This document shows, piece by piece, positions 1-64,000 of a stretch of DNA of 64,000 nt. The stretch comes from a virus. Position 1 is the first letter of the stretch. Every line of letters starts with the position of its first letter. A model generated the notes under the pieces. That model saw only the letters and a list, made by a program, of their open reading frames with translations. It ran no database searches and was not told the origin of the DNA. The position numbers and the translations under genes were made by a program. Location of the stretch: positions 1 to 64,000 of IMG/VR virus record IMGVR_UViG_3300045988_126851, one strand, 5' to 3'.

Positions 1-26
1 GTTTTTTTTTTGAAAGTTATATAAAA

Positions 27-584
27 TTATTTAGCAGTCCATTTGGCATTAGAATATACCTCGAAAGGTATATCTCCACCATCTGAACTGAATGTGATTT
101 GGTTTACAGAAGTTACCAAGTAGGTAATAGGTACCCAAGCAGTACCGTTCCAAGCCTCGAAGATCTCTTCTTCGGTATTATAATAAATATAACCTACTTG
201 AACTCCTTGAGGTCTTTCTTCGGTAGTTCCCTGCCGTTTAGAATCCAAAGGATTACCCATAGAATCTACCCAGGCATTGCCATTCCATATACCTAATTTA
301 TTAACTTTAGTATCGAAATAAGTTTGGCCTGGTTGAGGATTAGAGGGGACTTCTACCCCTCCACCTGGATTATTCTCTACTCTCCATCTACCAGTAGTAG
401 GATCTACTGAGTTAGAAGATTTGAAGGTGTATCTTTTACCATCTTCAAGACAGTAAGAAGAATGGCCTTCATCAATATCAGCTTCAGAAAAAGCCTTCAT
501 CTCAGCCAAAGTTTTGAATTGATCTCTTTCAAAATTTGGCTTCTTTCCCTTATAAGAAAGGTTATCAATATATTGTACTGCCAT
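27..584 (-). CDS. tail fibre protein with phage-fibre-type repeats
   Basis: Two copies of the G-x-x-Y-(F/Y)-x-T...W-N-G-x-A-W-V repeat (GQTYFDTKVNKLGIWNGNAWVD and VGYIYYNTEEEIFEAWNGTAWVP), typical of Phage_fiber_2-type repeats. It lies 2 nt downstream of the 1216-aa fibre gene. Confidence 0.6.
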   Translation of the reverse strand: MAVQYIDNLSYKGKKPNFERDQFKTLAEMKAFSEADIDEGHSSYCLEDGKRYTFKSSNSVDPTTGRWRVENNPGGGVEVPSNPQPGQTYFDTKVNKLGIWNGNAWVDSMGNPLDSKRQGTTEERPQGVQVGYIYYNTEEEIFEAWNGTAWVPITYLVTSVNQITFSSDGGDIPFEVYSNAKWTAK

Positions 585-586
585 AA

Positions 587-3500
587 TTATTTGAATTGAA
601 GTGAGTAATTAGATACTGTAGAAGCTTCAGAAAGAACATATACATAATACATTTCCCCATTTACTTCCAATTCACTAAGAGTATAAGAATTGATGAACTC
701 ATTCTTACCATCCGTAATAGAAGTAAGAGCCCCAAAGGCTTTAGGATAAGCATAACAGTTCTTCTGAGCATTTTGGTTAAATGTTGAAGTGTTATATGTT
801 TTGCTATCCTTAATGATTTCACCACTGCTTAGACCTTGGATACCTTCGGGGGTAGGAGTAAAGTTACTTTCTACTACTCCGAAATAAGAAGGATTAACGA
901 ATACTGCTGAAACAGAACCAGTCTTAGTAACTCCATCCTTAGTTGCCTCAACTCTAAAAGTAGTATTAACAGCAATTCCCGGGAACTGTTTAGAAGTTAA
1001 TGAAACTTCTATCGGTTCATTGTTAATCTTCAAAGTATCAGGTGTAACTGCATCAGGACCTTGTTTGAGTGACCAATTTACTGTTACGGTTTGAGTAGTA
1101 GTCTTTCGATATACTCCACCTCCAGTTACAGTAAGTGTTAATGGGAATACTGAAGCAGCAAGTTTCTGAAGAAGGACCTTATCCTCATATGACATAAGTC
1201 CCCCATGTCCACCATTCTCTAAAGAAGCAACGGGTATATCATAGTCTGTAGAAGCTTTGAATTCCCATTCTTCATGTTGTGGCCTCTTTTCATACCGTTT
1301 CACATTTATACCCACTTTATTTTTCTTAACTGGGTTTTCTTCAAAGGCATTGGGTTTATACAAAATTACCCCAGAAACTACACTGTTGGGCAAAGAATCA
1401 ATTCTATATTTCAATAGCTTACCCTTAGAACCTTCATAAGCAGTTCCCTGAGTTTCTCCCAATACTACTGTTTCTGAAATTACAGTCATATCCTTACCAT
1501 CCCATCGTTTGGTAATATTAGTACGACCATTCTCATCGGCTCTACGGAAGTTATAGATTACATCCTCTTTAGGTTCGATTCCAGCATCCCATCCATCAAG
1601 GGTTTTGGTATAGATCTTTTTATCCTCAAGAACATAAAGTCTATCACCAACTTCCATATCAGGTACAGAATCACGATCCGAAAGAAGATTTACCTGTTTC
1701 TCTATACCCATTACACTGTAAGCAGCCCCCTCAGGTAATTGTTCGGGTTTAAGCTTACCATTGCCATCAAGAGAAGCCAAACCATTAGCTTGATCCTTAG
1801 TAGCTTTAAATTCCGTAAGGTCATCTCCAACCTTTTTAATAGAAGCCTGCATTGCAGAATCAGCATCTGATCTATTTTGGGTTTCAGTTGCCAAATTCTG
1901 GGCAATTTCATTTTCCTTTGCAGTAGCCCGATTTACTTCAGCAGTAATATCTTGGGTATTCTTAGTTACCTTTGCTTGTAAATCTTCTATAGCTTCTGTA
2001 TGACCTTGGGATTCCTCAGTGATACGTTGAGAAAGTTTTTCATCCTCAGACTTACGATCGATAATCTCTTGATCTAATTTCTGAGTTATCTGAGTATCAG
2101 CTTGAGTTCTTGCAGTAGCTTCATCTTCAATCTTCTTAGAGAGATCAGTTCTAATTTGAGAATCTGCCTGAGTTCTTGCTTGAGATTCTGCATCGATATT
2201 CTGTTGAAGAACCTGATCTGCAGCTTTACGATCAGAAATCTCTTTAGCCAATCCATCGGCATTAGTATTAATCTTCTCTTGTAAGGCCGTATCGGCAGCT
2301 TTACGATCAGCTACTTCAGTTTCAAGATCTTTCTTCAGTTTATCTACATCACTAACATTAGTATCTACCTTGGTCTGTAAAGACTGGATCAAAGATAGGT
2401 TAGTCTGAATAGCCTGGGTATTCTCTTGGATAAGAGCATCCTGAGCACGAATCTGTTGCTGAAGAGTCTGGTAATTCTGATTGATAATCTGTCTCAATTC
2501 CGTTCCCAAAGCCGTAAGAGAAGTTCCAAGATTGGTTATATCTAACCTCATTGCAGTATCGGCTTCCTTACGATCTGAAATCTCCTTATTAAGGTTTTCA
2601 GTTTGAAGAGTGATCTTAGAAGAAAGTTCTTGATATTTGGTATCTAAGTCTCCTTGTACTTGAGATACAGCATTTGTACGATCTTCTACTTCTTGGTTAA
2701 TTTGCTCTGCCAAAGCAGCCAACTTCTTGGTGATGGTAGTAGCAAAGTTGGGGTCATTACCCAGAGCATCGGCAATTTCCTTAAGAGTATCAAGAACATC
2801 TGGAGCAGAACCAATAATACCTTCAATAGCAGCTTTTACCTCCTCTTCAGTTTGGAACTTAGAATCGTTTACTAACTGAGATACATTAGTGATACGATTA
2901 GCAAATTCTTCTATATCTTCTAGCTTAGCTTTTAATTCATCAGTAAAATCATTAGAAGATAATTCTTTACCCTCTTCTTTCTTTACCAATAATTCATCAG
3001 CAGCTTTTCGAGCATCAGCCTCAGCTTTAACTTTTTCATCGATCTCTTCACTAATGTGAGCCAGATCTTCTTGATAAGCCATGTGATATGCTTGTTCTCC
3101 AGTTTGCCCTGCTTCTTGAATAGTGGGTCTTTCTCCCTGGGGTGTATTGATGTTATATGGAGCCTTGGGGGAACCAGCATCTATTATACCCCCACGATTC
3201 AATTGAACTAAGGGCAAAGTATCTCCCTTAAGATCTTTGCCTAAGATGAGATCCCCATTTTCAAGAACTATACCCTTTCTATTGGGCAATTCTGAAGTAG
3301 GAAATTTATCCCATTTTACCTTTTCACCATCAATACGCTCAATATCTTTCTGATGAGCTTTTTTGATTTCCTCTTCAGAAAGTTCACGAGCTTTAGCTTC
3401 ATTGTCTATGTTCTGTTGCAAAGCTTCATCAGCACGAGCTCGTTCTGTAGCCTCTTGCTGAATCTTTTGTTCTAATTCTGCCTTATCATTAGATGAGCCA

Positions 3501-4237
3501 TTTTTCAGGCTATCTATTTCTCTTTGCAAAGCATTCTCGGCAGTAATAGCTCTCTCTTTTTCAAGATCGATTTCCTTATGAACTTCTACCTTGAAATCAG
3601 CTAATTGGCCAGCTACCTCCCCTTTTACATTAGAAATAGCCTCGGTATTTTTATCTACTTTCTGTTCTAAAGCCTTGACTGAATCCTTGATGTCCTTGAT
3701 AGTTTTATCAATGGTATCAGTAAGACCCTGAAGAGCTTTTTCGATTTTTGTATCTACTTCATTGAGACCTTCTTGCAGAGCAGCTTCAGCAGCTTTTGCT
3801 CGATTAACTTCAGCAGTAAGGGCCTCTCTAATCTCAATAAGTTTATTAGTAAGGTTAGTAGCAAAGTTGGGATCATTGTTCAGGGCATCTGCCAACTCTT
3901 TAAGAGTATCCAATGCTCCATCAGCACCATCTACAAGGTCACTGATATACTTTTCTACTTCTTCTTTAGTTTGGAACTTAAGGTCATTCTCTAACTGGGA
4001 TACCTTAGTTGGGATTTCTCCAGAAAGAGAATTTAACTTATCTTTCAGTTCTGTGGTAAAGTCCTCCTGAGACAAACCATAGCCTTCTTTCTTATCTACC
4101 TTATTGGCAATCGAAAGAAAGAGAGCCCAGAACTCTTTCATAGTACCGACAAAGCCTTGTTCAGTGGCATCATTGAGATAACCCTGCTTAAGTCTCTCAT
4201 CGATTTCTTCAACAGTATAATACTTACTTGTATACAT
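587..4237 (-). CDS. long coiled-coil tail fibre / tail-associated structural protein
   Basis: 1216-aa ORF with a long central E/K/Q/A/L-rich heptad-like region. It carries two copies of the fibre motif LDTLKE(L/I)ADAL(N/G)NDPNFAT. The C-terminal ~350 aa are beta-rich and look like a receptor-binding or Ig-like domain. Confidence 0.7.
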   Translation of the reverse strand: MYTSKYYTVEEIDERLKQGYLNDATEQGFVGTMKEFWALFLSIANKVDKKEGYGLSQEDFTTELKDKLNSLSGEIPTKVSQLENDLKFQTKEEVEKYISDLVDGADGALDTLKELADALNNDPNFATNLTNKLIEIREALTAEVNRAKAAEAALQEGLNEVDTKIEKALQGLTDTIDKTIKDIKDSVKALEQKVDKNTEAISNVKGEVAGQLADFKVEVHKEIDLEKERAITAENALQREIDSLKNGSSNDKAELEQKIQQEATERARADEALQQNIDNEAKARELSEEEIKKAHQKDIERIDGEKVKWDKFPTSELPNRKGIVLENGDLILGKDLKGDTLPLVQLNRGGIIDAGSPKAPYNINTPQGERPTIQEAGQTGEQAYHMAYQEDLAHISEEIDEKVKAEADARKAADELLVKKEEGKELSSNDFTDELKAKLEDIEEFANRITNVSQLVNDSKFQTEEEVKAAIEGIIGSAPDVLDTLKEIADALGNDPNFATTITKKLAALAEQINQEVEDRTNAVSQVQGDLDTKYQELSSKITLQTENLNKEISDRKEADTAMRLDITNLGTSLTALGTELRQIINQNYQTLQQQIRAQDALIQENTQAIQTNLSLIQSLQTKVDTNVSDVDKLKKDLETEVADRKAADTALQEKINTNADGLAKEISDRKAADQVLQQNIDAESQARTQADSQIRTDLSKKIEDEATARTQADTQITQKLDQEIIDRKSEDEKLSQRITEESQGHTEAIEDLQAKVTKNTQDITAEVNRATAKENEIAQNLATETQNRSDADSAMQASIKKVGDDLTEFKATKDQANGLASLDGNGKLKPEQLPEGAAYSVMGIEKQVNLLSDRDSVPDMEVGDRLYVLEDKKIYTKTLDGWDAGIEPKEDVIYNFRRADENGRTNITKRWDGKDMTVISETVVLGETQGTAYEGSKGKLLKYRIDSLPNSVVSGVILYKPNAFEENPVKKNKVGINVKRYEKRPQHEEWEFKASTDYDIPVASLENGGHGGLMSYEDKVLLQKLAASVFPLTLTVTGGGVYRKTTTQTVTVNWSLKQGPDAVTPDTLKINNEPIEVSLTSKQFPGIAVNTTFRVEATKDGVTKTGSVSAVFVNPSYFGVVESNFTPTPEGIQGLSSGEIIKDSKTYNTSTFNQNAQKNCYAYPKAFGALTSITDGKNEFINSYTLSELEVNGEMYYVYVLSEASTVSNYSLQFK
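2720..2974 (-). repeat. intragenic duplication, copy 2 (about aa 422-506 of the fibre)
   Basis: EGKELSSNDFTDELKAKL...VSQLVNDSKFQTEEEV...VLDTLKEIADALGNDPNFATTITKKL, collinear with copy 1 apart from a 2-aa indel. Confidence 0.8.
3839..4087 (-). repeat. intragenic duplication, copy 1 (about aa 51-133 of the fibre)
   Basis: EGYGLSQEDFTTELKDKL...VSQLENDLKFQTKEEV...ALDTLKELADALNNDPNFATNLTNKL. The DNA core agtagcaaagttgg recurs 1119 nt away. Confidence 0.8.
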
Positions 4238-4257
4238 AGGTATAAGGTTTTAAATAA

Positions 4258-4659
4258 TTAACCAACTGCCTTAGGTTTCCCTAAGAAATATTCTCCACCC
4301 TTTCCACAGAATAGGATTCCTTCTGAACCAGCAAAAGCATTGTCAGTAGCATCACCATCTCCTCCATCTTGAACATCGCCTTTAATAATACCGAAGGTAG
4401 GTAGCTTATTTACTCTCAATTTAATTGCCTGGCCTATTCCTGGGAAAGGAAGTATCATATCCCAAACAGGTCCAAAGTAATCTTGAAGCCGGGTTACGAA
4501 ATTAATACCAGTCATACTTTGAAATACTGATATATAATTCCCTGTTCCATCAACCTCTAGATGTACTCCAGAATTACCATTTAGGATTATTATATTACTA
4601 TCATACCATTCCTGGTTATTGAAAGTAACCTTTGTCCATCTCAGTAATAACTGTGCCAT
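4258..4659 (-). CDS. hypothetical protein (tail module)
   Basis: 133-aa ORF, co-directional and tightly packed between structural genes. No recognisable motif. Confidence 0.5.
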   Translation of the reverse strand: MAQLLLRWTKVTFNNQEWYDSNIIILNGNSGVHLEVDGTGNYISVFQSMTGINFVTRLQDYFGPVWDMILPFPGIGQAIKLRVNKLPTFGIIKGDVQDGGDGDATDNAFAGSEGILFCGKGGEYFLGKPKAVG

Positions 4660-4660
4660 A

Positions 4661-5140
4661 TTATTGTTCTATAAAGTTTACAACTGTGTCACGGTCTCTT
4701 TTAAGAATAACCAAGAAGACCAGAGCTTCGTCTTTTGCTTGAGCTACCTGGGTATCACCATCGGGTTTATAAACTATCCCATTTATGATGAACCTATCTT
4801 CTGACCAGTTAAATCTCCAGTACCCGTGTTCATCAAGGTACCCAAGCCTTTCTATATATGATTTAGAAATTAGTATCGAAAGGTTTTCATCATCCAGTTC
4901 CCCAGATACAGTTGCCTTATTGATTGGCCAATTCCTAAAAGAGTTATAATAACAAAGGGCTTCAATATGAATTTCATAATAAGAAGGTAAACTATCTTCG
5001 GCATGATCAAGGAATTGGTTTACCTTTTTTGCCCATATAATATCTTGCCTTCCTGCATCGAAATCTATAAACTCTGTGATGATACGTTTATATCTATCCC
5101 AGGTTTTATTGTTTAAGTATCTAGAGATTGGTTTAGTCAT
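4661..5140 (-). CDS. hypothetical protein (tail module)
   Basis: 159-aa ORF with a 4-nt overlap with the upstream gene and a 1-nt gap to the downstream gene. Confidence 0.55.
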   Translation of the reverse strand: MTKPISRYLNNKTWDRYKRIITEFIDFDAGRQDIIWAKKVNQFLDHAEDSLPSYYEIHIEALCYYNSFRNWPINKATVSGELDDENLSILISKSYIERLGYLDEHGYWRFNWSEDRFIINGIVYKPDGDTQVAQAKDEALVFLVILKRDRDTVVNFIEQ

Positions 5141-6024
5141 GATCTGGGTTTCTTAACTAATTTGAATGAACCTCTATTCAAAGGGGCTGTAGGATTAGGT
5201 CCTGATAGGGGAGTAACTACCCTCCTATCTACTACCTTTGGTACTACAGGTGAATAAGGTTGTCTACAGAATGGTAAGAATATCTCTAACCTTTCAGCTA
5301 GAGTACAAATGTTTTTCCGAAGTTCATCTATTACTCCTCCCGGTTGCATGGCATTTGAGAAAGTTTTCCAAAGAGAACTAATACTATCAGATACTGAATC
5401 GTAGAATTGAACCTCAGTAGGACCAGTAGTGATTTGTTTAACTCTATCTCCTCTAGCTCCACCATCTTCAGAATCATTACCACCAGGCTTAGTGATTTCA
5501 CTAAGTGATTCTCCGGTGTTGGTTAAAAGTTTAAGTAATTGGACTTGAAGGTAATCGAATACCGCTAATTCCATAATCAGCTGATTTTCTAGTGCCTCAT
5601 ACCATAATTCGTCTTTATATTTATCTGGTGGAATTAGGTGTGTTACTAGAGGACCAATATACAATTGCCATTTTTGAATGAAAAGAGCTTTCTCTTCTTG
5701 AGTTAGTTCTTCAGCGATTTCTTTTGGAAGGTAATTGTCAATGAGATTATAGATACTATCAGGAAGAGTAGTATGGGCATAATCACAAATGACGATGGTT
5801 TTTTGAATAGTTTCATTCAAACCACTGGAATCTGAAACGGTCAGGGTAACAGTATAAAAACCTGATTCCTCATAAGAATAGGATTCATGCCTTTTACCAT
5901 TGAAAACCTCTCCCTTATCATCACCAAAGTCCCAATCAAGTATGGCCTTAACTGGGACTTTGGATATTACTCGGAATGAAGCTTCTAGACCTGACGTAGT
6001 GTAAACGAAGTCTAGTTTGCCCAT
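5137..6024 (-). CDS. PKD-domain structural protein
   Basis: N-terminal LDWDFGDDKGEVFNGKRHESYSYEESGFYTVTLTVSDSSG matches the PKD signature WDFGDG...H.Y...G.Y.V.L.V.D..G. Confidence 0.6.
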   Translation of the reverse strand: MGKLDFVYTTSGLEASFRVISKVPVKAILDWDFGDDKGEVFNGKRHESYSYEESGFYTVTLTVSDSSGLNETIQKTIVICDYAHTTLPDSIYNLIDNYLPKEIAEELTQEEKALFIQKWQLYIGPLVTHLIPPDKYKDELWYEALENQLIMELAVFDYLQVQLLKLLTNTGESLSEITKPGGNDSEDGGARGDRVKQITTGPTEVQFYDSVSDSISSLWKTFSNAMQPGGVIDELRKNICTLAERLEIFLPFCRQPYSPVVPKVVDRRVVTPLSGPNPTAPLNRGSFKLVKKPRS

Positions 6025-6026
6025 AC

Positions 6027-6422
6027 CTAATTGGATTTATCTGGTTTTATAATAGTATTATAGATAGCTTTAATGATATCATAGAATCCGCAAGCACTTA
6101 ATCCGGCAGCTAAGCCGTATAATAGAGCTACCCACCATTTCATGCTAATTAATATGGGTGATACCTGTAATACCCAGCATACCATACAAACTATAATACC
6201 GACGACAACTGATATACCGATCTTTGCCAGTTTGTTTTCCTTAATAGCTGGGATTACCTTTAAGATCTGAGTAGCAATCATAGATACTAAAGCTACTATT
6301 CCAGTGAATGAACCAACATCTATAACTACTTCGGAAGCTGGAGCAATTCCAATATCCTCAGCAGCTAATGCAGGTATGGCTAAGGTTAACAAAGCCATAA
6401 ACATAAAAATAAACTTCTTCAT
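6027..6422 (-). CDS. membrane protein with signal peptide
   Basis: MKKFIFMFMALLTLAIPALA followed by about three hydrophobic helices. Function unknown. Confidence 0.55.
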   Translation of the reverse strand: MKKFIFMFMALLTLAIPALAAEDIGIAPASEVVIDVGSFTGIVALVSMIATQILKVIPAIKENKLAKIGISVVVGIIVCMVCWVLQVSPILISMKWWVALLYGLAAGLSACGFYDIIKAIYNTIIKPDKSN

Positions 6423-6446
6423 AACTCTTATATTTTAAATGAGTGA

Positions 6447-6851
6447 TTACTCTCCTTCTTTGTGACTCTCAGAATCCTCAATGATTGCCTGGATCAGAGA
6501 TTCAGCAGTATCGGTATCTTCGATCTCGAAGCCGTATTTCTTTGCAATTAGCTTTACTTCCTCTAAGGAATAGCCCTTAGCGATCTTTTCTACCGTCATA
6601 CCTTTGGCAATCTGAGCTTGGAGTTTCTTTGCCAACTTTTCGATCTGATCATCAGTATACTTAGAATGTTGGGTATTTTTGTCTACTACCATAATAAGAT
6701 GACCAGAAGCCAAAGCCAATTGAATCTTCTTAGAATTAAACTGACGAGAACTTAATTCTTTAACTTCTCCTCTTGCAATTGTGATGCCTGTAGATTGATC
6801 ATGAAAGCTATAAGCTCTTGAACCCACAGTTACTGTAAATAATCTAGCCAT
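6447..6851 (-). CDS. hypothetical protein (head module)
   Basis: 134-aa ORF downstream of the capsid gene and its terminator. Confidence 0.5.
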   Translation of the reverse strand: MARLFTVTVGSRAYSFHDQSTGITIARGEVKELSSRQFNSKKIQLALASGHLIMVVDKNTQHSKYTDDQIEKLAKKLQAQIAKGMTVEKIAKGYSLEEVKLIAKKYGFEIEDTDTAESLIQAIIEDSESHKEGE

Positions 6852-6871
6852 TGTTGTAAGATTTTGGTATT

Positions 6872-6907
6872 ATAAAAAGTTAGGGTAGCCCATAAAGACT
6901 ACCCCTA
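6872..6907 (-). terminator. intrinsic terminator after the capsid gene
   Basis: Minus-strand hairpin taggggtag...ctacccta followed by ACTTTTTAT, about 35 nt after the stop of 6941..8059. Confidence 0.7.
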
Positions 6908-6940
6908 AAAACAAAAACTTGGAAATGAAGAAAACCGGTA

Positions 6941-8059
6941 TTACTCAAGGTTTACCAAGAGATAAGGATCCACATTCATGAAATCGGGGAATCCGAATTC
7001 AGTGAACTTCTTATCTGCAGCCAGCAAGAGAGCAGCATCTTGATACATCTTAGAGAAGCCAGTAGTCAAGCTTGCATATACTGCTTCAGTTTGGTTAGAA
7101 ACGATTCTTTCTGATTCCAACATCAACTGACGAGCTGTAAGCTTAATCAGGGCAGCAGAAGTATCAATCAGCAATAACTGCTGGTTAGGTGTTCCCGGGT
7201 GGATGTAGAAGTTAGCACTACTGGGAACCGGAGACTTCACATTCAAAGTAGCCTGGGTTGTACCAGAGTGACGATCTTTGAATTCCGGCAAGTTCAGCAA
7301 TTCGATTGCCTGGTCTTCACCACCAATCATAGTTTGGAAGTTACGGCCCATACGAGCAGCACGAACCCAAATATGAAGCAAGTCTTTGTAAGTAATTCCT
7401 TGGGCAGTTTCATATACACCGATAATCGGAGCAGATTCTGAACCATCTGGTTTGTTACCGTTAATTACTACGTCCATTGCCAAGGTATCCATAGCATAGC
7501 CCAACTGGATACCAAAATCACGGAGATAAATGCCCAAAACATCGATAGAAACGTAGTTCTTAACTTCATCGGTCATCTTAAAGCCCTTACCGATCTTGAA
7601 CAAAGATACTGACTTCTGTCCGAAGCTTACTTCTCCCAAAGGAATAGTTTCAGCTTCGTTTACCTTTGCAGGTGCAGCATCTGACATGTTGATCATCGGC
7701 ATGATAGCAGACAGACCGTTAATTGATTGGTCAGAAGCAATGACCTCAGGATAGAAAGGTGCTTGGCGCATACCCAGAGTAATTGCCTGACGAATGATTT
7801 CCGGAACAATCCAACGAATATTCTGCTGAGGTATAGTGAAGATGTTCTCCATTGTATCAACATGAGGATTGATACCGATCTTTTCGAAGAGTTCATCTTG
7901 GGAAATACCCCATTTACCCTCTGCTACTTCTCCGAGGGTAATTTCGATTGGCTTTCTGTTGTTACTACCAGAACGGTAAGAATCCATCAGAGATACCATT
8001 GAAGGCAATTCATTAATGAAATCCTTCTGTGTCAGTTTTGATAAATCTTGTTTTTCCAT
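6941..8059 (-). CDS. major capsid protein (HK97-fold type)
   Basis: 372-aa ORF in the order portal, scaffold, decoration, capsid. The central region (SLFKIGKGFKMTDEVKNYVSIDVLGIYLRDFGIQLGYAMDTLAMDVVINGN) resembles the Phage_capsid family pattern. A strong terminator follows. Confidence 0.65.
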   Translation of the reverse strand: MEKQDLSKLTQKDFINELPSMVSLMDSYRSGSNNRKPIEITLGEVAEGKWGISQDELFEKIGINPHVDTMENIFTIPQQNIRWIVPEIIRQAITLGMRQAPFYPEVIASDQSINGLSAIMPMINMSDAAPAKVNEAETIPLGEVSFGQKSVSLFKIGKGFKMTDEVKNYVSIDVLGIYLRDFGIQLGYAMDTLAMDVVINGNKPDGSESAPIIGVYETAQGITYKDLLHIWVRAARMGRNFQTMIGGEDQAIELLNLPEFKDRHSGTTQATLNVKSPVPSSANFYIHPGTPNQQLLLIDTSAALIKLTARQLMLESERIVSNQTEAVYASLTTGFSKMYQDAALLLAADKKFTEFGFPDFMNVDPYLLVNLE

Positions 8060-8074
8060 ATCTTTGCTTTGAAT

Positions 8075-8542
8075 TTAGCGGATGAGTACTTGGATAAGTT
8101 CATTTGCTTCATCTGCCGGAGTAATAGCGATGAAGTGAGTCTCTGCATCGGCATGGTCTGCCTTTACGAAGCGAGAATTGAGAAGTTCTCCGGAAGGTTT
8201 AACATAGCCACATTTAACTTCGGCATTTGATACCCAGTTGCAAAGGGCATATCCTTCTACCATTACTGTTACCTCAACAGGGAAGTTTTTCTGACCCTGA
8301 TAAGCCGGGTTAACGTTATCTGTTACGGCAATGCCCAAGAATACTTCGCCATCGGCATATACCTTAATTTGGCCTTCTTCAGTGAGTGATACAGGAACTC
8401 CCTGTACGATTGTTTCTCCCTGCTTTACAGTGAAAGCTTGGTGAAGCTTATGTGATTCGGATTTGTAGATTACAGTCTTCGGAGTCTTAGAACCAAAGAG
8501 AGTCATCGGCTGGTCCATGTTTACAATATTAGTCTTTTCCAT
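8075..8542 (-). CDS. putative head decoration / cement protein (DUF2190-like)
   Basis: G..FLGIAVTDN...VEVTVMVEGYALCNWV...KCGYVKP pattern, located immediately upstream of the capsid gene. Confidence 0.4.
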   Translation of the reverse strand: MEKTNIVNMDQPMTLFGSKTPKTVIYKSESHKLHQAFTVKQGETIVQGVPVSLTEEGQIKVYADGEVFLGIAVTDNVNPAYQGQKNFPVEVTVMVEGYALCNWVSNAEVKCGYVKPSGELLNSRFVKADHADAETHFIAITPADEANELIQVLIR

Positions 8543-8547
8543 AACCT

Positions 8548-10062
8548 TTATTTTTTATGTGATAACTTTTGTTTGTACAGACTCTCGAAAACTTGGTCTG
8601 TAGAATTTTCCTTATTAGAAGCGGTATCCTCTTGGTGTTTACCATCTTCACCTTCAGAAACTGAAGAAGCACGGTTAACATCATGTGAACCACATTTTGA
8701 ACAAACCATCGGGAACTTTTCTTCCAATCTTGCCTGGTAATCTTTGGTAAGTGATACCAAAGTATTGATACCAGTAGTTTCAGAATTGAGCATAGTTACG
8801 ATAGTTTCATCTACCTTATCACCCATTAACTTCCTATAGGTTTCTACGGCAGTTTCTCGGAGAGAAGCAATATGATTCTTTCCTACAGTTGCCATTTCCG
8901 TCAGATTTGCCACTTCTGTATTTAATTTATTGATCTGCTCAGTGAGAGAAGTTTTCTCTGTATTGAGACTATCAACAGAAGCTTGCAAAGTGTTTTTGGA
9001 TGATACCAAGTTCTGGATACAGGCAATCACATTCTCCTGATCCATCTCTTTACCTTCTTCAAGGGTAAGCATATTATCCCCAAAAAGGCTTTCAAGAAAT
9101 TCTCTTAATTCTTTGTTCATACCATTATTTTTATTGTTTTGGTTTTCTTGGTTATCATTAAAAGAACCCTGAGTATCGTTATTTTCCTGAAACATACTCA
9201 TGTCTGATTTGTAATCGGTAAAGAAATATTGCTTCGATTTATCATCCCGATATTCTTCATAAGATGCCCAAGTTCTTTTAGCAAAAGTTGGGTTAATAAT
9301 TTTACCATCGGACCCAATTTTCTGAGCAAATGAATCAGCTCCATGTGAAACTAGAGAGGTTTCCAAATAACGAACTATTTCAGTAACTATTCTACGTACC
9401 ATAACTCCCTTAGAATCATAAGTACCAAGTTTCTGATAGAATTCGTTATCCTCCATTTGAGGATGGGATTTATCCCACTTGAATTGTACTGTAACAGAGT
9501 TACTATGGATTGATGGTGGTTCCATGAGGATTCCTCTAGCAATTCTTGGGTTTGCCTTACCATCGATCTTCAGAATACCATTGATACCAGCAGGTATAGT
9601 AAAGCTACCATCTTTATAGGCTTCTTGCCACATTACTTGTGATACAGCACCAATAGCATTACCTACATTAGTTTCATGATCACAATTAATCGTTTGCCCA
9701 AGCAACATCTTCATAGAAGCCTTTAATACTCCATTCTGACTAAAGTCTGTAGGATTCCAATTCTTAGATACGATAGTTTCTGAAAGTAATCGGAACATCG
9801 GTTCGATAAACTCTTCATCCTTTGGAGTTAATTCTGATTTATCAAGGTTGGGATAATAGGTATTATAATCTATATCACCTCCCCAAAATCCAAATTGAGC
9901 AATGGAATCCGGTGTAGGAGTTTTCCATTTGTAATAATTCTCGGAGAAAGCCTGGGCTCCCACTGCCTCTGGTATATACCCAGCCATAATAGTATGGCCT
10001 TGACCTATCACCATAGAATCAAGATGCTCTTTGTTTTTCTTTGTAAATTTACTTTTACTCAT
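8548..10062 (-). CDS. putative prohead scaffolding protein (possibly fused to a maturation protease)
   Basis: 504 aa, located between portal and capsid. The C-terminal half contains a coiled coil (LQASVDSLNTEKTSLTEQINKLNTEVANLTEMA). No protease catalytic motif could be verified by eye. Confidence 0.35.
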   Translation of the reverse strand: MSKSKFTKKNKEHLDSMVIGQGHTIMAGYIPEAVGAQAFSENYYKWKTPTPDSIAQFGFWGGDIDYNTYYPNLDKSELTPKDEEFIEPMFRLLSETIVSKNWNPTDFSQNGVLKASMKMLLGQTINCDHETNVGNAIGAVSQVMWQEAYKDGSFTIPAGINGILKIDGKANPRIARGILMEPPSIHSNSVTVQFKWDKSHPQMEDNEFYQKLGTYDSKGVMVRRIVTEIVRYLETSLVSHGADSFAQKIGSDGKIINPTFAKRTWASYEEYRDDKSKQYFFTDYKSDMSMFQENNDTQGSFNDNQENQNNKNNGMNKELREFLESLFGDNMLTLEEGKEMDQENVIACIQNLVSSKNTLQASVDSLNTEKTSLTEQINKLNTEVANLTEMATVGKNHIASLRETAVETYRKLMGDKVDETIVTMLNSETTGINTLVSLTKDYQARLEEKFPMVCSKCGSHDVNRASSVSEGEDGKHQEDTASNKENSTDQVFESLYKQKLSHKK

Positions 10063-11537
10063 CTTGCTTTAGTATTTTGGTCTCCTCGAGAAGGGGCCGG
10101 GTTAGTTTTATCTCTTGATCTACGAGCAGATTGGTTTTTGTCAGCCTGCCTTTGTTTCTTTTTAGTACCCTCTTGGGGATCAGTATTACCATCCTGATCT
10201 TCTAAAGGAACTCTTGGTTCTTTTTCATCGGGTGAATCATAGCCCATTGCCCAAGCATATTGATCTTGGCTAATGATACCTGCCTTATATAATAAGTCAA
10301 GGTTCTGTATCTTATATTGGAGACCCTGTTGGATTTTAACTTCATCAGAAACGGTAGAAGTTCCCCAATCAATCTTTATCCCCTTATTATTAAAACCTGC
10401 CAGACGCAGTTCTAGAGAATAAATTCTATCCAATACGTAAGCTACAATCATTTGGATATTTTTTAACTGGCTAATCATCTTAGATAACATTATGCCAGTT
10501 GCACCTTCACCAGTAGTAGATGATACCCCAATGATGGAACCATTAACCCCTAAACCATTAGCTACTGATTGTTGGTTCATATTCCAAGGCTTCTCTATAT
10601 TACCCAATTCCTTGGTAGTAGAGTTAAGCTTGAATTCATGATCATCAATGTAACCAGTAACTATACCATCCTTTAATCCTTCCCGAAGATTTCTTTTAAG
10701 GTTTAAAAGGATTCGATTTAATCGGTTCTCATAAGCTGATGCAGATTCACTTGCCATCTGATCAGGTTTTGCCATCTTAGCTTCAAGAAAACCAATCATA
10801 CCGGCAACTTCCATAATATGCTTGAAATTAATCTTCATATCATGTTGGGTTTTTAATGAATCAAGAGAAGTCATAAAAGGAGGAATCCCATAAGGCTCAT
10901 CTGTATCATTAAACATACCGGAATAAATATAGGTTTCTGTATTTAGCTTTATATAATCTTCTTTTCGATTATTGGTGAAAGCTACATTCTTTTGGTAAGG
11001 TTGATAAACTCCATTGTTTTCCCTTTTGAATACTATATTCTCGGGTCTTAGGAATAGGATAGTTGCTAGTCCCTCTAATTTATCATCGGGAACACATTCA
11101 ATAGAAATAGCCCCACTAACTAAGAGTTGAACTATCATTTTGTTTACTAATCCATCAATCCCAGCAGAATACGTTGACCATTTTTTGGTAGCATTCTTTA
11201 GATGTTCTCTCATCTTACTTGCTTCCTCATCCGTATTATTAGGGAATGTAATTAAGTGACCGGTATTAGACAACTTAAACATATCCTGAAGAGCAATGCC
11301 CACATCCGGATTTACCTTATATAGATCTCGAATGAAAGGTATTATCTCTGTACGGAAAGAAGGACTTACCATATAAGTAAGCCCTTTTAAGGAAGAAATA
11401 AAATTAGAATCTTCTGGAACCGATACCCTACCTGGAGATACTGAAGGAACATGGTTAGATTTTTTATTACCTTCAGCCTGTGGCATAATGGGAGGATCTT
11501 TCTTCCCAAATGGCCATTTGAAACTAATCTTTTTCAT
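10059..11537 (-). CDS. portal protein
   Basis: 492 aa, with a 4-nt overlap with terL upstream and with the scaffold gene downstream, plus a charged C-terminal tail. The call rests mostly on position and size. Confidence 0.55.
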   Translation of the reverse strand: MKKISFKWPFGKKDPPIMPQAEGNKKSNHVPSVSPGRVSVPEDSNFISSLKGLTYMVSPSFRTEIIPFIRDLYKVNPDVGIALQDMFKLSNTGHLITFPNNTDEEASKMREHLKNATKKWSTYSAGIDGLVNKMIVQLLVSGAISIECVPDDKLEGLATILFLRPENIVFKRENNGVYQPYQKNVAFTNNRKEDYIKLNTETYIYSGMFNDTDEPYGIPPFMTSLDSLKTQHDMKINFKHIMEVAGMIGFLEAKMAKPDQMASESASAYENRLNRILLNLKRNLREGLKDGIVTGYIDDHEFKLNSTTKELGNIEKPWNMNQQSVANGLGVNGSIIGVSSTTGEGATGIMLSKMISQLKNIQMIVAYVLDRIYSLELRLAGFNNKGIKIDWGTSTVSDEVKIQQGLQYKIQNLDLLYKAGIISQDQYAWAMGYDSPDEKEPRVPLEDQDGNTDPQEGTKKKQRQADKNQSARRSRDKTNPAPSRGDQNTKAR

Positions 11538-14080
11538 TTTGGTTGTACAATTATGTTAGTCTTTCCTTTTCGTATGTGATTGCATATTGCTTTTCCGAAA
11601 ATAGAGTCATCAGAATAGACATCACCTTCAAGGTCTATATCTACTGCTGAATTGTTTGCCCTATGCTTACCCATTGCTACTGGTCTACCCAAACCATCAT
11701 AGATAAAAGTATAAGCTTCTTGAACGAAAAATGGATCTTTTATTATAACGTCTTCTTCTCGAATATCTTGTTCAAGATTCTCGATGATTACTGAACGATT
11801 CTTTTGAGTAGTTAACCATCCTGGAGATTTATCTACCTCTGGTCTACTCTTACCCTTTTTCTTCAGCATCTTTTGATAGTAGTACAATTTGGGATACCCT
11901 TCATCCTGAAGCTTGGTAGTTACAGCCATACCAACATCATTGGATTCTGGGGCAATGGTTGCCCAATTATATAATTGACCAGTATCTCCCAGAAGTTTAG
12001 CATACTTATCTATAGGGATTCTACCTTTAAATACTGCTTGTTCTTCTCCTTGCTTATCCATACAAGTAAAAGCTGAGTAGTCAGAAGCTCTACCAGTTGA
12101 AACGTCTGCCCCGATAAAATATTCTTTATCTGATTGAGGTTCAAGATATTGTCTATACTGACCATTAAACCTTTTCTTAATAACTGGGTAATCACTAAGG
12201 CAGTCTTCGATAGCCTTTATATCAGCTAAATCGAAGACTGTATTTCCTGATGATAAGAAGTCACCATCTATTTCTTGAGCAGTTCTCTTTGGGCCAAGAG
12301 CAGAAGCCATTTGCTTATACCAGTTTTCATCTCGTTCTGGGTGCATTTGCCAATATAACCGGATTGGGTTAAATGGGTTACCTCCTGCAATGGCATCTAC
12401 CCAAGTAGAATGGTAAAAGTTCCCTACGCCATAGGGTGTAGAGTTTACGATAGCCGATCCACCAGTATTATGATTGATGTAGTTATTAGCTGATATATAA
12501 GAATTATCATCTTCTACATGAATATCATAAATGGTTCTTTGGCATTTCTTTACTACTTGTAATTTAGAGATATAAACCCTTGAACCTCTTTCAGTTAAGA
12601 TTCTCTTAACAAACTTATGAGCTTGTTTATATTCTGGATATACTTCTCTAGCAATTTCTCTATAAGAGAAACCTTCTTCGGCCATTTCTAAAATTCTACC
12701 TCTTTTTAGGAGGTTTGGCAATTTATCACCTTGAATGCCGAATATGGTTGCATTTAGATTATACTCAAAACTTTTCTTAACGTTATCAGAACTTGATATA
12801 TACCTAAGATTATTTATATGATTACAATCTCTCTGGTTATTTATGTGATCTACTTGAGATTTTGGATTAGGTTTAGGCCCAAGGAAAGCTTCTGCAACCA
12901 ATAAGTGTACTGATCTTTGAAATGTTTTACCTTTTCCTTGATTACGTGTTGACCCTGTTTCTCTTTTTACTCCAGCTTTTTTAAGAGCAACTCTCAGATA
13001 GCCATCTTTATTTGGTCTGGGAGTTAATTCATAAAAACCTCCTCTTGGAGAATCAGAATATACCTTACCAAGATTTGATACAAAATAACCTGGAAATTCT
13101 TCTATGGGTTTTAGGATTTCTTTAGAAGGAGCTTTTACTTGTTTAGGTAGCTTAAGTTGATCTACTTTAGTATCAGCTTGAATGATATTCAGATTTTGAT
13201 CAATGATCTCTTCTACAGTTTTCCATCCCTTAGTAGTAAATAATCTATGTTTTGGGGTATATCCAGCTTTTTTACCTCGATTATCTTTTACAAACCAAGT
13301 CTCTAATTTACCCTTATTCTGGGTCCATAGAATTTTTTTCCATGAACCAGTATGAGTTAAAGTATAATACCCTAAGTTAGATATATCTAAAACTCCTTTT
13401 TGTTTGGGGCAAAGAGTTCTTAATTTAATTTGCTCGGTTATTGGTTTTGGATATCCCTTTTTAATTTCCTCATAATGTCTTAAAAAGACAGGAGTTGAGC
13501 CAACCGAGCATGAAAGAGTAGGAAAAGCCGCGGCCCAGATTTGAGCTGCCCATCTTACAATAGCAGCCTCATCAATAACCAGAAGGGAAAGGGATTCTGA
13601 ACGTCCGGCTTCTGAAGATGTAGGAATAGATTCTATGAAAGATCCATTATCGAATTCTATCATGGAAGCAGATCCAAATTCTCCAGCCCTACCATTTATG
13701 ATTGGAGTTTGAAGGTACCATGGGAGATTCTTATACATGAACTTAATCTTCTTGAGTACCTTTTTTGCCGTTGTATCCTTAATAGAGATAATGTTTATCT
13801 TCTTATTCGGATGGTACATCGCTAACCAAAGGCAGTACATAGAAATAAGTTCTGTAATACCAGCCTGACGAAACTTTAGTAAAATGTTGAATCTCTCTTT
13901 TACGAACTGGTATAGTACCGATTTCTGGTAAGGATATAGTTCGAATCTTACCTTTCCTCTTATTGGGTGTATCACATAACAAAAGAGACTAAAGAGAAAT
14001 ACATCATTAGGAACTTTAGCCAGTATCCCTAATTCCTCTCTTGTAAGGTTTGTATTTTCTGTTATAATCTTTTTTGCCAT
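11534..14080 (-). CDS. terL: terminase large subunit interrupted by an intein
   Basis: ATPase Walker A-like LKFRQAGITELIS and Walker B LLVIDEAA. The TerL motif is split as ...AAFPTLS / intein / TGGSAIVNSTPYG. The exteins total about 500 aa. Confidence 0.9.
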   Translation of the reverse strand: MAKKIITENTNLTREELGILAKVPNDVFLFSLFCYVIHPIRGKVRFELYPYQKSVLYQFVKERFNILLKFRQAGITELISMYCLWLAMYHPNKKINIISIKDTTAKKVLKKIKFMYKNLPWYLQTPIINGRAGEFGSASMIEFDNGSFIESIPTSSEAGRSESLSLLVIDEAAIVRWAAQIWAAAFPTLSCSVGSTPVFLRHYEEIKKGYPKPITEQIKLRTLCPKQKGVLDISNLGYYTLTHTGSWKKILWTQNKGKLETWFVKDNRGKKAGYTPKHRLFTTKGWKTVEEIIDQNLNIIQADTKVDQLKLPKQVKAPSKEILKPIEEFPGYFVSNLGKVYSDSPRGGFYELTPRPNKDGYLRVALKKAGVKRETGSTRNQGKGKTFQRSVHLLVAEAFLGPKPNPKSQVDHINNQRDCNHINNLRYISSSDNVKKSFEYNLNATIFGIQGDKLPNLLKRGRILEMAEEGFSYREIAREVYPEYKQAHKFVKRILTERGSRVYISKLQVVKKCQRTIYDIHVEDDNSYISANNYINHNTGGSAIVNSTPYGVGNFYHSTWVDAIAGGNPFNPIRLYWQMHPERDENWYKQMASALGPKRTAQEIDGDFLSSGNTVFDLADIKAIEDCLSDYPVIKKRFNGQYRQYLEPQSDKEYFIGADVSTGRASDYSAFTCMDKQGEEQAVFKGRIPIDKYAKLLGDTGQLYNWATIAPESNDVGMAVTTKLQDEGYPKLYYYQKMLKKKGKSRPEVDKSPGWLTTQKNRSVIIENLEQDIREEDVIIKDPFFVQEAYTFIYDGLGRPVAMGKHRANNSAVDIDLEGDVYSDDSIFGKAICNHIRKGKTNIIVQPK
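12467..13510 (-). mobile_element. intein (348 aa) with an HNH homing-endonuclease domain inside terL
   Basis: Starts with Cys (CSVGSTPVFL, codon 13508-13510). Block B reads TPKHRLFT. It ends ...YDIHVEDDNSYISANNYINHN (Asn codon 12467-12469), followed by +1 Thr. The internal NUMOD4/HNH-like region is FPGYFVSNLGKVYS...VHLLVAEAF...VDHINNQRDCNHINNLRY. Confidence 0.85.
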
Positions 14081-14081
14081 A

Positions 14082-14696
14082 TCAAAATTTATATTGAACT
14101 GAAAACTCTAAATCAGTACCTATTCCCGATTGGAATTTCGGGTAGTAGAAAGCATTGATTCCGAGTTTGTAATTAAATCGGTTAGTCTTGAACTCAATTC
14201 CAGTACCCATGTCTAACAGATTGTTGAAAGGTCTGTATTTACCATAGATGTAAGGATTAAGTGAAAATCTCTTTATCCTTTTCTGGGTTAATTGACCTTC
14301 ATACCAGTTATAACTGTACTTATCTAGATCGATTTGGAATAATCTAGTTGAGTAAGTATTGGTTTCCTTATTGAGTAGACTTAAGTTCAATTGATTCCTC
14401 TTCAAAACAACTTGAACCAGAGAATCTTGTTTACTGATAAGATGCTGTCTTATGGGATTATCAGGAAGAGAGTCAGACTTCTTCTTATCGTAAACTAAGA
14501 TTCTATCTGGTTCTTTTTCTTCTGAGAATTTTTTCTCAGGTTTGAAAGGTTTCTTGATGTAAACTGTATCTGGGATTTCATTGACTGCTTGTTCCAGAGA
14601 ATTAACCTCTCGAGAAAGTTTGTAATTCCTGAAGCAAAGGTAAATAGTAAATCCTACTAATAGGATTAACGTAACGATATTTTTGGCTTTCTTCAT
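14082..14696 (-). CDS. membrane-anchored beta-rich protein
   Basis: N-terminal anchor MKKAKNIVTLILLVGFTIYLC. The C-terminal part is aromatic and beta-rich and ends in ...EFSVQYKF. It sits where a small terminase would be expected but does not look like one. Confidence 0.5.
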   Translation of the reverse strand: MKKAKNIVTLILLVGFTIYLCFRNYKLSREVNSLEQAVNEIPDTVYIKKPFKPEKKFSEEKEPDRILVYDKKKSDSLPDNPIRQHLISKQDSLVQVVLKRNQLNLSLLNKETNTYSTRLFQIDLDKYSYNWYEGQLTQKRIKRFSLNPYIYGKYRPFNNLLDMGTGIEFKTNRFNYKLGINAFYYPKFQSGIGTDLEFSVQYKF

Positions 14697-14794
14697 AAAC
14701 TAATAATATAATCTTAATAAACCCAGTACAAAAGAAGAAAAAAAAACCTCCTAAAAAAAAGAAGAATAAAGAATACAAGATAATATATATTTCC

Positions 14795-14822
14795 AATCAA
14801 TGGTTGTATACAACCATTGATT
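14795..14822. repeat. perfect 28-bp palindrome
   Basis: aatcaatggttgta/tacaaccattgatt, verified base by base. Confidence 0.95.
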
Positions 14823-14849
14823 ACATTGGTTGATTCCATCAACCAATGT
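14823..14849. repeat. hairpin with 12-bp arms and a 3-nt loop, directly abutting the palindrome
   Basis: acattggttgat-tcc-atcaaccaatgt. The arms are related to the neighbouring palindrome half-site (ATCAA-NNNN-TGT). Confidence 0.95.
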
Positions 14850-14997
14850 AGGTAGAATGAATAATGATTATTATTGATACCTACCTATTGAGGTTAATTG
14901 TATAGAAGGTTTTAAGAAGGAATTCCTGAAAGGGAGGAAGTTTTCCCTTCTAGTACTTTTTGACACTTTTAAAGTCTTTTAACATTTAATCAAATCA

Positions 14998-15396
14998 TCA
15001 ACTTACCTTAGTTCTCTTAGTCTTTAAGCTCCTAGCATGCTTTCTAGTAATATTTTCTCCTAATATTAGGGCCTTACTCGATTTCTTTTCAACCAACTTT
15101 GGTGAAATAGCTTCATACCAACCATCTATTTGAGAGGCGCAAGCATCTAGTAAATTTAAATATTCCATCTTCTTAGCTTCGAATGATTTTAACATTTTAG
15201 GCAATAAAAATCGGCTTTTTGAAACCGATTTTAAATTTGGGTTCAAACTCCAGTAGTAAGAAGCTAAAGCACTACTAAGTTTAGATTCTTCAGCTAGTAC
15301 TTCTGATTCTAACTTCATTAATTTATATATTAATTTCACTTTAGAACCAGGTAGGTTTTTAATAAAATCCTCAGGTAATCTTGGTAAAGTTTTCAT
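14998..15396 (-). CDS. hypothetical protein
   Basis: 132-aa ORF, co-directional, followed by the palindrome pair. Confidence 0.5.
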   Translation of the reverse strand: MKTLPRLPEDFIKNLPGSKVKLIYKLMKLESEVLAEESKLSSALASYYWSLNPNLKSVSKSRFLLPKMLKSFEAKKMEYLNLLDACASQIDGWYEAISPKLVEKKSSKALILGENITRKHARSLKTKRTKVS

Positions 15397-15447
15397 ATTA
15401 TATTTATGGTATTAAGTTAGTTATATATATATGTATAATCCAATAGT

Positions 15448-16452
15448 CTACTTATCGGAGGCGTTTCTAATGCACCTTTTAAACCAAATCCCAATTTCTC
15501 CAACTGCCCCTTTGGCAATTGTATACCTTGCCTTGTTAAGCCAGTAAAGATAATTGCCTTCATCCATGAAAATCTTGTAGGGTTTAGGAAATCCCATGAT
15601 TGCCTTGAAATCCAAAATCCCAAGAGGATAACCATCGGGTCGGAATTGTCTATCGGCAGGTCTCAGTGTTAAGGGGGATTTATCTTCTTCCAATCTGTAT
15701 ACTCCTGGGAGGGTACTCATCTTTGCTGTTTTGATTGGCCATTTCTTTTCAGCATGGAATGCTCCTACCCAAAGTCTATGTATTTTCTTTACTGTAAGAT
15801 TTTTCTTTTCGGGAAGTTTTCGATAGTCATACATTGCCAGGGTTTTATCCAAGGGTATGTTATAATTTAATGGATTCTGGTAATCGTTAAGTAGATTTCT
15901 AGTAATTGTTGGGTTTTTTACTTGAAATACTTCATTGAAAGCATTCAAATATTTCTTACCGGTTTTTCTATGTACTCCGATGATAAGTAATCTCTTTCGT
16001 GATAACTGTGAGTTCCCATAATCAGAAACCGACCTTTCGTGAAAAATAAGTTTATAATCTTCGAAAGTTTTTTGAAGGTATTCCTTTGGTAGCAGAGATA
16101 GCAAACGAGGCAAGTTTTCTATAAGAAATATCTTAGGTTTATAATGTAAGATTGATTGAATCACTAGATTTAGGGATTTATTCTCTTGGGGATTACCCAA
16201 TTCTTTTACTTTTGAAAGCCTCATAATGGAGGATGCTCCACAATCTGGGCTTGAAAGTATGATGTCTGGCTTACAGTCTGGAAAAGCCCCATCTTTATAA
16301 TAGGGTATATCCCCAAAGTTTAATTTCCACTGTTCTAGACCCTTAGTATAAAATACTCCTCTAATTTCTAGATTAGCTATCAAATTCTTTCTAAAAGGAA
16401 ACAAAAGGATGCCTGCACCCGCAGACACCCCTAATACTTTTAATTTTTTCAT
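15448..16452 (-). CDS. divergent DNA C5-cytosine methyltransferase-like protein
   Basis: Motif I-like LGVSAGAG, motif IV-like SSPDCGASS (a Cys is present but the canonical PCQ is not), motif VI IFLIENLPRL, motif VIII-like SQLSRKRLLIIG, motif X-like IAKGAV. The start is placed at MKKLKVLG (ATG 16450-16452), which forms an ATGA overlap with the upstream stop. Confidence 0.55.
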   Translation of the reverse strand: MKKLKVLGVSAGAGILLFPFRKNLIANLEIRGVFYTKGLEQWKLNFGDIPYYKDGAFPDCKPDIILSSPDCGASSIMRLSKVKELGNPQENKSLNLVIQSILHYKPKIFLIENLPRLLSLLPKEYLQKTFEDYKLIFHERSVSDYGNSQLSRKRLLIIGVHRKTGKKYLNAFNEVFQVKNPTITRNLLNDYQNPLNYNIPLDKTLAMYDYRKLPEKKNLTVKKIHRLWVGAFHAEKKWPIKTAKMSTLPGVYRLEEDKSPLTLRPADRQFRPDGYPLGILDFKAIMGFPKPYKIFMDEGNYLYWLNKARYTIAKGAVGEIGIWFKRCIRNASDK

Positions 16453-16889
16453 TTCTTGTAGCTTCTCAGTTTTATGTAAGACATCCATGAAAAGGGTAAT
16501 CTTTCTTTGAGATAATCCCATTTGGTATCATTCGAATGAGCTTCTTCTTCGAAACTTACATCGTGATATCGATCATTCTGCTTATCCCAACCTGCAAAAG
16601 TTAAGATGATCAAATATTCGATTCCATACCATAAGTAGAAGAATCCAAAAGCAATTATGGGAATAATCCACCAGGGAGCTCCTAAACCAGCTACGATGAT
16701 ACCAATAATCAATCCCAGGATAAAGCATTCTATCTGTTGTACCTGATGAATACACTCATGATTTATATTATCCCATTCATATACCTCTTCATCATACTTG
16801 AAGAAAGAATTGAAAAATAAGGTTATTGCTGTGTAATTCTTGGCTAGAATCAACTTTGCTAACCAATTATTGAAGTGACATCTTTTCAT
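16449..16889 (-). CDS. membrane protein with HExxH motif (holin or membrane metallopeptidase candidate)
   Basis: HECIH is followed by two or three hydrophobic helices (FILGLIIGIIVAGLGAPWWIIPIIAFGFFYLWYGIEYLIILTF). It overlaps the endolysin gene by 4 nt. Confidence 0.45.
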   Translation of the reverse strand: MKRCHFNNWLAKLILAKNYTAITLFFNSFFKYDEEVYEWDNINHECIHQVQQIECFILGLIIGIIVAGLGAPWWIIPIIAFGFFYLWYGIEYLIILTFAGWDKQNDRYHDVSFEEEAHSNDTKWDYLKERLPFSWMSYIKLRSYKK

Positions 16890-17485
16890 AACTTATTTTT
16901 GAAGTTTTCGTAAGCATTTCTTAATTTCTGATCGTAAGCATTCTGGGCATATCCAGGGCCATTATATTTTTTGGCAAATCCTGCCCAGTCTTTTTCCTTG
17001 AGTTCTTTCAAACAACCCGAGTTATTCATGAAATAATACATCAATTCCAGTTGTTTTTCATGAGATTCTGACATCTTATGAACGAAATCGAAGACATCTT
17101 TACATCCACATAGGTTGTGATTGAATCCCATGATCTGGAACATTCCCCAACTTGTAGCTTTTAAAGCACATTCTTCATCAATTTCTTTAGCTAATTCGAG
17201 CCTTTTGTACTCTCCTAAGCCCCCAAAATATTTAGATTTATCCCATTTTGGGTAAAATACCGTAGAGAATTCCTTACAGAGATAAGCTAAGTCTCTATCT
17301 GGGAATTTTTTGTGAAATTCCTTATACATAATGTGCCCCTCAAAAAGGATTTGAGGTCTACCATCGGATAAAAATCCATCTCTACCTGCAGCTTCTACTA
17401 TCTGTACTGATTTTAAGAGAGCTGGTTCTATACCCAATCGGTTAGCCAGATCTTTAATCATCTCATTCGTTAATTTATCTTTCAT
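16886..17485 (-). CDS. N-acetylmuramidase-family endolysin
   Basis: VEAAGRDGFLSDGRPQILFEGHIMYK ... ATSWGMFQIMGFNH matches the Muramidase (DUF3380) family signature E.sG..gf...rp.ilFE.H / sWG.fQimG. Confidence 0.8.
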   Translation of the reverse strand: MKDKLTNEMIKDLANRLGIEPALLKSVQIVEAAGRDGFLSDGRPQILFEGHIMYKEFHKKFPDRDLAYLCKEFSTVFYPKWDKSKYFGGLGEYKRLELAKEIDEECALKATSWGMFQIMGFNHNLCGCKDVFDFVHKMSESHEKQLELMYYFMNNSGCLKELKEKDWAGFAKKYNGPGYAQNAYDQKLRNAYENFKNKL

Positions 17486-17591
17486 AACTTTAGTGTTTTA
17501 AGTTCAATAAACATTGAACAGTATTGCTCATATCCCTATTTTCTAAGTTCTTTGTGTTCTATTATTCCATATAACTTATAAATAATGCAAT

Positions 17592-18080
17592 ATGAATAAG
17601 ACAAATAGATGCCGAATATGTGGCAAATTCATTAATTTAGGGGATTTTGATATGAATCGAGAGATTCCTAAACTTATGAAAGCTCAGGATATTTGTTATG
17701 GATGTGCTTTTTGGTATACTCGATTAGAATATGATAAAAAGCTTGAAAAAGAGAAGAAAATTTCAGTGATTACTCCAGATTATTCTCATTGGATAACTCG
17801 AGTACCCGGAGATATTTTAATGGTCCCTTCAGCTTTCGGGGGAATTTACCAAACTAAACTCCAACCAGTAAACACTTTAGGAGTCATAGATCGAAGTAAG
17901 AAGGAGCTATACATTATCAGATATAATAATATCACTCACCAAGGTACTATTCCGGAGCATCTAAGAAAACTTTTTAAAGTAAACGGAGTATTTCTATCTC
18001 CACAGGAATACAAAATGTTAGAAGATTACCAAGGCAATGCCTATGAATTTATTAAAAATAAGATAGATAATTTTCAATAA
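17592..18080 (+). CDS. zinc-ribbon protein, function unknown
   Basis: CRICGKF...CYGCAFW cysteine pairs at the N terminus. It is the first gene of the plus-strand module. Confidence 0.55.
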   Translation: MNKTNRCRICGKFINLGDFDMNREIPKLMKAQDICYGCAFWYTRLEYDKKLEKEKKISVITPDYSHWITRVPGDILMVPSAFGGIYQTKLQPVNTLGVIDRSKKELYIIRYNNITHQGTIPEHLRKLFKVNGVFLSPQEYKMLEDYQGNAYEFIKNKIDNFQ

Positions 18081-18094
18081 TCAAATAAATTTAG

Positions 18095-18106
18095 TATATT
18101 TGCATA
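18095..18106 (+). promoter_or_regulatory. TATATTTGCATA promoter box (Bacteroidota -7 type TAnnTTTG)
   Basis: Exact 12-mer, with 20 nt between it and the ATG at 18127. Confidence 0.6.
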
Positions 18107-18126
18107 AACAAATTAATTAACGAATT

Positions 18127-18504
18127 ATGAAAGAAAAATTAAAAGAGGGTACAAGGGTAATCTACTCAAATTCAGAGAATCCTACCTTGATGGAAGAAGT
18201 AGAAGTAGTTTCGGTAGATAAAAAAGAAGGAGTTGCTGCTCTGAGTAATAAAGTAAAGGTAACTCGATTGCCTAATTTGGATGGAGTTTATAAAAGAGTA
18301 GGCAATAATCTTCAAGGATTTGCATTACCAATTAACTCAGAGAATGAGGAAAGATTTAAAAGGTTCAAGGCATATTTCTCTATCAAACGTTCTATAGAAA
18401 AATTAGCTTCTTATGGAGATGATATTAAAGGATGGGAAATCTCTAAATTAGAGAAGGTTCAAGGCAAATTATCCAAGGTAATCAACTTAATCGAAGAAAA
18501 ATAA
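18127..18504 (+). CDS. hypothetical protein
   Basis: 125-aa ORF preceded by the promoter box. Confidence 0.6.
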   Translation: MKEKLKEGTRVIYSNSENPTLMEEVEVVSVDKKEGVAALSNKVKVTRLPNLDGVYKRVGNNLQGFALPINSENEERFKRFKAYFSIKRSIEKLASYGDDIKGWEISKLEKVQGKLSKVINLIEEK

Positions 18505-18683
18505 TGTGGGTGATTCTTTACACAGTATATGCGGTTTGTTTTTTGCCAGCAGTGATTCTTACTAAGCTTTGTAAGAGATATTTGGGTTTAAATGAATTCA
18601 TTACTTTCATCAGTATCTGGTTAGTTTTGCCTTTGTTCCCAATATATTGTTTAATCCAATACTTAAAACATTTGAGATTATGA
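18504..18683 (+). CDS. small two-helix membrane protein (59 aa, below the ORF-track cutoff)
   Basis: MWVILYTVYAVCFLPAVILTKLCKRYLGLNEFITFISIWLVLPLFPIYCLIQYLKHLRL. Its ATG overlaps the upstream stop (TAATG) and its stop overlaps the next ATG (ATGA). Confidence 0.5.
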   Translation: MWVILYTVYAVCFLPAVILTKLCKRYLGLNEFITFISIWLVLPLFPIYCLIQYLKHLRL

Positions 18684-18916
18684 GACATTATTTCGATTCA
18701 AACAACAACTATAGAGGTTGGTCTGCCAGTACTCAAGAACTTATATTATACATATTGTTCTTGGTTTTATTCCCAGTTATAATTATATTTGGGGTATTAT
18801 TTTTTCCTTTAATTTATCTGGGTTGCTACTTTAATCAGGGTAAATTCTGGGAGAAGAATAAAATAGGCCTTACATTTGCCTTAGCATTCTGGGTAATTGC
18901 ATTATTCGTAATTTAA
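18680..18916 (+). CDS. small membrane protein
   Basis: The start is moved to MRHYFDS (ATGA coupling with the preceding small ORF). Two hydrophobic helices. Confidence 0.5.
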   Translation: MRHYFDSNNNYRGWSASTQELILYILFLVLFPVIIIFGVLFFPLIYLGCYFNQGKFWEKNKIGLTFALAFWVIALFVI

Positions 18917-19034
18917 AAGAGAAGTTAGATTTCCCCAGTCTTCGAAAAGTGAATGTAGAAGAGAATAAAGAAAAAGAAAAAGAACTATAATATAATGTTT
19001 CATTCATAAGAAAGATAGATGTAAAATTCTGTTG

Positions 19035-19076
19035 AAGATCCCGGACCTTAGAGAAGGTAATCCGGGATCTTTTTTA
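19035..19076 (+). terminator. intrinsic, probably bidirectional, terminator
   Basis: aagatcccgga...tccgggatctt followed by TTTT. It sits between convergent genes 18680..18916 (+) and 19074..19664 (-). Confidence 0.7.
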
Positions 19077-19664
19077 GTTAAAAACTATCCGATATAGAGT
19101 CCTAGAATCATGGGCGTCACTCTTATTAGTCAATCGTAGAGATACTTCATCTACTATACCAGTACCATTACTTAAGAATATTTCCCCTTCGTAATTTTTA
19201 AGACCTAATCCACTAACTGAACTTTTAAGTGTGAGATAGCTAGATTTACTGGGTGTTTTTAGTTCAAGCTCATAATCCTCTAACAGATCTTCTCTAAAAG
19301 TACACATCAGAAAGTATTTGATATCTGAACTGAAGTCATAATTGCTGCTATTCATCTTAATTCTACAATTATAGATAGGATAATTGGAACCATCATCATT
19401 AGTACCCACATTTACAAAATTAAAATAAGGTAGAAAGTCCAGAGTACCCACATTCTTTGGATAACCCGAAAATTTTATCAGTGAAGCAGTGTAGAAAGGC
19501 ATACTTTTTTGTAAAATTCTAACCTCTTGGGATTTATCTCCTGCAGTTCTTACTAATAAGTTAGTGGACCTATCCTTTGCAGAGGTATTAGGATCAGCCG
19601 TAATACTTACTGACGCATTCCCTTGCCCAGAATTTTGACTAACTGTAATAAATTCTTTTTTCAT
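19074..19664 (-). CDS. BACON-like-domain protein, paralogue 1
   Basis: N terminus MKKEFITVSQNSGQGNASVSITADPNTSAKDRSTNLLVRTAGDKSQEVRILQKS resembles the C-terminal half of the BACON / Bacteroidetes Ig-like domain (SP.SG.GN..v.v....N.s..R...l.v......v.i.Q). Confidence 0.55.
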   Translation of the reverse strand: MKKEFITVSQNSGQGNASVSITADPNTSAKDRSTNLLVRTAGDKSQEVRILQKSMPFYTASLIKFSGYPKNVGTLDFLPYFNFVNVGTNDDGSNYPIYNCRIKMNSSNYDFSSDIKYFLMCTFREDLLEDYELELKTPSKSSYLTLKSSVSGLGLKNYEGEIFLSNGTGIVDEVSLRLTNKSDAHDSRTLYRIVFN

Positions 19665-19788
19665 ATCTTTAAGCTTTTAGTGTTATTTAAGGTATAAGAG
19701 GAGATCTTGAGACCCCTTCTTATAATCACCTAACCCTGTGTAATAATGGTGAACTATTCTTATATGTAACTTAAAAATTATTTAGAGT

Positions 19789-20406
19789 ATGGAAAAGAAC
19801 TTTTTAAACATCACTCCAGAGAGTGGAAATGGAAATCAAGAAGTAACCGTAAATGCAAAAGCTAACGTCTCTCTAGAAGATCGAGAAGAGACGTTGAGAA
19901 TCAGATCCTCAACAGGGAAAGAGGCTTCTGTAAGAATAACCCAGGATGGTGTACCTTTTATGGCTCATATTGGAGTAGTACCTAGAAATATCTTCCCCGC
20001 AAGTACTGGACATCCTACAAATATTACCTTTTTAAAAACTACTTGGGATTCCGAAGGTATACCAACTACTGAACTGAAAGTAGCTAATTCAGATGAAAGA
20101 GAGCTTGAGTTTATACCATATTTCCAACTCCTAATCAGAAAGGATATAGCAGATGAATTATTACCTCCTGGGGAGTATGGAAACCCTGCGATGTATATTC
20201 AAGATGCTCTACTAGATCAATCTCTAACTGGTATTGGTATAAGCTTTAATCAAATTACTATAAAGGGGATTGAATATTATACTGCAGCAATAGAGGGATC
20301 TTACTATAAAGAAGATTTTCATGCTAGCATAGGATTATGCTATGAATATGAAGAGGTTGAATTATTCCGATTATGTACACAGAGATTTGATATTCACTGG
20401 TTCTAG
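19789..20406 (+). CDS. BACON-like-domain protein, paralogue 2
   Basis: MEKNFLNITPESGNGNQEVTVNAKANVSLEDREETLRIRSSTGKEASVRITQDG. The C-terminal region is diverged from the other paralogues. Confidence 0.55.
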   Translation: MEKNFLNITPESGNGNQEVTVNAKANVSLEDREETLRIRSSTGKEASVRITQDGVPFMAHIGVVPRNIFPASTGHPTNITFLKTTWDSEGIPTTELKVANSDERELEFIPYFQLLIRKDIADELLPPGEYGNPAMYIQDALLDQSLTGIGISFNQITIKGIEYYTAAIEGSYYKEDFHASIGLCYEYEEVELFRLCTQRFDIHWF

Positions 20407-20423
20407 AGAAAAATTATATAAAC

Positions 20424-20675
20424 ATGGTAACAGTAGAAAGAATTAGAGATGATAGTGAAAAGAGAATACTAAGATGTTCTGAGGGTAATAGAGTTTGGTA
20501 TCAGATGTGGATTGATCCCGAAGATATGCTAAGAATAGAACTACTATTGGAGGGAGGGAGTAGAACTTGGATGATAGAACTTCAGAAGTATTATGTATTC
20601 TTTTATGAGAGAAAGAATGGTAGAAGGATCTTAGGGAAGGATAGGATTAAGAAGATATTAGATACCCTTTTATAA
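20424..20675 (+). CDS. hypothetical protein
   Basis: 83-aa ORF between paralogues 2 and 3. Confidence 0.45.
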   Translation: MVTVERIRDDSEKRILRCSEGNRVWYQMWIDPEDMLRIELLLEGGSRTWMIELQKYYVFFYERKNGRRILGKDRIKKILDTLL

Positions 20676-20770
20676 AGAAGTGAAAGCCAGGGATGTTTGG
20701 TCTCTGGCTTCTTTGTGTGAAGTATATGGGGTATACTATAACCCCATATAAACCTTTAATATGTAAGTGT

Positions 20771-21403
20771 ATGGATAAAAGTTTTTTAAGTGTATCTCCA
20801 AGTGAAGGAGAAGGTAATGCTCAAGTAGTTATTAATGTTAAGGAAAATATGTCTCTAGATGAAAGGTCTGAGAGCCTTAATATCCGAACGAGTAATGGAG
20901 TAGAGAAGCAAGTGAGGATTACTCAGGATCCTGGTATGATCTTCTTCCCTACTATGCAAGTATCGGGCATCAAGGTAGGACAGGGAGAGCAGAAGTTTGC
21001 TTCCTTAAATCATTATCCTGTGATATCTCCCCAGAGTGATAAGAATTGGTTGGTAGATAGTATTAATATAGGGAACCTATTATTAAGCTTTACGAACGGT
21101 GGGGTAATAGTTTTTCGATTAAGGATTCTTATGAGAAAAAGTTTCTGGGAGAATTATACTCCTGAGATTAACCAGGGAGGTTCTACCTATTACCTTGAGG
21201 ATAAGAGTAAAGAGTTATATTCTATTGATGAATTTTGGTACCTTAAAGATGACTGGGTATATGTGGGATGGAATTGGAATATGGACTCTTCTGAAGGTTC
21301 TCATATTCCTTCTGCTACTTTAGATTATGATAATGGGGAAGGAGAGTATAAGACTTTATTTGAATGGAGATTCTCGGCTGATTCAATGGATTTATTACCT
21401 TAG
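20771..21403 (+). CDS. BACON-like-domain protein, paralogue 3
   Basis: The start is moved to MDKSFLSVSPSEGEGNAQVVINVKENMSLDERSESLNIRTSNGVEKQVRITQDPG (ATG at 20771). This N terminus aligns residue for residue with those of paralogues 1 and 2. Confidence 0.55.
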   Translation: MDKSFLSVSPSEGEGNAQVVINVKENMSLDERSESLNIRTSNGVEKQVRITQDPGMIFFPTMQVSGIKVGQGEQKFASLNHYPVISPQSDKNWLVDSINIGNLLLSFTNGGVIVFRLRILMRKSFWENYTPEINQGGSTYYLEDKSKELYSIDEFWYLKDDWVYVGWNWNMDSSEGSHIPSATLDYDNGEGEYKTLFEWRFSADSMDLLP

Positions 21404-21510
21404 TAAGGATTGGGAAGTTCTGGTATGCCCTTAATACGAAAGCCCAAAATCATGGCCTACTAAAAAGGGCGGACGGTTACGTTAATTTTAACATTTTAAA
21501 AATAAAGATA

Positions 21511-21540
21511 AGGGACAATGTTTTTATTGTCCCTTTTTAT
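21511..21540 (+). terminator. intrinsic terminator
   Basis: agggacaat-gttttt-attgtccct followed by TTTTAT. Confidence 0.75.
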
Positions 21541-21669
21541 TTCAGTCCTTAAAATACTCGTTTTCTTTGTTATTTAAACTTTCTTTTGTGTCTCTATACA
21601 TTTGCTTAATTAAAAGAAATAATGCAGCAAATAAAGCTATATTTAGTAATACCATAAAGAAGTTATTTA

Positions 21670-21695
21670 AAGGGAGTATTTTAAAATACTCCCTT
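21670..21695 (-). terminator. palindromic hairpin after 21707..22123
   Basis: aagggagtatttt/aaaatactccctt, 12 nt beyond the stop. The following U tract is weak. Confidence 0.45.
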
Positions 21696-21706
21696 ATATT
21701 AGTGTA

Positions 21707-22123
21707 TTATTTATTAAAATCTTTTACGATTTCAAGACCTTTTTTCAAAATCTCCTTTTTTTCTTCTTTAGTGTTTTCGCTTGCAATAGAAGCAAATGAA
21801 AAATCATTCAAAACGTATGCAGATTTATAAAAATCTAAAAAAGCCCCGATTAATTTTTCAGATTTATTTTCTACTATTGTAGAGAGCATAGAATAAGTGT
21901 AGTTTCTTAGTTTCTTTCTCGCTGCCTTTTTCTTTTTCTCATCCATGCCATCAAATAGAGTATTTTTATAAATCTCTGTTTTTTGTCCTAAAGAAGTTTT
22001 TAAAAGTCCGTTTGTTTTTTCTTTAGTTGTTTTAAACAACTCATTAAAAGAAATTGTAGCATTTGCTTTACTTGTTGCAATTGCTTTTTCTGCACTCACT
22101 TGATTTACTTTTGTTGTTGACAT
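21707..22123 (-). CDS. hypothetical lysine-rich protein in the AT-rich islet
   Basis: 138-aa ORF with an upstream TATATTTG-type box at 22228-22240 and a downstream hairpin. Confidence 0.55.
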   Translation of the reverse strand: MSTTKVNQVSAEKAIATSKANATISFNELFKTTKEKTNGLLKTSLGQKTEIYKNTLFDGMDEKKKKAARKKLRNYTYSMLSTIVENKSEKLIGAFLDFYKSAYVLNDFSFASIASENTKEEKKEILKKGLEIVKDFNK

Positions 22124-22227
22124 AATAAAAATACTTTTAGTTTTTATGTTTATTTTATTATAACCTTTTCTCTATAAAACTAAAAGATTTTATAAGAAAA
22201 AGAGAAAAGGTTTTTGTTTCATTTCTG

Positions 22228-22240
22228 TATTGCAAATATA
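22228..22240 (-). promoter_or_regulatory. promoter box variant (sense TATATTTGCAATA)
   Basis: The core TATATTTG lies about 105 nt upstream of the ATG at 22123. The long leader contains a hairpin with 12-bp arms (22162-22173 / 22201-22212). Confidence 0.45.
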
Positions 22241-22306
22241 AGAACTATTTTTTAATCTACAAAATTTTTTGAGATTTTTTTTTGAAAAATTTTTAGAGAG
22301 TATTTT

Positions 22307-22498
22307 TCAACTCTCTAAATTAAATCCCGTTAAATCTGTAATATTCTCTACATTTTTGATTAGCTCAAAAACTTCGTCCAAAGTTACATTATTTTTCTTT
22401 AATAAATAAGATGTTAGTTTTTTTGCTGCACTCATTGAAGAAATAGCTTCAATAAGATAATACTTTTCATCTGTTGTAATAACTAAATACTTTTTCAT
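22307..22498 (-). CDS. small hypothetical protein in the AT-rich islet
   Basis: The start is moved to MKKYLVITT (ATG 22496-22498), so that the promoter box at 22523-22534 lies 24 nt upstream, as at other genes. Confidence 0.45.
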   Translation of the reverse strand: MKKYLVITTDEKYYLIEAISSMSAAKKLTSYLLKKNNVTLDEVFELIKNVENITDLTGFNLES

Positions 22499-22522
22499 AA
22501 CCCTATTATTTTTGTTTTTCAC

Positions 22523-22534
22523 TATGCAAATATA
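22523..22534 (-). promoter_or_regulatory. TATATTTGCATA promoter box
   Basis: Exact 12-mer on the sense (minus) strand. Confidence 0.55.
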
Positions 22535-23025
22535 AAAACTTTATTTAGATTACGCAAATATTTAGAGAAAAATTTTCAAGAAAATGAAGTTTTTAAAAAT
22601 CAAAAATTTTAAAATTAAAATTTGCAAAAATCTAAAAATTGGAGAGGTTTTTAGATTGCACCCTAAAAAGTAGTTTAAAATTTGCACTTAAATTTGGGGG
22701 TACGTTCAAGCTTAAAATCACGCACGCTTTGTAGCTATATAGATTACCTGTATGAATAGAGAGAGTATTGGTTATAGGTATAGAAGTATCCCATAGGCCA
22801 TTAATGGTACCCAGTAGTAAATTTCTCTAAGGTCCTTCAAATTGCATAGGAAGCCATTAAGGGAATATTCTAGAAGGCTTATAGGTATAGAGGTATTAGA
22901 GCCTAATTACCTAATCTAATATAAGGCCATAGATAGTGATTTTGAAAATAGGGTGTAAGGTAAGAACATAAAAAGGTCCAGTACCAAAGTTAGGTCTGGA
23001 CCAAAGTTAGGCTTAGTAGGATTAA
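22535..23025. other. ORF-free block I sharing repeat modules with block II
   Basis: No ORF of 60 aa or more on either strand. Contains TTTGTAGCTATAT (22728-22740), GGCCATTAATGGTAC (22796-22810), two further GCCAT-type sites (22852, 22925), CCTAAT twice (22902, 22910) and ATAGGTAT repeats. Confidence 0.7.
22968..23001 (-). terminator. intrinsic terminator after 23026..23406
   Basis: ggtccag...ctggacc on the minus strand, followed by TTTTTATG. Confidence 0.65.
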
Positions 23026-23406
23026 TTAGCAAGTGAAAGGAACTGTTACCATGACCAATGTAGACCATATATGTATTAGGGGCATTTCTAGTGAAGCTTC
23101 GGGATCGAAAGGAAATACCTGATGTAATTGATTAGAGATTTCTAAAGATTCTTCTGGGGTAAGTGTATCGGGATCCTTAATGGTAAAGGACCATAGGTGA
23201 AAGCCTTGTTCCTCATGGTCGATAGTGTTAATGGATATTAGGGTTAACCGTTCTGGGATTTGGGTTTCCTGGATTTCAGAAAGGATAGGATAAATGTAAT
23301 CCTTGATCCCCTGTTCGAAATGAGGATAGGAATCAGGTGCAGCAATTAATGAAAGATTAATACTTTTTGCAAAATTAAATTCAGTGTTTAAAATACTTGT
23401 TCTCAT
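23026..23406 (-). CDS. small acidic hypothetical protein
   Basis: 126-aa ORF with its own promoter box and terminator, isolated between the two ORF-free blocks. Confidence 0.55.
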   Translation of the reverse strand: MRTSILNTEFNFAKSINLSLIAAPDSYPHFEQGIKDYIYPILSEIQETQIPERLTLISINTIDHEEQGFHLWSFTIKDPDTLTPEESLEISNQLHQVFPFDPEASLEMPLIHIWSTLVMVTVPFTC

Positions 23407-23434
23407 AAGTCTATCTTTAATTAGTTATTATTAC

Positions 23435-23446
23435 AATGCAAATATA
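23435..23446 (-). promoter_or_regulatory. promoter box variant (sense TATATTTGCATT)
   Basis: The core TATATTTG lies 28 nt upstream of the ATG at 23406. Confidence 0.5.
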
Positions 23447-23875
23447 AATATTAAATATTATATATGCAAATCCTCAATTGCTTTATAGGAGTACCTAAGG
23501 GCCTTGATTATATTTTTAAATCCTTGAGGCCATGAATGGAGTAAGGCCATAATCCTAATTTGCCTTATAACCTTTACCCTATATAAACCTATACCTAATA
23601 AGGCAATCAAGGTACCCCTAAATCACAAAATGTCCTAGAATTATTGCATTTATCAATAATATAAATACTAATGCAATAACTTACATAGTTACTAGGATAA
23701 TTGCCTAATAATCCCCTATGATTACCTATAAAATCCTATTTCTAGGTACCTTGAAGGCAATTATAATCCCCAAGAGATCCTAATTTACCCCTGAATAAGA
23801 GAGATCAGTAAAAGGCAACATCCTACAAACAACCGTACACTGCCTTTTTAACACGTAGCCTATTTTATCAACTAT

Positions 23876-23889
23876 TATATATATATATA
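23876..23889. repeat. (TA)7 tract
   Basis: tatatatatatata, located at the point where the hexamer orientation and the G/C skew switch. Confidence 0.95.
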
Positions 23890-23967
23890 CTAATATAAAA
23901 GGTAAATTAGGCAAATGGCAAATAGAAGGCCATTAATCGACTACTGTACTAAAGCTATAGTACACTC

Positions 23968-23983
23968 CTACAAACGTTTGTAG
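23968..23983. repeat. perfect 16-bp palindrome
   Basis: ctacaaac/gtttgtag. It overlaps a copy of TTTGTAGCTATAT (23977-23989). Confidence 0.95.
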
Positions 23984-24034
23984 CTATATGACTATCTGTA
24001 TTATAATTACCTTTTACCTTCACATGCCTTACCT

Positions 24035-24048
24035 TATATATATATATA
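24035..24048. repeat. (TA)7 tract
   Basis: tatatatatatata followed by tgtatata. Confidence 0.95.
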
Positions 24049-24620
24049 TGTATATAATAAGCGGCCATTAATGGTACTGGGATTATGAGGATTTTATGGA
24101 GATTAGGGGCCTTTTTATTGCCTTTTTGTGATTACCTTAAAATGAGCCAAGTAGCTCTAGAGTATAGTAGCTATATAGTAATGTGGTATGTTTTGTATAG
24201 TAAGTAGGGGGATTGCCTTGAGGTACCTCAAATTTTCGAAACCCCCGGGGATACCTTGTATATGTATCTTAGATATGTATTATATGATATGAGTATTAAT
24301 AGTAATGATGATATATGGTAATAGGTATTAGTGTATTATATGAGGTATAGGATATGATTATATTGATTAGGTATATAGGTATTATGTATACCTTTAGTGT
24401 ATAGGTTCTTTATTATTTCTCTTTTGTTTTTGTTTGGGGAGGGGGATTGGTTATAGGTACCTTTGTATTAGGATCATTAAGGTGGTATATATTATTAGGA
24501 TTAGGATTTGTGATATTAGGTACCTTATTTTGTTTGTTGGGGGGGATTGGTAGGTGTTCTCATTGTGTATGAGGATTAGGATGGTGATTAGGGATAGGAT
24601 TACCTTTAGGTATGTGATAT

Positions 24621-24869
24621 TCATGGTAGTGGGATTATATCGATTATGGTTATATCACTTAGATTTATTTGTAATATCCCTCTTAACCTTAGCCTTATGA
24701 ATTCTGAGTGAAGGTGGTTGTTGTTTATTTCTTGGTGGGGGTAGCGAAAGTAAGGATTTAGTTCCTCAGTTCTGTATGGGATTACCATTTCCTCTGTGAA
24801 ACCCTCTGTGTAGTCTTTAGTGTGACCTGGTACCTCGAAAGATACCAGGAATTCCCCTTTTGTTAGCAT
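24621..24869 (-). CDS. small hypothetical protein
   Basis: 82-aa ORF, the last gene before ORF-free block II. It overlaps the upstream gene by 7 nt. Confidence 0.45.
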   Translation of the reverse strand: MLTKGEFLVSFEVPGHTKDYTEGFTEEMVIPYRTEELNPYFRYPHQEINNNHLHSEFIRLRLRGILQINLSDITIIDIIPLP

Positions 24870-25246
24870 GGCTCTAGTTCATTAGTTAGTATTCGGATAT
24901 CGGTATATTGATTCATGTATTCCTCTTCTGAAGATATGTCTAAGCATTTACATGCTATGTAGTGACCGTACATCGATATACCCGATTTATAGCCCTGGTC
25001 TTCGTTTAGGAAGTAGGCTAATCCTTTCCTATTGATTTCGATTACGGGGTAAGGAGGTTCTCCATTGGTTGCTTCCTTATCGAAGGTAGCAAAGTCATAA
25101 GTATCCGTATTATCAGTCATGGTAGCAAATATTTCTATTAGCCAGGTAAAATCCTCTAGAGGTACTTTATCTAGCCATTCCCATCCGATTGGGTAATCGT
25201 TTATGGTTATGGTTAAGTTACTGAGAATAGTTGAATTTAGTTTCAT
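24863..25246 (-). CDS. small acidic hypothetical protein
   Basis: 127-aa ORF rich in D/E, W and Y. Confidence 0.5.
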   Translation of the reverse strand: MKLNSTILSNLTITINDYPIGWEWLDKVPLEDFTWLIEIFATMTDNTDTYDFATFDKEATNGEPPYPVIEINRKGLAYFLNEDQGYKSGISMYGHYIACKCLDISSEEEYMNQYTDIRILTNELEPC

Positions 25247-25347
25247 ATTTTGTTAGTTGAGTTGAGGGTTAAAAGCGGATTGGGTTGGTTTAATATTTCT
25301 GAGTAGAACACAAGTTAGATTGCGATCTTGATCAGGAACTCCCACTA

Positions 25348-25590
25348 TTACGTAGAAATATAAGGGATCTTTTGGTATATCAAATATGAATGCTGATACC
25401 TTTCTTTCCCCATTTCTATTCGTTCGATATGGGTATTTTCTAGTTTTCCGTTTAGTAGTACATGAGATAAATATTCTTTGATAGCTTGGGATTCTCTTTC
25501 TGGTTTGAAATCCCAGGTATTTAGCATATCGTTAAACCATTCAGGATTATCGCAGAGTTTTATTAATTGGTTTTTGATGTATTCTGTCAT
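25348..25590 (-). CDS. small hypothetical protein
   Basis: 80-aa ORF with a 4-nt overlap with the upstream gene. Confidence 0.5.
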   Translation of the reverse strand: MTEYIKNQLIKLCDNPEWFNDMLNTWDFKPERESQAIKEYLSHVLLNGKLENTHIERIEMGKERYQHSYLIYQKIPYIST

Positions 25591-25862
25591 TTTCCGTAAT
25601 GTTTTAGTTCTTTGTTATATTCGGGGTATTTATTCTCGTAGTAGTCATAAAGATAAGTGTATTCGTCATCTCCAGACCAGCAATCTATGAAGTATTCATA
25701 TTGATCCTCTGTTGCTTGTGATGGGTGTATATGCAAAGTGTATTTGCAGTAATGTTCCCATACCGTTTTTGGTTGAAAGTTATTCTTGGTAGGGAAAAGC
25801 ATAATAGCTATCACGGTAGCTATCAAGGCAATTAGTATTAATTTGATTCTAGTCATGATCAT
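25587..25862 (-). CDS. small membrane-anchored protein
   Basis: N-terminal helix IKLILIALIATVIAIMLF and an acidic, Tyr-rich C terminus. Confidence 0.5.
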   Translation of the reverse strand: MIMTRIKLILIALIATVIAIMLFPTKNNFQPKTVWEHYCKYTLHIHPSQATEDQYEYFIDCWSGDDEYTYLYDYYENKYPEYNKELKHYGK

Positions 25863-26218
25863 AAGGGTTTAGCGATTACTGATATAAAGCCCTGTGGGTA
25901 TAGAGTATAAAAGATTTGGTAATCTCCATTTGGTAAGAATACTTCCAGGATATTTGCTAGCAATGGGTAGATTTTCCATTGGTTATCTTCTAGGAAGGTT
26001 ACCCAGTCCTTTATTTCATCATCTAAATAGTTCCCAGTGAGTTGAATGTGATAGGTTTCTTGATCCGGGACAAATACATTGGTTACTACCTGAATCTCAT
26101 TGGATTCCTTTTTGTATTGAAGAATGGGATACCAGATGCCTTCGGTTTTCCATTTATTAAGTTGGAATAGGGACATACCCTGTTCTAGAGTGTTGAGCAG
26201 TTTATATAAATTTATCAT
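25859..26218 (-). CDS. small hypothetical protein
   Basis: 119-aa ORF with 4-nt overlap coupling. Confidence 0.5.
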   Translation of the reverse strand: MINLYKLLNTLEQGMSLFQLNKWKTEGIWYPILQYKKESNEIQVVTNVFVPDQETYHIQLTGNYLDDEIKDWVTFLEDNQWKIYPLLANILEVFLPNGDYQIFYTLYPQGFISVIAKPL

Positions 26219-26223
26219 AGGGA

Positions 26224-26745
26224 TTAGGATTTTAGTGACTGGAATAATTTAGAGATATACAAGGACTTTATAAGATCAGGAGTAAGGTGATCTTCTTCCC
26301 ATTTTACAAGAGCTTTATATAGTTCATCATAGGTATTTACCATATCTTCGTCCTGTTCTTCATCTTGGATAAATTCCCAGAGATGTTTTTTAAGTTTGTT
26401 GAGGATTTCCTCTTGGTGATCTGGGGATAATTTGGTAATACCAAAGATGATTGCCTCTACCTGTGAGGGTGAGTAATCACGGTATTGGTCATCGGCACCT
26501 TCCGTTAAATTCATACGGGAGATAAGGTTTTCATTTAGGTTTTCGAATAAGGTTTCTTCTGAAGAATAAATAATAAGGTAGCCAGAAATGGAAGAAGCAA
26601 GAGGGTCATTGCCCAAATCGATTGAGTAAACTTGGATACCTCTGTTATATGGATTAATGTAGAGCCCATCGGTGTAGTCATAAGTATAAATGGGATGGGA
26701 AGCAAGCAAGTTGCCGATGTCGATTAAATTTTTTAACTGTTTCAT
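26224..26745 (-). CDS. acidic hypothetical protein
   Basis: 173-aa ORF preceded by promoter-leader cassette copy 1. Confidence 0.55.
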   Translation of the reverse strand: MKQLKNLIDIGNLLASHPIYTYDYTDGLYINPYNRGIQVYSIDLGNDPLASSISGYLIIYSSEETLFENLNENLISRMNLTEGADDQYRDYSPSQVEAIIFGITKLSPDHQEEILNKLKKHLWEFIQDEEQDEDMVNTYDELYKALVKWEEDHLTPDLIKSLYISKLFQSLKS

Positions 26746-26811
26746 AATGTCTATATTTAAATTGTTTTTCTATGCAAATATAATCATTTTTATTTTTATA
26801 GAAAAATATAT
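26743..26811 (-). repeat. promoter-leader cassette copy 1 (69 nt, includes ATG and TATATTTGCATA at 26771-26782)
   Basis: cataatgtctatatttaaattgtttttctatgcaaatataatcatttttatttttatagaaaaatatat. It differs from copy 2 at one position. Confidence 0.9.
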
Positions 26812-26933
26812 CAAAAGAATTTTTAATCAAAAGGGAGTTCCCAGTCCCTGTTAGTGATAGGTTTTATCATAATAATCAGTGATATTGAGAACTCCCATAA
26901 CGGCAAATGAAAGAAAGTGATTAAGTTTTGGTA

Positions 26934-27350
26934 TTAGTATAGTTCATCTGCCAGGCTTGGTTCTGGGTTATCAGATTCTTTTTCTTTAATTACGCATTCG
27001 TTACATTTTGTAGAGGATGAGGCTCTAGTGAATTTTTGATATGAGAATTGTTTGGTGTCCTCATCATAGGCAAATCTAAATATACCTTTACGGGCAATTC
27101 TCTTCCCGTAAGTTTTCTTTAGATTGTTATACCAGTCCATATATTCCTGAGGAGATTTAAAGATTTCTTCTTTGCCCTCTTGATCAGGATCTTTGCTTAT
27201 GGGTCTTACCCTCCAGTTAACCTTAATCTGATCAGGTAACATAGTTAGCGATAAAAAATATCGTGTCCAAGTACCTAACATAATGTTTCCAGTTTCCATC
27301 TCAATTGTAGAGGGAACCATTAATTGTGGAGTATAACAGTATTTTCTCAT
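26934..27350 (-). CDS. hypothetical protein
   Basis: 138-aa ORF with a 4-nt overlap with the upstream gene. Confidence 0.5.
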   Translation of the reverse strand: MRKYCYTPQLMVPSTIEMETGNIMLGTWTRYFLSLTMLPDQIKVNWRVRPISKDPDQEGKEEIFKSPQEYMDWYNNLKKTYGKRIARKGIFRFAYDEDTKQFSYQKFTRASSSTKCNECVIKEKESDNPEPSLADELY

Positions 27351-27727
27351 GATATAGAAAAGTTAAGTTGGAAAATCCAGCTGTTTTTATCGAGTTGATT
27401 GAATGATATGAATGTACCGTCGTTATCCGTAAAAGCATTCATAAATTCAATAGCAACCTGGGTTAATTGTCCCTTATAGGGATTAGTATCAGCAGTTATG
27501 GCAGATTCGAAAATAAATGTATAATATGCCGTATCCTCTATTTGTACTTGGTTAATATCCAAGCAATTGAGTTTGTAATCGTCCTCTAATCTGATTAGAA
27601 GTTCCATTAAGAGATTACAGAGATTACCCTGTTCATCTGAATCGAGTTCAAATGTAGATTTCTTGTCTAAGAAATTACGAACTACCTTTAATGTTTGGGA
27701 GTCGTTGTAAGTTACTGAATTTTTCAT
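27347..27727 (-). CDS. small acidic hypothetical protein
   Basis: 126-aa ORF preceded by cassette copy 2. Confidence 0.55.
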   Translation of the reverse strand: MKNSVTYNDSQTLKVVRNFLDKKSTFELDSDEQGNLCNLLMELLIRLEDDYKLNCLDINQVQIEDTAYYTFIFESAITADTNPYKGQLTQVAIEFMNAFTDNDGTFISFNQLDKNSWIFQLNFSIS

Positions 27728-27793
27728 AATGTCTATATTTAAATTGTTTCTCTATGCAAATATAATCATTTTTATTTTTATAGAAAAATATAT
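27725..27793 (-). repeat. promoter-leader cassette copy 2 (box at 27753-27764)
   Basis: 68 of 69 nt identical to copy 1. Confidence 0.9.
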
Positions 27794-27797
27794 TCTT

Positions 27798-28196
27798 TTA
27801 TTTTTCTATGGAGCTGAGGATGTAAGAAAGGTTACTTGTCTTCTTCAGTTCATCAAAAGCAATAGAAAGGCAATCTTCTTTATTGGCAAGAGAAGGAATT
27901 TCGAATTTACTAAAGAAATCCCTTATCGAATTCTTTAAGTATTCAGTAAGAGCTTCCGATATCTCTTTAGAGTCATAGGCTGAAATCAGGTTTTTTCTCA
28001 ACTCCATAAGATCTTCTTCGGATTTTATTAGTGAATCAGATTCTTTAATAAGAAAGAAGTTACCCTTATTAGTGATACCTTTTTGATAGCCGAGGTCTAT
28101 GATTTGATTCACAAATTTCCTATATAGGTCTCTGCTAACCTTGAAATAATTATCTCGATCTAAATTGAAGTATAGTGAGATTGAGGGTAATAACAA
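27798..28196 (-). CDS. hypothetical protein
   Basis: 132-aa ORF ending exactly at the cassette boundary. The start codon is uncertain. Confidence 0.45.
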   Translation of the reverse strand: MLLPSISLYFNLDRDNYFKVSRDLYRKFVNQIIDLGYQKGITNKGNFFLIKESDSLIKSEEDLMELRKNLISAYDSKEISEALTEYLKNSIRDFFSKFEIPSLANKEDCLSIAFDELKKTSNLSYILSSIEK

Positions 28197-28326
28197 GTTG
28201 AATAACTTTAGAGGTTCTTCCCTTATTTAGCTATGTTATTAGTATCCTCTACATGGATGCTTCTAATCTCTAAGCATAATCCATTATCTAACTGAACTAG
28301 TAAGTTTACTGATTGTAGTTGATTTT

Positions 28327-29001
28327 TCATAATTCTGTATCTTTTGTTTTATCGTTAATGAATGATTGAACTTCTCGGTGTATGATGTTAGAAACTACTA
28401 CTTGATCCTTAGCAGTTTCCTCTATCTTAGTTATTTCTTCAGAGATAAAAGCAGCAAGAAAATCAGAAGAGTTCTTATAATAAGCTACCCATTCTTTTAT
28501 CCAGTTAGCCTCTAAGTAATACCTGTAATTACCAAAAAGATCTTCAATAGCAAGATTAGTATTAGCATAGGGGCTAACAAGATTCCTGATATTGCATAGC
28601 AGATCGGCATATTCCTCTGGTATTCTCAAAGACCGAGGAATATCGTCTAAATTTGATATATCAGGTATGAAATGGGTTTTATAAAGTGATTTTAGGGGCT
28701 TTTGATAACCTAAGCTTAGATTAAAAGCTTCTTTAGAATATAAAAGAGAGAAGAAGTACATGAATCTGTAGTACATTAAGTTTGGTACTATATCATATAC
28801 TTTGTAATATTTCTGATAGTCGTTATATAGCTTGATGTAGATCTTATCGTCAAATATTGCAAAGGTTCTCAACATATAAGGAATGTTGAACTCTAGATCG
28901 TTATAGAAATCAGCAAACCTGATATTCTTCTGATCATCCAAATAAAGTAAGTTCTTGCAGTATTTTAGCTGCTGTTCTGGTTTTTTCTTAAATAAGTTCA
29001 T
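28327..29001 (-). CDS. hypothetical protein
   Basis: The start is moved to MNLFKKKPEQQ (ATG 28999-29001), 4 nt after the stop of the upstream gene. This removes an 83-nt overlap. Confidence 0.5.
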   Translation of the reverse strand: MNLFKKKPEQQLKYCKNLLYLDDQKNIRFADFYNDLEFNIPYMLRTFAIFDDKIYIKLYNDYQKYYKVYDIVPNLMYYRFMYFFSLLYSKEAFNLSLGYQKPLKSLYKTHFIPDISNLDDIPRSLRIPEEYADLLCNIRNLVSPYANTNLAIEDLFGNYRYYLEANWIKEWVAYYKNSSDFLAAFISEEITKIEETAKDQVVVSNIIHREVQSFINDKTKDTEL

Positions 29002-29005
29002 GTGA

Positions 29006-29221
29006 TTAAAATGTAAAGTCAATGTATATCTTTCTTGTTCCCTTGAGAAATTTTTCGTGATTTGAGTCATCATACTTATGGCAAGCATAAGTCTTAGATG
29101 ATTTATCGTAATGGTCTCTTACCCATACTGGAGCAGTATCTGTAGGTTTCAGTTTAAAATATGTACCTTGATTAACTTTGTTAACCGTGGTTTCTTTGTA
29201 GGTTGGTTTTAATGTTTCCAT
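29006..29221 (-). CDS. small hypothetical protein
   Basis: The start is moved to METLKPTYKE (ATG 29219-29221), 22 nt downstream of the promoter box at 29244-29255. The longer listed ORF would run through the promoter and the terminator. Confidence 0.5.
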   Translation of the reverse strand: METLKPTYKETTVNKVNQGTYFKLKPTDTAPVWVRDHYDKSSKTYACHKYDDSNHEKFLKGTRKIYIDFTF

Positions 29222-29243
29222 ATTTTGTCTATTTTTAAATTGA

Positions 29244-29255
29244 TATGCAAATATA
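29244..29255 (-). promoter_or_regulatory. TATATTTGCATA promoter box
   Basis: Exact 12-mer. Confidence 0.55.
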
Positions 29256-29297
29256 ATTCTTTTTATTAAATTATGCAATAACCCCATAAACATAGAG

Positions 29298-29324
29298 AAG
29301 CCCCGATTATAGATGTCGGGGCTT
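29298..29324 (-). terminator. hairpin terminator after 29328..30227
   Basis: aagccccga...tcggggctt immediately after the stop, with a moderately U-rich tail. Confidence 0.5.
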
Positions 29325-29327
29325 AGT

Positions 29328-30227
29328 TTATTTAGATAAGAATCGGGCCGTAAATGGAGTATCATCCTCTTCCTCCTCTATTTCTTCATAGGATATTAGT
29401 TCTGGGTCTTCTTCATCTGGATCAATCCTCATCTCTATTTCTCTTCTCAGTTCATGATGCTCCCTTGAAGAAACTTCTAATGCCCCTTTATAATCATCAG
29501 TTATCTGAGTTAACTCTTGTTTATTGATATTAAGACCCTCTTTACTAACATCTACTCCCTCTTGCTTAGTAGCAACTACCTCGGGCAATGAACTAAGATC
29601 ATATTTAGCTTCTAGGAGTTTAGCTTCTTCTGTTTTATCTTGAATCTTTTGAGATTCTAAAATAATCTTTCTAGCTTCCTCTATACTAATGCCCTGTTCT
29701 TGCTGAATATTGTTCTGTTGATTGAATTGATTGAAGATATTAGTAGTACCATTCCCAGTGAACCCTCTTATCAATGATTGAAGAGAATTAGTAGAATCCA
29801 GCTTCATTTTCAAAGCCTTGTTCAATTCAGCAGAAATAAAGGGCATATACTTCCCACCCTGTGAATCTCTTAATAGATTAACCTGATGAGATACTTCCAT
29901 TCTATCCTCTAATACCCATGCTAATTGTTCTCCAAGTAAGGCTTCTATAAGTGATTCTTGTTTATCCTTATCCCATATCCTACTTGACAGAAGTCTATCT
30001 CTCATGAATACTCTTATCTGATTAACGTCTATCCCTAACTTATTAGAGAAAGTGTTAATATCATAAGTAACACCACAAAGTACTCCATTACCCAATAACC
30101 ATTGGTTTATAAGGTAATTTTGTACTTTTAATAAATCCTCAGGCTTTTGGGTTTTCTGATACTCTAATGCAAGAGCAGTAGTTCCCATTGGTCGAGGAAA
30201 TCTCTTTATTTTATCTTTTCCTTCCAT
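29328..30227 (-). CDS. hypothetical protein with acidic C terminus
   Basis: 299-aa ORF. Confidence 0.55.
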   Translation of the reverse strand: MEGKDKIKRFPRPMGTTALALEYQKTQKPEDLLKVQNYLINQWLLGNGVLCGVTYDINTFSNKLGIDVNQIRVFMRDRLLSSRIWDKDKQESLIEALLGEQLAWVLEDRMEVSHQVNLLRDSQGGKYMPFISAELNKALKMKLDSTNSLQSLIRGFTGNGTTNIFNQFNQQNNIQQEQGISIEEARKIILESQKIQDKTEEAKLLEAKYDLSSLPEVVATKQEGVDVSKEGLNINKQELTQITDDYKGALEVSSREHHELRREIEMRIDPDEEDPELISYEEIEEEEDDTPFTARFLSK

Positions 30228-30486
30228 ATAAGTGAGCCTTTCTTATATCTTTAGATTCTTCATATCCAATCTTTTCTAAGGTATAACAGATGAAAGCGTT
30301 TATACTCTGATTATAGAAATATCCTTTATATCTATCCTTACCATAGAATAAACTAAAAGCTACACCAGAGAGTAAATCCCTGGTGTAAATTAATCTCTCT
30401 TTTCCTAATATGGGGATTTCTAAACAAATCCTATAATCGGATGCCTTAAATTTATTGCCATGAAGATCGATTATTTCTCTTACCAT
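30211..30486 (-). CDS. hypothetical protein
   Basis: 91-aa ORF in a tightly overlapping operon. Confidence 0.45.
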   Translation of the reverse strand: MVREIIDLHGNKFKASDYRICLEIPILGKERLIYTRDLLSGVAFSLFYGKDRYKGYFYNQSINAFICYTLEKIGYEESKDIRKAHLYGRKR

Positions 30487-30874
30487 AATTTGCCTTTTTA
30501 GGGTCCGAGGATTTTTTGTCTTGTTTACTATGGCTATTTAATTGCCTTTGCTCTTCGATCCTTTTTTGCATTTTCGGATATAACCTTCTCCTTAGGGGAA
30601 CTACCTGAGTTGCAAAAAAGGCATTCCATAATTTCTGGGATAAAGGTTCTCCAACTTTGAGTTTGGATATTGCCCAGAATTTAGATTCGAAATTCTTCAC
30701 TATTTCTCTGAATCGATAATAATAGATAATACCCGATTTATTATCTCTTCCGATAGTAGTAGTTTGGCAATATTCCAGAAACTCTTTACCTAATTCGGAT
30801 ATGAATTCTTCCCTTTTAAAATCAAAGTTCTCTTGATCTAGTTTGAATAATTTTACGTAATCGATTGCTTCCAT
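30452..30874 (-). CDS. hypothetical protein
   Basis: 140-aa ORF with a basic C terminus. Confidence 0.5.
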   Translation of the reverse strand: MEAIDYVKLFKLDQENFDFKREEFISELGKEFLEYCQTTTIGRDNKSGIIYYYRFREIVKNFESKFWAISKLKVGEPLSQKLWNAFFATQVVPLRRRLYPKMQKRIEEQRQLNSHSKQDKKSSDPKKANYGKRNNRSSWQ

Positions 30875-30880
30875 ATAAGT

Positions 30881-31240
30881 TTAGTGATTAATTAACATTA
30901 TAGGTCTGGGGATTTCCTCATCTGTGATTTGGAATAAATATCCCCTTATATCATCCTCATAGTATGAAGACCAATAAGTTCTCCGGATTCTAAAATTATC
31001 TAAGATTGCCCCTTTGGGGATTCCAGTAACGAATAATCGATGTTTGGGCATTACGGGAGTGATTTCGAATTTACCCTCTTTAAAGTTACCAAAAGTACAA
31101 TAATCTGGCATATTACCAGTGAATCCGGTAGGTTGTAATACATCTTGGATTAAAGCAGTTTGAGGTATTTCTCTTTGATTGCATTCGATGGTCAATTTCG
31201 ATTTGCCTATATATAGGTCTTTAACTATTTCTCTAAACAT
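30881..31240 (-). CDS. hypothetical protein
   Basis: 119-aa ORF. Confidence 0.5.
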   Translation of the reverse strand: MFREIVKDLYIGKSKLTIECNQREIPQTALIQDVLQPTGFTGNMPDYCTFGNFKEGKFEITPVMPKHRLFVTGIPKGAILDNFRIRRTYWSSYYEDDIRGYLFQITDEEIPRPIMLINH

Positions 31241-31521
31241 CTGTATATAATTATGTGAGTGATACCATTCTTTTTAAAGTAAGAGCCATCTTTAGAATGT
31301 TCCTCTAACTTTTTCAATTCTCTTCGAGATTCAGTACAAACCCTATCCGATTTCCTTAATATACCAAAAGCGTTATCCCATATAGGGGTCATAGGATCAA
31401 CTGGCCCTGCATATATTACCTGATGCCTTGCCATAATTTGAGGATATTTGGATTTGTACTGGTATTTACCCTTGAGGTAAAGTACATTATACTTTTCTAG
31501 ATTTTCTTTTTCGTTTAACAT
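31225..31521 (-). CDS. hypothetical protein
   Basis: 98-aa ORF. Confidence 0.45.
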   Translation of the reverse strand: MLNEKENLEKYNVLYLKGKYQYKSKYPQIMARHQVIYAGPVDPMTPIWDNAFGILRKSDRVCTESRRELKKLEEHSKDGSYFKKNGITHIIIYRCLEK

Positions 31522-31786
31522 TGGCTTTGTTGTTATTGATATAATCTGATATCTGATCTAATTGATTTAAAACTAAGGCTTGTACAAATATTGATATAGG
31601 CCTGAAAAAGTAATTCCTTACGTTCTTTGGATTGATATACCAATCGTAGATTATAAAGAACTTCTTAATCTTAGAATGCTTAAGTGATCTCTGAACTAAA
31701 TAAGTCTTACAACATCTTTTATGTAATTCTAGCAGTTCTTTATCTTGCTTAAGCATCTCCTTTTCTGAGAAGATGATATAGTCCAT
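31487..31786 (-). CDS. hypothetical protein
   Basis: 99-aa ORF. Confidence 0.45.
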   Translation of the reverse strand: MDYIIFSEKEMLKQDKELLELHKRCCKTYLVQRSLKHSKIKKFFIIYDWYINPKNVRNYFFRPISIFVQALVLNQLDQISDYINNNKANVKRKRKSRKV

Positions 31787-31804
31787 TAATTTAAGAAGAG
31801 ATAT

Positions 31805-31830
31805 AAGTCCCAGGTGAGTTCCCGGGACTT
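31805..31830 (-). terminator. hairpin after 31848..32324
   Basis: aagtccc(a)gg...cccgggactt. The U tract is weak. Confidence 0.4.
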
Positions 31831-31847
31831 AGGTTAATGGTTTGTAA

Positions 31848-32324
31848 TTATGCAACCTGCTCTGGTTTGAGAACCTTTTTCTTGAAGTCCTCATATTTCT
31901 TAGCAGCATCCTTGAACTCTTTAGAATTTTGATCCTTGATACGGAACATTTCCCGTTCAAGTCTATGTAATTCGTTTCGAGTTTGTTGTCTCCATTTCTT
32001 ACGGGCAAGTGTATCAGTTATATCCTCAGGGTATACGTATTTCACTTCCCGATTGGAAATCACTTGTTCAATGATTGAGGGTTTTTGTTGTTGTTTTACT
32101 TCCTTGATGGTTTCTTCCTTCTTGAATTTCTTTCCCTTTGGTTTGAGTTCTACCAATTTAGCCTTAGAGAATTCTTTGGCAGCTTCTTTAGATTCTTCTA
32201 CCAATTGTTTCTTGGTCTTTTGGCCTTTGGCTTTAGTAGTTTTTGACTTGGAAACTTGTTCCTTAACTTCGTTCAACTGATTAGCAACTAAGGTTGCAAT
32301 AGTGTTTTCTAAATTCTTTTTCAT
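31848..32324 (-). CDS. lysine-rich hypothetical protein
   Basis: 158-aa K/E-rich ORF preceded by cassette copy 3. Confidence 0.55.
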   Translation of the reverse strand: MKKNLENTIATLVANQLNEVKEQVSKSKTTKAKGQKTKKQLVEESKEAAKEFSKAKLVELKPKGKKFKKEETIKEVKQQQKPSIIEQVISNREVKYVYPEDITDTLARKKWRQQTRNELHRLEREMFRIKDQNSKEFKDAAKKYEDFKKKVLKPEQVA

Positions 32325-32362
32325 AATGTCTATATTTAAATTGTTTCTCTATGCAAATATAA
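32322..32362 (-). repeat. promoter-leader cassette copy 3 (41 nt, box at 32350-32361)
   Basis: cataatgtctatatttaaattgtttctctatgcaaatataa, identical to the first 41 nt of copy 2. Confidence 0.9.
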
Positions 32363-32416
32363 GAATAATATATTATTCTACAAAAGAAAAATAAATTTAT
32401 TTTCTAAATTCTAAGG

Positions 32417-32941
32417 TTAATCCTCAAGGAAATCGAAGATGTCATCAGAGTAGGTAATATTATCTTCGGGATCTGATAAGTAATCTTCCCGATGTTCTTC
32501 ATAGTAATCAAAGATATTATCTACCTGTTGTTCTTTAGTGTAAAACTTACAATTTACTAGCTTACATTTACCTGGATTGTTTTTTAGGTATGTATAAGCT
32601 TCCTCTAAGGTTAAAGGCTTATCTGATAATACTTCAAAGGTTTCCTTTTTAGGTCCATTAAAGTGTATGTTTAGTTTATTACCAGATCTTTCTACTTGGG
32701 CATTTGGTGAAGTTTCTACTTCTACTAAATATCTATATTTCCGAGTTCCCTTTGGTTGAGAAATGATTACCTGTTTCTCTTCTACCCTGGGTGTATCAGA
32801 AATAAAAGCAGGAATTGCCTTAACCATATTGCATTGGTGAGATCCCTTATCTAAGGTCCCAATGAGAATAGAGAAAGCAATTCCTGCTCCGATAATGGGC
32901 AATATGAGATTATTTTTGGAGTTCATATCCAGTTTCTTCAA
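32417..32941 (-). CDS. membrane-anchored hypothetical protein
   Basis: N-terminal helix LILPIIGAGIAFSILIG. 174 aa. Confidence 0.5.
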   Translation of the reverse strand: MKKLDMNSKNNLILPIIGAGIAFSILIGTLDKGSHQCNMVKAIPAFISDTPRVEEKQVIISQPKGTRKYRYLVEVETSPNAQVERSGNKLNIHFNGPKKETFEVLSDKPLTLEEAYTYLKNNPGKCKLVNCKFYTKEQQVDNIFDYYEEHREDYLSDPEDNITYSDDIFDFLED

Positions 32942-33176
32942 ATTTGCCCTTGATATATTGGTTTAAGTATTTGCCCTTAGAGGATGCCTCATGTAAGCCA
33001 TTTGCTATATCATGAGGAACCTTATCATATCGATAAACTCTGTTGTTTTTAAAAGCTACCCATAATTCCTTTTGGGATGAGCTATAACCATATCCTTCTA
33101 AGTTAGAGGATTCACAAGGTATCATCTCTATTCCCAAAATTGATTCAACCTGTTTTAAGTAATCGTTCTTTTCCAT
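32910..33176 (-). CDS. KTSC-domain protein
   Basis: SSNLEGYGYSSSQKELWVAFKNNRVYRYDKVPHDIANGLHEASSKGKYLNQYIKGKF matches the KTSC pattern (S..i..igY.....L.v.F..g..Y.Y..VP......l....SKG.y.n..Ik). Confidence 0.65.
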   Translation of the reverse strand: MEKNDYLKQVESILGIEMIPCESSNLEGYGYSSSQKELWVAFKNNRVYRYDKVPHDIANGLHEASSKGKYLNQYIKGKFEETGYELQK

Positions 33177-33181
33177 GGTGT

Positions 33182-33553
33182 CTATATTTTAAGTAATGTA
33201 ATCTCTGGGTGATAATTGATTTGAATCTCATGAAGGAGTTCCCATGCTCCGCATACTCCCTGAGAATTGTCGATCAGCCATTCATCTTCCATTTTGAATA
33301 AGATATGTGAACATATCATTAGCTGATATTCATTGAGCATTTTTATGAAAGTAGGGTACCTTTCTATAGTAACATATCTTTCTATCTCTTGATCTAAGGC
33401 AAATTGAATCTCCTCATCCTCAATCTGAAGAAGGCTTCTGAGTAGTCCTTTATCGAAAGGTTTATTAGCTTTCAGATCTTCTTTGAGAGAAGATAGTGAT
33501 TCAATTTGAATATCAGCTATTAGCTTAATGATGTCCTTTGTTTCCTTGTCCAT
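33182..33553 (-). CDS. hypothetical protein
   Basis: 123-aa ORF with the promoter box 16 nt upstream. Confidence 0.5.
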   Translation of the reverse strand: MDKETKDIIKLIADIQIESLSSLKEDLKANKPFDKGLLRSLLQIEDEEIQFALDQEIERYVTIERYPTFIKMLNEYQLMICSHILFKMEDEWLIDNSQGVCGAWELLHEIQINYHPEITLLKI

Positions 33554-33569
33554 AATTAAAATTTTTCTT

Positions 33570-33581
33570 TATGCAAATATA
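33570..33581 (-). promoter_or_regulatory. TATATTTGCATA promoter box
   Basis: Exact 12-mer. Confidence 0.55.
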
Positions 33582-33638
33582 CTAAATTTATTTCTATATA
33601 AAATATCTTTTTATTAAAAACTGTGGTTAAGGAGGGTG

Positions 33639-34487
33639 TTACTTTCTCTGAATGACTTCTTCCATCTTTTCTTTGATTGAATCAGGGAATACAGCATCGC
33701 CTACCCATCTTAAGAAGAATTTAGAAGGTTTCTTATCTGGATTGAGCAATAGTTGTCTTTGTTCCGTAGAGAACTTAATACGTTCTGATTCAAGCATCCA
33801 TTTGGGTAATTTAGTGAACTCAGCTTGAGAGAAAGAAATAGTTTTCTTACCAATTTGGGCCTTTAATGGTTTCTTTCTTTCCTTATACAAATAGGGAATA
33901 ACCTTTTTCGAAGGCCCCTTGAGGATACTGAAACCAAAGATAATCATTGGATCAAATTTATCTGCTTTTGGATCCTTAGCACGTTTAATACACCTTGCCA
34001 TCCAAGAGAACGAATTAGGATATTGATTATTATCTGTAGCTTCTCCCACATCCTTTTTATTGAACTCAAACCCAGGGAAATGATAAAGGAAATCCTCTGT
34101 AAGGATAAATACAAATCCCAATCCTCTAAGGTATTTGATAATCTCTTGTTGGGTTTTACCCTCTTCAACCATTTTCTCTACATCTAAGAGAATATCCTCT
34201 CTTGGAGATTCTATTTCTTGAGTAGTAGAGTTAGCAGGTCTTCCTCTTCCTGCAGACGGTGCCTTTATTGGGAGATTACCAGATAATCTATCTAGATAAT
34301 CTTTAAAATTATTTATTTCGGATTGATTAGTAAGAGTTACTTCTACTCTTATAGGTCCATTATGTTGTACCTTTGGACCGGAATTCATTTCTGTATAAGC
34401 ATCTACCAATCTATCGGATAATGGAGTACCATTTTCTGACAGAGTAGTGATTCTGAGTTTCGATTTAAATATTTCTTCTTTTTCCAT
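33639..34487 (-). CDS. hypothetical protein
   Basis: 282-aa ORF. Confidence 0.55.
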   Translation of the reverse strand: MEKEEIFKSKLRITTLSENGTPLSDRLVDAYTEMNSGPKVQHNGPIRVEVTLTNQSEINNFKDYLDRLSGNLPIKAPSAGRGRPANSTTQEIESPREDILLDVEKMVEEGKTQQEIIKYLRGLGFVFILTEDFLYHFPGFEFNKKDVGEATDNNQYPNSFSWMARCIKRAKDPKADKFDPMIIFGFSILKGPSKKVIPYLYKERKKPLKAQIGKKTISFSQAEFTKLPKWMLESERIKFSTEQRQLLLNPDKKPSKFFLRWVGDAVFPDSIKEKMEEVIQRK

Positions 34488-34497
34488 AATGCTTTAA

Positions 34498-34541
34498 TGA
34501 TAAAAAGAAAGGCCTGAACAAAAGTGTTATTTGTCAGGCCT
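34498..34541 (-). terminator. intrinsic terminator after 34591..35145
   Basis: aggcctgacaa...ttgttcaggcct on the minus strand, followed by TTCTTTTTAT. Confidence 0.7.
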
Positions 34542-34590
34542 TTACTGTTATTAACGAATACTTAAAAGTATGGGAATAGAAAGGTTTTTA

Positions 34591-35145
34591 TTAATCTTCT
34601 TCTTTAGAGGCCTTCTTTTTCTTTTTGTCTTTGGCCTTTTTGTCTTCCTTCTTGGTAGAAGGTTTTTCTTTAACCTTTGCCTTAGATTCCTTTTTGGAAG
34701 TTTCTTTCTTCTCTTTTGGAGCATCTCCCTGAGCAAGTTTTCTTTGCTCCATACGATATTTCTTCTTTTCGGCAGAAGTCATTTCTCTACCATCGATAAG
34801 AGGATAATCGTATTTAGTAGCTACTCTACCTGAACCCTTAGGTTCCTTTTTGTCTTCTTTGGCTTTTGCCTTAGATTTAGAGTTTTTCTCTTTGAGTTTA
34901 ACGAGTTTAGCCTCATTAGCCTCATCACCTTCGGGATATTTAGCAGCAACTTTATCCCGTTCTTTGTTGAGCTTATTTACAAGTTCGGTAACCTTTTTAC
35001 CGTGTTTCTTGTCCTTAGTCCAATCCTTAGTGGGATCCAGGTTGTTCTCTTTAAGATAAGCTTCAAGAGCTGCCTTTGCCTTAGAAAGTTCCGGAGTTTT
35101 ATTAACCGGTTTGTCTTTCTTCTTTTTCTTTTTGTCCTTAGTCAT
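34591..35145 (-). CDS. highly lysine-rich protein
   Basis: 184 aa, with K-rich N and C termini (MTKDKKKKKKDKP..., ...KEDKKAKDKKKKKASKEED). Confidence 0.55.
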   Translation of the reverse strand: MTKDKKKKKKDKPVNKTPELSKAKAALEAYLKENNLDPTKDWTKDKKHGKKVTELVNKLNKERDKVAAKYPEGDEANEAKLVKLKEKNSKSKAKAKEDKKEPKGSGRVATKYDYPLIDGREMTSAEKKKYRMEQRKLAQGDAPKEKKETSKKESKAKVKEKPSTKKEDKKAKDKKKKKASKEED

Positions 35146-35192
35146 TGTAGTTAATCTATTGGTTAATTATTTCCCTATGTATAATCCCATAG

Positions 35193-35552
35193 TTATAATT
35201 TCCGAATATAAGTTTGGTTTTCCTTAATTTCTAGGATTTTAAGCTCTTCCTGATTTGACAGTGATATTACTTCTAAAACATCTCGAATATCTTGTTCAGA
35301 TAGATTATTGAAAGATGCTTCATATAAATCGGATCCCAGTTGAAATTTTACCTCAGTTCTGGTACCTTGTATTAGACTTTTTAACGAATTGGAAATACTT
35401 GAAAGTTTTCTTTTAAGATACTTAATATGAAGAGAAATGGATTGGTATTTACCCTTATTACCTTTCCTGAGAGCAAGGTTCATTTGGTATTTAGAGTATT
35501 CTAAGTCTTTTAGAATTACTGAATACTTTCTTATGAGTTCTTTGAGTTCCAT
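35193..35552 (-). CDS. hypothetical protein
   Basis: 119-aa ORF. Confidence 0.5.
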   Translation of the reverse strand: MELKELIRKYSVILKDLEYSKYQMNLALRKGNKGKYQSISLHIKYLKRKLSSISNSLKSLIQGTRTEVKFQLGSDLYEASFNNLSEQDIRDVLEVISLSNQEELKILEIKENQTYIRKL

Positions 35553-35734
35553 TTGGGTCTTGGTATTGGATTGGGTATTTCTTGATCTGATAACATTTCT
35601 TTTGCTTCTTCAATAATTAGAGAAGCAAGTTCTTTCTCCTCCTCATTTAGATTTTCTAGTACTTCCGTATAAGTATTTATAAGATTATCCAAAGCAATGA
35701 TAATAATATTCTTTCTGATTTCGTATTTATCCAT
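35531..35734 (-). CDS. small acidic hypothetical protein
   Basis: 67-aa ORF. Confidence 0.4.
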   Translation of the reverse strand: MDKYEIRKNIIIIALDNLINTYTEVLENLNEEEKELASLIIEEAKEMLSDQEIPNPIPRPKWNSKNS

Positions 35735-35750
35735 AGGAAGCAGTATTTAG

Positions 35751-35791
35751 ATAAAATAAAAGCCAACTACCTATCCCAGGCAATTGGCTTA
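35751..35791 (-). terminator. intrinsic terminator after 35859..36245
   Basis: aagccaa...ttggctt on the minus strand, followed by TTATTTTATC. Confidence 0.6.
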
Positions 35792-35858
35792 AAAGTGAAA
35801 ACAAAATGTAAAATAATTAGTGTTATGAACTAAACTCTTTATGCAGACATATCAATTA

Positions 35859-36245
35859 TTAATCTTCTGATTCTTCTTCGGAGTCTTCCTCTTTCTCCTT
35901 CTTTGATTTGGGAGAAGTGATAACTCCGTGGCCTTTCTTTGATTTAACCGTGAAATTGCCCGGAACAAAAGCCACTGAAGTAGAGATTGCTTTACCATCC
36001 GTAACCAAAACGGAAGTAACTACTACTCCCTGATAGCCTTCTTTATTCTTTACTGCATAGCCGTAATTCATTACCTTGCTATTGTCATTGATAGCAATAA
36101 CATCGATCTGTTTGCTATTCGGACGTTGCTCAGCCGGACGGTTTTTCAAAGCTTCCATTCTTGCCTTACGTTTTGCTTCTTTTTCTGGATCTTTCTCTTT
36201 AGAACCCTTTTTCTTCGGATCTTCTTTCTTTGATTTTGTTGCCAT
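35859..36245 (-). CDS. protein with lysine-rich N terminus and acidic C-terminal tail
   Basis: MATKSKKEDPKKKGSKEKDPEKEAKRKAR... a beta-rich core ...KSKKEKEEDSEEESED. Confidence 0.55.
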   Translation of the reverse strand: MATKSKKEDPKKKGSKEKDPEKEAKRKARMEALKNRPAEQRPNSKQIDVIAINDNSKVMNYGYAVKNKEGYQGVVVTSVLVTDGKAISTSVAFVPGNFTVKSKKGHGVITSPKSKKEKEEDSEEESED

Positions 36246-36297
36246 AATAGGTTTGAAATTATTAGTTAATAATGATAAGTAAAACTTCTACGAAATG

Positions 36298-36336
36298 TAA
36301 TAATTAAAGAGGTAGCAGAAAATACCCACTACCTCT
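36298..36336 (-). terminator. hairpin terminator after 36363..36845
   Basis: agaggtag...ctacctct, followed by a U/A-rich tail. Confidence 0.45.
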
Positions 36337-36362
36337 AAATTTTCTTTTTTCTTTTTTAAGGT

Positions 36363-36845
36363 TTATTTTTTACCTTTCTTACCTTTACCCTTTGCTTCTT
36401 TCTTTGCAGGGAGTTTGAGGCCCAATTCTTTGGCAATTGCCTTACGAAGCTTTTCAATTTCGTCTTCGTCGAAATCATCAGGATCAGTGTCAAGATCTTT
36501 GTCGTCGCAAACTTCTTCCAATTCTTCGAAGTCCATTTCAGCAAGAGCCTCACCGGTCAAATCTTCGTCTTCTTCCTCCTCTTCCTCTTCTTCGTCTTCT
36601 TCGTCTTCTTCCTCCTCTTCGTCTTCTTCCTCCTCTTCGTCTTCTTCGTCTTCTTCCTCTTCTTCGTCTTCTTCGTCTTCTTCCTCTTCCTCAGAACCGA
36701 AAAGGTCTTCTGCTTCCTCGGCAGTCAAGGCAATCGGAGCCGGAGTGATTTTGATTGAGCCATCTTCGTACTTGATAATAATTGTACCATTTACTTCTGT
36801 TCTAGAAACTTCTTTCAGTTCTACTTCTTTTTTCTTCTTAGCCAT
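36363..36845 (-). CDS. poly-Glu/Asp protein (44-residue uninterrupted acidic tract)
   Basis: Residues 52-95 are exclusively E or D. The termini are lysine-rich. Confidence 0.6.
   Translation of the reverse strand: MAKKKKEVELKEVSRTEVNGTIIIKYEDGSIKITPAPIALTAEEAEDLFGSEEEEEDEEDEEEEEDEEDEEEEEDEEEEEDEEDEEEEEEEEDEDLTGEALAEMDFEELEEVCDDKDLDTDPDDFDEDEIEKLRKAIAKELGLKLPAKKEAKGKGKKGKK
36561..36692 (-). repeat. GAA/GAG/GAC trinucleotide repeat tract
   Basis: 132 nt of (ctt/ctc/gtc)n on the plus strand, with recurring 18-nt units cttcgtcttcttcctcct. Confidence 0.9.
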
Positions 36846-36881
36846 TTTCGTAATGTTTAAGTTGGTTAATAATATAATTAA

Positions 36882-37121
36882 TTAAACTGTGATTAATCGT
36901 TTCCGTTTTATAAGCTTAACATACCCAGAGTTTAATAATTCCTCCTGAGCAGTATTAAATTGTGTTATATCTTCAAGAACTGTATTTAACTGTTCTTTAG
37001 AAGTGATATTTACTTCTTGACTACTAAGAATTTTATCTCCTTGATAAGTAGCTATCTTAAAGACTTTTCCTTGATAAGGGTCAAAATCCTTTCTCTTAAA
37101 AATTTGAGGTATATCATTCAT
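36882..37121 (-). CDS. small hypothetical protein
   Basis: 79-aa ORF. Confidence 0.45.
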   Translation of the reverse strand: MNDIPQIFKRKDFDPYQGKVFKIATYQGDKILSSQEVNITSKEQLNTVLEDITQFNTAQEELLNSGYVKLIKRKRLITV

Positions 37122-37668
37122 AGCTATATTTAATTTTAGTTATTCCGGGAATACCAACCTTTCCGAAGCATTCGGTATAAAATTTGTATTTCCCTTTTTT
37201 CATTGTTTTATAGTTATCAGCTAATCGAATTGGGTAGACCCATATTTGATTTTCTATCATCCGATTGGTCATTATATAAGCATAAGCCTTTCGAATTTTA
37301 ACTTTTTCTAAAGATACAAAGCCTTGAAATAAAAGAGCTTTCTTAAGAAACCTTTCTTTTGGAAGATACCCCACAAATTTAGTATTTGCCTTATCGAATA
37401 AATCTAATAGATCCCTCTGGGCTTTTATGAAAAGTATCTTTTGCATCTTTACCCTCCCTTGGTAGTATTTCCATAAGAAAAGGGCTAATGACCCAATTAA
37501 GGGAGGGTAATTAAGAAAGTTCCGATCAAATTCTACTTTCTCATTTTGAGGTAATCTATTGTAGATTCTGTAAGATAGAATTACGGACCTGTATTCTCTT
37601 TCGTTTAATTGCTTGGGCAGAGATCCCTTGCCGTTGTCCATATAATTTTCTCGCATACCTTTTATCAA
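37114..37668 (-). CDS. hypothetical protein (start uncertain)
   Basis: 184-aa ORF. As listed it overlaps the upstream ORF by 113 nt, and the next in-frame Met after the overlap is M75. Confidence 0.4.
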   Translation of the reverse strand: MIKGMRENYMDNGKGSLPKQLNEREYRSVILSYRIYNRLPQNEKVEFDRNFLNYPPLIGSLALFLWKYYQGRVKMQKILFIKAQRDLLDLFDKANTKFVGYLPKERFLKKALLFQGFVSLEKVKIRKAYAYIMTNRMIENQIWVYPIRLADNYKTMKKGKYKFYTECFGKVGIPGITKIKYSYE

Positions 37669-38095
37669 ATTCTTGTTTACCCTTAGAATGAAAAACTCTG
37701 TGCATCTGTATCATGAATCGTCTTCTTCTATGTTTATCAACCCTATATTCGTCTGGTATAATAAACTTCCTAGCTTTTACTAATTTACCCTTAAAGTAAA
37801 ATTTTGTAGTTCCTTTAAAGTGATTCTTCCCATTCATATCTTGGGCTTTCTTAATGCCTTGCCTTAGGAGTTTCCTACCTGAGATAATATGAATATATTG
37901 AAGAACATCTACTCCATAAAGGTAAATCAGAGTTCTCTTTATATGGGATCTAGTAAAATAGGGGATAGAAGTAAGATGCTTCCGATATAATTTCTTTTCG
38001 GTTATATATTTATTGGTAGTATCTGGTCTCCAAGTCCAAAAATAATACCGATCGGGTTTTATCTCTTCCCTACTACTTTCCTTTATCTTTACCAT
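37556..38095 (-). CDS. basic hypothetical protein
   Basis: 179-aa K/R-rich ORF. Confidence 0.45.
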   Translation of the reverse strand: MVKIKESSREEIKPDRYYFWTWRPDTTNKYITEKKLYRKHLTSIPYFTRSHIKRTLIYLYGVDVLQYIHIISGRKLLRQGIKKAQDMNGKNHFKGTTKFYFKGKLVKARKFIIPDEYRVDKHRRRRFMIQMHRVFHSKGKQEFDKRYARKLYGQRQGISAQAIKRKRIQVRNSILQNLQ

Positions 38096-38648
38096 TCAAT
38101 TTCCTTTTTGCAGTACGGTACCAAAGATTTATGGATTTCTCGTTTGCTTCTGGGAATTTCTTTTTCATTCTTCGAATTATTCTCTCTAATTCGTACCCCT
38201 TTGAAGTTAATTCCCATACGTAGGATTTTTTAGTACCCTTTATGAGGTTAAATTCATCCCTTTCTCTGGGGGGTTTCTTTTCTCTGGGTTTCTTTATTCC
38301 AGATACTCTTCTTGTTTTTCTTTTTCCATCTTCTCCTTCTTCTCCCAAAAAGCCAAGTCTTAATTTTGAACTTCTTAAGGGATCATCTTTTGCTAATCCT
38401 GCAGTTTCTAGTTGCCTATCCATCCAATCATCGTATTCATTAATAAGATGTTTGTTTGGTTTCTCTTCTGAAGTATTTATCCAATTGATCAATTGGAATA
38501 CTGAAGCAGAACAAGCATCCGGGAAGGGCATTCCCAATATAACTGCCTTTCTTTTTAAGTCCCGATAGGTTTGATTCCTACCTGCAGCTCCGAGAAAATT
38601 AGATTTCTCTTTAGAGGGAACAAGTTTATCTTTTTTCTTCTTTACCAT
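38073..38648 (-). CDS. basic hypothetical protein
   Basis: 191-aa ORF with the promoter box 28 nt upstream. Confidence 0.5.
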   Translation of the reverse strand: MVKKKKDKLVPSKEKSNFLGAAGRNQTYRDLKRKAVILGMPFPDACSASVFQLINWINTSEEKPNKHLINEYDDWMDRQLETAGLAKDDPLRSSKLRLGFLGEEGEDGKRKTRRVSGIKKPREKKPPRERDEFNLIKGTKKSYVWELTSKGYELERIIRRMKKKFPEANEKSINLWYRTAKRKLNGKDKGK

Positions 38649-38676
38649 ACTTTAAAAGTGTTTTAAATTTTTTCGA

Positions 38677-38688
38677 TATGCAAATATA
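38677..38688 (-). promoter_or_regulatory. TATATTTGCATA promoter box
   Basis: Exact 12-mer. Confidence 0.55.
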
Positions 38689-38720
38689 TAAAGACTAATT
38701 CAAATATAAAATTAATATCA

Positions 38721-39698
38721 TTATTTTTTATATAATAGCTGGGGATTCACTCGTTCGGTACCAGTTGATTTGGGTTTTCGTGGTTTTCTGGTTTTATGAA
38801 CATTATAGGCAACATCCATTACCTTTACGTTAAAGTCAATATTATTTACCTGGTTATAATTAACTGCCTTTTGAACACAGTAACGATATTCTGGCCAAAA
38901 CTTTTGCCCTAATTTCACATCTCCAGTTTTATCCATGAATTTAGATACCATAAAACCAAAAGTATCCGCATCATCTTTTTCTTCAAATACATACATGTAA
39001 AATCTACTAAACTCTTTTACTACTTCCTCTAAAGGCCTTACTGGGAGTAAGAGATAACCATCCGTATATAATTCCTGAGATATTAAGCATACCCAGTATT
39101 TCTTCTTTCCAGGTTTTACTTTATATCGGAATCTTTCTTTTACTTTAGTGTGCATCCATTCTGGTACTCTATTTAAAAGGTATCTGATATAGATCTTATC
39201 CTTTTTATTCAATCTCCTTTTGAATGCAGATGGCTGTTGTAGCATTCTTGGAAGAATACGAGAATTATTCCATCTATCATATTCAAAGATTAACTTAACA
39301 GTATCCTGATCCCAGGGGTCTTCTGATTCTCTTAACCTTTTCATATTCCTCATTATATTATGAGCATTCACCTTGGGCAATATCTGAGCAGCATCACCAG
39401 AATATAAAGCCGCTTCTCTTCTCTTTAATCTCTTTTCTAGGCATCCCTCTATATAATCTTGAAAATTCCTTTCACATGGGCAATCTGGTCTGAATATAGA
39501 AGTCCTTTTCTCAAAAAAATCCGAGAAAAGCCTAAAGAACTTCTCAGACCTTTCTCGGATTTCAAGATACTTATAATGAGACAACTTTAAAATCTCACCC
39601 GCTTCCCAAGATGACTTATTTTCGGATAATTGAAGGAACAGAGATTGTTGTTCTTTTTGGGTTAAACAGTCCCATGCTTTCTTTTGAAATTCATTCAT
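38721..39698 (-). CDS. protein with N-terminal sigma-region-4/LuxR-like HTH
   Basis: LTQKEQQSLFLQLSENKSSWEAGEILKLSHYKYLEIRERS resembles LT.kE..vl.l...g.s..EIa..l.iS..tV. The rest of the protein is unrecognised. Confidence 0.4.
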   Translation of the reverse strand: MNEFQKKAWDCLTQKEQQSLFLQLSENKSSWEAGEILKLSHYKYLEIRERSEKFFRLFSDFFEKRTSIFRPDCPCERNFQDYIEGCLEKRLKRREAALYSGDAAQILPKVNAHNIMRNMKRLRESEDPWDQDTVKLIFEYDRWNNSRILPRMLQQPSAFKRRLNKKDKIYIRYLLNRVPEWMHTKVKERFRYKVKPGKKKYWVCLISQELYTDGYLLLPVRPLEEVVKEFSRFYMYVFEEKDDADTFGFMVSKFMDKTGDVKLGQKFWPEYRYCVQKAVNYNQVNNIDFNVKVMDVAYNVHKTRKPRKPKSTGTERVNPQLLYKK

Positions 39699-39699
39699 A

Positions 39700-40416
39700 T
39701 CAATTTCTCCTATATGCCATTATGTTATCAATTGCTTCTGAGGTAATTTTATTAGGATCAAATTCTTGCTGATTAGCATAGAGTTTATCTGGATCACAGT
39801 TTTGATATACTGAGTACAGAACATTATCAAAGGGTAATTTCAATTCCATCTTACCACATTCGGGATATAACAATAGCTTCACTAACTTATTATTATAATC
39901 TACATCTACCACAGTAGCATCCACTCCCTCATAGGGGTATCCCTTTAATACTAAGTAATCTCCAGGATGAATATTCATCATATCCTCAACGGAGTATTTC
40001 TTATTCTCTCTTGCTAATTTCTTAAATCTTCTAACATCCTTTCTTGAACAAGTAGCTACTAAAGAGAAATCATCGAAATCCTCTGAGTTATCTATCCTAA
40101 CTTTTTTCTTTCTTGGATGTAAAGTCTCTGTAGCTTTTAACCAAGTCCTTATACCAGAAATATTTCTCTTTAGTTTATTAAGAAAGGGTCTAGAATAAGC
40201 AAACTCACTGGGCATTTTAATGAAGCCATAGTTGAATAAAATAGGTATTTCTTCGAATTGCATCTTGCCTTTGTGAGTTTTCTTTAATACATTTACCATT
40301 GGAATAATGGCTTTTATATTTTTATACCCCTTCTCTTTCAATTCTTCATTGATCCGAGAGCAGTATTTCTTCTCAATATAAAATATACAGTATACATAAG
40401 GGGTATGTTTTTTCAT
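39700..40416 (-). CDS. NusG/UpxY-like transcription elongation factor
   Basis: NGN-like N terminus (YCIFYIEKKY...INEELKEKGYKNIKAIIPMVNV...EEIPILFNYGFIKMP) and a KOW-like C-terminal motif (GDYLVLKGYPYEGVDATVVDVDYNNKLVKLLL). Confidence 0.5.
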   Translation of the reverse strand: MKKHTPYVYCIFYIEKKYCSRINEELKEKGYKNIKAIIPMVNVLKKTHKGKMQFEEIPILFNYGFIKMPSEFAYSRPFLNKLKRNISGIRTWLKATETLHPRKKKVRIDNSEDFDDFSLVATCSRKDVRRFKKLARENKKYSVEDMMNIHPGDYLVLKGYPYEGVDATVVDVDYNNKLVKLLLYPECGKMELKLPFDNVLYSVYQNCDPDKLYANQQEFDPNKITSEAIDNIMAYRRN

Positions 40417-40418
40417 AT

Positions 40419-40952
40419 TTAAGAGTTTTTAAGGATTAACTTAGCTTGTTTATGTACTAACTTATAGTTTACATTCTTCAATATATCACTAGCCATGAAT
40501 ACATAAAGAATTTCACCTATCTTTGGTACATCAATCACCATAATGGAGGCCTTATCGAATAGAGGTTTATAAAATACGGATGATAAATTCTTTCCCACTA
40601 CAAAGAAAAATTCTTCTGAAGGCATTGAGTTATATCTCATACATAATATAGGAACTTTATTTGCCCTTTTAGCATCTTTAGAAGCTTGTTCCCAAAATTT
40701 CAATATATCGCATCCCTTATTACCTAAGAGAATATGTTCGAATTTAATCTCTTTGTAGTTTTTACATTCTACGGATATTTTACATCTGTGGGCATGTCTC
40801 TCATCCTGACACATAATATCCGAAGACAAATCCCTACTCTGATGATTTGCACCAGAGTAAGGTGTTCTGCCGAATTTGAAAGAAGTCCATTGAGTAAACC
40901 ATTTTGAGACCCTGAGTTCAAACCTAGACCCCTTTTTCTTACTATTTGCCAT
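40419..40952 (-). CDS. PD-(D/E)XK nuclease (Holliday-junction-resolvase-like)
   Basis: GSRFELRV ... DIMC ... SVECKNYK gives the E / D / ExK arrangement. Confidence 0.5.
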   Translation of the reverse strand: MANSKKKGSRFELRVSKWFTQWTSFKFGRTPYSGANHQSRDLSSDIMCQDERHAHRCKISVECKNYKEIKFEHILLGNKGCDILKFWEQASKDAKRANKVPILCMRYNSMPSEEFFFVVGKNLSSVFYKPLFDKASIMVIDVPKIGEILYVFMASDILKNVNYKLVHKQAKLILKNS

Positions 40953-40991
40953 AAGTCATTGTCTTGTTTTAAAGATTATAATTATATATCC

Positions 40992-42704
40992 TTATAGTAA
41001 TTGATACCTACTTAGGCCATTGACTTTTTCAACTTGCAGAATTTTAGTATTACTCAAAGGCAATGAATCATGGTGTGTGATTAAGAAAAGGGTTTTATCT
41101 GAAAAGGCATGTCGTATAAGAGAAATTACTACTTCTATATTATCCGAGCTGAGTGATTCGAATACTTCATCAAGGAAAGCAAGGTTAATACCCTTAGAGG
41201 CAGTAAGAGCTTCATTCATAGCAAAAGCCATTGCTATATTACAAATTTGTTTTTCTCCGCCTGATAGTTCATCATAATCGATTATTTGCCCATCTCTTTC
41301 TATTAAAGTAACAAAATCTTTTCTAGCAGTACCCAGATCAATAGTAAACTCTATCCTAAATCCTAATACCTGAGTATATTTCTCTAAAGTAGAATTTAAC
41401 CTATCCAACGAAGAATCAAATAGATAAGCTTTTATACCATTATTACCAAGAGGGTCATCTATCAACCAATTATAATTCTCTAACTCTAATTCTTTGTTGT
41501 GAAAATCCTCATCAACTTTACGTAGTTTTTTCCTAATCTCTTTAAGCTTTTGTTTATATTTGGGGGACATGACCTTAAGCTTTTCCCGTTTGAGCTTATC
41601 CAAATCTTCATCAATAGAAGCGATGTCAGAAGCAATATCATCACAATCTGATTTTAATTTCTTATACTTATCATTTACATTACTAAGTTTTTCTAATCTT
41701 CCTAAAGCCTCTTGATATTCTTTATCATATTTATCCAGATCAGAGAATGCCTTATATATTGATTTAGCATCTCGTAATGCACGTTTGTAGTGACCAGATT
41801 CTAACTGTATTACTAACTCTTTGATTACCTTTTTGAGTGGTACATTAGATAAATTCTTGGCCTCTTTTATTTTACCTCTCAGATCAAGGATCAGATTGTT
41901 TTGCCTTTTAATTTTAACTTGAAGAGAAGTATCTACCTCATCCTTAATCTGTTTCTTTTTTTCGATTAAGAGTTTAGTTAACTTCTCTCTATCTTGCTTA
42001 AGTTCCCTTTTCTCTTCTTTTATTTTTTGCTTGAAGGATTTCTCTCTATCTCTTAAATCGAAGTAAGCTTCCCTATTAGTGTCTAGTTCTCTCTTAAGTA
42101 ACTCGGATTGATGCTTTACTTCATTTACCTTTGCTATTAAGTTATTTTTATCTTGCTGGGCAATTCCTTTTGCAAGGTTTAAGAACTCTAAATCGAATAC
42201 TTCCTCGAATATCTTTTTCTTATCAGAATTCGACTCTTGTATTAATCGTTTAATACCCTGACCAAACATTATAGAGTTCATGAATAGAGTGTAAGATAAT
42301 CCTACTTCTTTACAAATTTCATCCTGGATTTGATTCTTGCCCTTTACACTTACTAACTCATTATCTTTTAGGAATATAAGCCTATCGTTCCCCTTTGCTC
42401 CATCATCAAGGATTCCCTTATATTTCTGACATCGAATTATTTTGAATAAATGGGAATCTTTCTGAAAATAGAGTTCTACCAGGGTTCCCAGATAACCTTT
42501 AGGTCTAACTGATTCCCAAGTATTCACATTGGACACTCCCTTTAGGTTTTTACCATATAATGCCCATACTAATGAGGATAAGATAGAACTTTTCCCTTTG
42601 CCATTAGTTGCTTTAATTAATACTGTACAGTTAGTATTCAGCTGTAAGTGTAAATTTTCAATTGAACAAAACCCTATGGCATTTAATGTAGTGAATGTTA
42701 ACAT
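40992..42704 (-). CDS. sbcC: SbcC/Rad50-like ATPase (T4 gp46-like)
   Basis: Walker A ATNGKGKSS, a long central coiled coil, the ABC signature LSGGEKQ and Walker B LAFLDEVFESL. Confidence 0.85.
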   Translation of the reverse strand: MLTFTTLNAIGFCSIENLHLQLNTNCTVLIKATNGKGKSSILSSLVWALYGKNLKGVSNVNTWESVRPKGYLGTLVELYFQKDSHLFKIIRCQKYKGILDDGAKGNDRLIFLKDNELVSVKGKNQIQDEICKEVGLSYTLFMNSIMFGQGIKRLIQESNSDKKKIFEEVFDLEFLNLAKGIAQQDKNNLIAKVNEVKHQSELLKRELDTNREAYFDLRDREKSFKQKIKEEKRELKQDREKLTKLLIEKKKQIKDEVDTSLQVKIKRQNNLILDLRGKIKEAKNLSNVPLKKVIKELVIQLESGHYKRALRDAKSIYKAFSDLDKYDKEYQEALGRLEKLSNVNDKYKKLKSDCDDIASDIASIDEDLDKLKREKLKVMSPKYKQKLKEIRKKLRKVDEDFHNKELELENYNWLIDDPLGNNGIKAYLFDSSLDRLNSTLEKYTQVLGFRIEFTIDLGTARKDFVTLIERDGQIIDYDELSGGEKQICNIAMAFAMNEALTASKGINLAFLDEVFESLSSDNIEVVISLIRHAFSDKTLFLITHHDSLPLSNTKILQVEKVNGLSRYQLL

Positions 42705-43669
42705 GATTCGGCCTTTTTTAATGTTTCAATTAGTAGCTTAGTTTTAACCTCATCCTTAATACCTTTTTCTTTTAGGTACCTTTTTGCTAGTACTTTTTTA
42801 GATAATTGCTTAGTTATTTGATGGTTAGTATTTACGGGTATACTAGATTTTTTAGGTAATACCATATAATAATTGCCATCATCTTTAATCTCATCTTCAG
42901 ATCCTACATCAACAAATTTCGGAAACCCCTTTAATTCTACAAACTTCATAGAAAGATCAGAATAAAGTTTCCAGTATCCAAGTTTACAATCTTTATCAGT
43001 TCTCCTTTGTTGTAAAGGAGCCCCAATCATATAAACCTTCTTTGATAACCTTTGGGGTTTATGTATATGGCCACATAATACTAAATCAAATTTATTCAGG
43101 ATATTCACATTCAGATTTTCTACTGAATTTATTTCTCTCCCATCCGTATCCTTAGCACCAGGATAATCAGTGTGTAGTAAAAGAATATTCTTTTTATGTT
43201 TATCTAATTCAATCTTCTTTAGATGATCACTTAAACCGATATTATTATCTATATAGGGTAAACCATATACCATAATATCCCTATGAGTTAGAGATAAGGG
43301 TGTTTTCCCATAATCTAGTATCTTTAACCCATACCTTTCTACTAAATAAAGCCAACTAAAAGGTGGCATACCAATCTTACTTACTTTCTTGATATCATGA
43401 TTCCCGGAGATAGCTAAAATATTCAGATTACCCAGTTTATTAAATTCCCTGTAACATATCTCATATAATTCTTGATCCATAGATTCTGCCCTATGAAATA
43501 GATCTCCACAAAATAAAGCTGGGCAATTATACTTCTTACATAAACCCTGTATAGTCGACAAAACCCTGAAATGATTCAGGGTTCTTTCATTATCCTCATT
43601 AAATTTAGCATAGATATTCAAATGCAAATCTGAGAATACTATTGCTATTACTTGTTTCTGTTTCTCCAT
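42698..43669 (-). CDS. sbcD: SbcD/Mre11-like nuclease (T4 gp47-like)
   Basis: Calcineurin-like phosphoesterase motifs SDLHL, GDLFH, GNHD and GHIH. Confidence 0.85.
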   Translation of the reverse strand: MEKQKQVIAIVFSDLHLNIYAKFNEDNERTLNHFRVLSTIQGLCKKYNCPALFCGDLFHRAESMDQELYEICYREFNKLGNLNILAISGNHDIKKVSKIGMPPFSWLYLVERYGLKILDYGKTPLSLTHRDIMVYGLPYIDNNIGLSDHLKKIELDKHKKNILLLHTDYPGAKDTDGREINSVENLNVNILNKFDLVLCGHIHKPQRLSKKVYMIGAPLQQRRTDKDCKLGYWKLYSDLSMKFVELKGFPKFVDVGSEDEIKDDGNYYMVLPKKSSIPVNTNHQITKQLSKKVLAKRYLKEKGIKDEVKTKLLIETLKKAESC

Positions 43670-44241
43670 ACCATATTAATATGATAATCGATTTGTTCTT
43701 TTCTTTCTTCCAAATCCAAACTTGATAGACATACAGTAGGTACTTCCCAATTTGCAAGCAATTCACTCATAAGGGAAGATATTTGAATCTGGAAGTACCT
43801 GTTGAGTATTCTTTTACCATTCTCTTCTATATTCCAACCTCTATAGTTCTCTAGATTCAAAGGGAGAAATATAGCTAGATCACATTGCATTTCCATTAAT
43901 GTTTGACATTGACAGAAAAAGTGTTCCATCTCACATTCGGGGAGAGATTTCGATTGTTTATACCAAAAATAGGCAGCTAAATCGATATAACTTCTATCAG
44001 TAACAAATTCCTCTTTATCCTTGAATAATTTGTTCCTCAAATTCAATAATTGAAAATCAGATTTATACAGAGCTTCTGATCCCAAAGATAATATCTCTAT
44101 ATGGGATAAATCTCTAGTAGCAGGTAATAGATCTGTCATACTACCAGAAATAAAGGGTAATCCATATTTCTCAGATATATACTTTGCTAAAGTTGTTTTG
44201 CCAATTCCTGATGGGCCTACAAACATAATTCTTTTACTCAT
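43648..44241 (-). CDS. P-loop (deoxy)nucleoside monophosphate kinase-like protein
   Basis: FVGPSGIGKTTLAKYISEKYGLPF P-loop, 197 aa. Confidence 0.5.
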   Translation of the reverse strand: MSKRIMFVGPSGIGKTTLAKYISEKYGLPFISGSMTDLLPATRDLSHIEILSLGSEALYKSDFQLLNLRNKLFKDKEEFVTDRSYIDLAAYFWYKQSKSLPECEMEHFFCQCQTLMEMQCDLAIFLPLNLENYRGWNIEENGKRILNRYFQIQISSLMSELLANWEVPTVCLSSLDLEERKEQIDYHINMVWRNRNK

Positions 44242-45103
44242 GGTGTAATTCTTTAAAAGGTTGAATAAATTGGTCAGTTAAGAATGAAGATAAAGAGTAT
44301 TCTATACATACCTTTTTAAACTTATCATACTTAAACTTCTTCTTTGATTTAAGAGGTAATTTCTCTAAGGGATTATGTCTTACAAACCAGAATAGATCAA
44401 TCAATTGTTCATTCCTTTTCCATATTTGAAGATATTCTTTGTTCTTACTCTGGGCAATAAACTTCTCAATTCTACCCTCATCAAGGATTTTCCTTGCTTT
44501 TACTGGGCCTATACCCGGGAACCCTGGTATATCATCGGAAGTATCTCCAACCATTGCAAGGTACTCTACCGTTTCATGAGAATGATAACCGAATAATTCT
44601 TTGCAGTTATCCATTCTTATCATCTCATCTTTTCTGGGATTATATATCCTCAGGTTATTTGATAGCAACTGGTTAAAGTCTTTATCCGATGATATAAGTA
44701 TCATTTTCTCAAATTGGAATTTTTTAATTGCAAGGTATGCTAAGAAGTCATCCCCTTCATATACTGTAGATTTCTTTTTATCGAAGATATAATTAATTCT
44801 TAGCATACCCAGCATTTTCATTATAATTGCCTTTTGCTTTTGCAATGATTCGTAATCTACAGATATATTTTTTCTATGTCCCTTGTAATTGGGCAATAAC
44901 TTCGTCCTTACTGGTGAATGACCATTATCGAATGAAATATAAACCTCATCTGGTTCGAACCTTGTAAGATACATATGTAGAGATTTGAAAAATCCGAATA
45001 TTGCCCCACTCGGTTTGCCATCGGTAGATTTAAGTTTTTCGAACTTATGGAAACTAGCGTGTAGTAGATTTTCCCCATCCACTAAAAGTATTAGTTTTTT
45101 CAT
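44234..45103 (-). CDS. 5'-3' flap endonuclease / RNase H (FEN family)
   Basis: PIN-like N terminus LLVDGENLLH and the H3TH motif VGDTSDDIPGFPGIGPVKARKIL. Confidence 0.8.
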   Translation of the reverse strand: MKKLILLVDGENLLHASFHKFEKLKSTDGKPSGAIFGFFKSLHMYLTRFEPDEVYISFDNGHSPVRTKLLPNYKGHRKNISVDYESLQKQKAIIMKMLGMLRINYIFDKKKSTVYEGDDFLAYLAIKKFQFEKMILISSDKDFNQLLSNNLRIYNPRKDEMIRMDNCKELFGYHSHETVEYLAMVGDTSDDIPGFPGIGPVKARKILDEGRIEKFIAQSKNKEYLQIWKRNEQLIDLFWFVRHNPLEKLPLKSKKKFKYDKFKKVCIEYSLSSFLTDQFIQPFKELHHE

Positions 45104-45765
45104 GATTTATTCTTTCTTTTAGAATGAATATAGTAATGGGTTCCTTGAGTTAAGTTACGATAATTATTATAATAATCCCTAACTAAACAAATCCCAAACC
45201 CCATCATTTCGGCAATTTCTTTAACTGTAAATCCAACTTCTAGAAGTCTTGGAATATATGACCTTTGGATTTCTGTACTTTTATAATGTACACTATCGGC
45301 CCCTTTAGCTTGAATCATCCTCCCATCCCTAGAAGCTTGAGACATATTATCTTTTTGTGTACCCCAATAAAGATTCTCTACTCTATTATTAGTAGGTACA
45401 TTATCTTTATGACATACATAAGGTAACCTTTCCGGATTTGGGATATAGACTAAAGCCACTAATCTGTGTAATAACCAATTCTTCTTCCCTATACCTGGTT
45501 GGGATAATCCCACTATATACCTTCCATTCTTATTCAGATGGGGTTGTTTTAAGTGATACCTTTTGTTTAATATACCCTTACCATTAACATCCCACCTTGA
45601 ATATATTTTACCTCTCTTAGAGATGTGGTATCCTGGATATCCTGGGATATTATCATGAAGTATTTTATTCTGATACTTACCTTCTCCATGAGTATAGATT
45701 GGAGAAGTCCAAGACAGACTACCTATCTTATTCTTGGACCTTGTAAATTGTGTTTTCTTGCTCAT
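45100..45765 (-). CDS. free-standing HNH homing endonuclease (NUMOD4/HNH_3-like)
   Basis: YHISKRGKIYS...LHRLVALVYIPNPERLPYVCHKDNVPTNNRVENLYWGTQKDN. It is a paralogue of 49547..50077 and of the terL intein endonuclease domain. Confidence 0.75.
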   Translation of the reverse strand: MSKKTQFTRSKNKIGSLSWTSPIYTHGEGKYQNKILHDNIPGYPGYHISKRGKIYSRWDVNGKGILNKRYHLKQPHLNKNGRYIVGLSQPGIGKKNWLLHRLVALVYIPNPERLPYVCHKDNVPTNNRVENLYWGTQKDNMSQASRDGRMIQAKGADSVHYKSTEIQRSYIPRLLEVGFTVKEIAEMMGFGICLVRDYYNNYRNLTQGTHYYIHSKRKNKS

Positions 45766-45986
45766 CGTCCAAAATCTAATTCATAAAGTGAAACTTCTTG
45801 AATCTTTTCCTCTCCAAGATATACATCTAAATAATTCTCTGGTGGGCTATAAGCATCTAGATACCTAACCCTAGATTCCATTCTCAAATTTTTCTTAAGG
45901 TACTCCTTAATTACTTTCTCTATACCTTCTACCTCTTTCTTATTCATCGTCTTCCTCCTCCTCTTCTGAATCTGAATAGTTTTCAT
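45762..45986 (-). CDS. small hypothetical protein
   Basis: 74-aa ORF. The likely real start is MNKKEVEG, which reduces the overlap with the recombinase gene. Confidence 0.4.
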   Translation of the reverse strand: MKTIQIQKRRRKTMNKKEVEGIEKVIKEYLKKNLRMESRVRYLDAYSPPENYLDVYLGEEKIQEVSLYELDFGR

Positions 45987-47088
45987 ATTCTACACCATCG
46001 ACTGGGAATAGATTTGTTTCTATTTTCTCCAGTTGTTTTTTAGTAGTACCTATTGTATTAATTTCAGCTTTACGAAGTAATTTACGACGAAGTTCATCAT
46101 CTTCTTCCAATAGTTTTTGAAATTTCTCTTCTCCTCTTGCAAGGGTTTTCCCTTTAAACTTATATACTCCACCTGAGGATTTTTCGATAATGTCATTTTC
46201 TACCAATACATCCTCAAGGGCATAACATCTATCAAATCCTACTTCATGGAACTTAGGATTAAAATAAACTGGGCATTTACTGATAGTGGGTCTTGGAGGA
46301 GCAACTTTATTTTTAATAAGCCGAATAGTAACTAACTTCCCAGCTTTCCTTTCCTTCCCCTTTTGTTTTACTGTAATGCTTCTACCTGAATAAAAAGCAG
46401 CTCTAATTGAAGCATAGAATTTAAGAGCAGCCCCACCGGTAGTGGTTGTATTATCTTTTCCAAACCCTACATTTAGAGCAGTTCTTAATTGGTTGATATA
46501 AATCTGTGTAACTCCCAGTGTATAGAATAACTCGCTTCTGATACGGAAGTATTTATATAATGCCTTAGCTCTACCCCCCATTTCTGCTTTACCCTCTACC
46601 ATTTTAGAATCTATGTTATCTGCACAGTCCATAGCAGCAATAGAATCTATCACTAAGAGAATCGGCTCATTATGAGTTAATTGTGAACGCAAATAAATTG
46701 CTAAGTCTGCTACAGCATCAGATATATATTCTATACGAGTATCATTCAATACTGTAACTTTTTCTGGATCTACTCCATTAGTTTCTGCCCAAGAGTTCAT
46801 CCAAGATTGTTCAGCATCTACCCATATTACATGACCGCCCAGTTGTTGACAAGCATAGGCAAAATTATAAGCTATTAGGGATTTTCCAGAGGATTCTTCT
46901 CCGGCTACCTCCAGGATTTTACCAAATGGGATACCTCCACCAAAAGTATAATTCAGAGAGAAGAAAGTAGAAGGCAACCAAAGATTAGATTCTACAGTTT
47001 CTGAAGCTAATCTCATCATCCCACCATATTTTTTTAATATCTCATTTTTTGTAGGTACCTTTAAGCCTACCTTAGATTTCTTAACCAT
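45940..47088 (-). CDS. RecA/UvsX-like recombinase
   Basis: Walker A VAGEESSGKS, Walker B LLVIDSIAAM, an L2-like GGRAKAL and an acidic C-terminal tail. Confidence 0.8.
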   Translation of the reverse strand: MVKKSKVGLKVPTKNEILKKYGGMMRLASETVESNLWLPSTFFSLNYTFGGGIPFGKILEVAGEESSGKSLIAYNFAYACQQLGGHVIWVDAEQSWMNSWAETNGVDPEKVTVLNDTRIEYISDAVADLAIYLRSQLTHNEPILLVIDSIAAMDCADNIDSKMVEGKAEMGGRAKALYKYFRIRSELFYTLGVTQIYINQLRTALNVGFGKDNTTTTGGAALKFYASIRAAFYSGRSITVKQKGKERKAGKLVTIRLIKNKVAPPRPTISKCPVYFNPKFHEVGFDRCYALEDVLVENDIIEKSSGGVYKFKGKTLARGEEKFQKLLEEDDELRRKLLRKAEINTIGTTKKQLEKIETNLFPVDGVEYENYSDSEEEEEDDE

Positions 47089-47101
47089 AATGTAAAGTAT
47101 T

Positions 47102-47146
47102 TAAATGAAAAGAGAGGATAACCGAACGAATCTAATTACCCTCTCT
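47102..47146 (-). terminator. intrinsic terminator after the SSB gene
   Basis: agagagggt...atcctctct on the minus strand, followed by TTTCATTT. Confidence 0.6.
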
Positions 47147-47178
47147 ACCCAACAACAAACATAAATTACTAACACCAA

Positions 47179-47982
47179 TTAGATATCTGAACGATATTTT
47201 CTTTTCTTTTTCTTTGGTTCATCGTCTTCCATATAGTGATCTTTATGGATCCCCTTTTTCTTCTTTTTCTTTGGTTCTTCGTCCTCATCATCACCATGAT
47301 CTTCTTTTAAGAATTTTGCCAAAATCTCTTCTAGTTCTTCATAGGACTTAATTTGAGAACGAACTATGGATTCCAAATCCAATTGACCCTGATACTTCTT
47401 GTCCAATTTAGTAGGTTTGCACTGAGTAGCAGAATAAGTGGTATCAAATTTACCAGAACCAGATCTCTTGATCTTAATATCATATCCAGTTTTATAATCA
47501 GTCATATCACCGGCCTCGTCTTCATCGAGGTAAAGGTCAATAATATCCTGATATACAGATGATGGCACTAATACTCCCTTATCCTTACCTTCATATCCAA
47601 CTTTAGTACCTTTCTCATCGTCATAAACGATTCCGCCAATAACATATCTTCTACGAGGTACTATCAATTTAGCAAGGTTCTTATCATCGTCATCCTTAGA
47701 ACTTTTCAATTCCTGGTATTTTTCCATGAAAGGGCATGGTTCATCAAAAGTAGCTGGAGATATTACTCCTCCAAGATCTCCTCCCAAATAGAATTGAACA
47801 ATTTCTATACCCAATTCTTGGTCATCACCTGGAGATTTAATTCTCATTCTAAGTGTTCCCTCTTTGGGATATACTAATCCCCCTCCGTTTCCTCTGGATT
47901 CTAATTTCTTCTTTCTTGCAAGCATCTTATCTCGAGTAGAACTACCCTCTGAAGAAAGCTTTTTCTTTTTGTCTTTTACCAT
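47179..47982 (-). CDS. gp32-like single-stranded DNA-binding protein
   Basis: The sequence follows the order of T4 gp32 landmarks as I recall them: LRMRIKSPGDD, EPCPFMEKY (the zinc-site region), RRRYVIGGIVY, GYDIKIKRSGSGKFDTTYS and KSYEELEEILAKF. It is adjacent to the recombinase gene. Confidence 0.6.
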   Translation of the reverse strand: MVKDKKKKLSSEGSSTRDKMLARKKKLESRGNGGGLVYPKEGTLRMRIKSPGDDQELGIEIVQFYLGGDLGGVISPATFDEPCPFMEKYQELKSSKDDDDKNLAKLIVPRRRYVIGGIVYDDEKGTKVGYEGKDKGVLVPSSVYQDIIDLYLDEDEAGDMTDYKTGYDIKIKRSGSGKFDTTYSATQCKPTKLDKKYQGQLDLESIVRSQIKSYEELEEILAKFLKEDHGDDEDEEPKKKKKKGIHKDHYMEDDEPKKKKRKYRSDI

Positions 47983-47994
47983 AATATTTAAAAT

Positions 47995-48387
47995 TTAATT
48001 GTTGTTAGCCTCTGAATAGATGATCTCATTCAAACTTAACACTGTAACGATATTCTTTTCTAGAATATTCTTTACGGATTCTGGCCAATCCGGTCTGATC
48101 TCAAATTCCAATTCTTTACCAGCATACATACCGTAAGTAACTACTCTACCAATCTCCGTAAGATCGGTATAAGTTTTATATTCTTCAGTTATAGTACCTC
48201 TTTTAACTACTACTCCCTTTCTGGGAACTCCCTCAGAAACAGTCCCGGGTATAATGATACCGGACTTGGTTGTGTTAATATCTTTCGGAGATACTATCAA
48301 AACCCGATTTTCTGTTGGTAAACCAGGTAGAGTTTTATTAAAAAGCTCTGCTACCATAGTTGAAATGAAGTTTAGTGAGTAAATCAT
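47995..48387 (-). CDS. GroES/gp31-like co-chaperonin
   Basis: NRVLIVSPKDINTTKSGIIIPGTVSEGVPRKGVVVKRG ... GRVVTYGMYAGKE follows the Cpn10 pattern (rvlV....e.kT.gGIiip.....k...G.Vv..G). Confidence 0.55.
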   Translation of the reverse strand: MIYSLNFISTMVAELFNKTLPGLPTENRVLIVSPKDINTTKSGIIIPGTVSEGVPRKGVVVKRGTITEEYKTYTDLTEIGRVVTYGMYAGKELEFEIRPDWPESVKNILEKNIVTVLSLNEIIYSEANNN

Positions 48388-48432
48388 AATTGTATGTTAA
48401 TTAATTAGTTATGTAATTGAATATAGTTATCT

Positions 48433-48921
48433 CTATCCTTTTCGAAGATTGGCATTAATAGTACGAAGTATATTTTCTCGTGACTCATAAGCTCTACATA
48501 TAGCTATGAACTTATTTGATTTCTCTACAGCTTTCAAATACCTTTGATATAGTGATTTATATTTCGGATTTATATTTGCCTTATGAGATACATAATCATT
48601 GTTAAATCTCTCATTCGAATCCTTTATATAAATCCAAGCAGCAGAATAGGCTTCATCTTTTTCTCTTGCTAGAGCATCTCTTTCTTTTATATATTTATCT
48701 CTTAGAGAAGCTAATACATAATAACTAGAAGGAGATTCTCGTAGCTGAGAATTGATAATATTCTCATTGATAGATAACTCTTTTTGAATATCTATTTCGA
48801 TGGTTTTACCCTCGAATTTAACCTTGAGTTTTTTCAGTTCTGTCTTCATAAACTTCCAATAGGTCTTTAAAGTCTTCTTTACTAAATTTACCTTTACTGA
48901 TTGCTTTAGTAACTTGAGCAA
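48433..48921 (-). CDS. hypothetical protein (start uncertain)
   Basis: 162-aa ORF that overlaps the upstream gene by 104 nt as listed. Confidence 0.45.
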   Translation of the reverse strand: MLKLLKQSVKVNLVKKTLKTYWKFMKTELKKLKVKFEGKTIEIDIQKELSINENIINSQLRESPSSYYVLASLRDKYIKERDALAREKDEAYSAAWIYIKDSNERFNNDYVSHKANINPKYKSLYQRYLKAVEKSNKFIAICRAYESRENILRTINANLRKG

Positions 48922-49348
48922 AAGCAGTTTGATAAGCTAATTTCATACCGGGTAACTTAAGAAGAGACTTGTATACACTTAACTTATCTACTAAAGCCAT
49001 TAATCTCAAATCGCATAAAGAATCGGTTCCTCCTCTATCTAATAACAATAGGAAAGCTGTCCAATAAATATGAGTAGCGTCCTCATAAGCTAATTTACCC
49101 TCTTCGTCTTTTGCCATTACCTTAAAAGCCATACCCTCTAAGGTATAAAGGTTTGATTGAAGTTGAGATATTTGGGATTTTATACGATTGAATAACATCT
49201 TCTCTGGTCCACTTATATGTAAATTCTTGGCATCTAGATATTTATTCAAGTTCTCTATGGAATAATTTAAGCATCCTGCTACCATATAAGTAAGTGCAGT
49301 TAATTGGCTTGCTTTTTTAAACTCTTCTGTTGTTGCCATGGGATTCAT
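48818..49348 (-). CDS. hypothetical protein
   Basis: 176-aa ORF. Confidence 0.5.
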   Translation of the reverse strand: MNPMATTEEFKKASQLTALTYMVAGCLNYSIENLNKYLDAKNLHISGPEKMLFNRIKSQISQLQSNLYTLEGMAFKVMAKDEEGKLAYEDATHIYWTAFLLLLDRGGTDSLCDLRLMALVDKLSVYKSLLKLPGMKLAYQTAFAQVTKAISKGKFSKEDFKDLLEVYEDRTEKTQG

Positions 49349-49365
49349 AAATTTAATTTATTTAT

Positions 49366-49587
49366 TTATGTAGACATAGTATCTTCTCTTTTCGCTTCTG
49401 TAATGGTAGATACTGAATCTAAATGATTTATATAGGTTTTACAATTTGGGCATTGTATTACCTTAAAAATACAACTATTTAATTTATCGTAAACTCTAAA
49501 AGTTTCACTGGTATCATATTCAAATTCGCAATCACATACTGGGCATTTAGCCCTCCATACCGTGGGCCCGTTTAAAATCTTCTTCAT
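49366..49587 (-). CDS. small zinc-ribbon protein
   Basis: CPVCDC ... CPNC cysteine pairs. Confidence 0.45.
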   Translation of the reverse strand: MKKILNGPTVWRAKCPVCDCEFEYDTSETFRVYDKLNSCIFKVIQCPNCKTYINHLDSVSTITEAKREDTMST

Positions 49588-50077
49588 AACGTTTTCTTTT
49601 CTTAATATATTTATATACTAACATTGGTGATATCCCATACTTCCTAGCAAGTTTTGCTTTTATCATACCAGTATCATACTCATAAAGTAATTGAAGTATA
49701 TCGGGTCTACTTAACTTTGTATCTGAAAATTTAAACCTACCATCTCTAATACATTGTTGAGTATTTTCCTTAGCAGTACCCCAATATAAGTTCTTATAAT
49801 GATTATGAGTTCTTATATTATCCTTATGACATACATACTTATGATTATTTGGGTTTGGTACATATACTAATGCTACTAATTGATGAATGTTATAAGTATA
49901 CCTATATCCATTCGTATCCCTAATAGAAACTATAACGTATCCGTTATTTTTAATTCGATTAAGGGATAATTTTACCCAACCTTTACCCTTATAATTAGAA
50001 TATACCTTACCATTCTTGGTAACATGGTAATTAGGGCAACCAATGCAATCTAAGTTTCCCTTTAAAATCTTCCTCAT
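49547..50077 (-). CDS. free-standing HNH homing endonuclease (NUMOD4/HNH_3-like)
   Basis: YHVTKNGKVYS...IHQLVALVYVPNPNNHKYVCHKDNIRTHNHYKNLYWGTAKEN, plus a C-terminal HTH-like region. It overlaps the 3' end of the polymerase gene by 47 nt. Confidence 0.75.
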   Translation of the reverse strand: MRKILKGNLDCIGCPNYHVTKNGKVYSNYKGKGWVKLSLNRIKNNGYVIVSIRDTNGYRYTYNIHQLVALVYVPNPNNHKYVCHKDNIRTHNHYKNLYWGTAKENTQQCIRDGRFKFSDTKLSRPDILQLLYEYDTGMIKAKLARKYGISPMLVYKYIKKRKRYEEDFKRAHGMEG

Positions 50078-53000
50078 ACTGCTTTATCTCTTTACTAAAC
50101 AATTTAGGATAATCCTTAATGATTACATTCTTATACTTCTTATGTTCTTCCATATACTCCTCTACTGAGAAATCTGGTTGAAGCATCTTTCTATAATCAT
50201 ACCCAGGAATAAAAGGTAATTCTTCTGCCATTGACCTACCAATAGAGAAGTCCATTGACATATCTACATCATCCACTTGAAAACCAAAATATTTCTTAGT
50301 ACTGGGGTTTCTCAATATATCCCATATTTTAAAAACAGTCCAAGTATTAATATATTCAGGCTTTGAGTAAAAATAGGCTGCATCATGAACAGTTGCTACT
50401 TCAAGCATACGTGGTAATTTACCTTGCCTCATTAACCAATAAACGAGAATAGCTCCGAAGTTGGTCATATTTGCTGCAGCACCCTGGCAATTACCAGTGA
50501 TTAAAGTTCTATATCGTTTATCTTCACCAATTACCCTTGTAAAGAAAGCCCCAGATTTTACAGTAGGACACCATACTTTACCTACATACTTCTCTTTCGT
50601 TAAATTATTCTCTAAATTGTAAGTATTCTTGGTGTTTACTGATTTCCTAAAATTAGAGAATTTTACTCCATAACTAGTTTTAGTGGCCCGTACAAACTCT
50701 TGACCATATTTACTTGGTTTCTTATCTTTAAAATGAGATATGTCACCTTCATGTGATAATTCATACATACTTGAGGTGTTGTTACAAAGTACTACCAAAG
50801 CCTGAAGTAATTCTCCTTGAGTTTTATCTCCGGTTGCCCATACCGACCAACCATCCCCTAACCTCATATTCTCTAATAAGATACTTAATTGAGGGTTAGT
50901 TAATCGAGTTAATAACTTCATATTTAACTTACGTTCAGGAACTAACCTATTAAGTTTATAAACAAATCCTGGGTCTCTTATTTCCCATATCACTTGATTC
51001 TTTTCTCTACGGGAGAATTCTACATCTAATTCTTCCATGATAGAATCAATGGTATCTACCTTGTGGGGATTTGCAGTATTACTCTGACATATTCTTACTA
51101 TGTTACCATTCTTCAGATGACCATCAGTAAGATACCAACCTAAAAAAGCTACATAAGCATCCGAATATCTAGCTTTCACTTGATTGTTATGAGGAGCTCT
51201 TATTGGGATAGCATAAGGTTTATCTGAATTGTATAATTCTTCAGAAGTTAATACTTCGGTATTATCTAATTTAGATATTTTATTTGGTTTAGTAACTACC
51301 CATCTATGGTCTGGAGTTGATAATACGTCTAGATGTTTTGTCTTTAACCGAATCATATCTCCATCATAATCAAATACATTTACCCTTTCAACCTTTTGCC
51401 ATTCTGATTCTCCTATGTCCCGATTAAAAGCTAATATCTCATCACCAACCTTTAAATCTTCATAATTTACCCATCCCTTAGTTTTACTAAGAGCCTGAGA
51501 TGAGGGTAATAAGCAAGGAAAATTAAGACCTAAACGAATTGCATAAGCAACTTCTTGCTTATCATTTGAATATATTTGTGGGAGTCTTCGCTTAGTACCA
51601 AATAACTGTGTATAATACCCATGCTTACGCAGGAATTTCTCTTGTTTCTCTTTGAACTTAAGTATTTTAGGATGTTTCTTAAAGAACTCATCCATCTCTT
51701 TACGAGCTTCCTCCTTGGTAACTATAATACCAGCTTTTGGGTCTGATAATTTTACTGCTAGCAAAGCATCTCCAATCCCATAAATAAGGCCAAATGCAAT
51801 TTGCTTTGCTTGCTTTCTCCTTACCTTCCAAATCTTATGGTCAGGATGACTTTCGTCTTCGTATATTTTACTTGCTTCCTCAATTGGAACCCCATATTTT
51901 GCTGCTGCTATACCAAGGTGAGGGTCTACTCCCTTAGCAAATGCTTCTAGATAGGTTTCATCCCCAGATAGATGAGCCATCATTCTTAACTCTGCCTGTG
52001 AGTAGTCGAATGCCATATATAGATAACCTGGAGGAGCAACCAATTGTTTCTTAATATTTGGGTCTACTGATGTCTTGGGTATTTGCTGCATATTTGGGTC
52101 AGCAGAACTAAAACGATTAGAGTCCGTACCATGTATATTATACCTACCATGTAATCGGGAATCATCTTGTACCTTTTCCCACCATCCATAAATATAGGTC
52201 TTATACATTTTCTCTAACCCTCGTAATTCAAGAAGTTTATCAAGAAATATGGCCTTTGGTGAATCTGGCTTTTTAATGGTTAGCCTAAGATTAGTAAGGG
52301 TTTCTTCATCTGTACTTGGTTTACCAGATTCATTCTCTTTAATTACATCGAAATGAAAACCATCCTCTGAATACATCAATGCAGGTAAATCAACTGGACT
52401 ACCCAAATTAATGGGTCTTATTAATTCTTGTTCCTTTTTAGTTGTGAATATACCTGCTTTGATATTTGAGATTTTCTGTTCCCTTGATGCAATCTTTCGT
52501 TTGTCTTTTGGGTCATTATAATCTAACTCCTCAAGTTCAGCTTCTATAAATTGGATATACTTGTCAATCTTTTCTTGGTTATACTTCTTTTCGAATTTCT
52601 TTACTCTGGGTAAGTCATATATTGCTTGTCTAGCAGCATCTATTTTTGGTTTATACTCTTCCAAAAGCTTTTTATTGAACTCAGTATCTAGATATAATCC
52701 CTCTTTCTCTACTGAAGTAAGTACTCGTGAATTACACATAAATAAATTACGGAATACCGAATACATACCCAAGTCAATCAACTTCTTTTCAAAGAATATC
52801 ATTAACCTAAGAGTATAATCCGTATCTTGACACCCATAATGGCAAAGTGGATCTAATTCTTTTTCATCCCAAGGTATTTTATCAAAGGCATCTTGTTTTT
52901 CATAATTACCATACTCAGGTAAATACCTTCTTACCATTGACTTTAGGTCATGAGGTTTTTCTTCATTGAGAACATATTTTGCAAGCATACCATCTAAACA

Positions 53001-53354
53001 TGTACCCCTATAAAATATTTGATACTTTTGGTTTATCTGGTCATCAAACTTCCAGTTCCATGCAACCTTTACAATATCATAATTCTCAATTACCTCTTCC
53101 CCAAATTTCCTTAGCATCTTTTTCCAATTCCAACCTGGTGAAGTATAATCTTTTGTTTCGAAATGGTCTAAAGGAATGGAAGCACCAAACCCTGGCATCC
53201 AGGATACTGAGAGTATAGTTGGCTTAAAATCCCTATTATATAGGGGTTTTGCATTCGATTCGTAGTCACAGCAAGCATAACCTGTAGCTTTACAACAAGC
53301 AATAAGTTTCTTAAGCTCTCTCTTATTTTTTATTATTGTATACCGTGTCTCCAT
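50031..53354 (-). CDS. polA: family A DNA polymerase with 3'-5' exonuclease domain, interrupted by an intein
   Basis: RFSSADPNMQQIPK, motif A DYSQAELRMMAHLSGDE and motif B RRKQAKQIAFGLIYG. The NxPxQG motif is split as LNFP / intein / CQGAAANM. Motif C reads VATVHDAAYF. The exteins total about 765 aa. Confidence 0.9.
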   Translation of the reverse strand: METRYTIIKNKRELKKLIACCKATGYACCDYESNAKPLYNRDFKPTILSVSWMPGFGASIPLDHFETKDYTSPGWNWKKMLRKFGEEVIENYDIVKVAWNWKFDDQINQKYQIFYRGTCLDGMLAKYVLNEEKPHDLKSMVRRYLPEYGNYEKQDAFDKIPWDEKELDPLCHYGCQDTDYTLRLMIFFEKKLIDLGMYSVFRNLFMCNSRVLTSVEKEGLYLDTEFNKKLLEEYKPKIDAARQAIYDLPRVKKFEKKYNQEKIDKYIQFIEAELEELDYNDPKDKRKIASREQKISNIKAGIFTTKKEQELIRPINLGSPVDLPALMYSEDGFHFDVIKENESGKPSTDEETLTNLRLTIKKPDSPKAIFLDKLLELRGLEKMYKTYIYGWWEKVQDDSRLHGRYNIHGTDSNRFSSADPNMQQIPKTSVDPNIKKQLVAPPGYLYMAFDYSQAELRMMAHLSGDETYLEAFAKGVDPHLGIAAAKYGVPIEEASKIYEDESHPDHKIWKVRRKQAKQIAFGLIYGIGDALLAVKLSDPKAGIIVTKEEARKEMDEFFKKHPKILKFKEKQEKFLRKHGYYTQLFGTKRRLPQIYSNDKQEVAYAIRLGLNFPCLLPSSQALSKTKGWVNYEDLKVGDEILAFNRDIGESEWQKVERVNVFDYDGDMIRLKTKHLDVLSTPDHRWVVTKPNKISKLDNTEVLTSEELYNSDKPYAIPIRAPHNNQVKARYSDAYVAFLGWYLTDGHLKNGNIVRICQSNTANPHKVDTIDSIMEELDVEFSRREKNQVIWEIRDPGFVYKLNRLVPERKLNMKLLTRLTNPQLSILLENMRLGDGWSVWATGDKTQGELLQALVVLCNNTSSMYELSHEGDISHFKDKKPSKYGQEFVRATKTSYGVKFSNFRKSVNTKNTYNLENNLTKEKYVGKVWCPTVKSGAFFTRVIGEDKRYRTLITGNCQGAAANMTNFGAILVYWLMRQGKLPRMLEVATVHDAAYFYSKPEYINTWTVFKIWDILRNPSTKKYFGFQVDDVDMSMDFSIGRSMAEELPFIPGYDYRKMLQPDFSVEEYMEEHKKYKNVIIKDYPKLFSKEIKQYEEDFKGKLRLHWLP
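50490..51515 (-). mobile_element. intein (342 aa) with LAGLIDADG-type endonuclease domain inside polA
   Basis: Starts CLLPSSQALSKTKGWVNYEDLKVGDEILAF (Cys codon 51513-51515). Block B reads STPDHRWVV. The LAGLIDADG-like motifs are AFLGWYLTDGHL and LLENMRLGDGW. It ends ...RTLITGN (Asn codon 50490-50492), followed by +1 Cys. The penultimate residue is Gly rather than the usual His. Confidence 0.8.
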
Positions 53355-53409
53355 GTTTTAAAATAGAAAGAGGGACATACCCACCAGTAGTAGATACATC
53401 CCTCGTATA

Positions 53410-54147
53410 TTAGTATTTCTCTTGTAAGTCTTCCAAATTAGAAGCTAATGCTGTCCAATCTTTCTTATAAGCATGAAGAGAATCAATAGTGTGATACAAG
53501 TAGCCAGGTTTTACTCCCACCTCTTTAGCTACATATTTCATTAATCTCCATGCAAGGTATACGTCGTTACCGAAATGAATTATAAAATCTGAGCTTCTTT
53601 GGTGATAGCAAATGTGTAATACCTTCTCTCCCTTACTATTCTCTCGGATAAGGAAATCATAGTACATAGAGCAGGGTATACGTTTATTACCATGGTAATA
53701 AAGAGTATCATCTTCACCATTACCATTAAATATAGGTAATACCGCTTTACGAGTATCAGAATCTGATCTTAGTAATTGTATGGTATATGGAAGAATTGCC
53801 ATCCTTTCGTTATAGGTATAATCAAATTTACCATCTACCAAAAACTGTTCCCATAAGTCTTTTCTTAATTCCCAAGCTTTGCCCGGGTTAATTACCTTAG
53901 AAGTATTAATCCTTTCTTGGAACTCAGCATCTGCCCACTCCTTTGAATGAGAGAATACGAATAACCATACTGGGTCTCCAAGTGAAGTTAAGCAATATTG
54001 TTGGCAAATGAGTTCTTTTGTAATAAAATCCTCATTACCTTCAATCCTCTTATTCTGATAGGTCTTTGGTTTTACAGTTTGACCATAACTGTTGAGTTCT
54101 CTGCCCATTTCAGACATTAACTCAAACGAATTACTGTATATCCGCAT
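53410..54147 (-). CDS. ThyA-fold pyrimidine C5 methyl/hydroxymethyl transferase (more like dCMP hydroxymethylase than a canonical thymidylate synthase)
   Basis: Catalytic-Cys block RIPCSMYYDFLIRENSKGEKVLHICYHQRSSDFIIHFGNDVYLAW. The 245-aa length and the FLIR / RS.D...F.ND.. blocks resemble T4 gp42 (246 aa, YLIRDKK...MRSNDVVFGFRNDYAW, from memory). The canonical ThyA motifs PCH and W.DE..LGPVYG are not seen. Confidence 0.55.
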   Translation of the reverse strand: MRIYSNSFELMSEMGRELNSYGQTVKPKTYQNKRIEGNEDFITKELICQQYCLTSLGDPVWLFVFSHSKEWADAEFQERINTSKVINPGKAWELRKDLWEQFLVDGKFDYTYNERMAILPYTIQLLRSDSDTRKAVLPIFNGNGEDDTLYYHGNKRIPCSMYYDFLIRENSKGEKVLHICYHQRSSDFIIHFGNDVYLAWRLMKYVAKEVGVKPGYLYHTIDSLHAYKKDWTALASNLEDLQEKY

Positions 54148-55060
54148 TTTTCTTTTGTTTTAATAAAAGTTTCTTTTTATAGGCTTTACGTTGAGAGTAA
54201 GATATTACATTCTCGGGATATTCTATATCTTCATATTCAAGAAGTAATTCTTTTGCTTTCATTGATTTATATGTTTCCTCATATAAATCTGGTCGAAGCA
54301 CTTTAAAACTTCTAAAGAATACCTTGAATGAAGAGAATTCTTTCTCTGTACCTTTTTGGAATTTTTTCCATATCTCTTTTATCCTCTTATTCCAAGAATT
54401 CTCTTCAGCCCCTTTAAGTACCTTCTTTAAAGGTTTATGAGTATGATACATTAGGAGTGTCTCAACGTTTCCATACATTTGAGTTGCGAATAGGTTGATT
54501 TGTACTGACTGATCCGGTCCGTATACGTATTCTGACATACGCTGGATTAAGAGGAAATCGAAGATTAGTCTCTTCGTAATCTCGGAAGCTCGTATTACCA
54601 TAGTTATTACCGGTATATCTTCCCCAAACCGTTTTGAGAATGTAGCAGCTATCAGACATTGTTTGCCATTATCATGATGATTGTTAAATATATAGGTTAT
54701 ATTGTAATTCTGATTGTACTTGTTTTTCAGTACTCTCAGCTTACTACGCAATAAGTCAAGCTTATTAAAATCTATGTAATTATTCAATAAGCTAGTCCAC
54801 TTAGTTTCTTTGTAATTGAAACATCTACCATAATCAAATTCTGGGTCTACCCAGGCTTTTCGTATTTTTATAAATACATTATACACTACTGCTACTCCAC
54901 TGTTAGCCATAGCCCCTTTTTCAAATAAAGCAGGATCTAATCTTAGGAATCCCTCATTGAGTTTTTCCCATGCCTCTTGTGAAGTAGCAAATTCTAACGA
55001 ATGGAGGGACTCCTCCGGATTAAGCTGAAGTCCCTCTAGCTTACGGTTCCAACCTGACAT
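54131..55060 (-). CDS. hypothetical protein in the nucleotide-metabolism cluster
   Basis: The start is moved to MSGWNRKLEG (ATG 55058-55060), 1 nt after the upstream stop. This removes an 83-nt overlap. No motif recognised. Confidence 0.5.
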   Translation of the reverse strand: MSGWNRKLEGLQLNPEESLHSLEFATSQEAWEKLNEGFLRLDPALFEKGAMANSGVAVVYNVFIKIRKAWVDPEFDYGRCFNYKETKWTSLLNNYIDFNKLDLLRSKLRVLKNKYNQNYNITYIFNNHHDNGKQCLIAATFSKRFGEDIPVITMVIRASEITKRLIFDFLLIQRMSEYVYGPDQSVQINLFATQMYGNVETLLMYHTHKPLKKVLKGAEENSWNKRIKEIWKKFQKGTEKEFSSFKVFFRSFKVLRPDLYEETYKSMKAKELLLEYEDIEYPENVISYSQRKAYKKKLLLKQKKNADIQ

Positions 55061-55061
55061 G

Positions 55062-55901
55062 CTAATAGTTTGATTTTTGACGCCATAAATTAAGGCGTTG
55101 TTTTTTAAAGAATAAACTAAATAATCCGTAAGGAGTAAACCCATTCATAGCCAAGAATCCCATATAGAGATAGAATGACTTTACCAAAGATTCCTGAAAG
55201 TCGATTTCTTTAGTCATCACTTGAGTTTGTTTCCAAGGTCTACACTTAAGGAAATTCCTTGCTTTATTTAGTTCATAGATCACTTCCCATAAATATAACT
55301 TCTCGTTTTCATGAGATATTTCGCTCATTTCATGAAAACCGGGAGTATATGAAACTACTTTGTCCCATTCTGATCTATCTATATCCATAGGAGTTATTAT
55401 AGGATATTTCCTTACACTTCGATGATCGGGATACTTGATAAGTAGTTCTTTAACCCCAATTGCCATTACCTCAAATAAACTCTTTGCATCTTTATATTTT
55501 AATATATCTTCGGGCAATATATTAGAATACAGAAGCAAAGTAAAGAAGAATCCCAAAGCATCTGCTTGTTCTTCATTTGCATTTGCTAGATGATTTAATA
55601 CCTGAGTATATTCTTCTGGGGTTAAGCAATCATTATTCCATCCATAATCACGATATATAGATACTACTTCATCGGTAGATTCGAATCCTTCGGTTAATTC
55701 CTCGATAACCCTACCAATAAAATCCTTTAGGATAACTTGGCTCTTTGGGTGATTTATATCTAAAGGATAATCAGGTAACCTTTCTATCTCTTTATACCCA
55801 AAGAATTGTTCTACCCCAAGATCATACATTTCTTGTAGTATCTGTGCCTCAGTTTCTTCTACCTGAGGCACTTGTTCATTTATATTCCTTATGTCCACCA
55901 T
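55062..55901 (-). CDS. MazG-like all-alpha NTP pyrophosphohydrolase (candidate)
   Basis: VIEELTEGFES ... ANEEQADALGFFFTLLLY fits the E..E...E / EE..D.l.y...l arrangement of MazG and gp56-type enzymes. Confidence 0.4.
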   Translation of the reverse strand: MVDIRNINEQVPQVEETEAQILQEMYDLGVEQFFGYKEIERLPDYPLDINHPKSQVILKDFIGRVIEELTEGFESTDEVVSIYRDYGWNNDCLTPEEYTQVLNHLANANEEQADALGFFFTLLLYSNILPEDILKYKDAKSLFEVMAIGVKELLIKYPDHRSVRKYPIITPMDIDRSEWDKVVSYTPGFHEMSEISHENEKLYLWEVIYELNKARNFLKCRPWKQTQVMTKEIDFQESLVKSFYLYMGFLAMNGFTPYGLFSLFFKKQRLNLWRQKSNY

Positions 55902-56452
55902 TCTATGTTTTGAGATGAACCAAATCCTTTATCTCCTCTACTTCCCCACATTTGAGATTCTGAATAGAATTCTTCTTCCAGAATTTCTTCGGGTTCCGTA
56001 ATATAGACTGGTACATGAATAAACTGTACTAGCTTTTGACCAGCCTCTATAATCTGGGGTTCTTGAGAAGCATTGTATACTCCGATATGTATTTCTCCAA
56101 CATAGGGAGAATCTACTATCTCAGCAGTAAAGATTAATCCTTTCTTAGTAGCTATACCAGATTTGTTTGCTGCCATTAACATAGATGCAGGAGGTTCTAG
56201 TAATACCTTGATACCTGATGAGATGAGTATCCTATGCCCCGGTTGTAAAGCTATATGCCTTACAAAGACTTCACCAAAAGGAACATCTAAATCATAACCT
56301 TCGGAGTCGAATTCATTTTTAGAATGAATATCCTCTGAAGTTAGGTTGGTTGGTACATAAAAATCTAACCCAGCATCATTTGGGTTTGCTCTGTTGGGAG
56401 ATACTACCTCCCTTACTTTGATAAATCTAAATCTGTTCATAATATATTGCAT
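55889..56452 (-). CDS. dut: dUTPase (trimeric dUTPase/dCTP deaminase superfamily)
   Basis: NDAGLDFYVP, GVYNAS and a C-terminal motif V RGDKGFGSS. Confidence 0.75.
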   Translation of the reverse strand: MQYIMNRFRFIKVREVVSPNRANPNDAGLDFYVPTNLTSEDIHSKNEFDSEGYDLDVPFGEVFVRHIALQPGHRILISSGIKVLLEPPASMLMAANKSGIATKKGLIFTAEIVDSPYVGEIHIGVYNASQEPQIIEAGQKLVQFIHVPVYITEPEEILEEEFYSESQMWGSRGDKGFGSSQNIEWWT

Positions 56453-56643
56453 TTACGTAAGAGTTGTCCAAAGGTTAATTTCTCGGGTCTAGAAACATGT
56501 ACTCCCAATGAGTTACACATCTTTAATACATCCACTGAGCCTTCCATACAAAGGTTAGCAAGTACATCACTTTGCTTTACAAAATAGTTTGGGTTGTTAA
56601 AGTATACTTTAAACATAGCCCATATCATGTCTATTGGTTTCAT
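56437..56643 (-). CDS. small hypothetical protein
   Basis: 68-aa ORF. Confidence 0.4.
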   Translation of the reverse strand: MKPIDMIWAMFKVYFNNPNYFVKQSDVLANLCMEGSVDVLKMCNSLGVHVSRPEKLTFGQLLRKCNIL

Positions 56644-57026
56644 TATTTAATACACTCCTTATAAAGTTCTCTAATACGTTTTCTGGGTACTTCGAATTTC
56701 TTAACGGTTTTGGTAATAACCTCTTTTCTGTCTTCCCCTTTCCGAATCAAGCCTCGGATGTATTTCTTGATACCAACCGTGTCTTCTAATACATCCAAAT
56801 CTTTGTATTGATTCTTCTGTTCTAATTCTTTCCTTGTAATGTTCAAGTTCTGGGACATCTTGAATGCACATAGTTCTGAGTCTCCGCATAGCTTACATTC
56901 TTTAGTTGATAAATCATACCCAATACCAAAGCAAACATCACCATTAGTTCCCAACTGAGTTAAATCTAGGGGAGTAAGAATGTCTTGTTTGGAAAGATCG
57001 GGTAGCTTTTGTTTCTTCTTTACCAT
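56643..57026 (-). CDS. hypothetical protein
   Basis: 127-aa ORF with basic termini. Confidence 0.5.
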   Translation of the reverse strand: MVKKKQKLPDLSKQDILTPLDLTQLGTNGDVCFGIGYDLSTKECKLCGDSELCAFKMSQNLNITRKELEQKNQYKDLDVLEDTVGIKKYIRGLIRKGEDRKEVITKTVKKFEVPRKRIRELYKECIK

Positions 57027-57037
57027 TCTCTGAAAAT

Positions 57038-57361
57038 TTATAAAGTTCGAATAATTATATCTTTGGTATCTCCCTTTGTAAGAGAGAGATAACTATGTCC
57101 GATTGTATTTATAAATAGTTGACGGAGATTTATTAACTGTACAGGATCTTTCTTAGTAGAACCTTCTTGAATAAACTTGAAAGAGAGGCCATTAGAGTAC
57201 TTGATTATAAAATAATAATCGCAAGAATCGGGACTGTCCCGATTTCGTCTGATATCAGATATCCAAATCAGATCTTTATTATTGAATACCTGATCAATAG
57301 TGTTCTTCTCATCCATAATAGAAACCTTAAATAATTGTTTAATACTCTTCATCATTCTCAT
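57038..57361 (-). CDS. hypothetical protein
   Basis: 107-aa ORF. Confidence 0.45.
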   Translation of the reverse strand: MRMMKSIKQLFKVSIMDEKNTIDQVFNNKDLIWISDIRRNRDSPDSCDYYFIIKYSNGLSFKFIQEGSTKKDPVQLINLRQLFINTIGHSYLSLTKGDTKDIIIRTL

Positions 57362-57436
57362 CGTATTTGTTGCTGAATAATAAAATATTTAGGATTGGAG
57401 CTAGTATAACTAAAATTATTATTGTGATAATCATGG

Positions 57437-57577
57437 CTATAGATTTGATAGATTTCTTAATAATACCCAGCAATAAATGCCAGCAGCAGAGATTTGAATT
57501 ATCTTCCACCCCTCTGAAAGGAGATCAATTAATTTGGGATCATCTCCATCCCTGATACATATAAGTTTATCGTTCAT
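57437..57577 (-). CDS. small ORF (46 aa, below the track cutoff)
   Basis: MNDKLICIRDGDDPKLIDLLSEGWKIIQISAAGIYCWVLLRNLSNL. Its ATG forms an ATGA overlap with the stop of 57574..57798. Confidence 0.35.
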   Translation of the reverse strand: MNDKLICIRDGDDPKLIDLLSEGWKIIQISAAGIYCWVLLRNLSNL

Positions 57578-57798
57578 GGCTTATAGCTGGTTATTACTGT
57601 TATATTTTGATATTTGCAATGAGGACAAGTCCAATCTTTCAAATGCCAAGATCCTCTGAGATCTAAAAGATCTTTCTTTCGGAATCTCTTACTGCAATTG
57701 TGACATGTATAATCGTAAGGTTCTTTATTCATAAACTTGAGAATAAATATTAGGATTATGAATAAAGCAATTGTTATTAGTGTTATTGTAATCTTCAT
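57574..57798 (-). CDS. membrane-anchored zinc-ribbon protein
   Basis: N-terminal helix ITITLITIALFIILIFIL, then CHNC...CPHC. Confidence 0.5.
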   Translation of the reverse strand: MKITITLITIALFIILIFILKFMNKEPYDYTCHNCSKRFRKKDLLDLRGSWHLKDWTCPHCKYQNITVITSYKP

Positions 57799-57891
57799 AA
57801 TGTATTACTTATAGGTATATGCCTCTATGCTTTTAATTGTAATCTTCTTTTCCTCCTTCGGAGAAAAAGTAAATACTCATAGTACTTCTAG

Positions 57892-59379
57892 TTAATTTTG
57901 ACTAAGGCTATGGTTAGGATGATTCCTCCAAAGCTTATCTAACAATATTACTTTCAATTCTTGTCTCTGATAATATTGTTTCCTATGCTTACCATGCCTA
58001 TCTAAATAAGGGCCAGGATAATGAAGGTCATCCAGGTATACTTTCTTTTTCGATTTATCGGTTCTTACCAAACGACCAAGAAACTGAATGGATTTTTCCT
58101 GACTATCCATGCTTGCTGCATTAAGTAAATACCTAAGCTTAGGAAAGTTTTTACCTCGAGCAATGATTGTAGTTGATACCAAGATATCTATTTTGCCTTC
58201 CCTAAAATCCATCATTATTTGTTGTCTTAACTTAGAGGGAGTATTAACATGCACATAGGCAATATTATAGGCATCGCCCAGTTTCTTTTTAAAGAACTTA
58301 TATAGATTTTCACAATGTGCAATATGCTTGCATACTACAAGAGCAGGATATCTACCTTGATTAATATTCCATCGTAATCGATTATAAGCCATGGTCCACG
58401 CGGTATTATTTTCGGTAATAGAATCATCATATATCTCCTTATAGGATATACAATCAGATTCCCAATTACCATACCAAGGTTTACCGGGTACCATCTTTAC
58501 GATAGTTTTAGTTGAGTAACCCTTCTTGATGGAATCCTTAAGTTTAAACTCAGCAATCACTTTACCAAAGAAACATTCTAGGTTCATATTCTTAACCTTA
58601 TCCTTAGCAAGCTTACTCATATAAATGGTACCGGATAATCCTATACGAATTCGGGTATTAAACAGTCGGGTGATTACATTCTGATATTGTTTACTACCTC
58701 CCTGGTCAGCCTCATCCACAAGTACCATGTCTATCTGAGATAGTTCTTTTTGATAGAATCTCAGGTTCCTCGAAATAGACTGAACCATACCTATAGTAAA
58801 ATTACTCCAGTTTAAAACTTTGCCTTGAACAAAAGTGATATCTTCTCCGGGAAGATATTGCTTAAATTCTTCTCTAGCTTGATTTAACCAATCGGAGTCA
58901 TTAGTTATTAGCAAAGTCTTTAACTGCTTCTTATAAGACAAGTAAAGAGAAGTCATGATAAGGGTTTTCCCAAAATTTACAGTCAAATCCAATACTCCAA
59001 TTTGAAAGGGTATATCTCCTACTCGATTACTAATAACAGATCTAACAGCTTTCTCTTGTTCTGGTCTCAATTGATATTTACCTATTTTGGTAACTACTTT
59101 ACTAACTTTTGGTAAGGGTTGACGCATATCTACAACTTTAGGTTTAATCCCCATCTCTATACATCTATCATATACCCTGGGAAGTAAACCTATTTTAAAT
59201 TGCCCGGTCTTGGTGATGTAATGGATCTTACCATCCCAATTCTGCATACCTCTTTGCCTTGTACGTAAATAGAAGGCATTCGGATGTCGAATGGCAAACT
59301 CATTATAGAGTTTCTGCGCATACTTGAGAGGTATATCAAGTTCACACATATTACCATTCTGAATAATTATCTTACTCAT
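57892..59379 (-). CDS. SF2 DEAD-box-type DNA helicase
   Basis: RPEQEKAV, Walker A VNFGKTLIM, DEAD box VLVDEADQ, motif III LSGT and motif VI TIIARGKNFP. Confidence 0.8.
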   Translation of the reverse strand: MSKIIIQNGNMCELDIPLKYAQKLYNEFAIRHPNAFYLRTRQRGMQNWDGKIHYITKTGQFKIGLLPRVYDRCIEMGIKPKVVDMRQPLPKVSKVVTKIGKYQLRPEQEKAVRSVISNRVGDIPFQIGVLDLTVNFGKTLIMTSLYLSYKKQLKTLLITNDSDWLNQAREEFKQYLPGEDITFVQGKVLNWSNFTIGMVQSISRNLRFYQKELSQIDMVLVDEADQGGSKQYQNVITRLFNTRIRIGLSGTIYMSKLAKDKVKNMNLECFFGKVIAEFKLKDSIKKGYSTKTIVKMVPGKPWYGNWESDCISYKEIYDDSITENNTAWTMAYNRLRWNINQGRYPALVVCKHIAHCENLYKFFKKKLGDAYNIAYVHVNTPSKLRQQIMMDFREGKIDILVSTTIIARGKNFPKLRYLLNAASMDSQEKSIQFLGRLVRTDKSKKKVYLDDLHYPGPYLDRHGKHRKQYYQRQELKVILLDKLWRNHPNHSLSQN

Positions 59380-59380
59380 A

Positions 59381-60217
59381 CTAATCTTTTATTTTATCCC
59401 AGAGACTCCCCTCTACTTGAGGTTCATTATCCAGAAGTTGTTTACTCTTATTTTTATATAGGTATTTATTATACCTTTCGATAGCTTTATCATTATACAT
59501 CTGACTTGGTTCTGGTAAACCATTACACCATGCAAGAGATTCGAATTGGGCATCTATAAATTTCATAGGATCCCAGCCCCTCTCATCTAAGAAAGTCTTT
59601 AACCTTAAAAAATGGATTAATTTTTCAGGATTATCTACACCATCATAAATGCCAGTAGCTGAAGCCACTTTTTTAAAGTAATAATCCTTGATCCTTATCA
59701 CTTCTTCAAATTCGGATTTATCTAATGAGGATAATTCGATCTCGGCATCTACCTGATTGGTAATATTCTCTTGCATGGATAATAACCTTTGCATAATATT
59801 CCGATAATCGGTCATCCTCTTTATCCCGGTCTCTATGTATTTGATAAAACCTTCCCGGGTATCAAATTTAAAATCTTCACAGAAGGTATTACATATCTCT
59901 GCAAGCTTTTTACAATTTGCCCATTCTCGAGAATTACTTTCGTTTATTTTACGAACTCCTCTATGCTTTAACTTTATACGGATTGCATATAAAATATCGG
60001 CAACAAGGGCAGCATCACCTTTAGATGCTAGTAAAATGTTATTAACTTGCTTAGTATTCTTATTATTAGAAACTAAGACTGCTCTATGATTTATTGCCCC
60101 CTTTCGAGCAATAACAAAAAAAGCCTCAACTGGGAAATTATCTACCTCTAAGATATTTAATATTTCCTCAAACTGAGACTTAGTTATATGGATAGATGGG
60201 GAACGTTTAGTATTCAT
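59381..60217 (-). CDS. hypothetical protein (replication module)
   Basis: 278-aa ORF. Confidence 0.55.
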   Translation of the reverse strand: MNTKRSPSIHITKSQFEEILNILEVDNFPVEAFFVIARKGAINHRAVLVSNNKNTKQVNNILLASKGDAALVADILYAIRIKLKHRGVRKINESNSREWANCKKLAEICNTFCEDFKFDTREGFIKYIETGIKRMTDYRNIMQRLLSMQENITNQVDAEIELSSLDKSEFEEVIRIKDYYFKKVASATGIYDGVDNPEKLIHFLRLKTFLDERGWDPMKFIDAQFESLAWCNGLPEPSQMYNDKAIERYNKYLYKNKSKQLLDNEPQVEGSLWDKIKD

Positions 60218-60443
60218 AATCCTGAGGTTTATTAAGTACTCTATTAATGGTATTTGGGTGTAATAACAAGATACGACTTAACCTACCTTTATTAATCTTA
60301 GGTATTATTTCATACCAAACACCCCGTTCTTTCAAAAATACTCTACCAGAACGAGTAATTAAAGAATCTTGAATACCCGGAATGGGTTTGACAGCTTTAG
60401 GTATATTTGATATGGATACCTTAATTCGATTTTTTATATTCAT
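60207..60443 (-). CDS. small basic hypothetical protein
   Basis: 78-aa ORF. Confidence 0.45.
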   Translation of the reverse strand: MNIKNRIKVSISNIPKAVKPIPGIQDSLITRSGRVFLKERGVWYEIIPKINKGRLSRILLLHPNTINRVLNKPQDYEY

Positions 60444-60481
60444 GTTATTAATATATTATTTTATAATATAATAGGAACTCC

Positions 60482-61435
60482 CTATTTCAATGAGTTTCGG
60501 ATAGCAACTAATTCTTGATAACTTTGGTACCGAGTATTATATACTAATCTCATAACAGAAGTTTTCCCCAAGTCATTGCAATCGTTTCCCTCTGGCAAAA
60601 ATATAACCTTTACTTTTTTATAATTTACTAATTTGAAAGCCAGGTTAATGGCATACTTTTTTGCATCTGGATCTAATAATATAACATATCTTTCACATGG
60701 GGCTTTAAGTAATTCATTTATCTGATACTTAGATATAGCTTTACCCATTGTGGCAATTGCTCTATCTCCCATAGTGAGAGCATTAAGTGCTCCTTCACAA
60801 ATGAATACCGACCGATACATCTCCAACGCATCATGATTAAAGATGAGAAATTGTTTTCCAAGTCCAGTGATATCCTTGTCTGGGTTATTATATCTTGGTC
60901 CTTTGCCGATAACATTTCGGGCATTGTAGTATCTAAGTTGGCCTTGGTAATAAAAGGGTATAATGAGATACCCATAGGTTGAGCCCTTTGTACCATAGCC
61001 AATGCCATATCTTGAAAAATCTTCGATACTGAACCCACGTTTCTTGACATATCCTCGAATACTCTTTGCAAGTTGGCTATTTCCGAGCGAAATATTTCTA
61101 AATCCCTCGGGGAGATATATCGGCTTGCTTTCGGCAAGTTCGATTTTCTCTTCTTTAAATTGAAGTTCATCAAATTGTCCCTTGTTCAAAAAGCTTATTA
61201 ATTCAGGATACTCTGTAAATCCTTCTATATCCATTATTAACTGAGCAGGAGAGGGGTGGGCATTACATCGAAAACAATTAGTTCGATACATAGATAGATT
61301 AACTCCCAACTTCTCTTCCCTCCCACAGTATGGGCAAGTTGGTATACGCATCCAGCCATGCCTATAATCTCTTCCTCCTAATCGTTTAATGAAGTATGTC
61401 CTTAATCTAGATTTAAACTGATTGGTTATTTTCAT
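60482..61435 (-). CDS. DNA primase (zinc ribbon + TOPRIM)
   Basis: CPYCGREEK...CFRCNAH zinc ribbon, with the TOPRIM residues in FICEGALNALTMG and VILLDPDA. Confidence 0.8.
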   Translation of the reverse strand: MKITNQFKSRLRTYFIKRLGGRDYRHGWMRIPTCPYCGREEKLGVNLSMYRTNCFRCNAHPSPAQLIMDIEGFTEYPELISFLNKGQFDELQFKEEKIELAESKPIYLPEGFRNISLGNSQLAKSIRGYVKKRGFSIEDFSRYGIGYGTKGSTYGYLIIPFYYQGQLRYYNARNVIGKGPRYNNPDKDITGLGKQFLIFNHDALEMYRSVFICEGALNALTMGDRAIATMGKAISKYQINELLKAPCERYVILLDPDAKKYAINLAFKLVNYKKVKVIFLPEGNDCNDLGKTSVMRLVYNTRYQSYQELVAIRNSLK

Positions 61436-61592
61436 GTTCCCTTATAGCTTTACGAATTACTTTTCGGATTCTCTTTAAATCCTCTAAATCTAAATTACCA
61501 ATAGAGGTAGTTTGCCAACCATTATGAGATATTTCTAAAGCTAATTCATCGCTCCATCTATCTTTTACTATTTTTACCGTCTTTGTTTTCAT
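61413..61592 (-). CDS. small ORF (59 aa, below the track cutoff)
   Basis: MKTKTVKIVKDRWSDELALEISHNGWQTTSIGNLDLEDLKRIRKVIRKAIREHENNQSV. It starts 2 nt after the helicase stop, fills the helicase-primase gap and overlaps the primase start by 23 nt. Confidence 0.4.
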   Translation of the reverse strand: MKTKTVKIVKDRWSDELALEISHNGWQTTSIGNLDLEDLKRIRKVIRKAIREHENNQSV

Positions 61593-61594
61593 AT

Positions 61595-63034
61595 CTAAAT
61601 ATCTCCACTATTATTAGCCCTCTTTTTAGGATCGGCATCTGGATTAGTACTCTTCTTAAATTGTTCATCTAACTTGGCTCCATAGATTTTATCATAATTC
61701 TCTCTTTCATCTCGAGTGAATTCCTTACATCTTTGGCGTTCAACATCGCATTTGAACAAAGCTCTACCTGAAGGTAAACCATCCCTCTGTACAACTAATT
61801 CGGCTCTTAATATATCATCTTGTTCTTCTTGAGCAGTAGAATTAAGACCAAAAATAGTTTGGGCATTACGAATGATTGCAATGGAACCAGATATATCATT
61901 TTCGTCATATCTAGTAGCCCTATGTTTCTTACCTTCTCTGGTAATGTGGTGAGCAGTCCATACCACGTCTAAATTGAGTTCTTCTGCAAGATTTTGTAAA
62001 TCGATATACACGTTGGATATACGATCGAAATCTTCTTTATCTCTGGCAATAGAAGCTAGCTTACCTGCATAATCAACAAATAAAACCTTAATATCTATCC
62101 CTTGATTCCTAAACTTAATTATTTTATCCCTTATATAATTACAATCAGTAATCATAGCAGGTACTCTTTCAACCACTAATTCAACGCCAAATCTTGCAAG
62201 TTTTCTAAGGTGTTTAGACTCAAGTTTATCATACTCTCCAGAATATAATTCTTTCTTAGTTTTATTGATAGATGATTGAATGAATCTATCGAGAATCTGA
62301 TCTTTCCCATTTTCAGTATCTACATAATAAACCGATTTTCCCATTCTTAGATAACCTCTTGCAAGGTTTACCATAAAGAAGGTTTTCTTTGCCTTAGGTT
62401 TATCTAAGATCACATTAACCGAATGTTCAGGATATCCTCCAGCATTAGTTAAAGCATTCATTTGCCTAAATGGGCAAGGTATTACAGAGGGCTCTGATTG
62501 TCTTTTAAATTGTCTCTCTACTATGTCCCGAATCATGTATGCAGGTTCATCTTCTTTCTTAGGCTTACTTTTCTGAAGAATCTTTTCAATCTTACGGGAA
62601 TATTCTTCATATTGTTCGAAGTTATCCAGATCGAAAGACTCATTTAAGTTCTTCATTTCAACATAAGTTGAAAACTGATAGATCTTTTCTTTTATATAAT
62701 CGGCATCAGATAGAGGTAAATGATAAAGATTACTGATTACCTTATCGATATTTGGGATATCATCTTTAGTTACTAAATCGGCATACTGTTTATCTTCTAG
62801 CAATTCTTTAATAACTTCCTTTAGAACATTCTCAGAAGGTATTCTGTTTTGCTTTTTATAATACTTAATGATGCCCTCACAGATAATAGAATGCTCTATA
62901 AGTACCAGATAATTTGGTTTAATCCTTTTGAGGATTAGCCCTCCTTCTTTATCTTTAATAATATACCTTAGAATCTCTAATTGAAACTCTGGGCTAAATG
63001 TAAATTTGGTTTTACTCTTGTTTCTCATAATCAT
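61595..63034 (-). CDS. DnaB-like replicative helicase
   Basis: The RecA-like C-terminal domain has the P-loop region LDKPKAKKTFFMVNLA (KT is retained but the Gly before the Lys is replaced) and Walker B VLFVDYAGKL. The N-terminal DnaB-like domain lies next to the primase gene. Confidence 0.65.
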   Translation of the reverse strand: MIMRNKSKTKFTFSPEFQLEILRYIIKDKEGGLILKRIKPNYLVLIEHSIICEGIIKYYKKQNRIPSENVLKEVIKELLEDKQYADLVTKDDIPNIDKVISNLYHLPLSDADYIKEKIYQFSTYVEMKNLNESFDLDNFEQYEEYSRKIEKILQKSKPKKEDEPAYMIRDIVERQFKRQSEPSVIPCPFRQMNALTNAGGYPEHSVNVILDKPKAKKTFFMVNLARGYLRMGKSVYYVDTENGKDQILDRFIQSSINKTKKELYSGEYDKLESKHLRKLARFGVELVVERVPAMITDCNYIRDKIIKFRNQGIDIKVLFVDYAGKLASIARDKEDFDRISNVYIDLQNLAEELNLDVVWTAHHITREGKKHRATRYDENDISGSIAIIRNAQTIFGLNSTAQEEQDDILRAELVVQRDGLPSGRALFKCDVERQRCKEFTRDERENYDKIYGAKLDEQFKKSTNPDADPKKRANNSGDI

Positions 63035-63170
63035 ATTGCAATATTTATAAGCTAATAGATATTCGTAGTCTCATGTTTGTACTGAATGTATCAGTTATCA
63101 AGAACTATACCATCCTCTACCATGACGTCAGAAAATATAAGTATTATTATTTTATATAAAATATTATTCT

Positions 63171-63182
63171 TATATTTGCATA
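63171..63182 (+). promoter_or_regulatory. TATATTTGCATA promoter box
   Basis: Exact 12-mer, with 19 nt between it and the ATG at 63202. Confidence 0.6.
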
Positions 63183-63201
63183 AACGAAAACTTAAAATCA
63201 C

Positions 63202-63855
63202 ATGAGAAGTAGAGGTAACAATGGATCGGAATTGCATAGGTTGAAAACCATGCAAGAGAATTATGATCAACAGATGTTTCTAAGGTTATATAAGGTGTGC
63301 AAGCCAGTAATTAGAAATCTCACTAAGCAAATTGATTACAAAAGATATAATCTTACTCCAGATATTATATCTTCTTATTTCTGGGATAAGATGTTATATG
63401 TATTCAATAAATACTATGGTACTTGTTCGGAAGAACATTTAAAAGCAAGAATCCTTGCTTCACTCAGTACATTTAAGAATAAATTACTCCGTTCTGCCTA
63501 TGGAGAACAAGCAGAATATAATCAATCCTTATTTAAGTTAGATGATTTATTCGATAATGATAAAGAGTTAGAAGATGACAGTGAAGAAGAGAAAGCTAAA
63601 TCTGAAATGCTTGAGATGATGTATTCATATATGAAAGATCATTTATCTATTGATGCTTACATGGTATTCGAGGTATTACTTACTCCTCCTCCATATATTA
63701 AAGAAAGGATTAAAGATAGTGGAAGGATTACTAACTTATTATTGGTAGAATTCTTTGATATGCCTAAAACTAACTCTTCAGTTAAATACATATCGGAATT
63801 AAGATCAGATATTCAATATTGGGAAGACAGAGCTAAAGAAGAACTTAAGTATTAA
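63202..63855 (+). CDS. hypothetical protein, weakly sigma-factor-like
   Basis: FLRLYKVCKPVIRNL...TPDIISSYFWDKMLYVFNKY is reminiscent of sigma region 2. The gene is divergent from the replication operon. Confidence 0.3.
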   Translation: MRSRGNNGSELHRLKTMQENYDQQMFLRLYKVCKPVIRNLTKQIDYKRYNLTPDIISSYFWDKMLYVFNKYYGTCSEEHLKARILASLSTFKNKLLRSAYGEQAEYNQSLFKLDDLFDNDKELEDDSEEEKAKSEMLEMMYSYMKDHLSIDAYMVFEVLLTPPPYIKERIKDSGRITNLLLVEFFDMPKTNSSVKYISELRSDIQYWEDRAKEELKY

Positions 63856-64000
63856 CACAAAAAGAAGGGGGATATTTCCCAACATCCCCTCTCCCTAACA
63901 CATGAGTTTTAAGCTAATAAAATGCGCAACATCAAAAAGTTTTTCAATTTTATTATAGTTTTATGATATAAGCTAGTATGTAATATCCTGGTTCTATATT

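Follow-up and report, generated by a model that had tools for sequence, protein, structure and literature searches.

Phage replication origins can be built from scattered, oriented short repeats combined with an A+T-rich segment, as in the ori and crr sites of P4 and in the primary origin of T7, which also carries promoters. In the hyperplastic regions of T4-type phages, mobile cassettes consisting of a promoter and a stem-loop (PeSLs) were reportedly described by Arbiol et al. in 2010, and promoters read by the primary sigma factor of Bacteroides are said (Bayley et al., 2000) to combine a –33 element, TTTG, with a –7 element, TAnnTTTG. Rho-dependent terminators such as lambda tR1 combine a rut site with pause sites behind it; they are elements defined by composition, with an untranslated tail of at least 80 nt behind the last stop codon in which C far exceeds G and little structure forms. 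Genomes of the proposed family 'Flandersviridae' measure 85.2 kb, and their genes for DnaB, DnaG and PolA precede a 20-kb locus whose ORFs are unknown; cis-acting DNA is not mentioned in that description (PMC8008677).

The phage and its hub

The DNA analysed here (the window; 64,000 nt, positions 1 to 64,000 of IMG/VR record IMGVR_UViG_3300045988_126851) has a gene layout that agrees with the published account of 'Flandersviridae' (PMC8008677), and judged by sequence both the phage and its relatives fit this proposed family. In human gut metagenomes, phages of this ~85-kb type rank with the most prevalent; none has been cultured. BACON domains in neighbouring proteins and Bacteroidetes-type promoters argue for a Bacteroides-type gut phage, lytic in appearance. 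These domains, present in three proteins, were the only matches above the curated cut-off when neighbouring ORFs were searched against Pfam and PHROGs; 29 proteins of neighbouring ORFs between 17592 and 36845 yielded no informative Pfam match, and eight of nine nearby proteins had none in PHROGs. One neighbour of 127 aa has 904 homologues, all unnamed or hypothetical, an empty PDB profile search and an unreliable AF2 model (pLDDT 53).

The first-pass annotation had described positions 23407–24620 as an ORF-free hub of organised DNA, possibly a replication origin. Organization and conservation were borne out: the stretch, with its layout and composition, is kept in no fewer than 58 relatives, gut phages of ~85 kb, and the k-mer counts were correct overall and exceeded those of shuffled controls. 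That no ORF reaches 60 aa is correct to the letter, yet it misleads, given a real 57-aa gene on the minus strand at 24451–24624. The "ORF-free hub" is in part this missed small membrane-protein gene plus an ordinary promoter at its left edge, and the true non-coding remainder of ~980 nt (23471–24450), with its odd and conserved strand composition, is a concrete experimental target; it resembles a boundary between transcription units more than it does an established origin of replication. No decayed gene emerged: blastx of 23471–24450 against ORFs of at least 60 aa from ~90 loci retrieved only spurious overlapping ORFs of near-identical relatives.

Outside these relatives the hub is elusive. 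It had no blastn match among 50,697 GenBank phage records, whose closest member (MT121964, a family-level relative) is syntenic elsewhere and has no equivalent gap, and a scan of 185,579 species genomes for the hub box gave no match. A pattern scan for the membrane-protein gene in the same genomes returned four contigs, all from metagenome-assembled genomes and hence uninformative on the host. Our literature search found no paper on this non-coding region. The reading we prefer, at slightly less than an even chance, is that two transcription units meet here at a composite boundary, within a variable small-gene region (Table 1).

Table 1 Features in and next to the hub, in window coordinates
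Feature	Position	Strand	Description
Second, shorter non-coding stretch	22523–23025		Same boxes and orientation as the hub; ends in promoter 22558–22527
Variable cassette gene, 126 aa, without known family	23026–23406	–	Predicted to be expressed from the promoter at 23439–23470
Bacteroidetes-type promoter	23439–23470	–	TTTG-N20-TATATTTG; predicted to drive gene 23026–23406
Site A	23528–23539		GGCCATGAATGG near-palindrome; ends ~58 nt upstream of the promoter –33 element
Left arm	23540–23880		Plus strand C > G, i.e. G-rich gene strand; boxes as in the text
Facultative central module	23876–24048		Bounded by two (TA)7; holds GGCCATTAATCG (23928) and a 16-bp palindrome (23968–23983)
Site B	24063–24074		GGCCATTAATGG palindrome; conserved in relatives; candidate site for a dimeric protein
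Most conserved non-coding block	24119–24200		GCCTTTTTG...GTAGCTCTAGAGTATAGTAGCTATATAG
Short-palindrome cluster	24206–24258		TTGAGGTACCTCAA at 24218–24231; TTCGAA at 24235–24240; CCCCCGGGG at 24242–24250
Tail without G on the gene strand	24269–24390	–	Plus strand C-free; A+T 79%, C 21% in minus-strand RNA
G-run module, non-coding copy	24428–24450	–	Reads CCAATCCCCCTCCCCAAACAAAA on the gene strand; directly after the stop codon
Two-helix hydrophobic 57-aa protein gene	24451–24624	–	From ORF list, relatives and periodicity; translation MNITYLKVILSLITILILIHNENTYQSPPTNKIRYLISQILILIIYTTLMILIQRYL

A membrane-protein gene and its G-free tail

The minus-strand ORF at the right edge is a genuine gene for a protein of 57 aa in which two membrane helices are predicted. 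The start codon of this gene and the stop codon of an upstream 82-aa gene overlap as ATGA. A homologous ORF of 57–71 aa was found in 54 of the 58 relatives and is kept in 52; indels in this segment are mostly multiples of three (160 of 184), unlike those in neighbouring segments, and third codon positions vary 1.6–1.7 times as much as the others, in the expected phase. The exact protein, for which Pfam and PHROGs hold no family, is already a called gene on three public contigs, and the public runs ERR11565048 and SRR35014749 contain the identical gene; a 60-aa ORF cut-off conceals such a gene.

Six of the nine ATTAGG hexamers, two GGTACC sites and one G-run module lie inside this gene. Although all nine ATTAGG positions listed at first pass were confirmed, the six in-gene copies share a single codon phase (xxC-CTA-ATx) and are Leu-Ile codons, not iterons. 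The remaining three exceed the 0.32 expected; three copies were reached in 24 of 5000 shuffles. Hexamer 'iterons' in a strongly skewed stretch may, as a lesson of method, be the Leu-Ile codons of a membrane protein. The G-run module does recur as a direct repeat (24428–24451 and 24528–24551), at a spacing of 100 nt and not the 102 nt first given, and its in-gene copy reads as the codons Q-S-P-P-T-N-K. Two distant relatives, L051 and L042, retain a related box, CCCCACTCCCAACAAAG, there without a preceding membrane-protein gene.

Behind the stop codon, base composition becomes extreme. The run without C on the plus strand, first put at roughly 120 nt, measures exactly 122 nt, and no other such run in the 64-kb window reaches 60 nt. 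Shuffling the whole region 5000 times never produced a run of 122 nt; when just the right arm was shuffled, 9 of 5000 trials did. Counted over 24259–24450 (~190 nt), the gene strand has 44 C and 6 G (23% and 3%), and 24258–24635 shows the strongest gene-strand excess of C over G in the whole window. Ordinary intergenic leaders of this phage are G-free as well, but only over 40–47 nt. Among the relatives, the longest C-free run spans 47–122 nt (median 77). The tail is hypervariable in sequence and conserved in composition, with indels that are not multiples of three and perfect, recent tandem duplications whose units differ among relatives. Composition that is kept while sequence and length turn over is the pattern expected of a composition-defined element.

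These observations suggest how transcription might proceed under the boundary reading. On the gene strand, the upstream operon closes with the two-helix protein gene. Its mRNA would then enter the ~190-nt C-rich, G-poor tail, which we infer to be a Rho loading zone (rut-like) or a similar insulator. Within the G-free run ATG, GTG and TTG start codons are all impossible and G–C pairs cannot form, so the RNA would be naked and unstructured. Rho-utilisation zones had been proposed for both arms: the right arm, entered by the minus-strand mRNA, suits the proposal, whereas the left arm has no plus-strand unit or promoter feeding it.

Like lambda tR1, this locus has an untranslated tail of sufficient length with C well above G and little structure, and a conserved cluster of G+C palindromes follows. 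It differs from described rut sites in that C amounts to just 21–23% and that G is missing altogether over 122 nt, which is more extreme than theirs, and from Rho-dependent terminators in that many other boxes accompany it within 1 kb of conserved DNA. Against a boundary, ~1 kb is a great length for just a terminator and a promoter, and many conserved boxes lack an assigned factor; 21% C in the G-free run is modest for a rut site; and for the G-rich left arm the reading offers nothing more specific than 'binding sites'. The scan detected no terminator-like hairpin after the stop codon of the 57-aa gene in the window. A further point against the boundary is that in L051 an 11-bp terminator-like hairpin precedes the C-rich arm, which there may not be transcribed from upstream. 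If the tail does act as a Rho-loading insulator, it would show how operons are separated by a phage whose host lacks Shine-Dalgarno-led translation.

A small hydrophobic protein gene next to conserved non-coding DNA also calls to mind type I toxin–antitoxin systems, and the right-arm plus strand is nearly devoid of C and rich in GGA and AGG motifs. The hub might accordingly encode a long, weakly structured non-coding RNA, either a G/U-rich plus-strand antisense RNA or a protein-sponge RNA. We regard this as very unlikely: the sole plus-strand match to a Bacteroidetes-type promoter (24433–24465) is not kept in relatives, and the membrane-protein gene is translationally coupled within an operon, unlike type I toxins. 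Nor did RNA searches favour it. Scans for tRNA and tmRNA found none, and no Rfam family matched at gathering score (best E-value 0.51, to an unrelated Plasmodium RNA). RNAalifold in sliding windows on both strands detected no covarying structure, the non-coding blocks going no lower than –9 kcal/mol and their covariation terms being unfavourable; the only strong energies belonged to a gene inserted in some relatives, and folding of the whole region gave z-scores of –2.0 and –1.5. A long hairpin between the arms was rejected (inverted matches short, 13–24 nt, and not co-linear), and generic sigma-70 and terminator scans returned fewer matches than shuffles did.

Conserved core, left arm and central module

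The palindrome cluster coincides with the abrupt end of the G-free tail. Its CCCCCGGNG is present in all 58 relatives and CGGGGGTTTTTCGAAAA is kept in L051; under the boundary reading, this conserved cluster with its CCCCCGGGG and GGTACC palindromes could be a pause or binding site. The adjoining block at 24119–24200 reaches a per-position conservation of 0.84–0.89, with an entropy as low as codon positions one and two show in the neighbouring gene, and its box GCCTTTTTG likewise occurs in 58 of 58 relatives. The GTAGCTATATAG box is found without mismatch only in this block and at 22731; a role as a phage-wide promoter was rejected for it, since it does not occur outside the two non-coding stretches. 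In the boundary reading, the tail gives way to a conserved core (24060–24260) and then to the G-rich left arm; in both, the boxes GGCCAT(N)AATGG, AGGTACC and AAGGCAAT, all enriched in the non-coding DNA, may be sites for regulators of the phage or the host.

Enrichment beyond controls held for several short motifs, 5–7 fold in every hub, scattered at irregular spacing. GGTACC occurs five times against 0.08 expected (five of the window's 20 copies), at 23611, 23745, 24222, 24456 and 24519; the excess claimed for it was right, with three coordinates off by 1–2. GGCCAT boxes reach 2.5 per kb in the relatives' hubs versus 0.37 per kb in their flanks, but of the sites first listed as GGCCAT(N)AAT the one at 23545 reads GGCCATAATC and departs from the pattern. 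A 10-bp palindrome said to occur twice has one perfect copy, CCATTAATGG, in the region (24065), its second lying outside at 22798. Site A is kept in nearly all relatives, in L051 as GCCATAAATGGCCTC. In L051, moreover, one arm carries CTAGGTACACAA and the opposite arm the reverse complement of this motif, and distant relatives retain the layout despite a different upstream gene and largely diverged sequence.

The mirror-image composition of the arms was counted as 41 G and 79 C in 23521–23880 and as 95 G and 20 C in 24241–24600, within one or two of the earlier hand counts, and nearly all of 57 relatives retain the opposition; per aligned 60-nt block, C exceeds G on the left in 83–100% of them. 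Both GC skew and AT skew change sign around the centre, in the sense that divergent forks would predict. The left-arm skew, however, spans only ~360 nt, after which the plus strand is G-rich again, and cumulative GC skew over the window turns at ~18 kb and ~29 kb and not at the hub. A block of 12 genes (23026–29088) has the same bias of C over G on its coding strand, third codon positions included; strand-asymmetric mutation without selection could be the source of the skew, a point against the boundary reading.

Besides two GGTACC and the AAGGCAAT-type boxes, the left arm carries a conserved block (23658–23715) and all four CCTAAT copies (23554, 23594, 23704 and 23779), whose positions were correct and whose number exceeds the 0.21 expected from arm-matched shuffles. 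The switch of orientation from CCTAAT to ATTAGG, once taken as a signal of its own, is an automatic result of the composition flip. The arm is non-coding, with frames not retained and indels that are not multiples of three. Its interpretation as an inverted pseudogene of the membrane-protein gene failed on the same frames and on empty blastx results, and small upstream ORFs starting at ATGGCC were rejected, the window and its relatives reading different frames.

The supposed A+T-rich unwinding centre proved to be a facultative module, present in 36 of the 58 relatives and absent from 22, cleanly so in L050, L090, L093, L078, L075 and L063; the contigs of L082 and L069 break within it. The twin (TA)7 tracts (23876 and 24035) and the 16-bp palindrome lie where they had been placed, and the tracts are the only two copies in the window, yet 6 of the 58 relatives keep the tracts and a single one the palindrome.

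How much of this would a replication origin explain? In such an origin, the GGCCAT(N)AATGG, AGGTACC and AAGGCAAT boxes of the non-coding core would be bound by an initiator or by host proteins, the strands would separate in the A+T-rich G-free segment or at the TA tracts, and the arms would reflect opposite strand exposure, possibly with R-loop priming as at T7 and T4 origins. We consider it unlikely, though far from negligible, that the core is an origin. A ~1-kb conserved cis-element without coding or RNA-structure signal would suit it, as would the motif enrichment in every hub, the inverted L051 motifs, the skew flip and a phage with a DnaB-like helicase and PolA and no recognised initiator or origin. 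As in P4 and T7, motifs recur over hundreds of bases beside an A+T-rich segment of low stability and a nearby promoter, and a related second site ~1 kb away recalls P4 crr. The segments at 24259–24380 and 23860 are among the least stable duplexes of the window; ordinary promoters are similarly low.

Several results weaken the origin reading without refuting it: most right-arm 'iterons' are codons, the centre is optional, the left arm is partly replaceable by a gene, and the skew turns elsewhere. DnaA boxes show no excess in the window (22 versus 21.8 expected; none in the hub), no tandem, helically phased iteron array was found in the hub, no initiator is recognisable within ~6 kb, the replication module lies at least 14 kb off, and MT121964 does without an equivalent gap. 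Unlike P4 and T7, the locus has no identified initiator gene and no skew inflection at window scale, and its repeats are not one octamer. That the core (~23880–24450, with a second site at 22700–23000) is a 'Flandersviridae'-like origin or another essential cis-acting element, its composition recording divergent strand exposure, is likewise doubtful in our judgement. If it is the origin, it would make replicon and vector design for Bacteroides phages possible.

Variability, promoter and cassette

Relatives differ in this zone by extra small genes, a homing-endonuclease gene, the optional central module and different downstream cassettes. The homing-endonuclease gene, HNH/NUMOD4-like, replaces much of the left arm in L022, L059, L067, L010 and L034.

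One reading holds the hub to be mainly a neutral plasticity zone, a spacer between cassettes shaped by strand-biased mutation and slippage, in which conserved blocks are homology linkers between co-infecting phages in the manner of PeSLs. The arms change faster than the third codon positions of the neighbouring gene, and tandem duplications, the optional module, gene insertions, the differing downstream cassettes, the composition bias shared with the adjacent 6-kb gene block and contigs that break at the borders of variable segments, read as heterogeneity within samples, all agree with it. As in PeSLs, repeated early-type promoters and conserved non-coding DNA flank variable small genes of unknown function at a hotspot of gene gain, gene loss and homing endonucleases; PeSLs, however, measure tens of nucleotides and not 1 kb, and have neither composition arms nor GGCCAT and GGTACC boxes. 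We judge neutrality quite unlikely: 24119–24200, CCCCCGGNG and GCCTTTTTG are invariant in all 58 relatives, the layout persists through extensive divergence, and a functionless 1 kb is rare in compact phage genomes.

Many contigs of relatives, including complete-length ones, end in or near the hub, and non-coding DNA with oriented short repeats around a centre recalls the pac site of P1. A packaging site or physical genome ends (pac, cos or a terminal repeat), also raised at first pass, would account for this. The ends, however, have no fixed point: they scatter over more than 1 kb (~23000 to 24300) and pair at the borders of variable segments. More than 40 contigs run straight through the hub, the centre is optional and the terminase genes (11534–14696) lie ~9 kb away, which makes packaging highly improbable.

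Under the boundary reading, transcription would resume at the left edge of the hub. We scored promoters as TTTG and TAnnTTTG separated by 19–21 nt and preceding a gene that is read from the same strand. The sequence 23470–23439 has both elements at a spacing of 20 nt, 33 nt upstream of the next gene's ATG, and 51 of the 58 relatives keep its –7 element together with an [AT]TTG –33 element; compared with Bacteroides primary-sigma promoters it is an ordinary member with nothing distinctive. Three further copies lie just upstream of minus-strand genes (32384, 22558 and 22263), and MT121964 carries the same family. The promoter family provides a first transcription map for this region. From this motif, whose activity is predicted, transcription would restart into a swappable cassette. 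The 126-aa cassette gene has homologues at only 14 IMG/VR loci, other relatives having different small genes in the slot, and is followed by a minus-strand hairpin (22975–23002) and then a T-run. The conserved non-coding flanks probably serve also as recombination linkers for cassette exchange. Beyond the cassette, GGCCATTAATGGTAC, GTAGCTATATAG, ATTGGTTATAGGTA and TAGGTATAnAGGTATTA of the hub recur in the stretch at 22523–23025, which also contains a GGCCAT box (22925) and repeats the hub's layout in shortened form.

A small membrane-protein gene beside a non-coding core

The hub at 23407–24620 had been described in the first-pass annotation as free of ORFs of at least 60 aa; because of this cut-off, a 57-aa gene on the minus strand was missed, whereas 23471–24450 (~980 nt) is indeed non-coding. 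The ATG of the 57-aa gene overlaps the stop of the upstream 82-aa gene, and an ORF of 57–71 aa with the pattern ILSxxTILxLIxNExxYQ...PTNKxRY is kept in 52 of 58 relatives. Within it, 160 of 184 indels have lengths divisible by three and third codon positions are, in the right phase, 1.6–1.7 times more variable than the rest; most indels in the three adjacent non-coding segments measure 1 or 2 nt. Exactly this protein has already been called as a gene on three public contigs. Judged by this coding-type conservation, the ORF is a real gene. Six of the ATTAGG copies in the right arm, previously taken for iterons, lie inside it in a single codon phase (xxC-CTA-ATx) and thus encode Leu-Ile, and one G-run module encodes Q-S-P-P-T-N-K.

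In the core, reading frames are not kept among relatives, nor do indels come in multiples of three. A blastx comparison with every ORF of the relatives found no decayed gene. Nor did the core contain a recognisable or structured RNA, and we consider it very unlikely that the hub acts as a non-coding RNA. The opposite base composition of the two arms was reproduced by our counts, as was the C-free run (24269–24390, 122 nt), the sole run of at least 60 nt in the window and a length reached in none of 5000 shuffles of the region. On the gene strand, where it has no G, it forms part of a tail of ~190 nt following the stop of the 57-aa gene, with 44 C and 6 G, the window's strongest C-over-G excess for a minus-strand RNA. 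The left-hand CCTAAT and right-hand ATTAGG copies occur at the positions reported; their flip in orientation follows from the flip in composition, since C-poor sequence can hardly contain CCTAAT.

Other motifs are enriched. GGTACC occurs five times against 0.08 expected (three of its coordinates had been off by 1–2 nt); AGGTACC averages 4.4 copies per hub (0.69 expected) and AAGGCAA 4.2 (0.66 expected). GGCCAT boxes reach 2.5 per kb in hubs versus 0.37 per kb in flanks, with six of the window's twelve at 22796–24063 on one strand, while the proposed GGCCAT(N)AAT site at 23545 does not fit. Instead of two copies of a 10-bp palindrome, the region holds a single perfect one, CCATTAATGG.

Coordinates of features in and around the hub, and paired contig ends of relatives
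Feature	Position	Strand	Remark
Membrane-protein gene	24451–24624	−	57-aa hydrophobic protein, two predicted membrane helices
Promoter of gene 23026–23406	23470–23439	−	TTTG-N19-21-TAnnTTTG motif; activity predicted
Second ORF-poor stretch	22523–23025		~500 nt, GC ~26–30%; ends in promoter 22558–22527
Promoter family copies, window	32384–32354, 23470–23439, 22558–22527, 22263–22233	−	
Promoter family copies, MT121964	101, 68841, 70970, 74072, 75422 and others		
Paired contig ends, L025 and L052	end of G-free run		
Paired contig ends, L082 and L069	inside optional module		
Paired contig ends, L061 and L080	near site B (palindrome at 24063–24074)		

Conservation and turnover among relatives

Among 92 related IMG/VR loci retrieved by flanking proteins, the 1.2-kb stretch aligns in 57 distinct relatives at 55–96% nucleotide identity. 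The distant relatives L051 and L042 differ in most of the sequence and in the upstream gene and keep a gap of ~1 kb with the same layout; no equivalent gap was found in MT121964, the closest GenBank phage and a family-level relative. Constraint is uneven. The tail turns over quickly in sequence and length, and the units perfectly duplicated in tandem differ from one relative to another; its composition is kept in all relatives (C-free runs of 47–122 nt, median 77); the G-rich arm likewise evolves fast and retains its skew. An invariant palindrome cluster marks the tail end, with CCCCCGGNG in 58 of 58 relatives, and block 24119–24200 matches first and second codon positions in its degree of conservation. 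What is conserved is an element of ~1 kb defined partly by composition, for which no close counterpart is known among phage elements. The literature search, including PMC8008677, likewise returned no description of it.

Both (TA)7 tracts were confirmed, as were the 16-bp palindrome and the duplication of the G-run module. The tracts bound a module of ~170 nt present in 36 of 58 relatives and absent in 22, and the 16-bp palindrome is confined, in this comparison, to the window phage. In five relatives (L022, L059, L067, L010 and L034), a free-standing endonuclease gene of 97–144 aa (MKHRTHKDF.SYRFYSDGRI...), putatively HNH/NUMOD4-like by a call from sequence motif only, lies on the gene strand where much of the left arm would otherwise be. 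Downstream of the promoter, the cassette gene (23026–23406) also differs between relatives. The hub could alternatively be explained as a zone of neutral plasticity or a linker for recombination, which we regard as quite unlikely.

The hub is a frequent end point for contigs of relatives, but the ends are scattered and pair up at the borders of variable segments; we read them as assembly-graph branch points arising from heterogeneity rather than as a physical terminus, and a packaging site or terminus here is most improbable. In L074, the last ~150 nt of the contig repeat the region of the membrane-protein gene in inverted orientation, which resembles an assembly chimera. Of the IMG/VR contigs, four (behind L042, L048, L050 and L060) measure 168–173 kb, about twice the genome, and may be dimeric assemblies. 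Beside the membrane-protein gene, L008, L093, L038, L075, L027 and others have extra small genes, which encode a basic protein of 55 aa (MKKKDLIYIPHQDTW...) and a second hydrophobic protein, of 48 aa (MKSLILLIVTIWLLILNEE...); the locus thus gains and loses very small genes.

A possible transcription-unit boundary or replication origin

The −7 element of the promoter at 23470–23439, with an [AT]TTG −33 element, is kept in 51 of 58 relatives. Its motif, which reportedly corresponds to the Bacteroides primary-sigma promoter consensus (Bayley et al. 2000), has four copies directly upstream of minus-strand genes in the window. The family is very uniform, TTTGCAT(A/T-rich)TTATATTTG, and precedes small genes of unknown function both in the window phage and in the distant MT121964; it could help to locate early transcription units throughout the phage group. 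In themselves, the 57-aa gene and the promoter at 23470–23439 are ordinary.

We rate the element among transcription-unit boundaries or cis-regulatory regions, and tentatively favour, as a reading that falls somewhat short of probable, a boundary combining a Rho-loading tail, regulator boxes and a restart promoter. The upstream operon mRNA would run into a tail that is untranslatable because, where G is missing, there is no ATG, GTG or TTG. Loading of the termination factor Rho at rut sites needs unpaired RNA with regularly spaced C; here, no G–C pairing is possible and C is regularly spaced, so that Rho could load. The palindrome cluster may then act as a pause/release zone or protein site and the boxes as regulator binding sites, with the promoter restarting transcription into the exchangeable cassette. 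Retention in distant relatives supports this mechanism, as does the same design at 22523–23025, where the hub boxes GGCCATTAATGGTAC, GTAGCTATATAG, ATTGGTTATAGGTA and TAGGTATAnAGGTATTA recur without a change of orientation. Ahead of that stretch, a hairpin with a T-run (22975–23002, minus strand) follows gene 23026–23406.

The length of the element, its modest C content and, in L051, a hairpin that precedes the arm are weak points of the boundary reading. The skew could also be mutational: twelve minus-strand genes in a row (23026–29088) form a block with C over G on the coding strand, third positions included. Eleven of them have a skew of −0.07 to −0.67, against +0.01 in 26934–27350, and at third codon positions all twelve lie between −0.07 and −0.59. 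This is seen in no other gene block of the window, most other genes having G over C, and the cumulative GC skew therefore rises only from ~18 kb to ~29 kb.

That curve thus turns elsewhere than at the hub, contrary to what a replication origin there would predict. An origin is unlikely on our assessment, even though, as a conserved cis-element, the hub combines several repeated motifs (one inverted between the arms in L051) with low-stability segments and a skew flip of the right sign, in a phage with no known origin. Phased iterons were not found, DnaA boxes are not in excess, no recognisable initiator lies nearby, the hub can lack its centre and have its left arm replaced, and replication genes are at least 14 kb away. 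Were it true, this would be the origin of an abundant uncultured gut phage group.

Identity and gene content of the phage

The window derives from a tailed phage, with nearly all genes on the minus strand, among them those for a family A DNA polymerase, a DnaB-like helicase, RecA, an SbcC-like ATPase and the major capsid protein; three proteins at 19074–21403 have BACON domains. The proposed family "Flandersviridae", whose hosts are Bacteroides and Parabacteroides, has a median genome of 85.2 kb in which a structural block is followed by DnaB, DnaG and PolA and then by ~20 kb of unknown ORFs (PMC8008677). Given the order of the genes and the relatives' size of ~85 kb, we infer from this published description that the window phage and its relatives fit the family, with the hub at the downstream end of the unknown-ORF locus.

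An 848-aa protein (11534–14080, minus strand) whose intein bears an HNH_3 and NUMOD4 endonuclease is taken to be the large terminase; the single aligned piece of MT121964 matches only ~311 aa of it. In the 1107-aa family A DNA polymerase (50031–53354, minus strand), the Pfam polymerase domain match ends at profile position 300 of 381 and the MT121964 match is split into three pieces (70% covered), which suggests an insertion in the gene, e.g., an intein or mobile element. Finally, a hairpin rich in G+C, with A-runs and T-runs on its flanks (aagggacaatgtttttattgtccctttt), lies at 21505–21545 between the convergent genes 20693–21403 (plus strand) and 21707–22123 (minus strand) and looks like a two-way intrinsic terminator.
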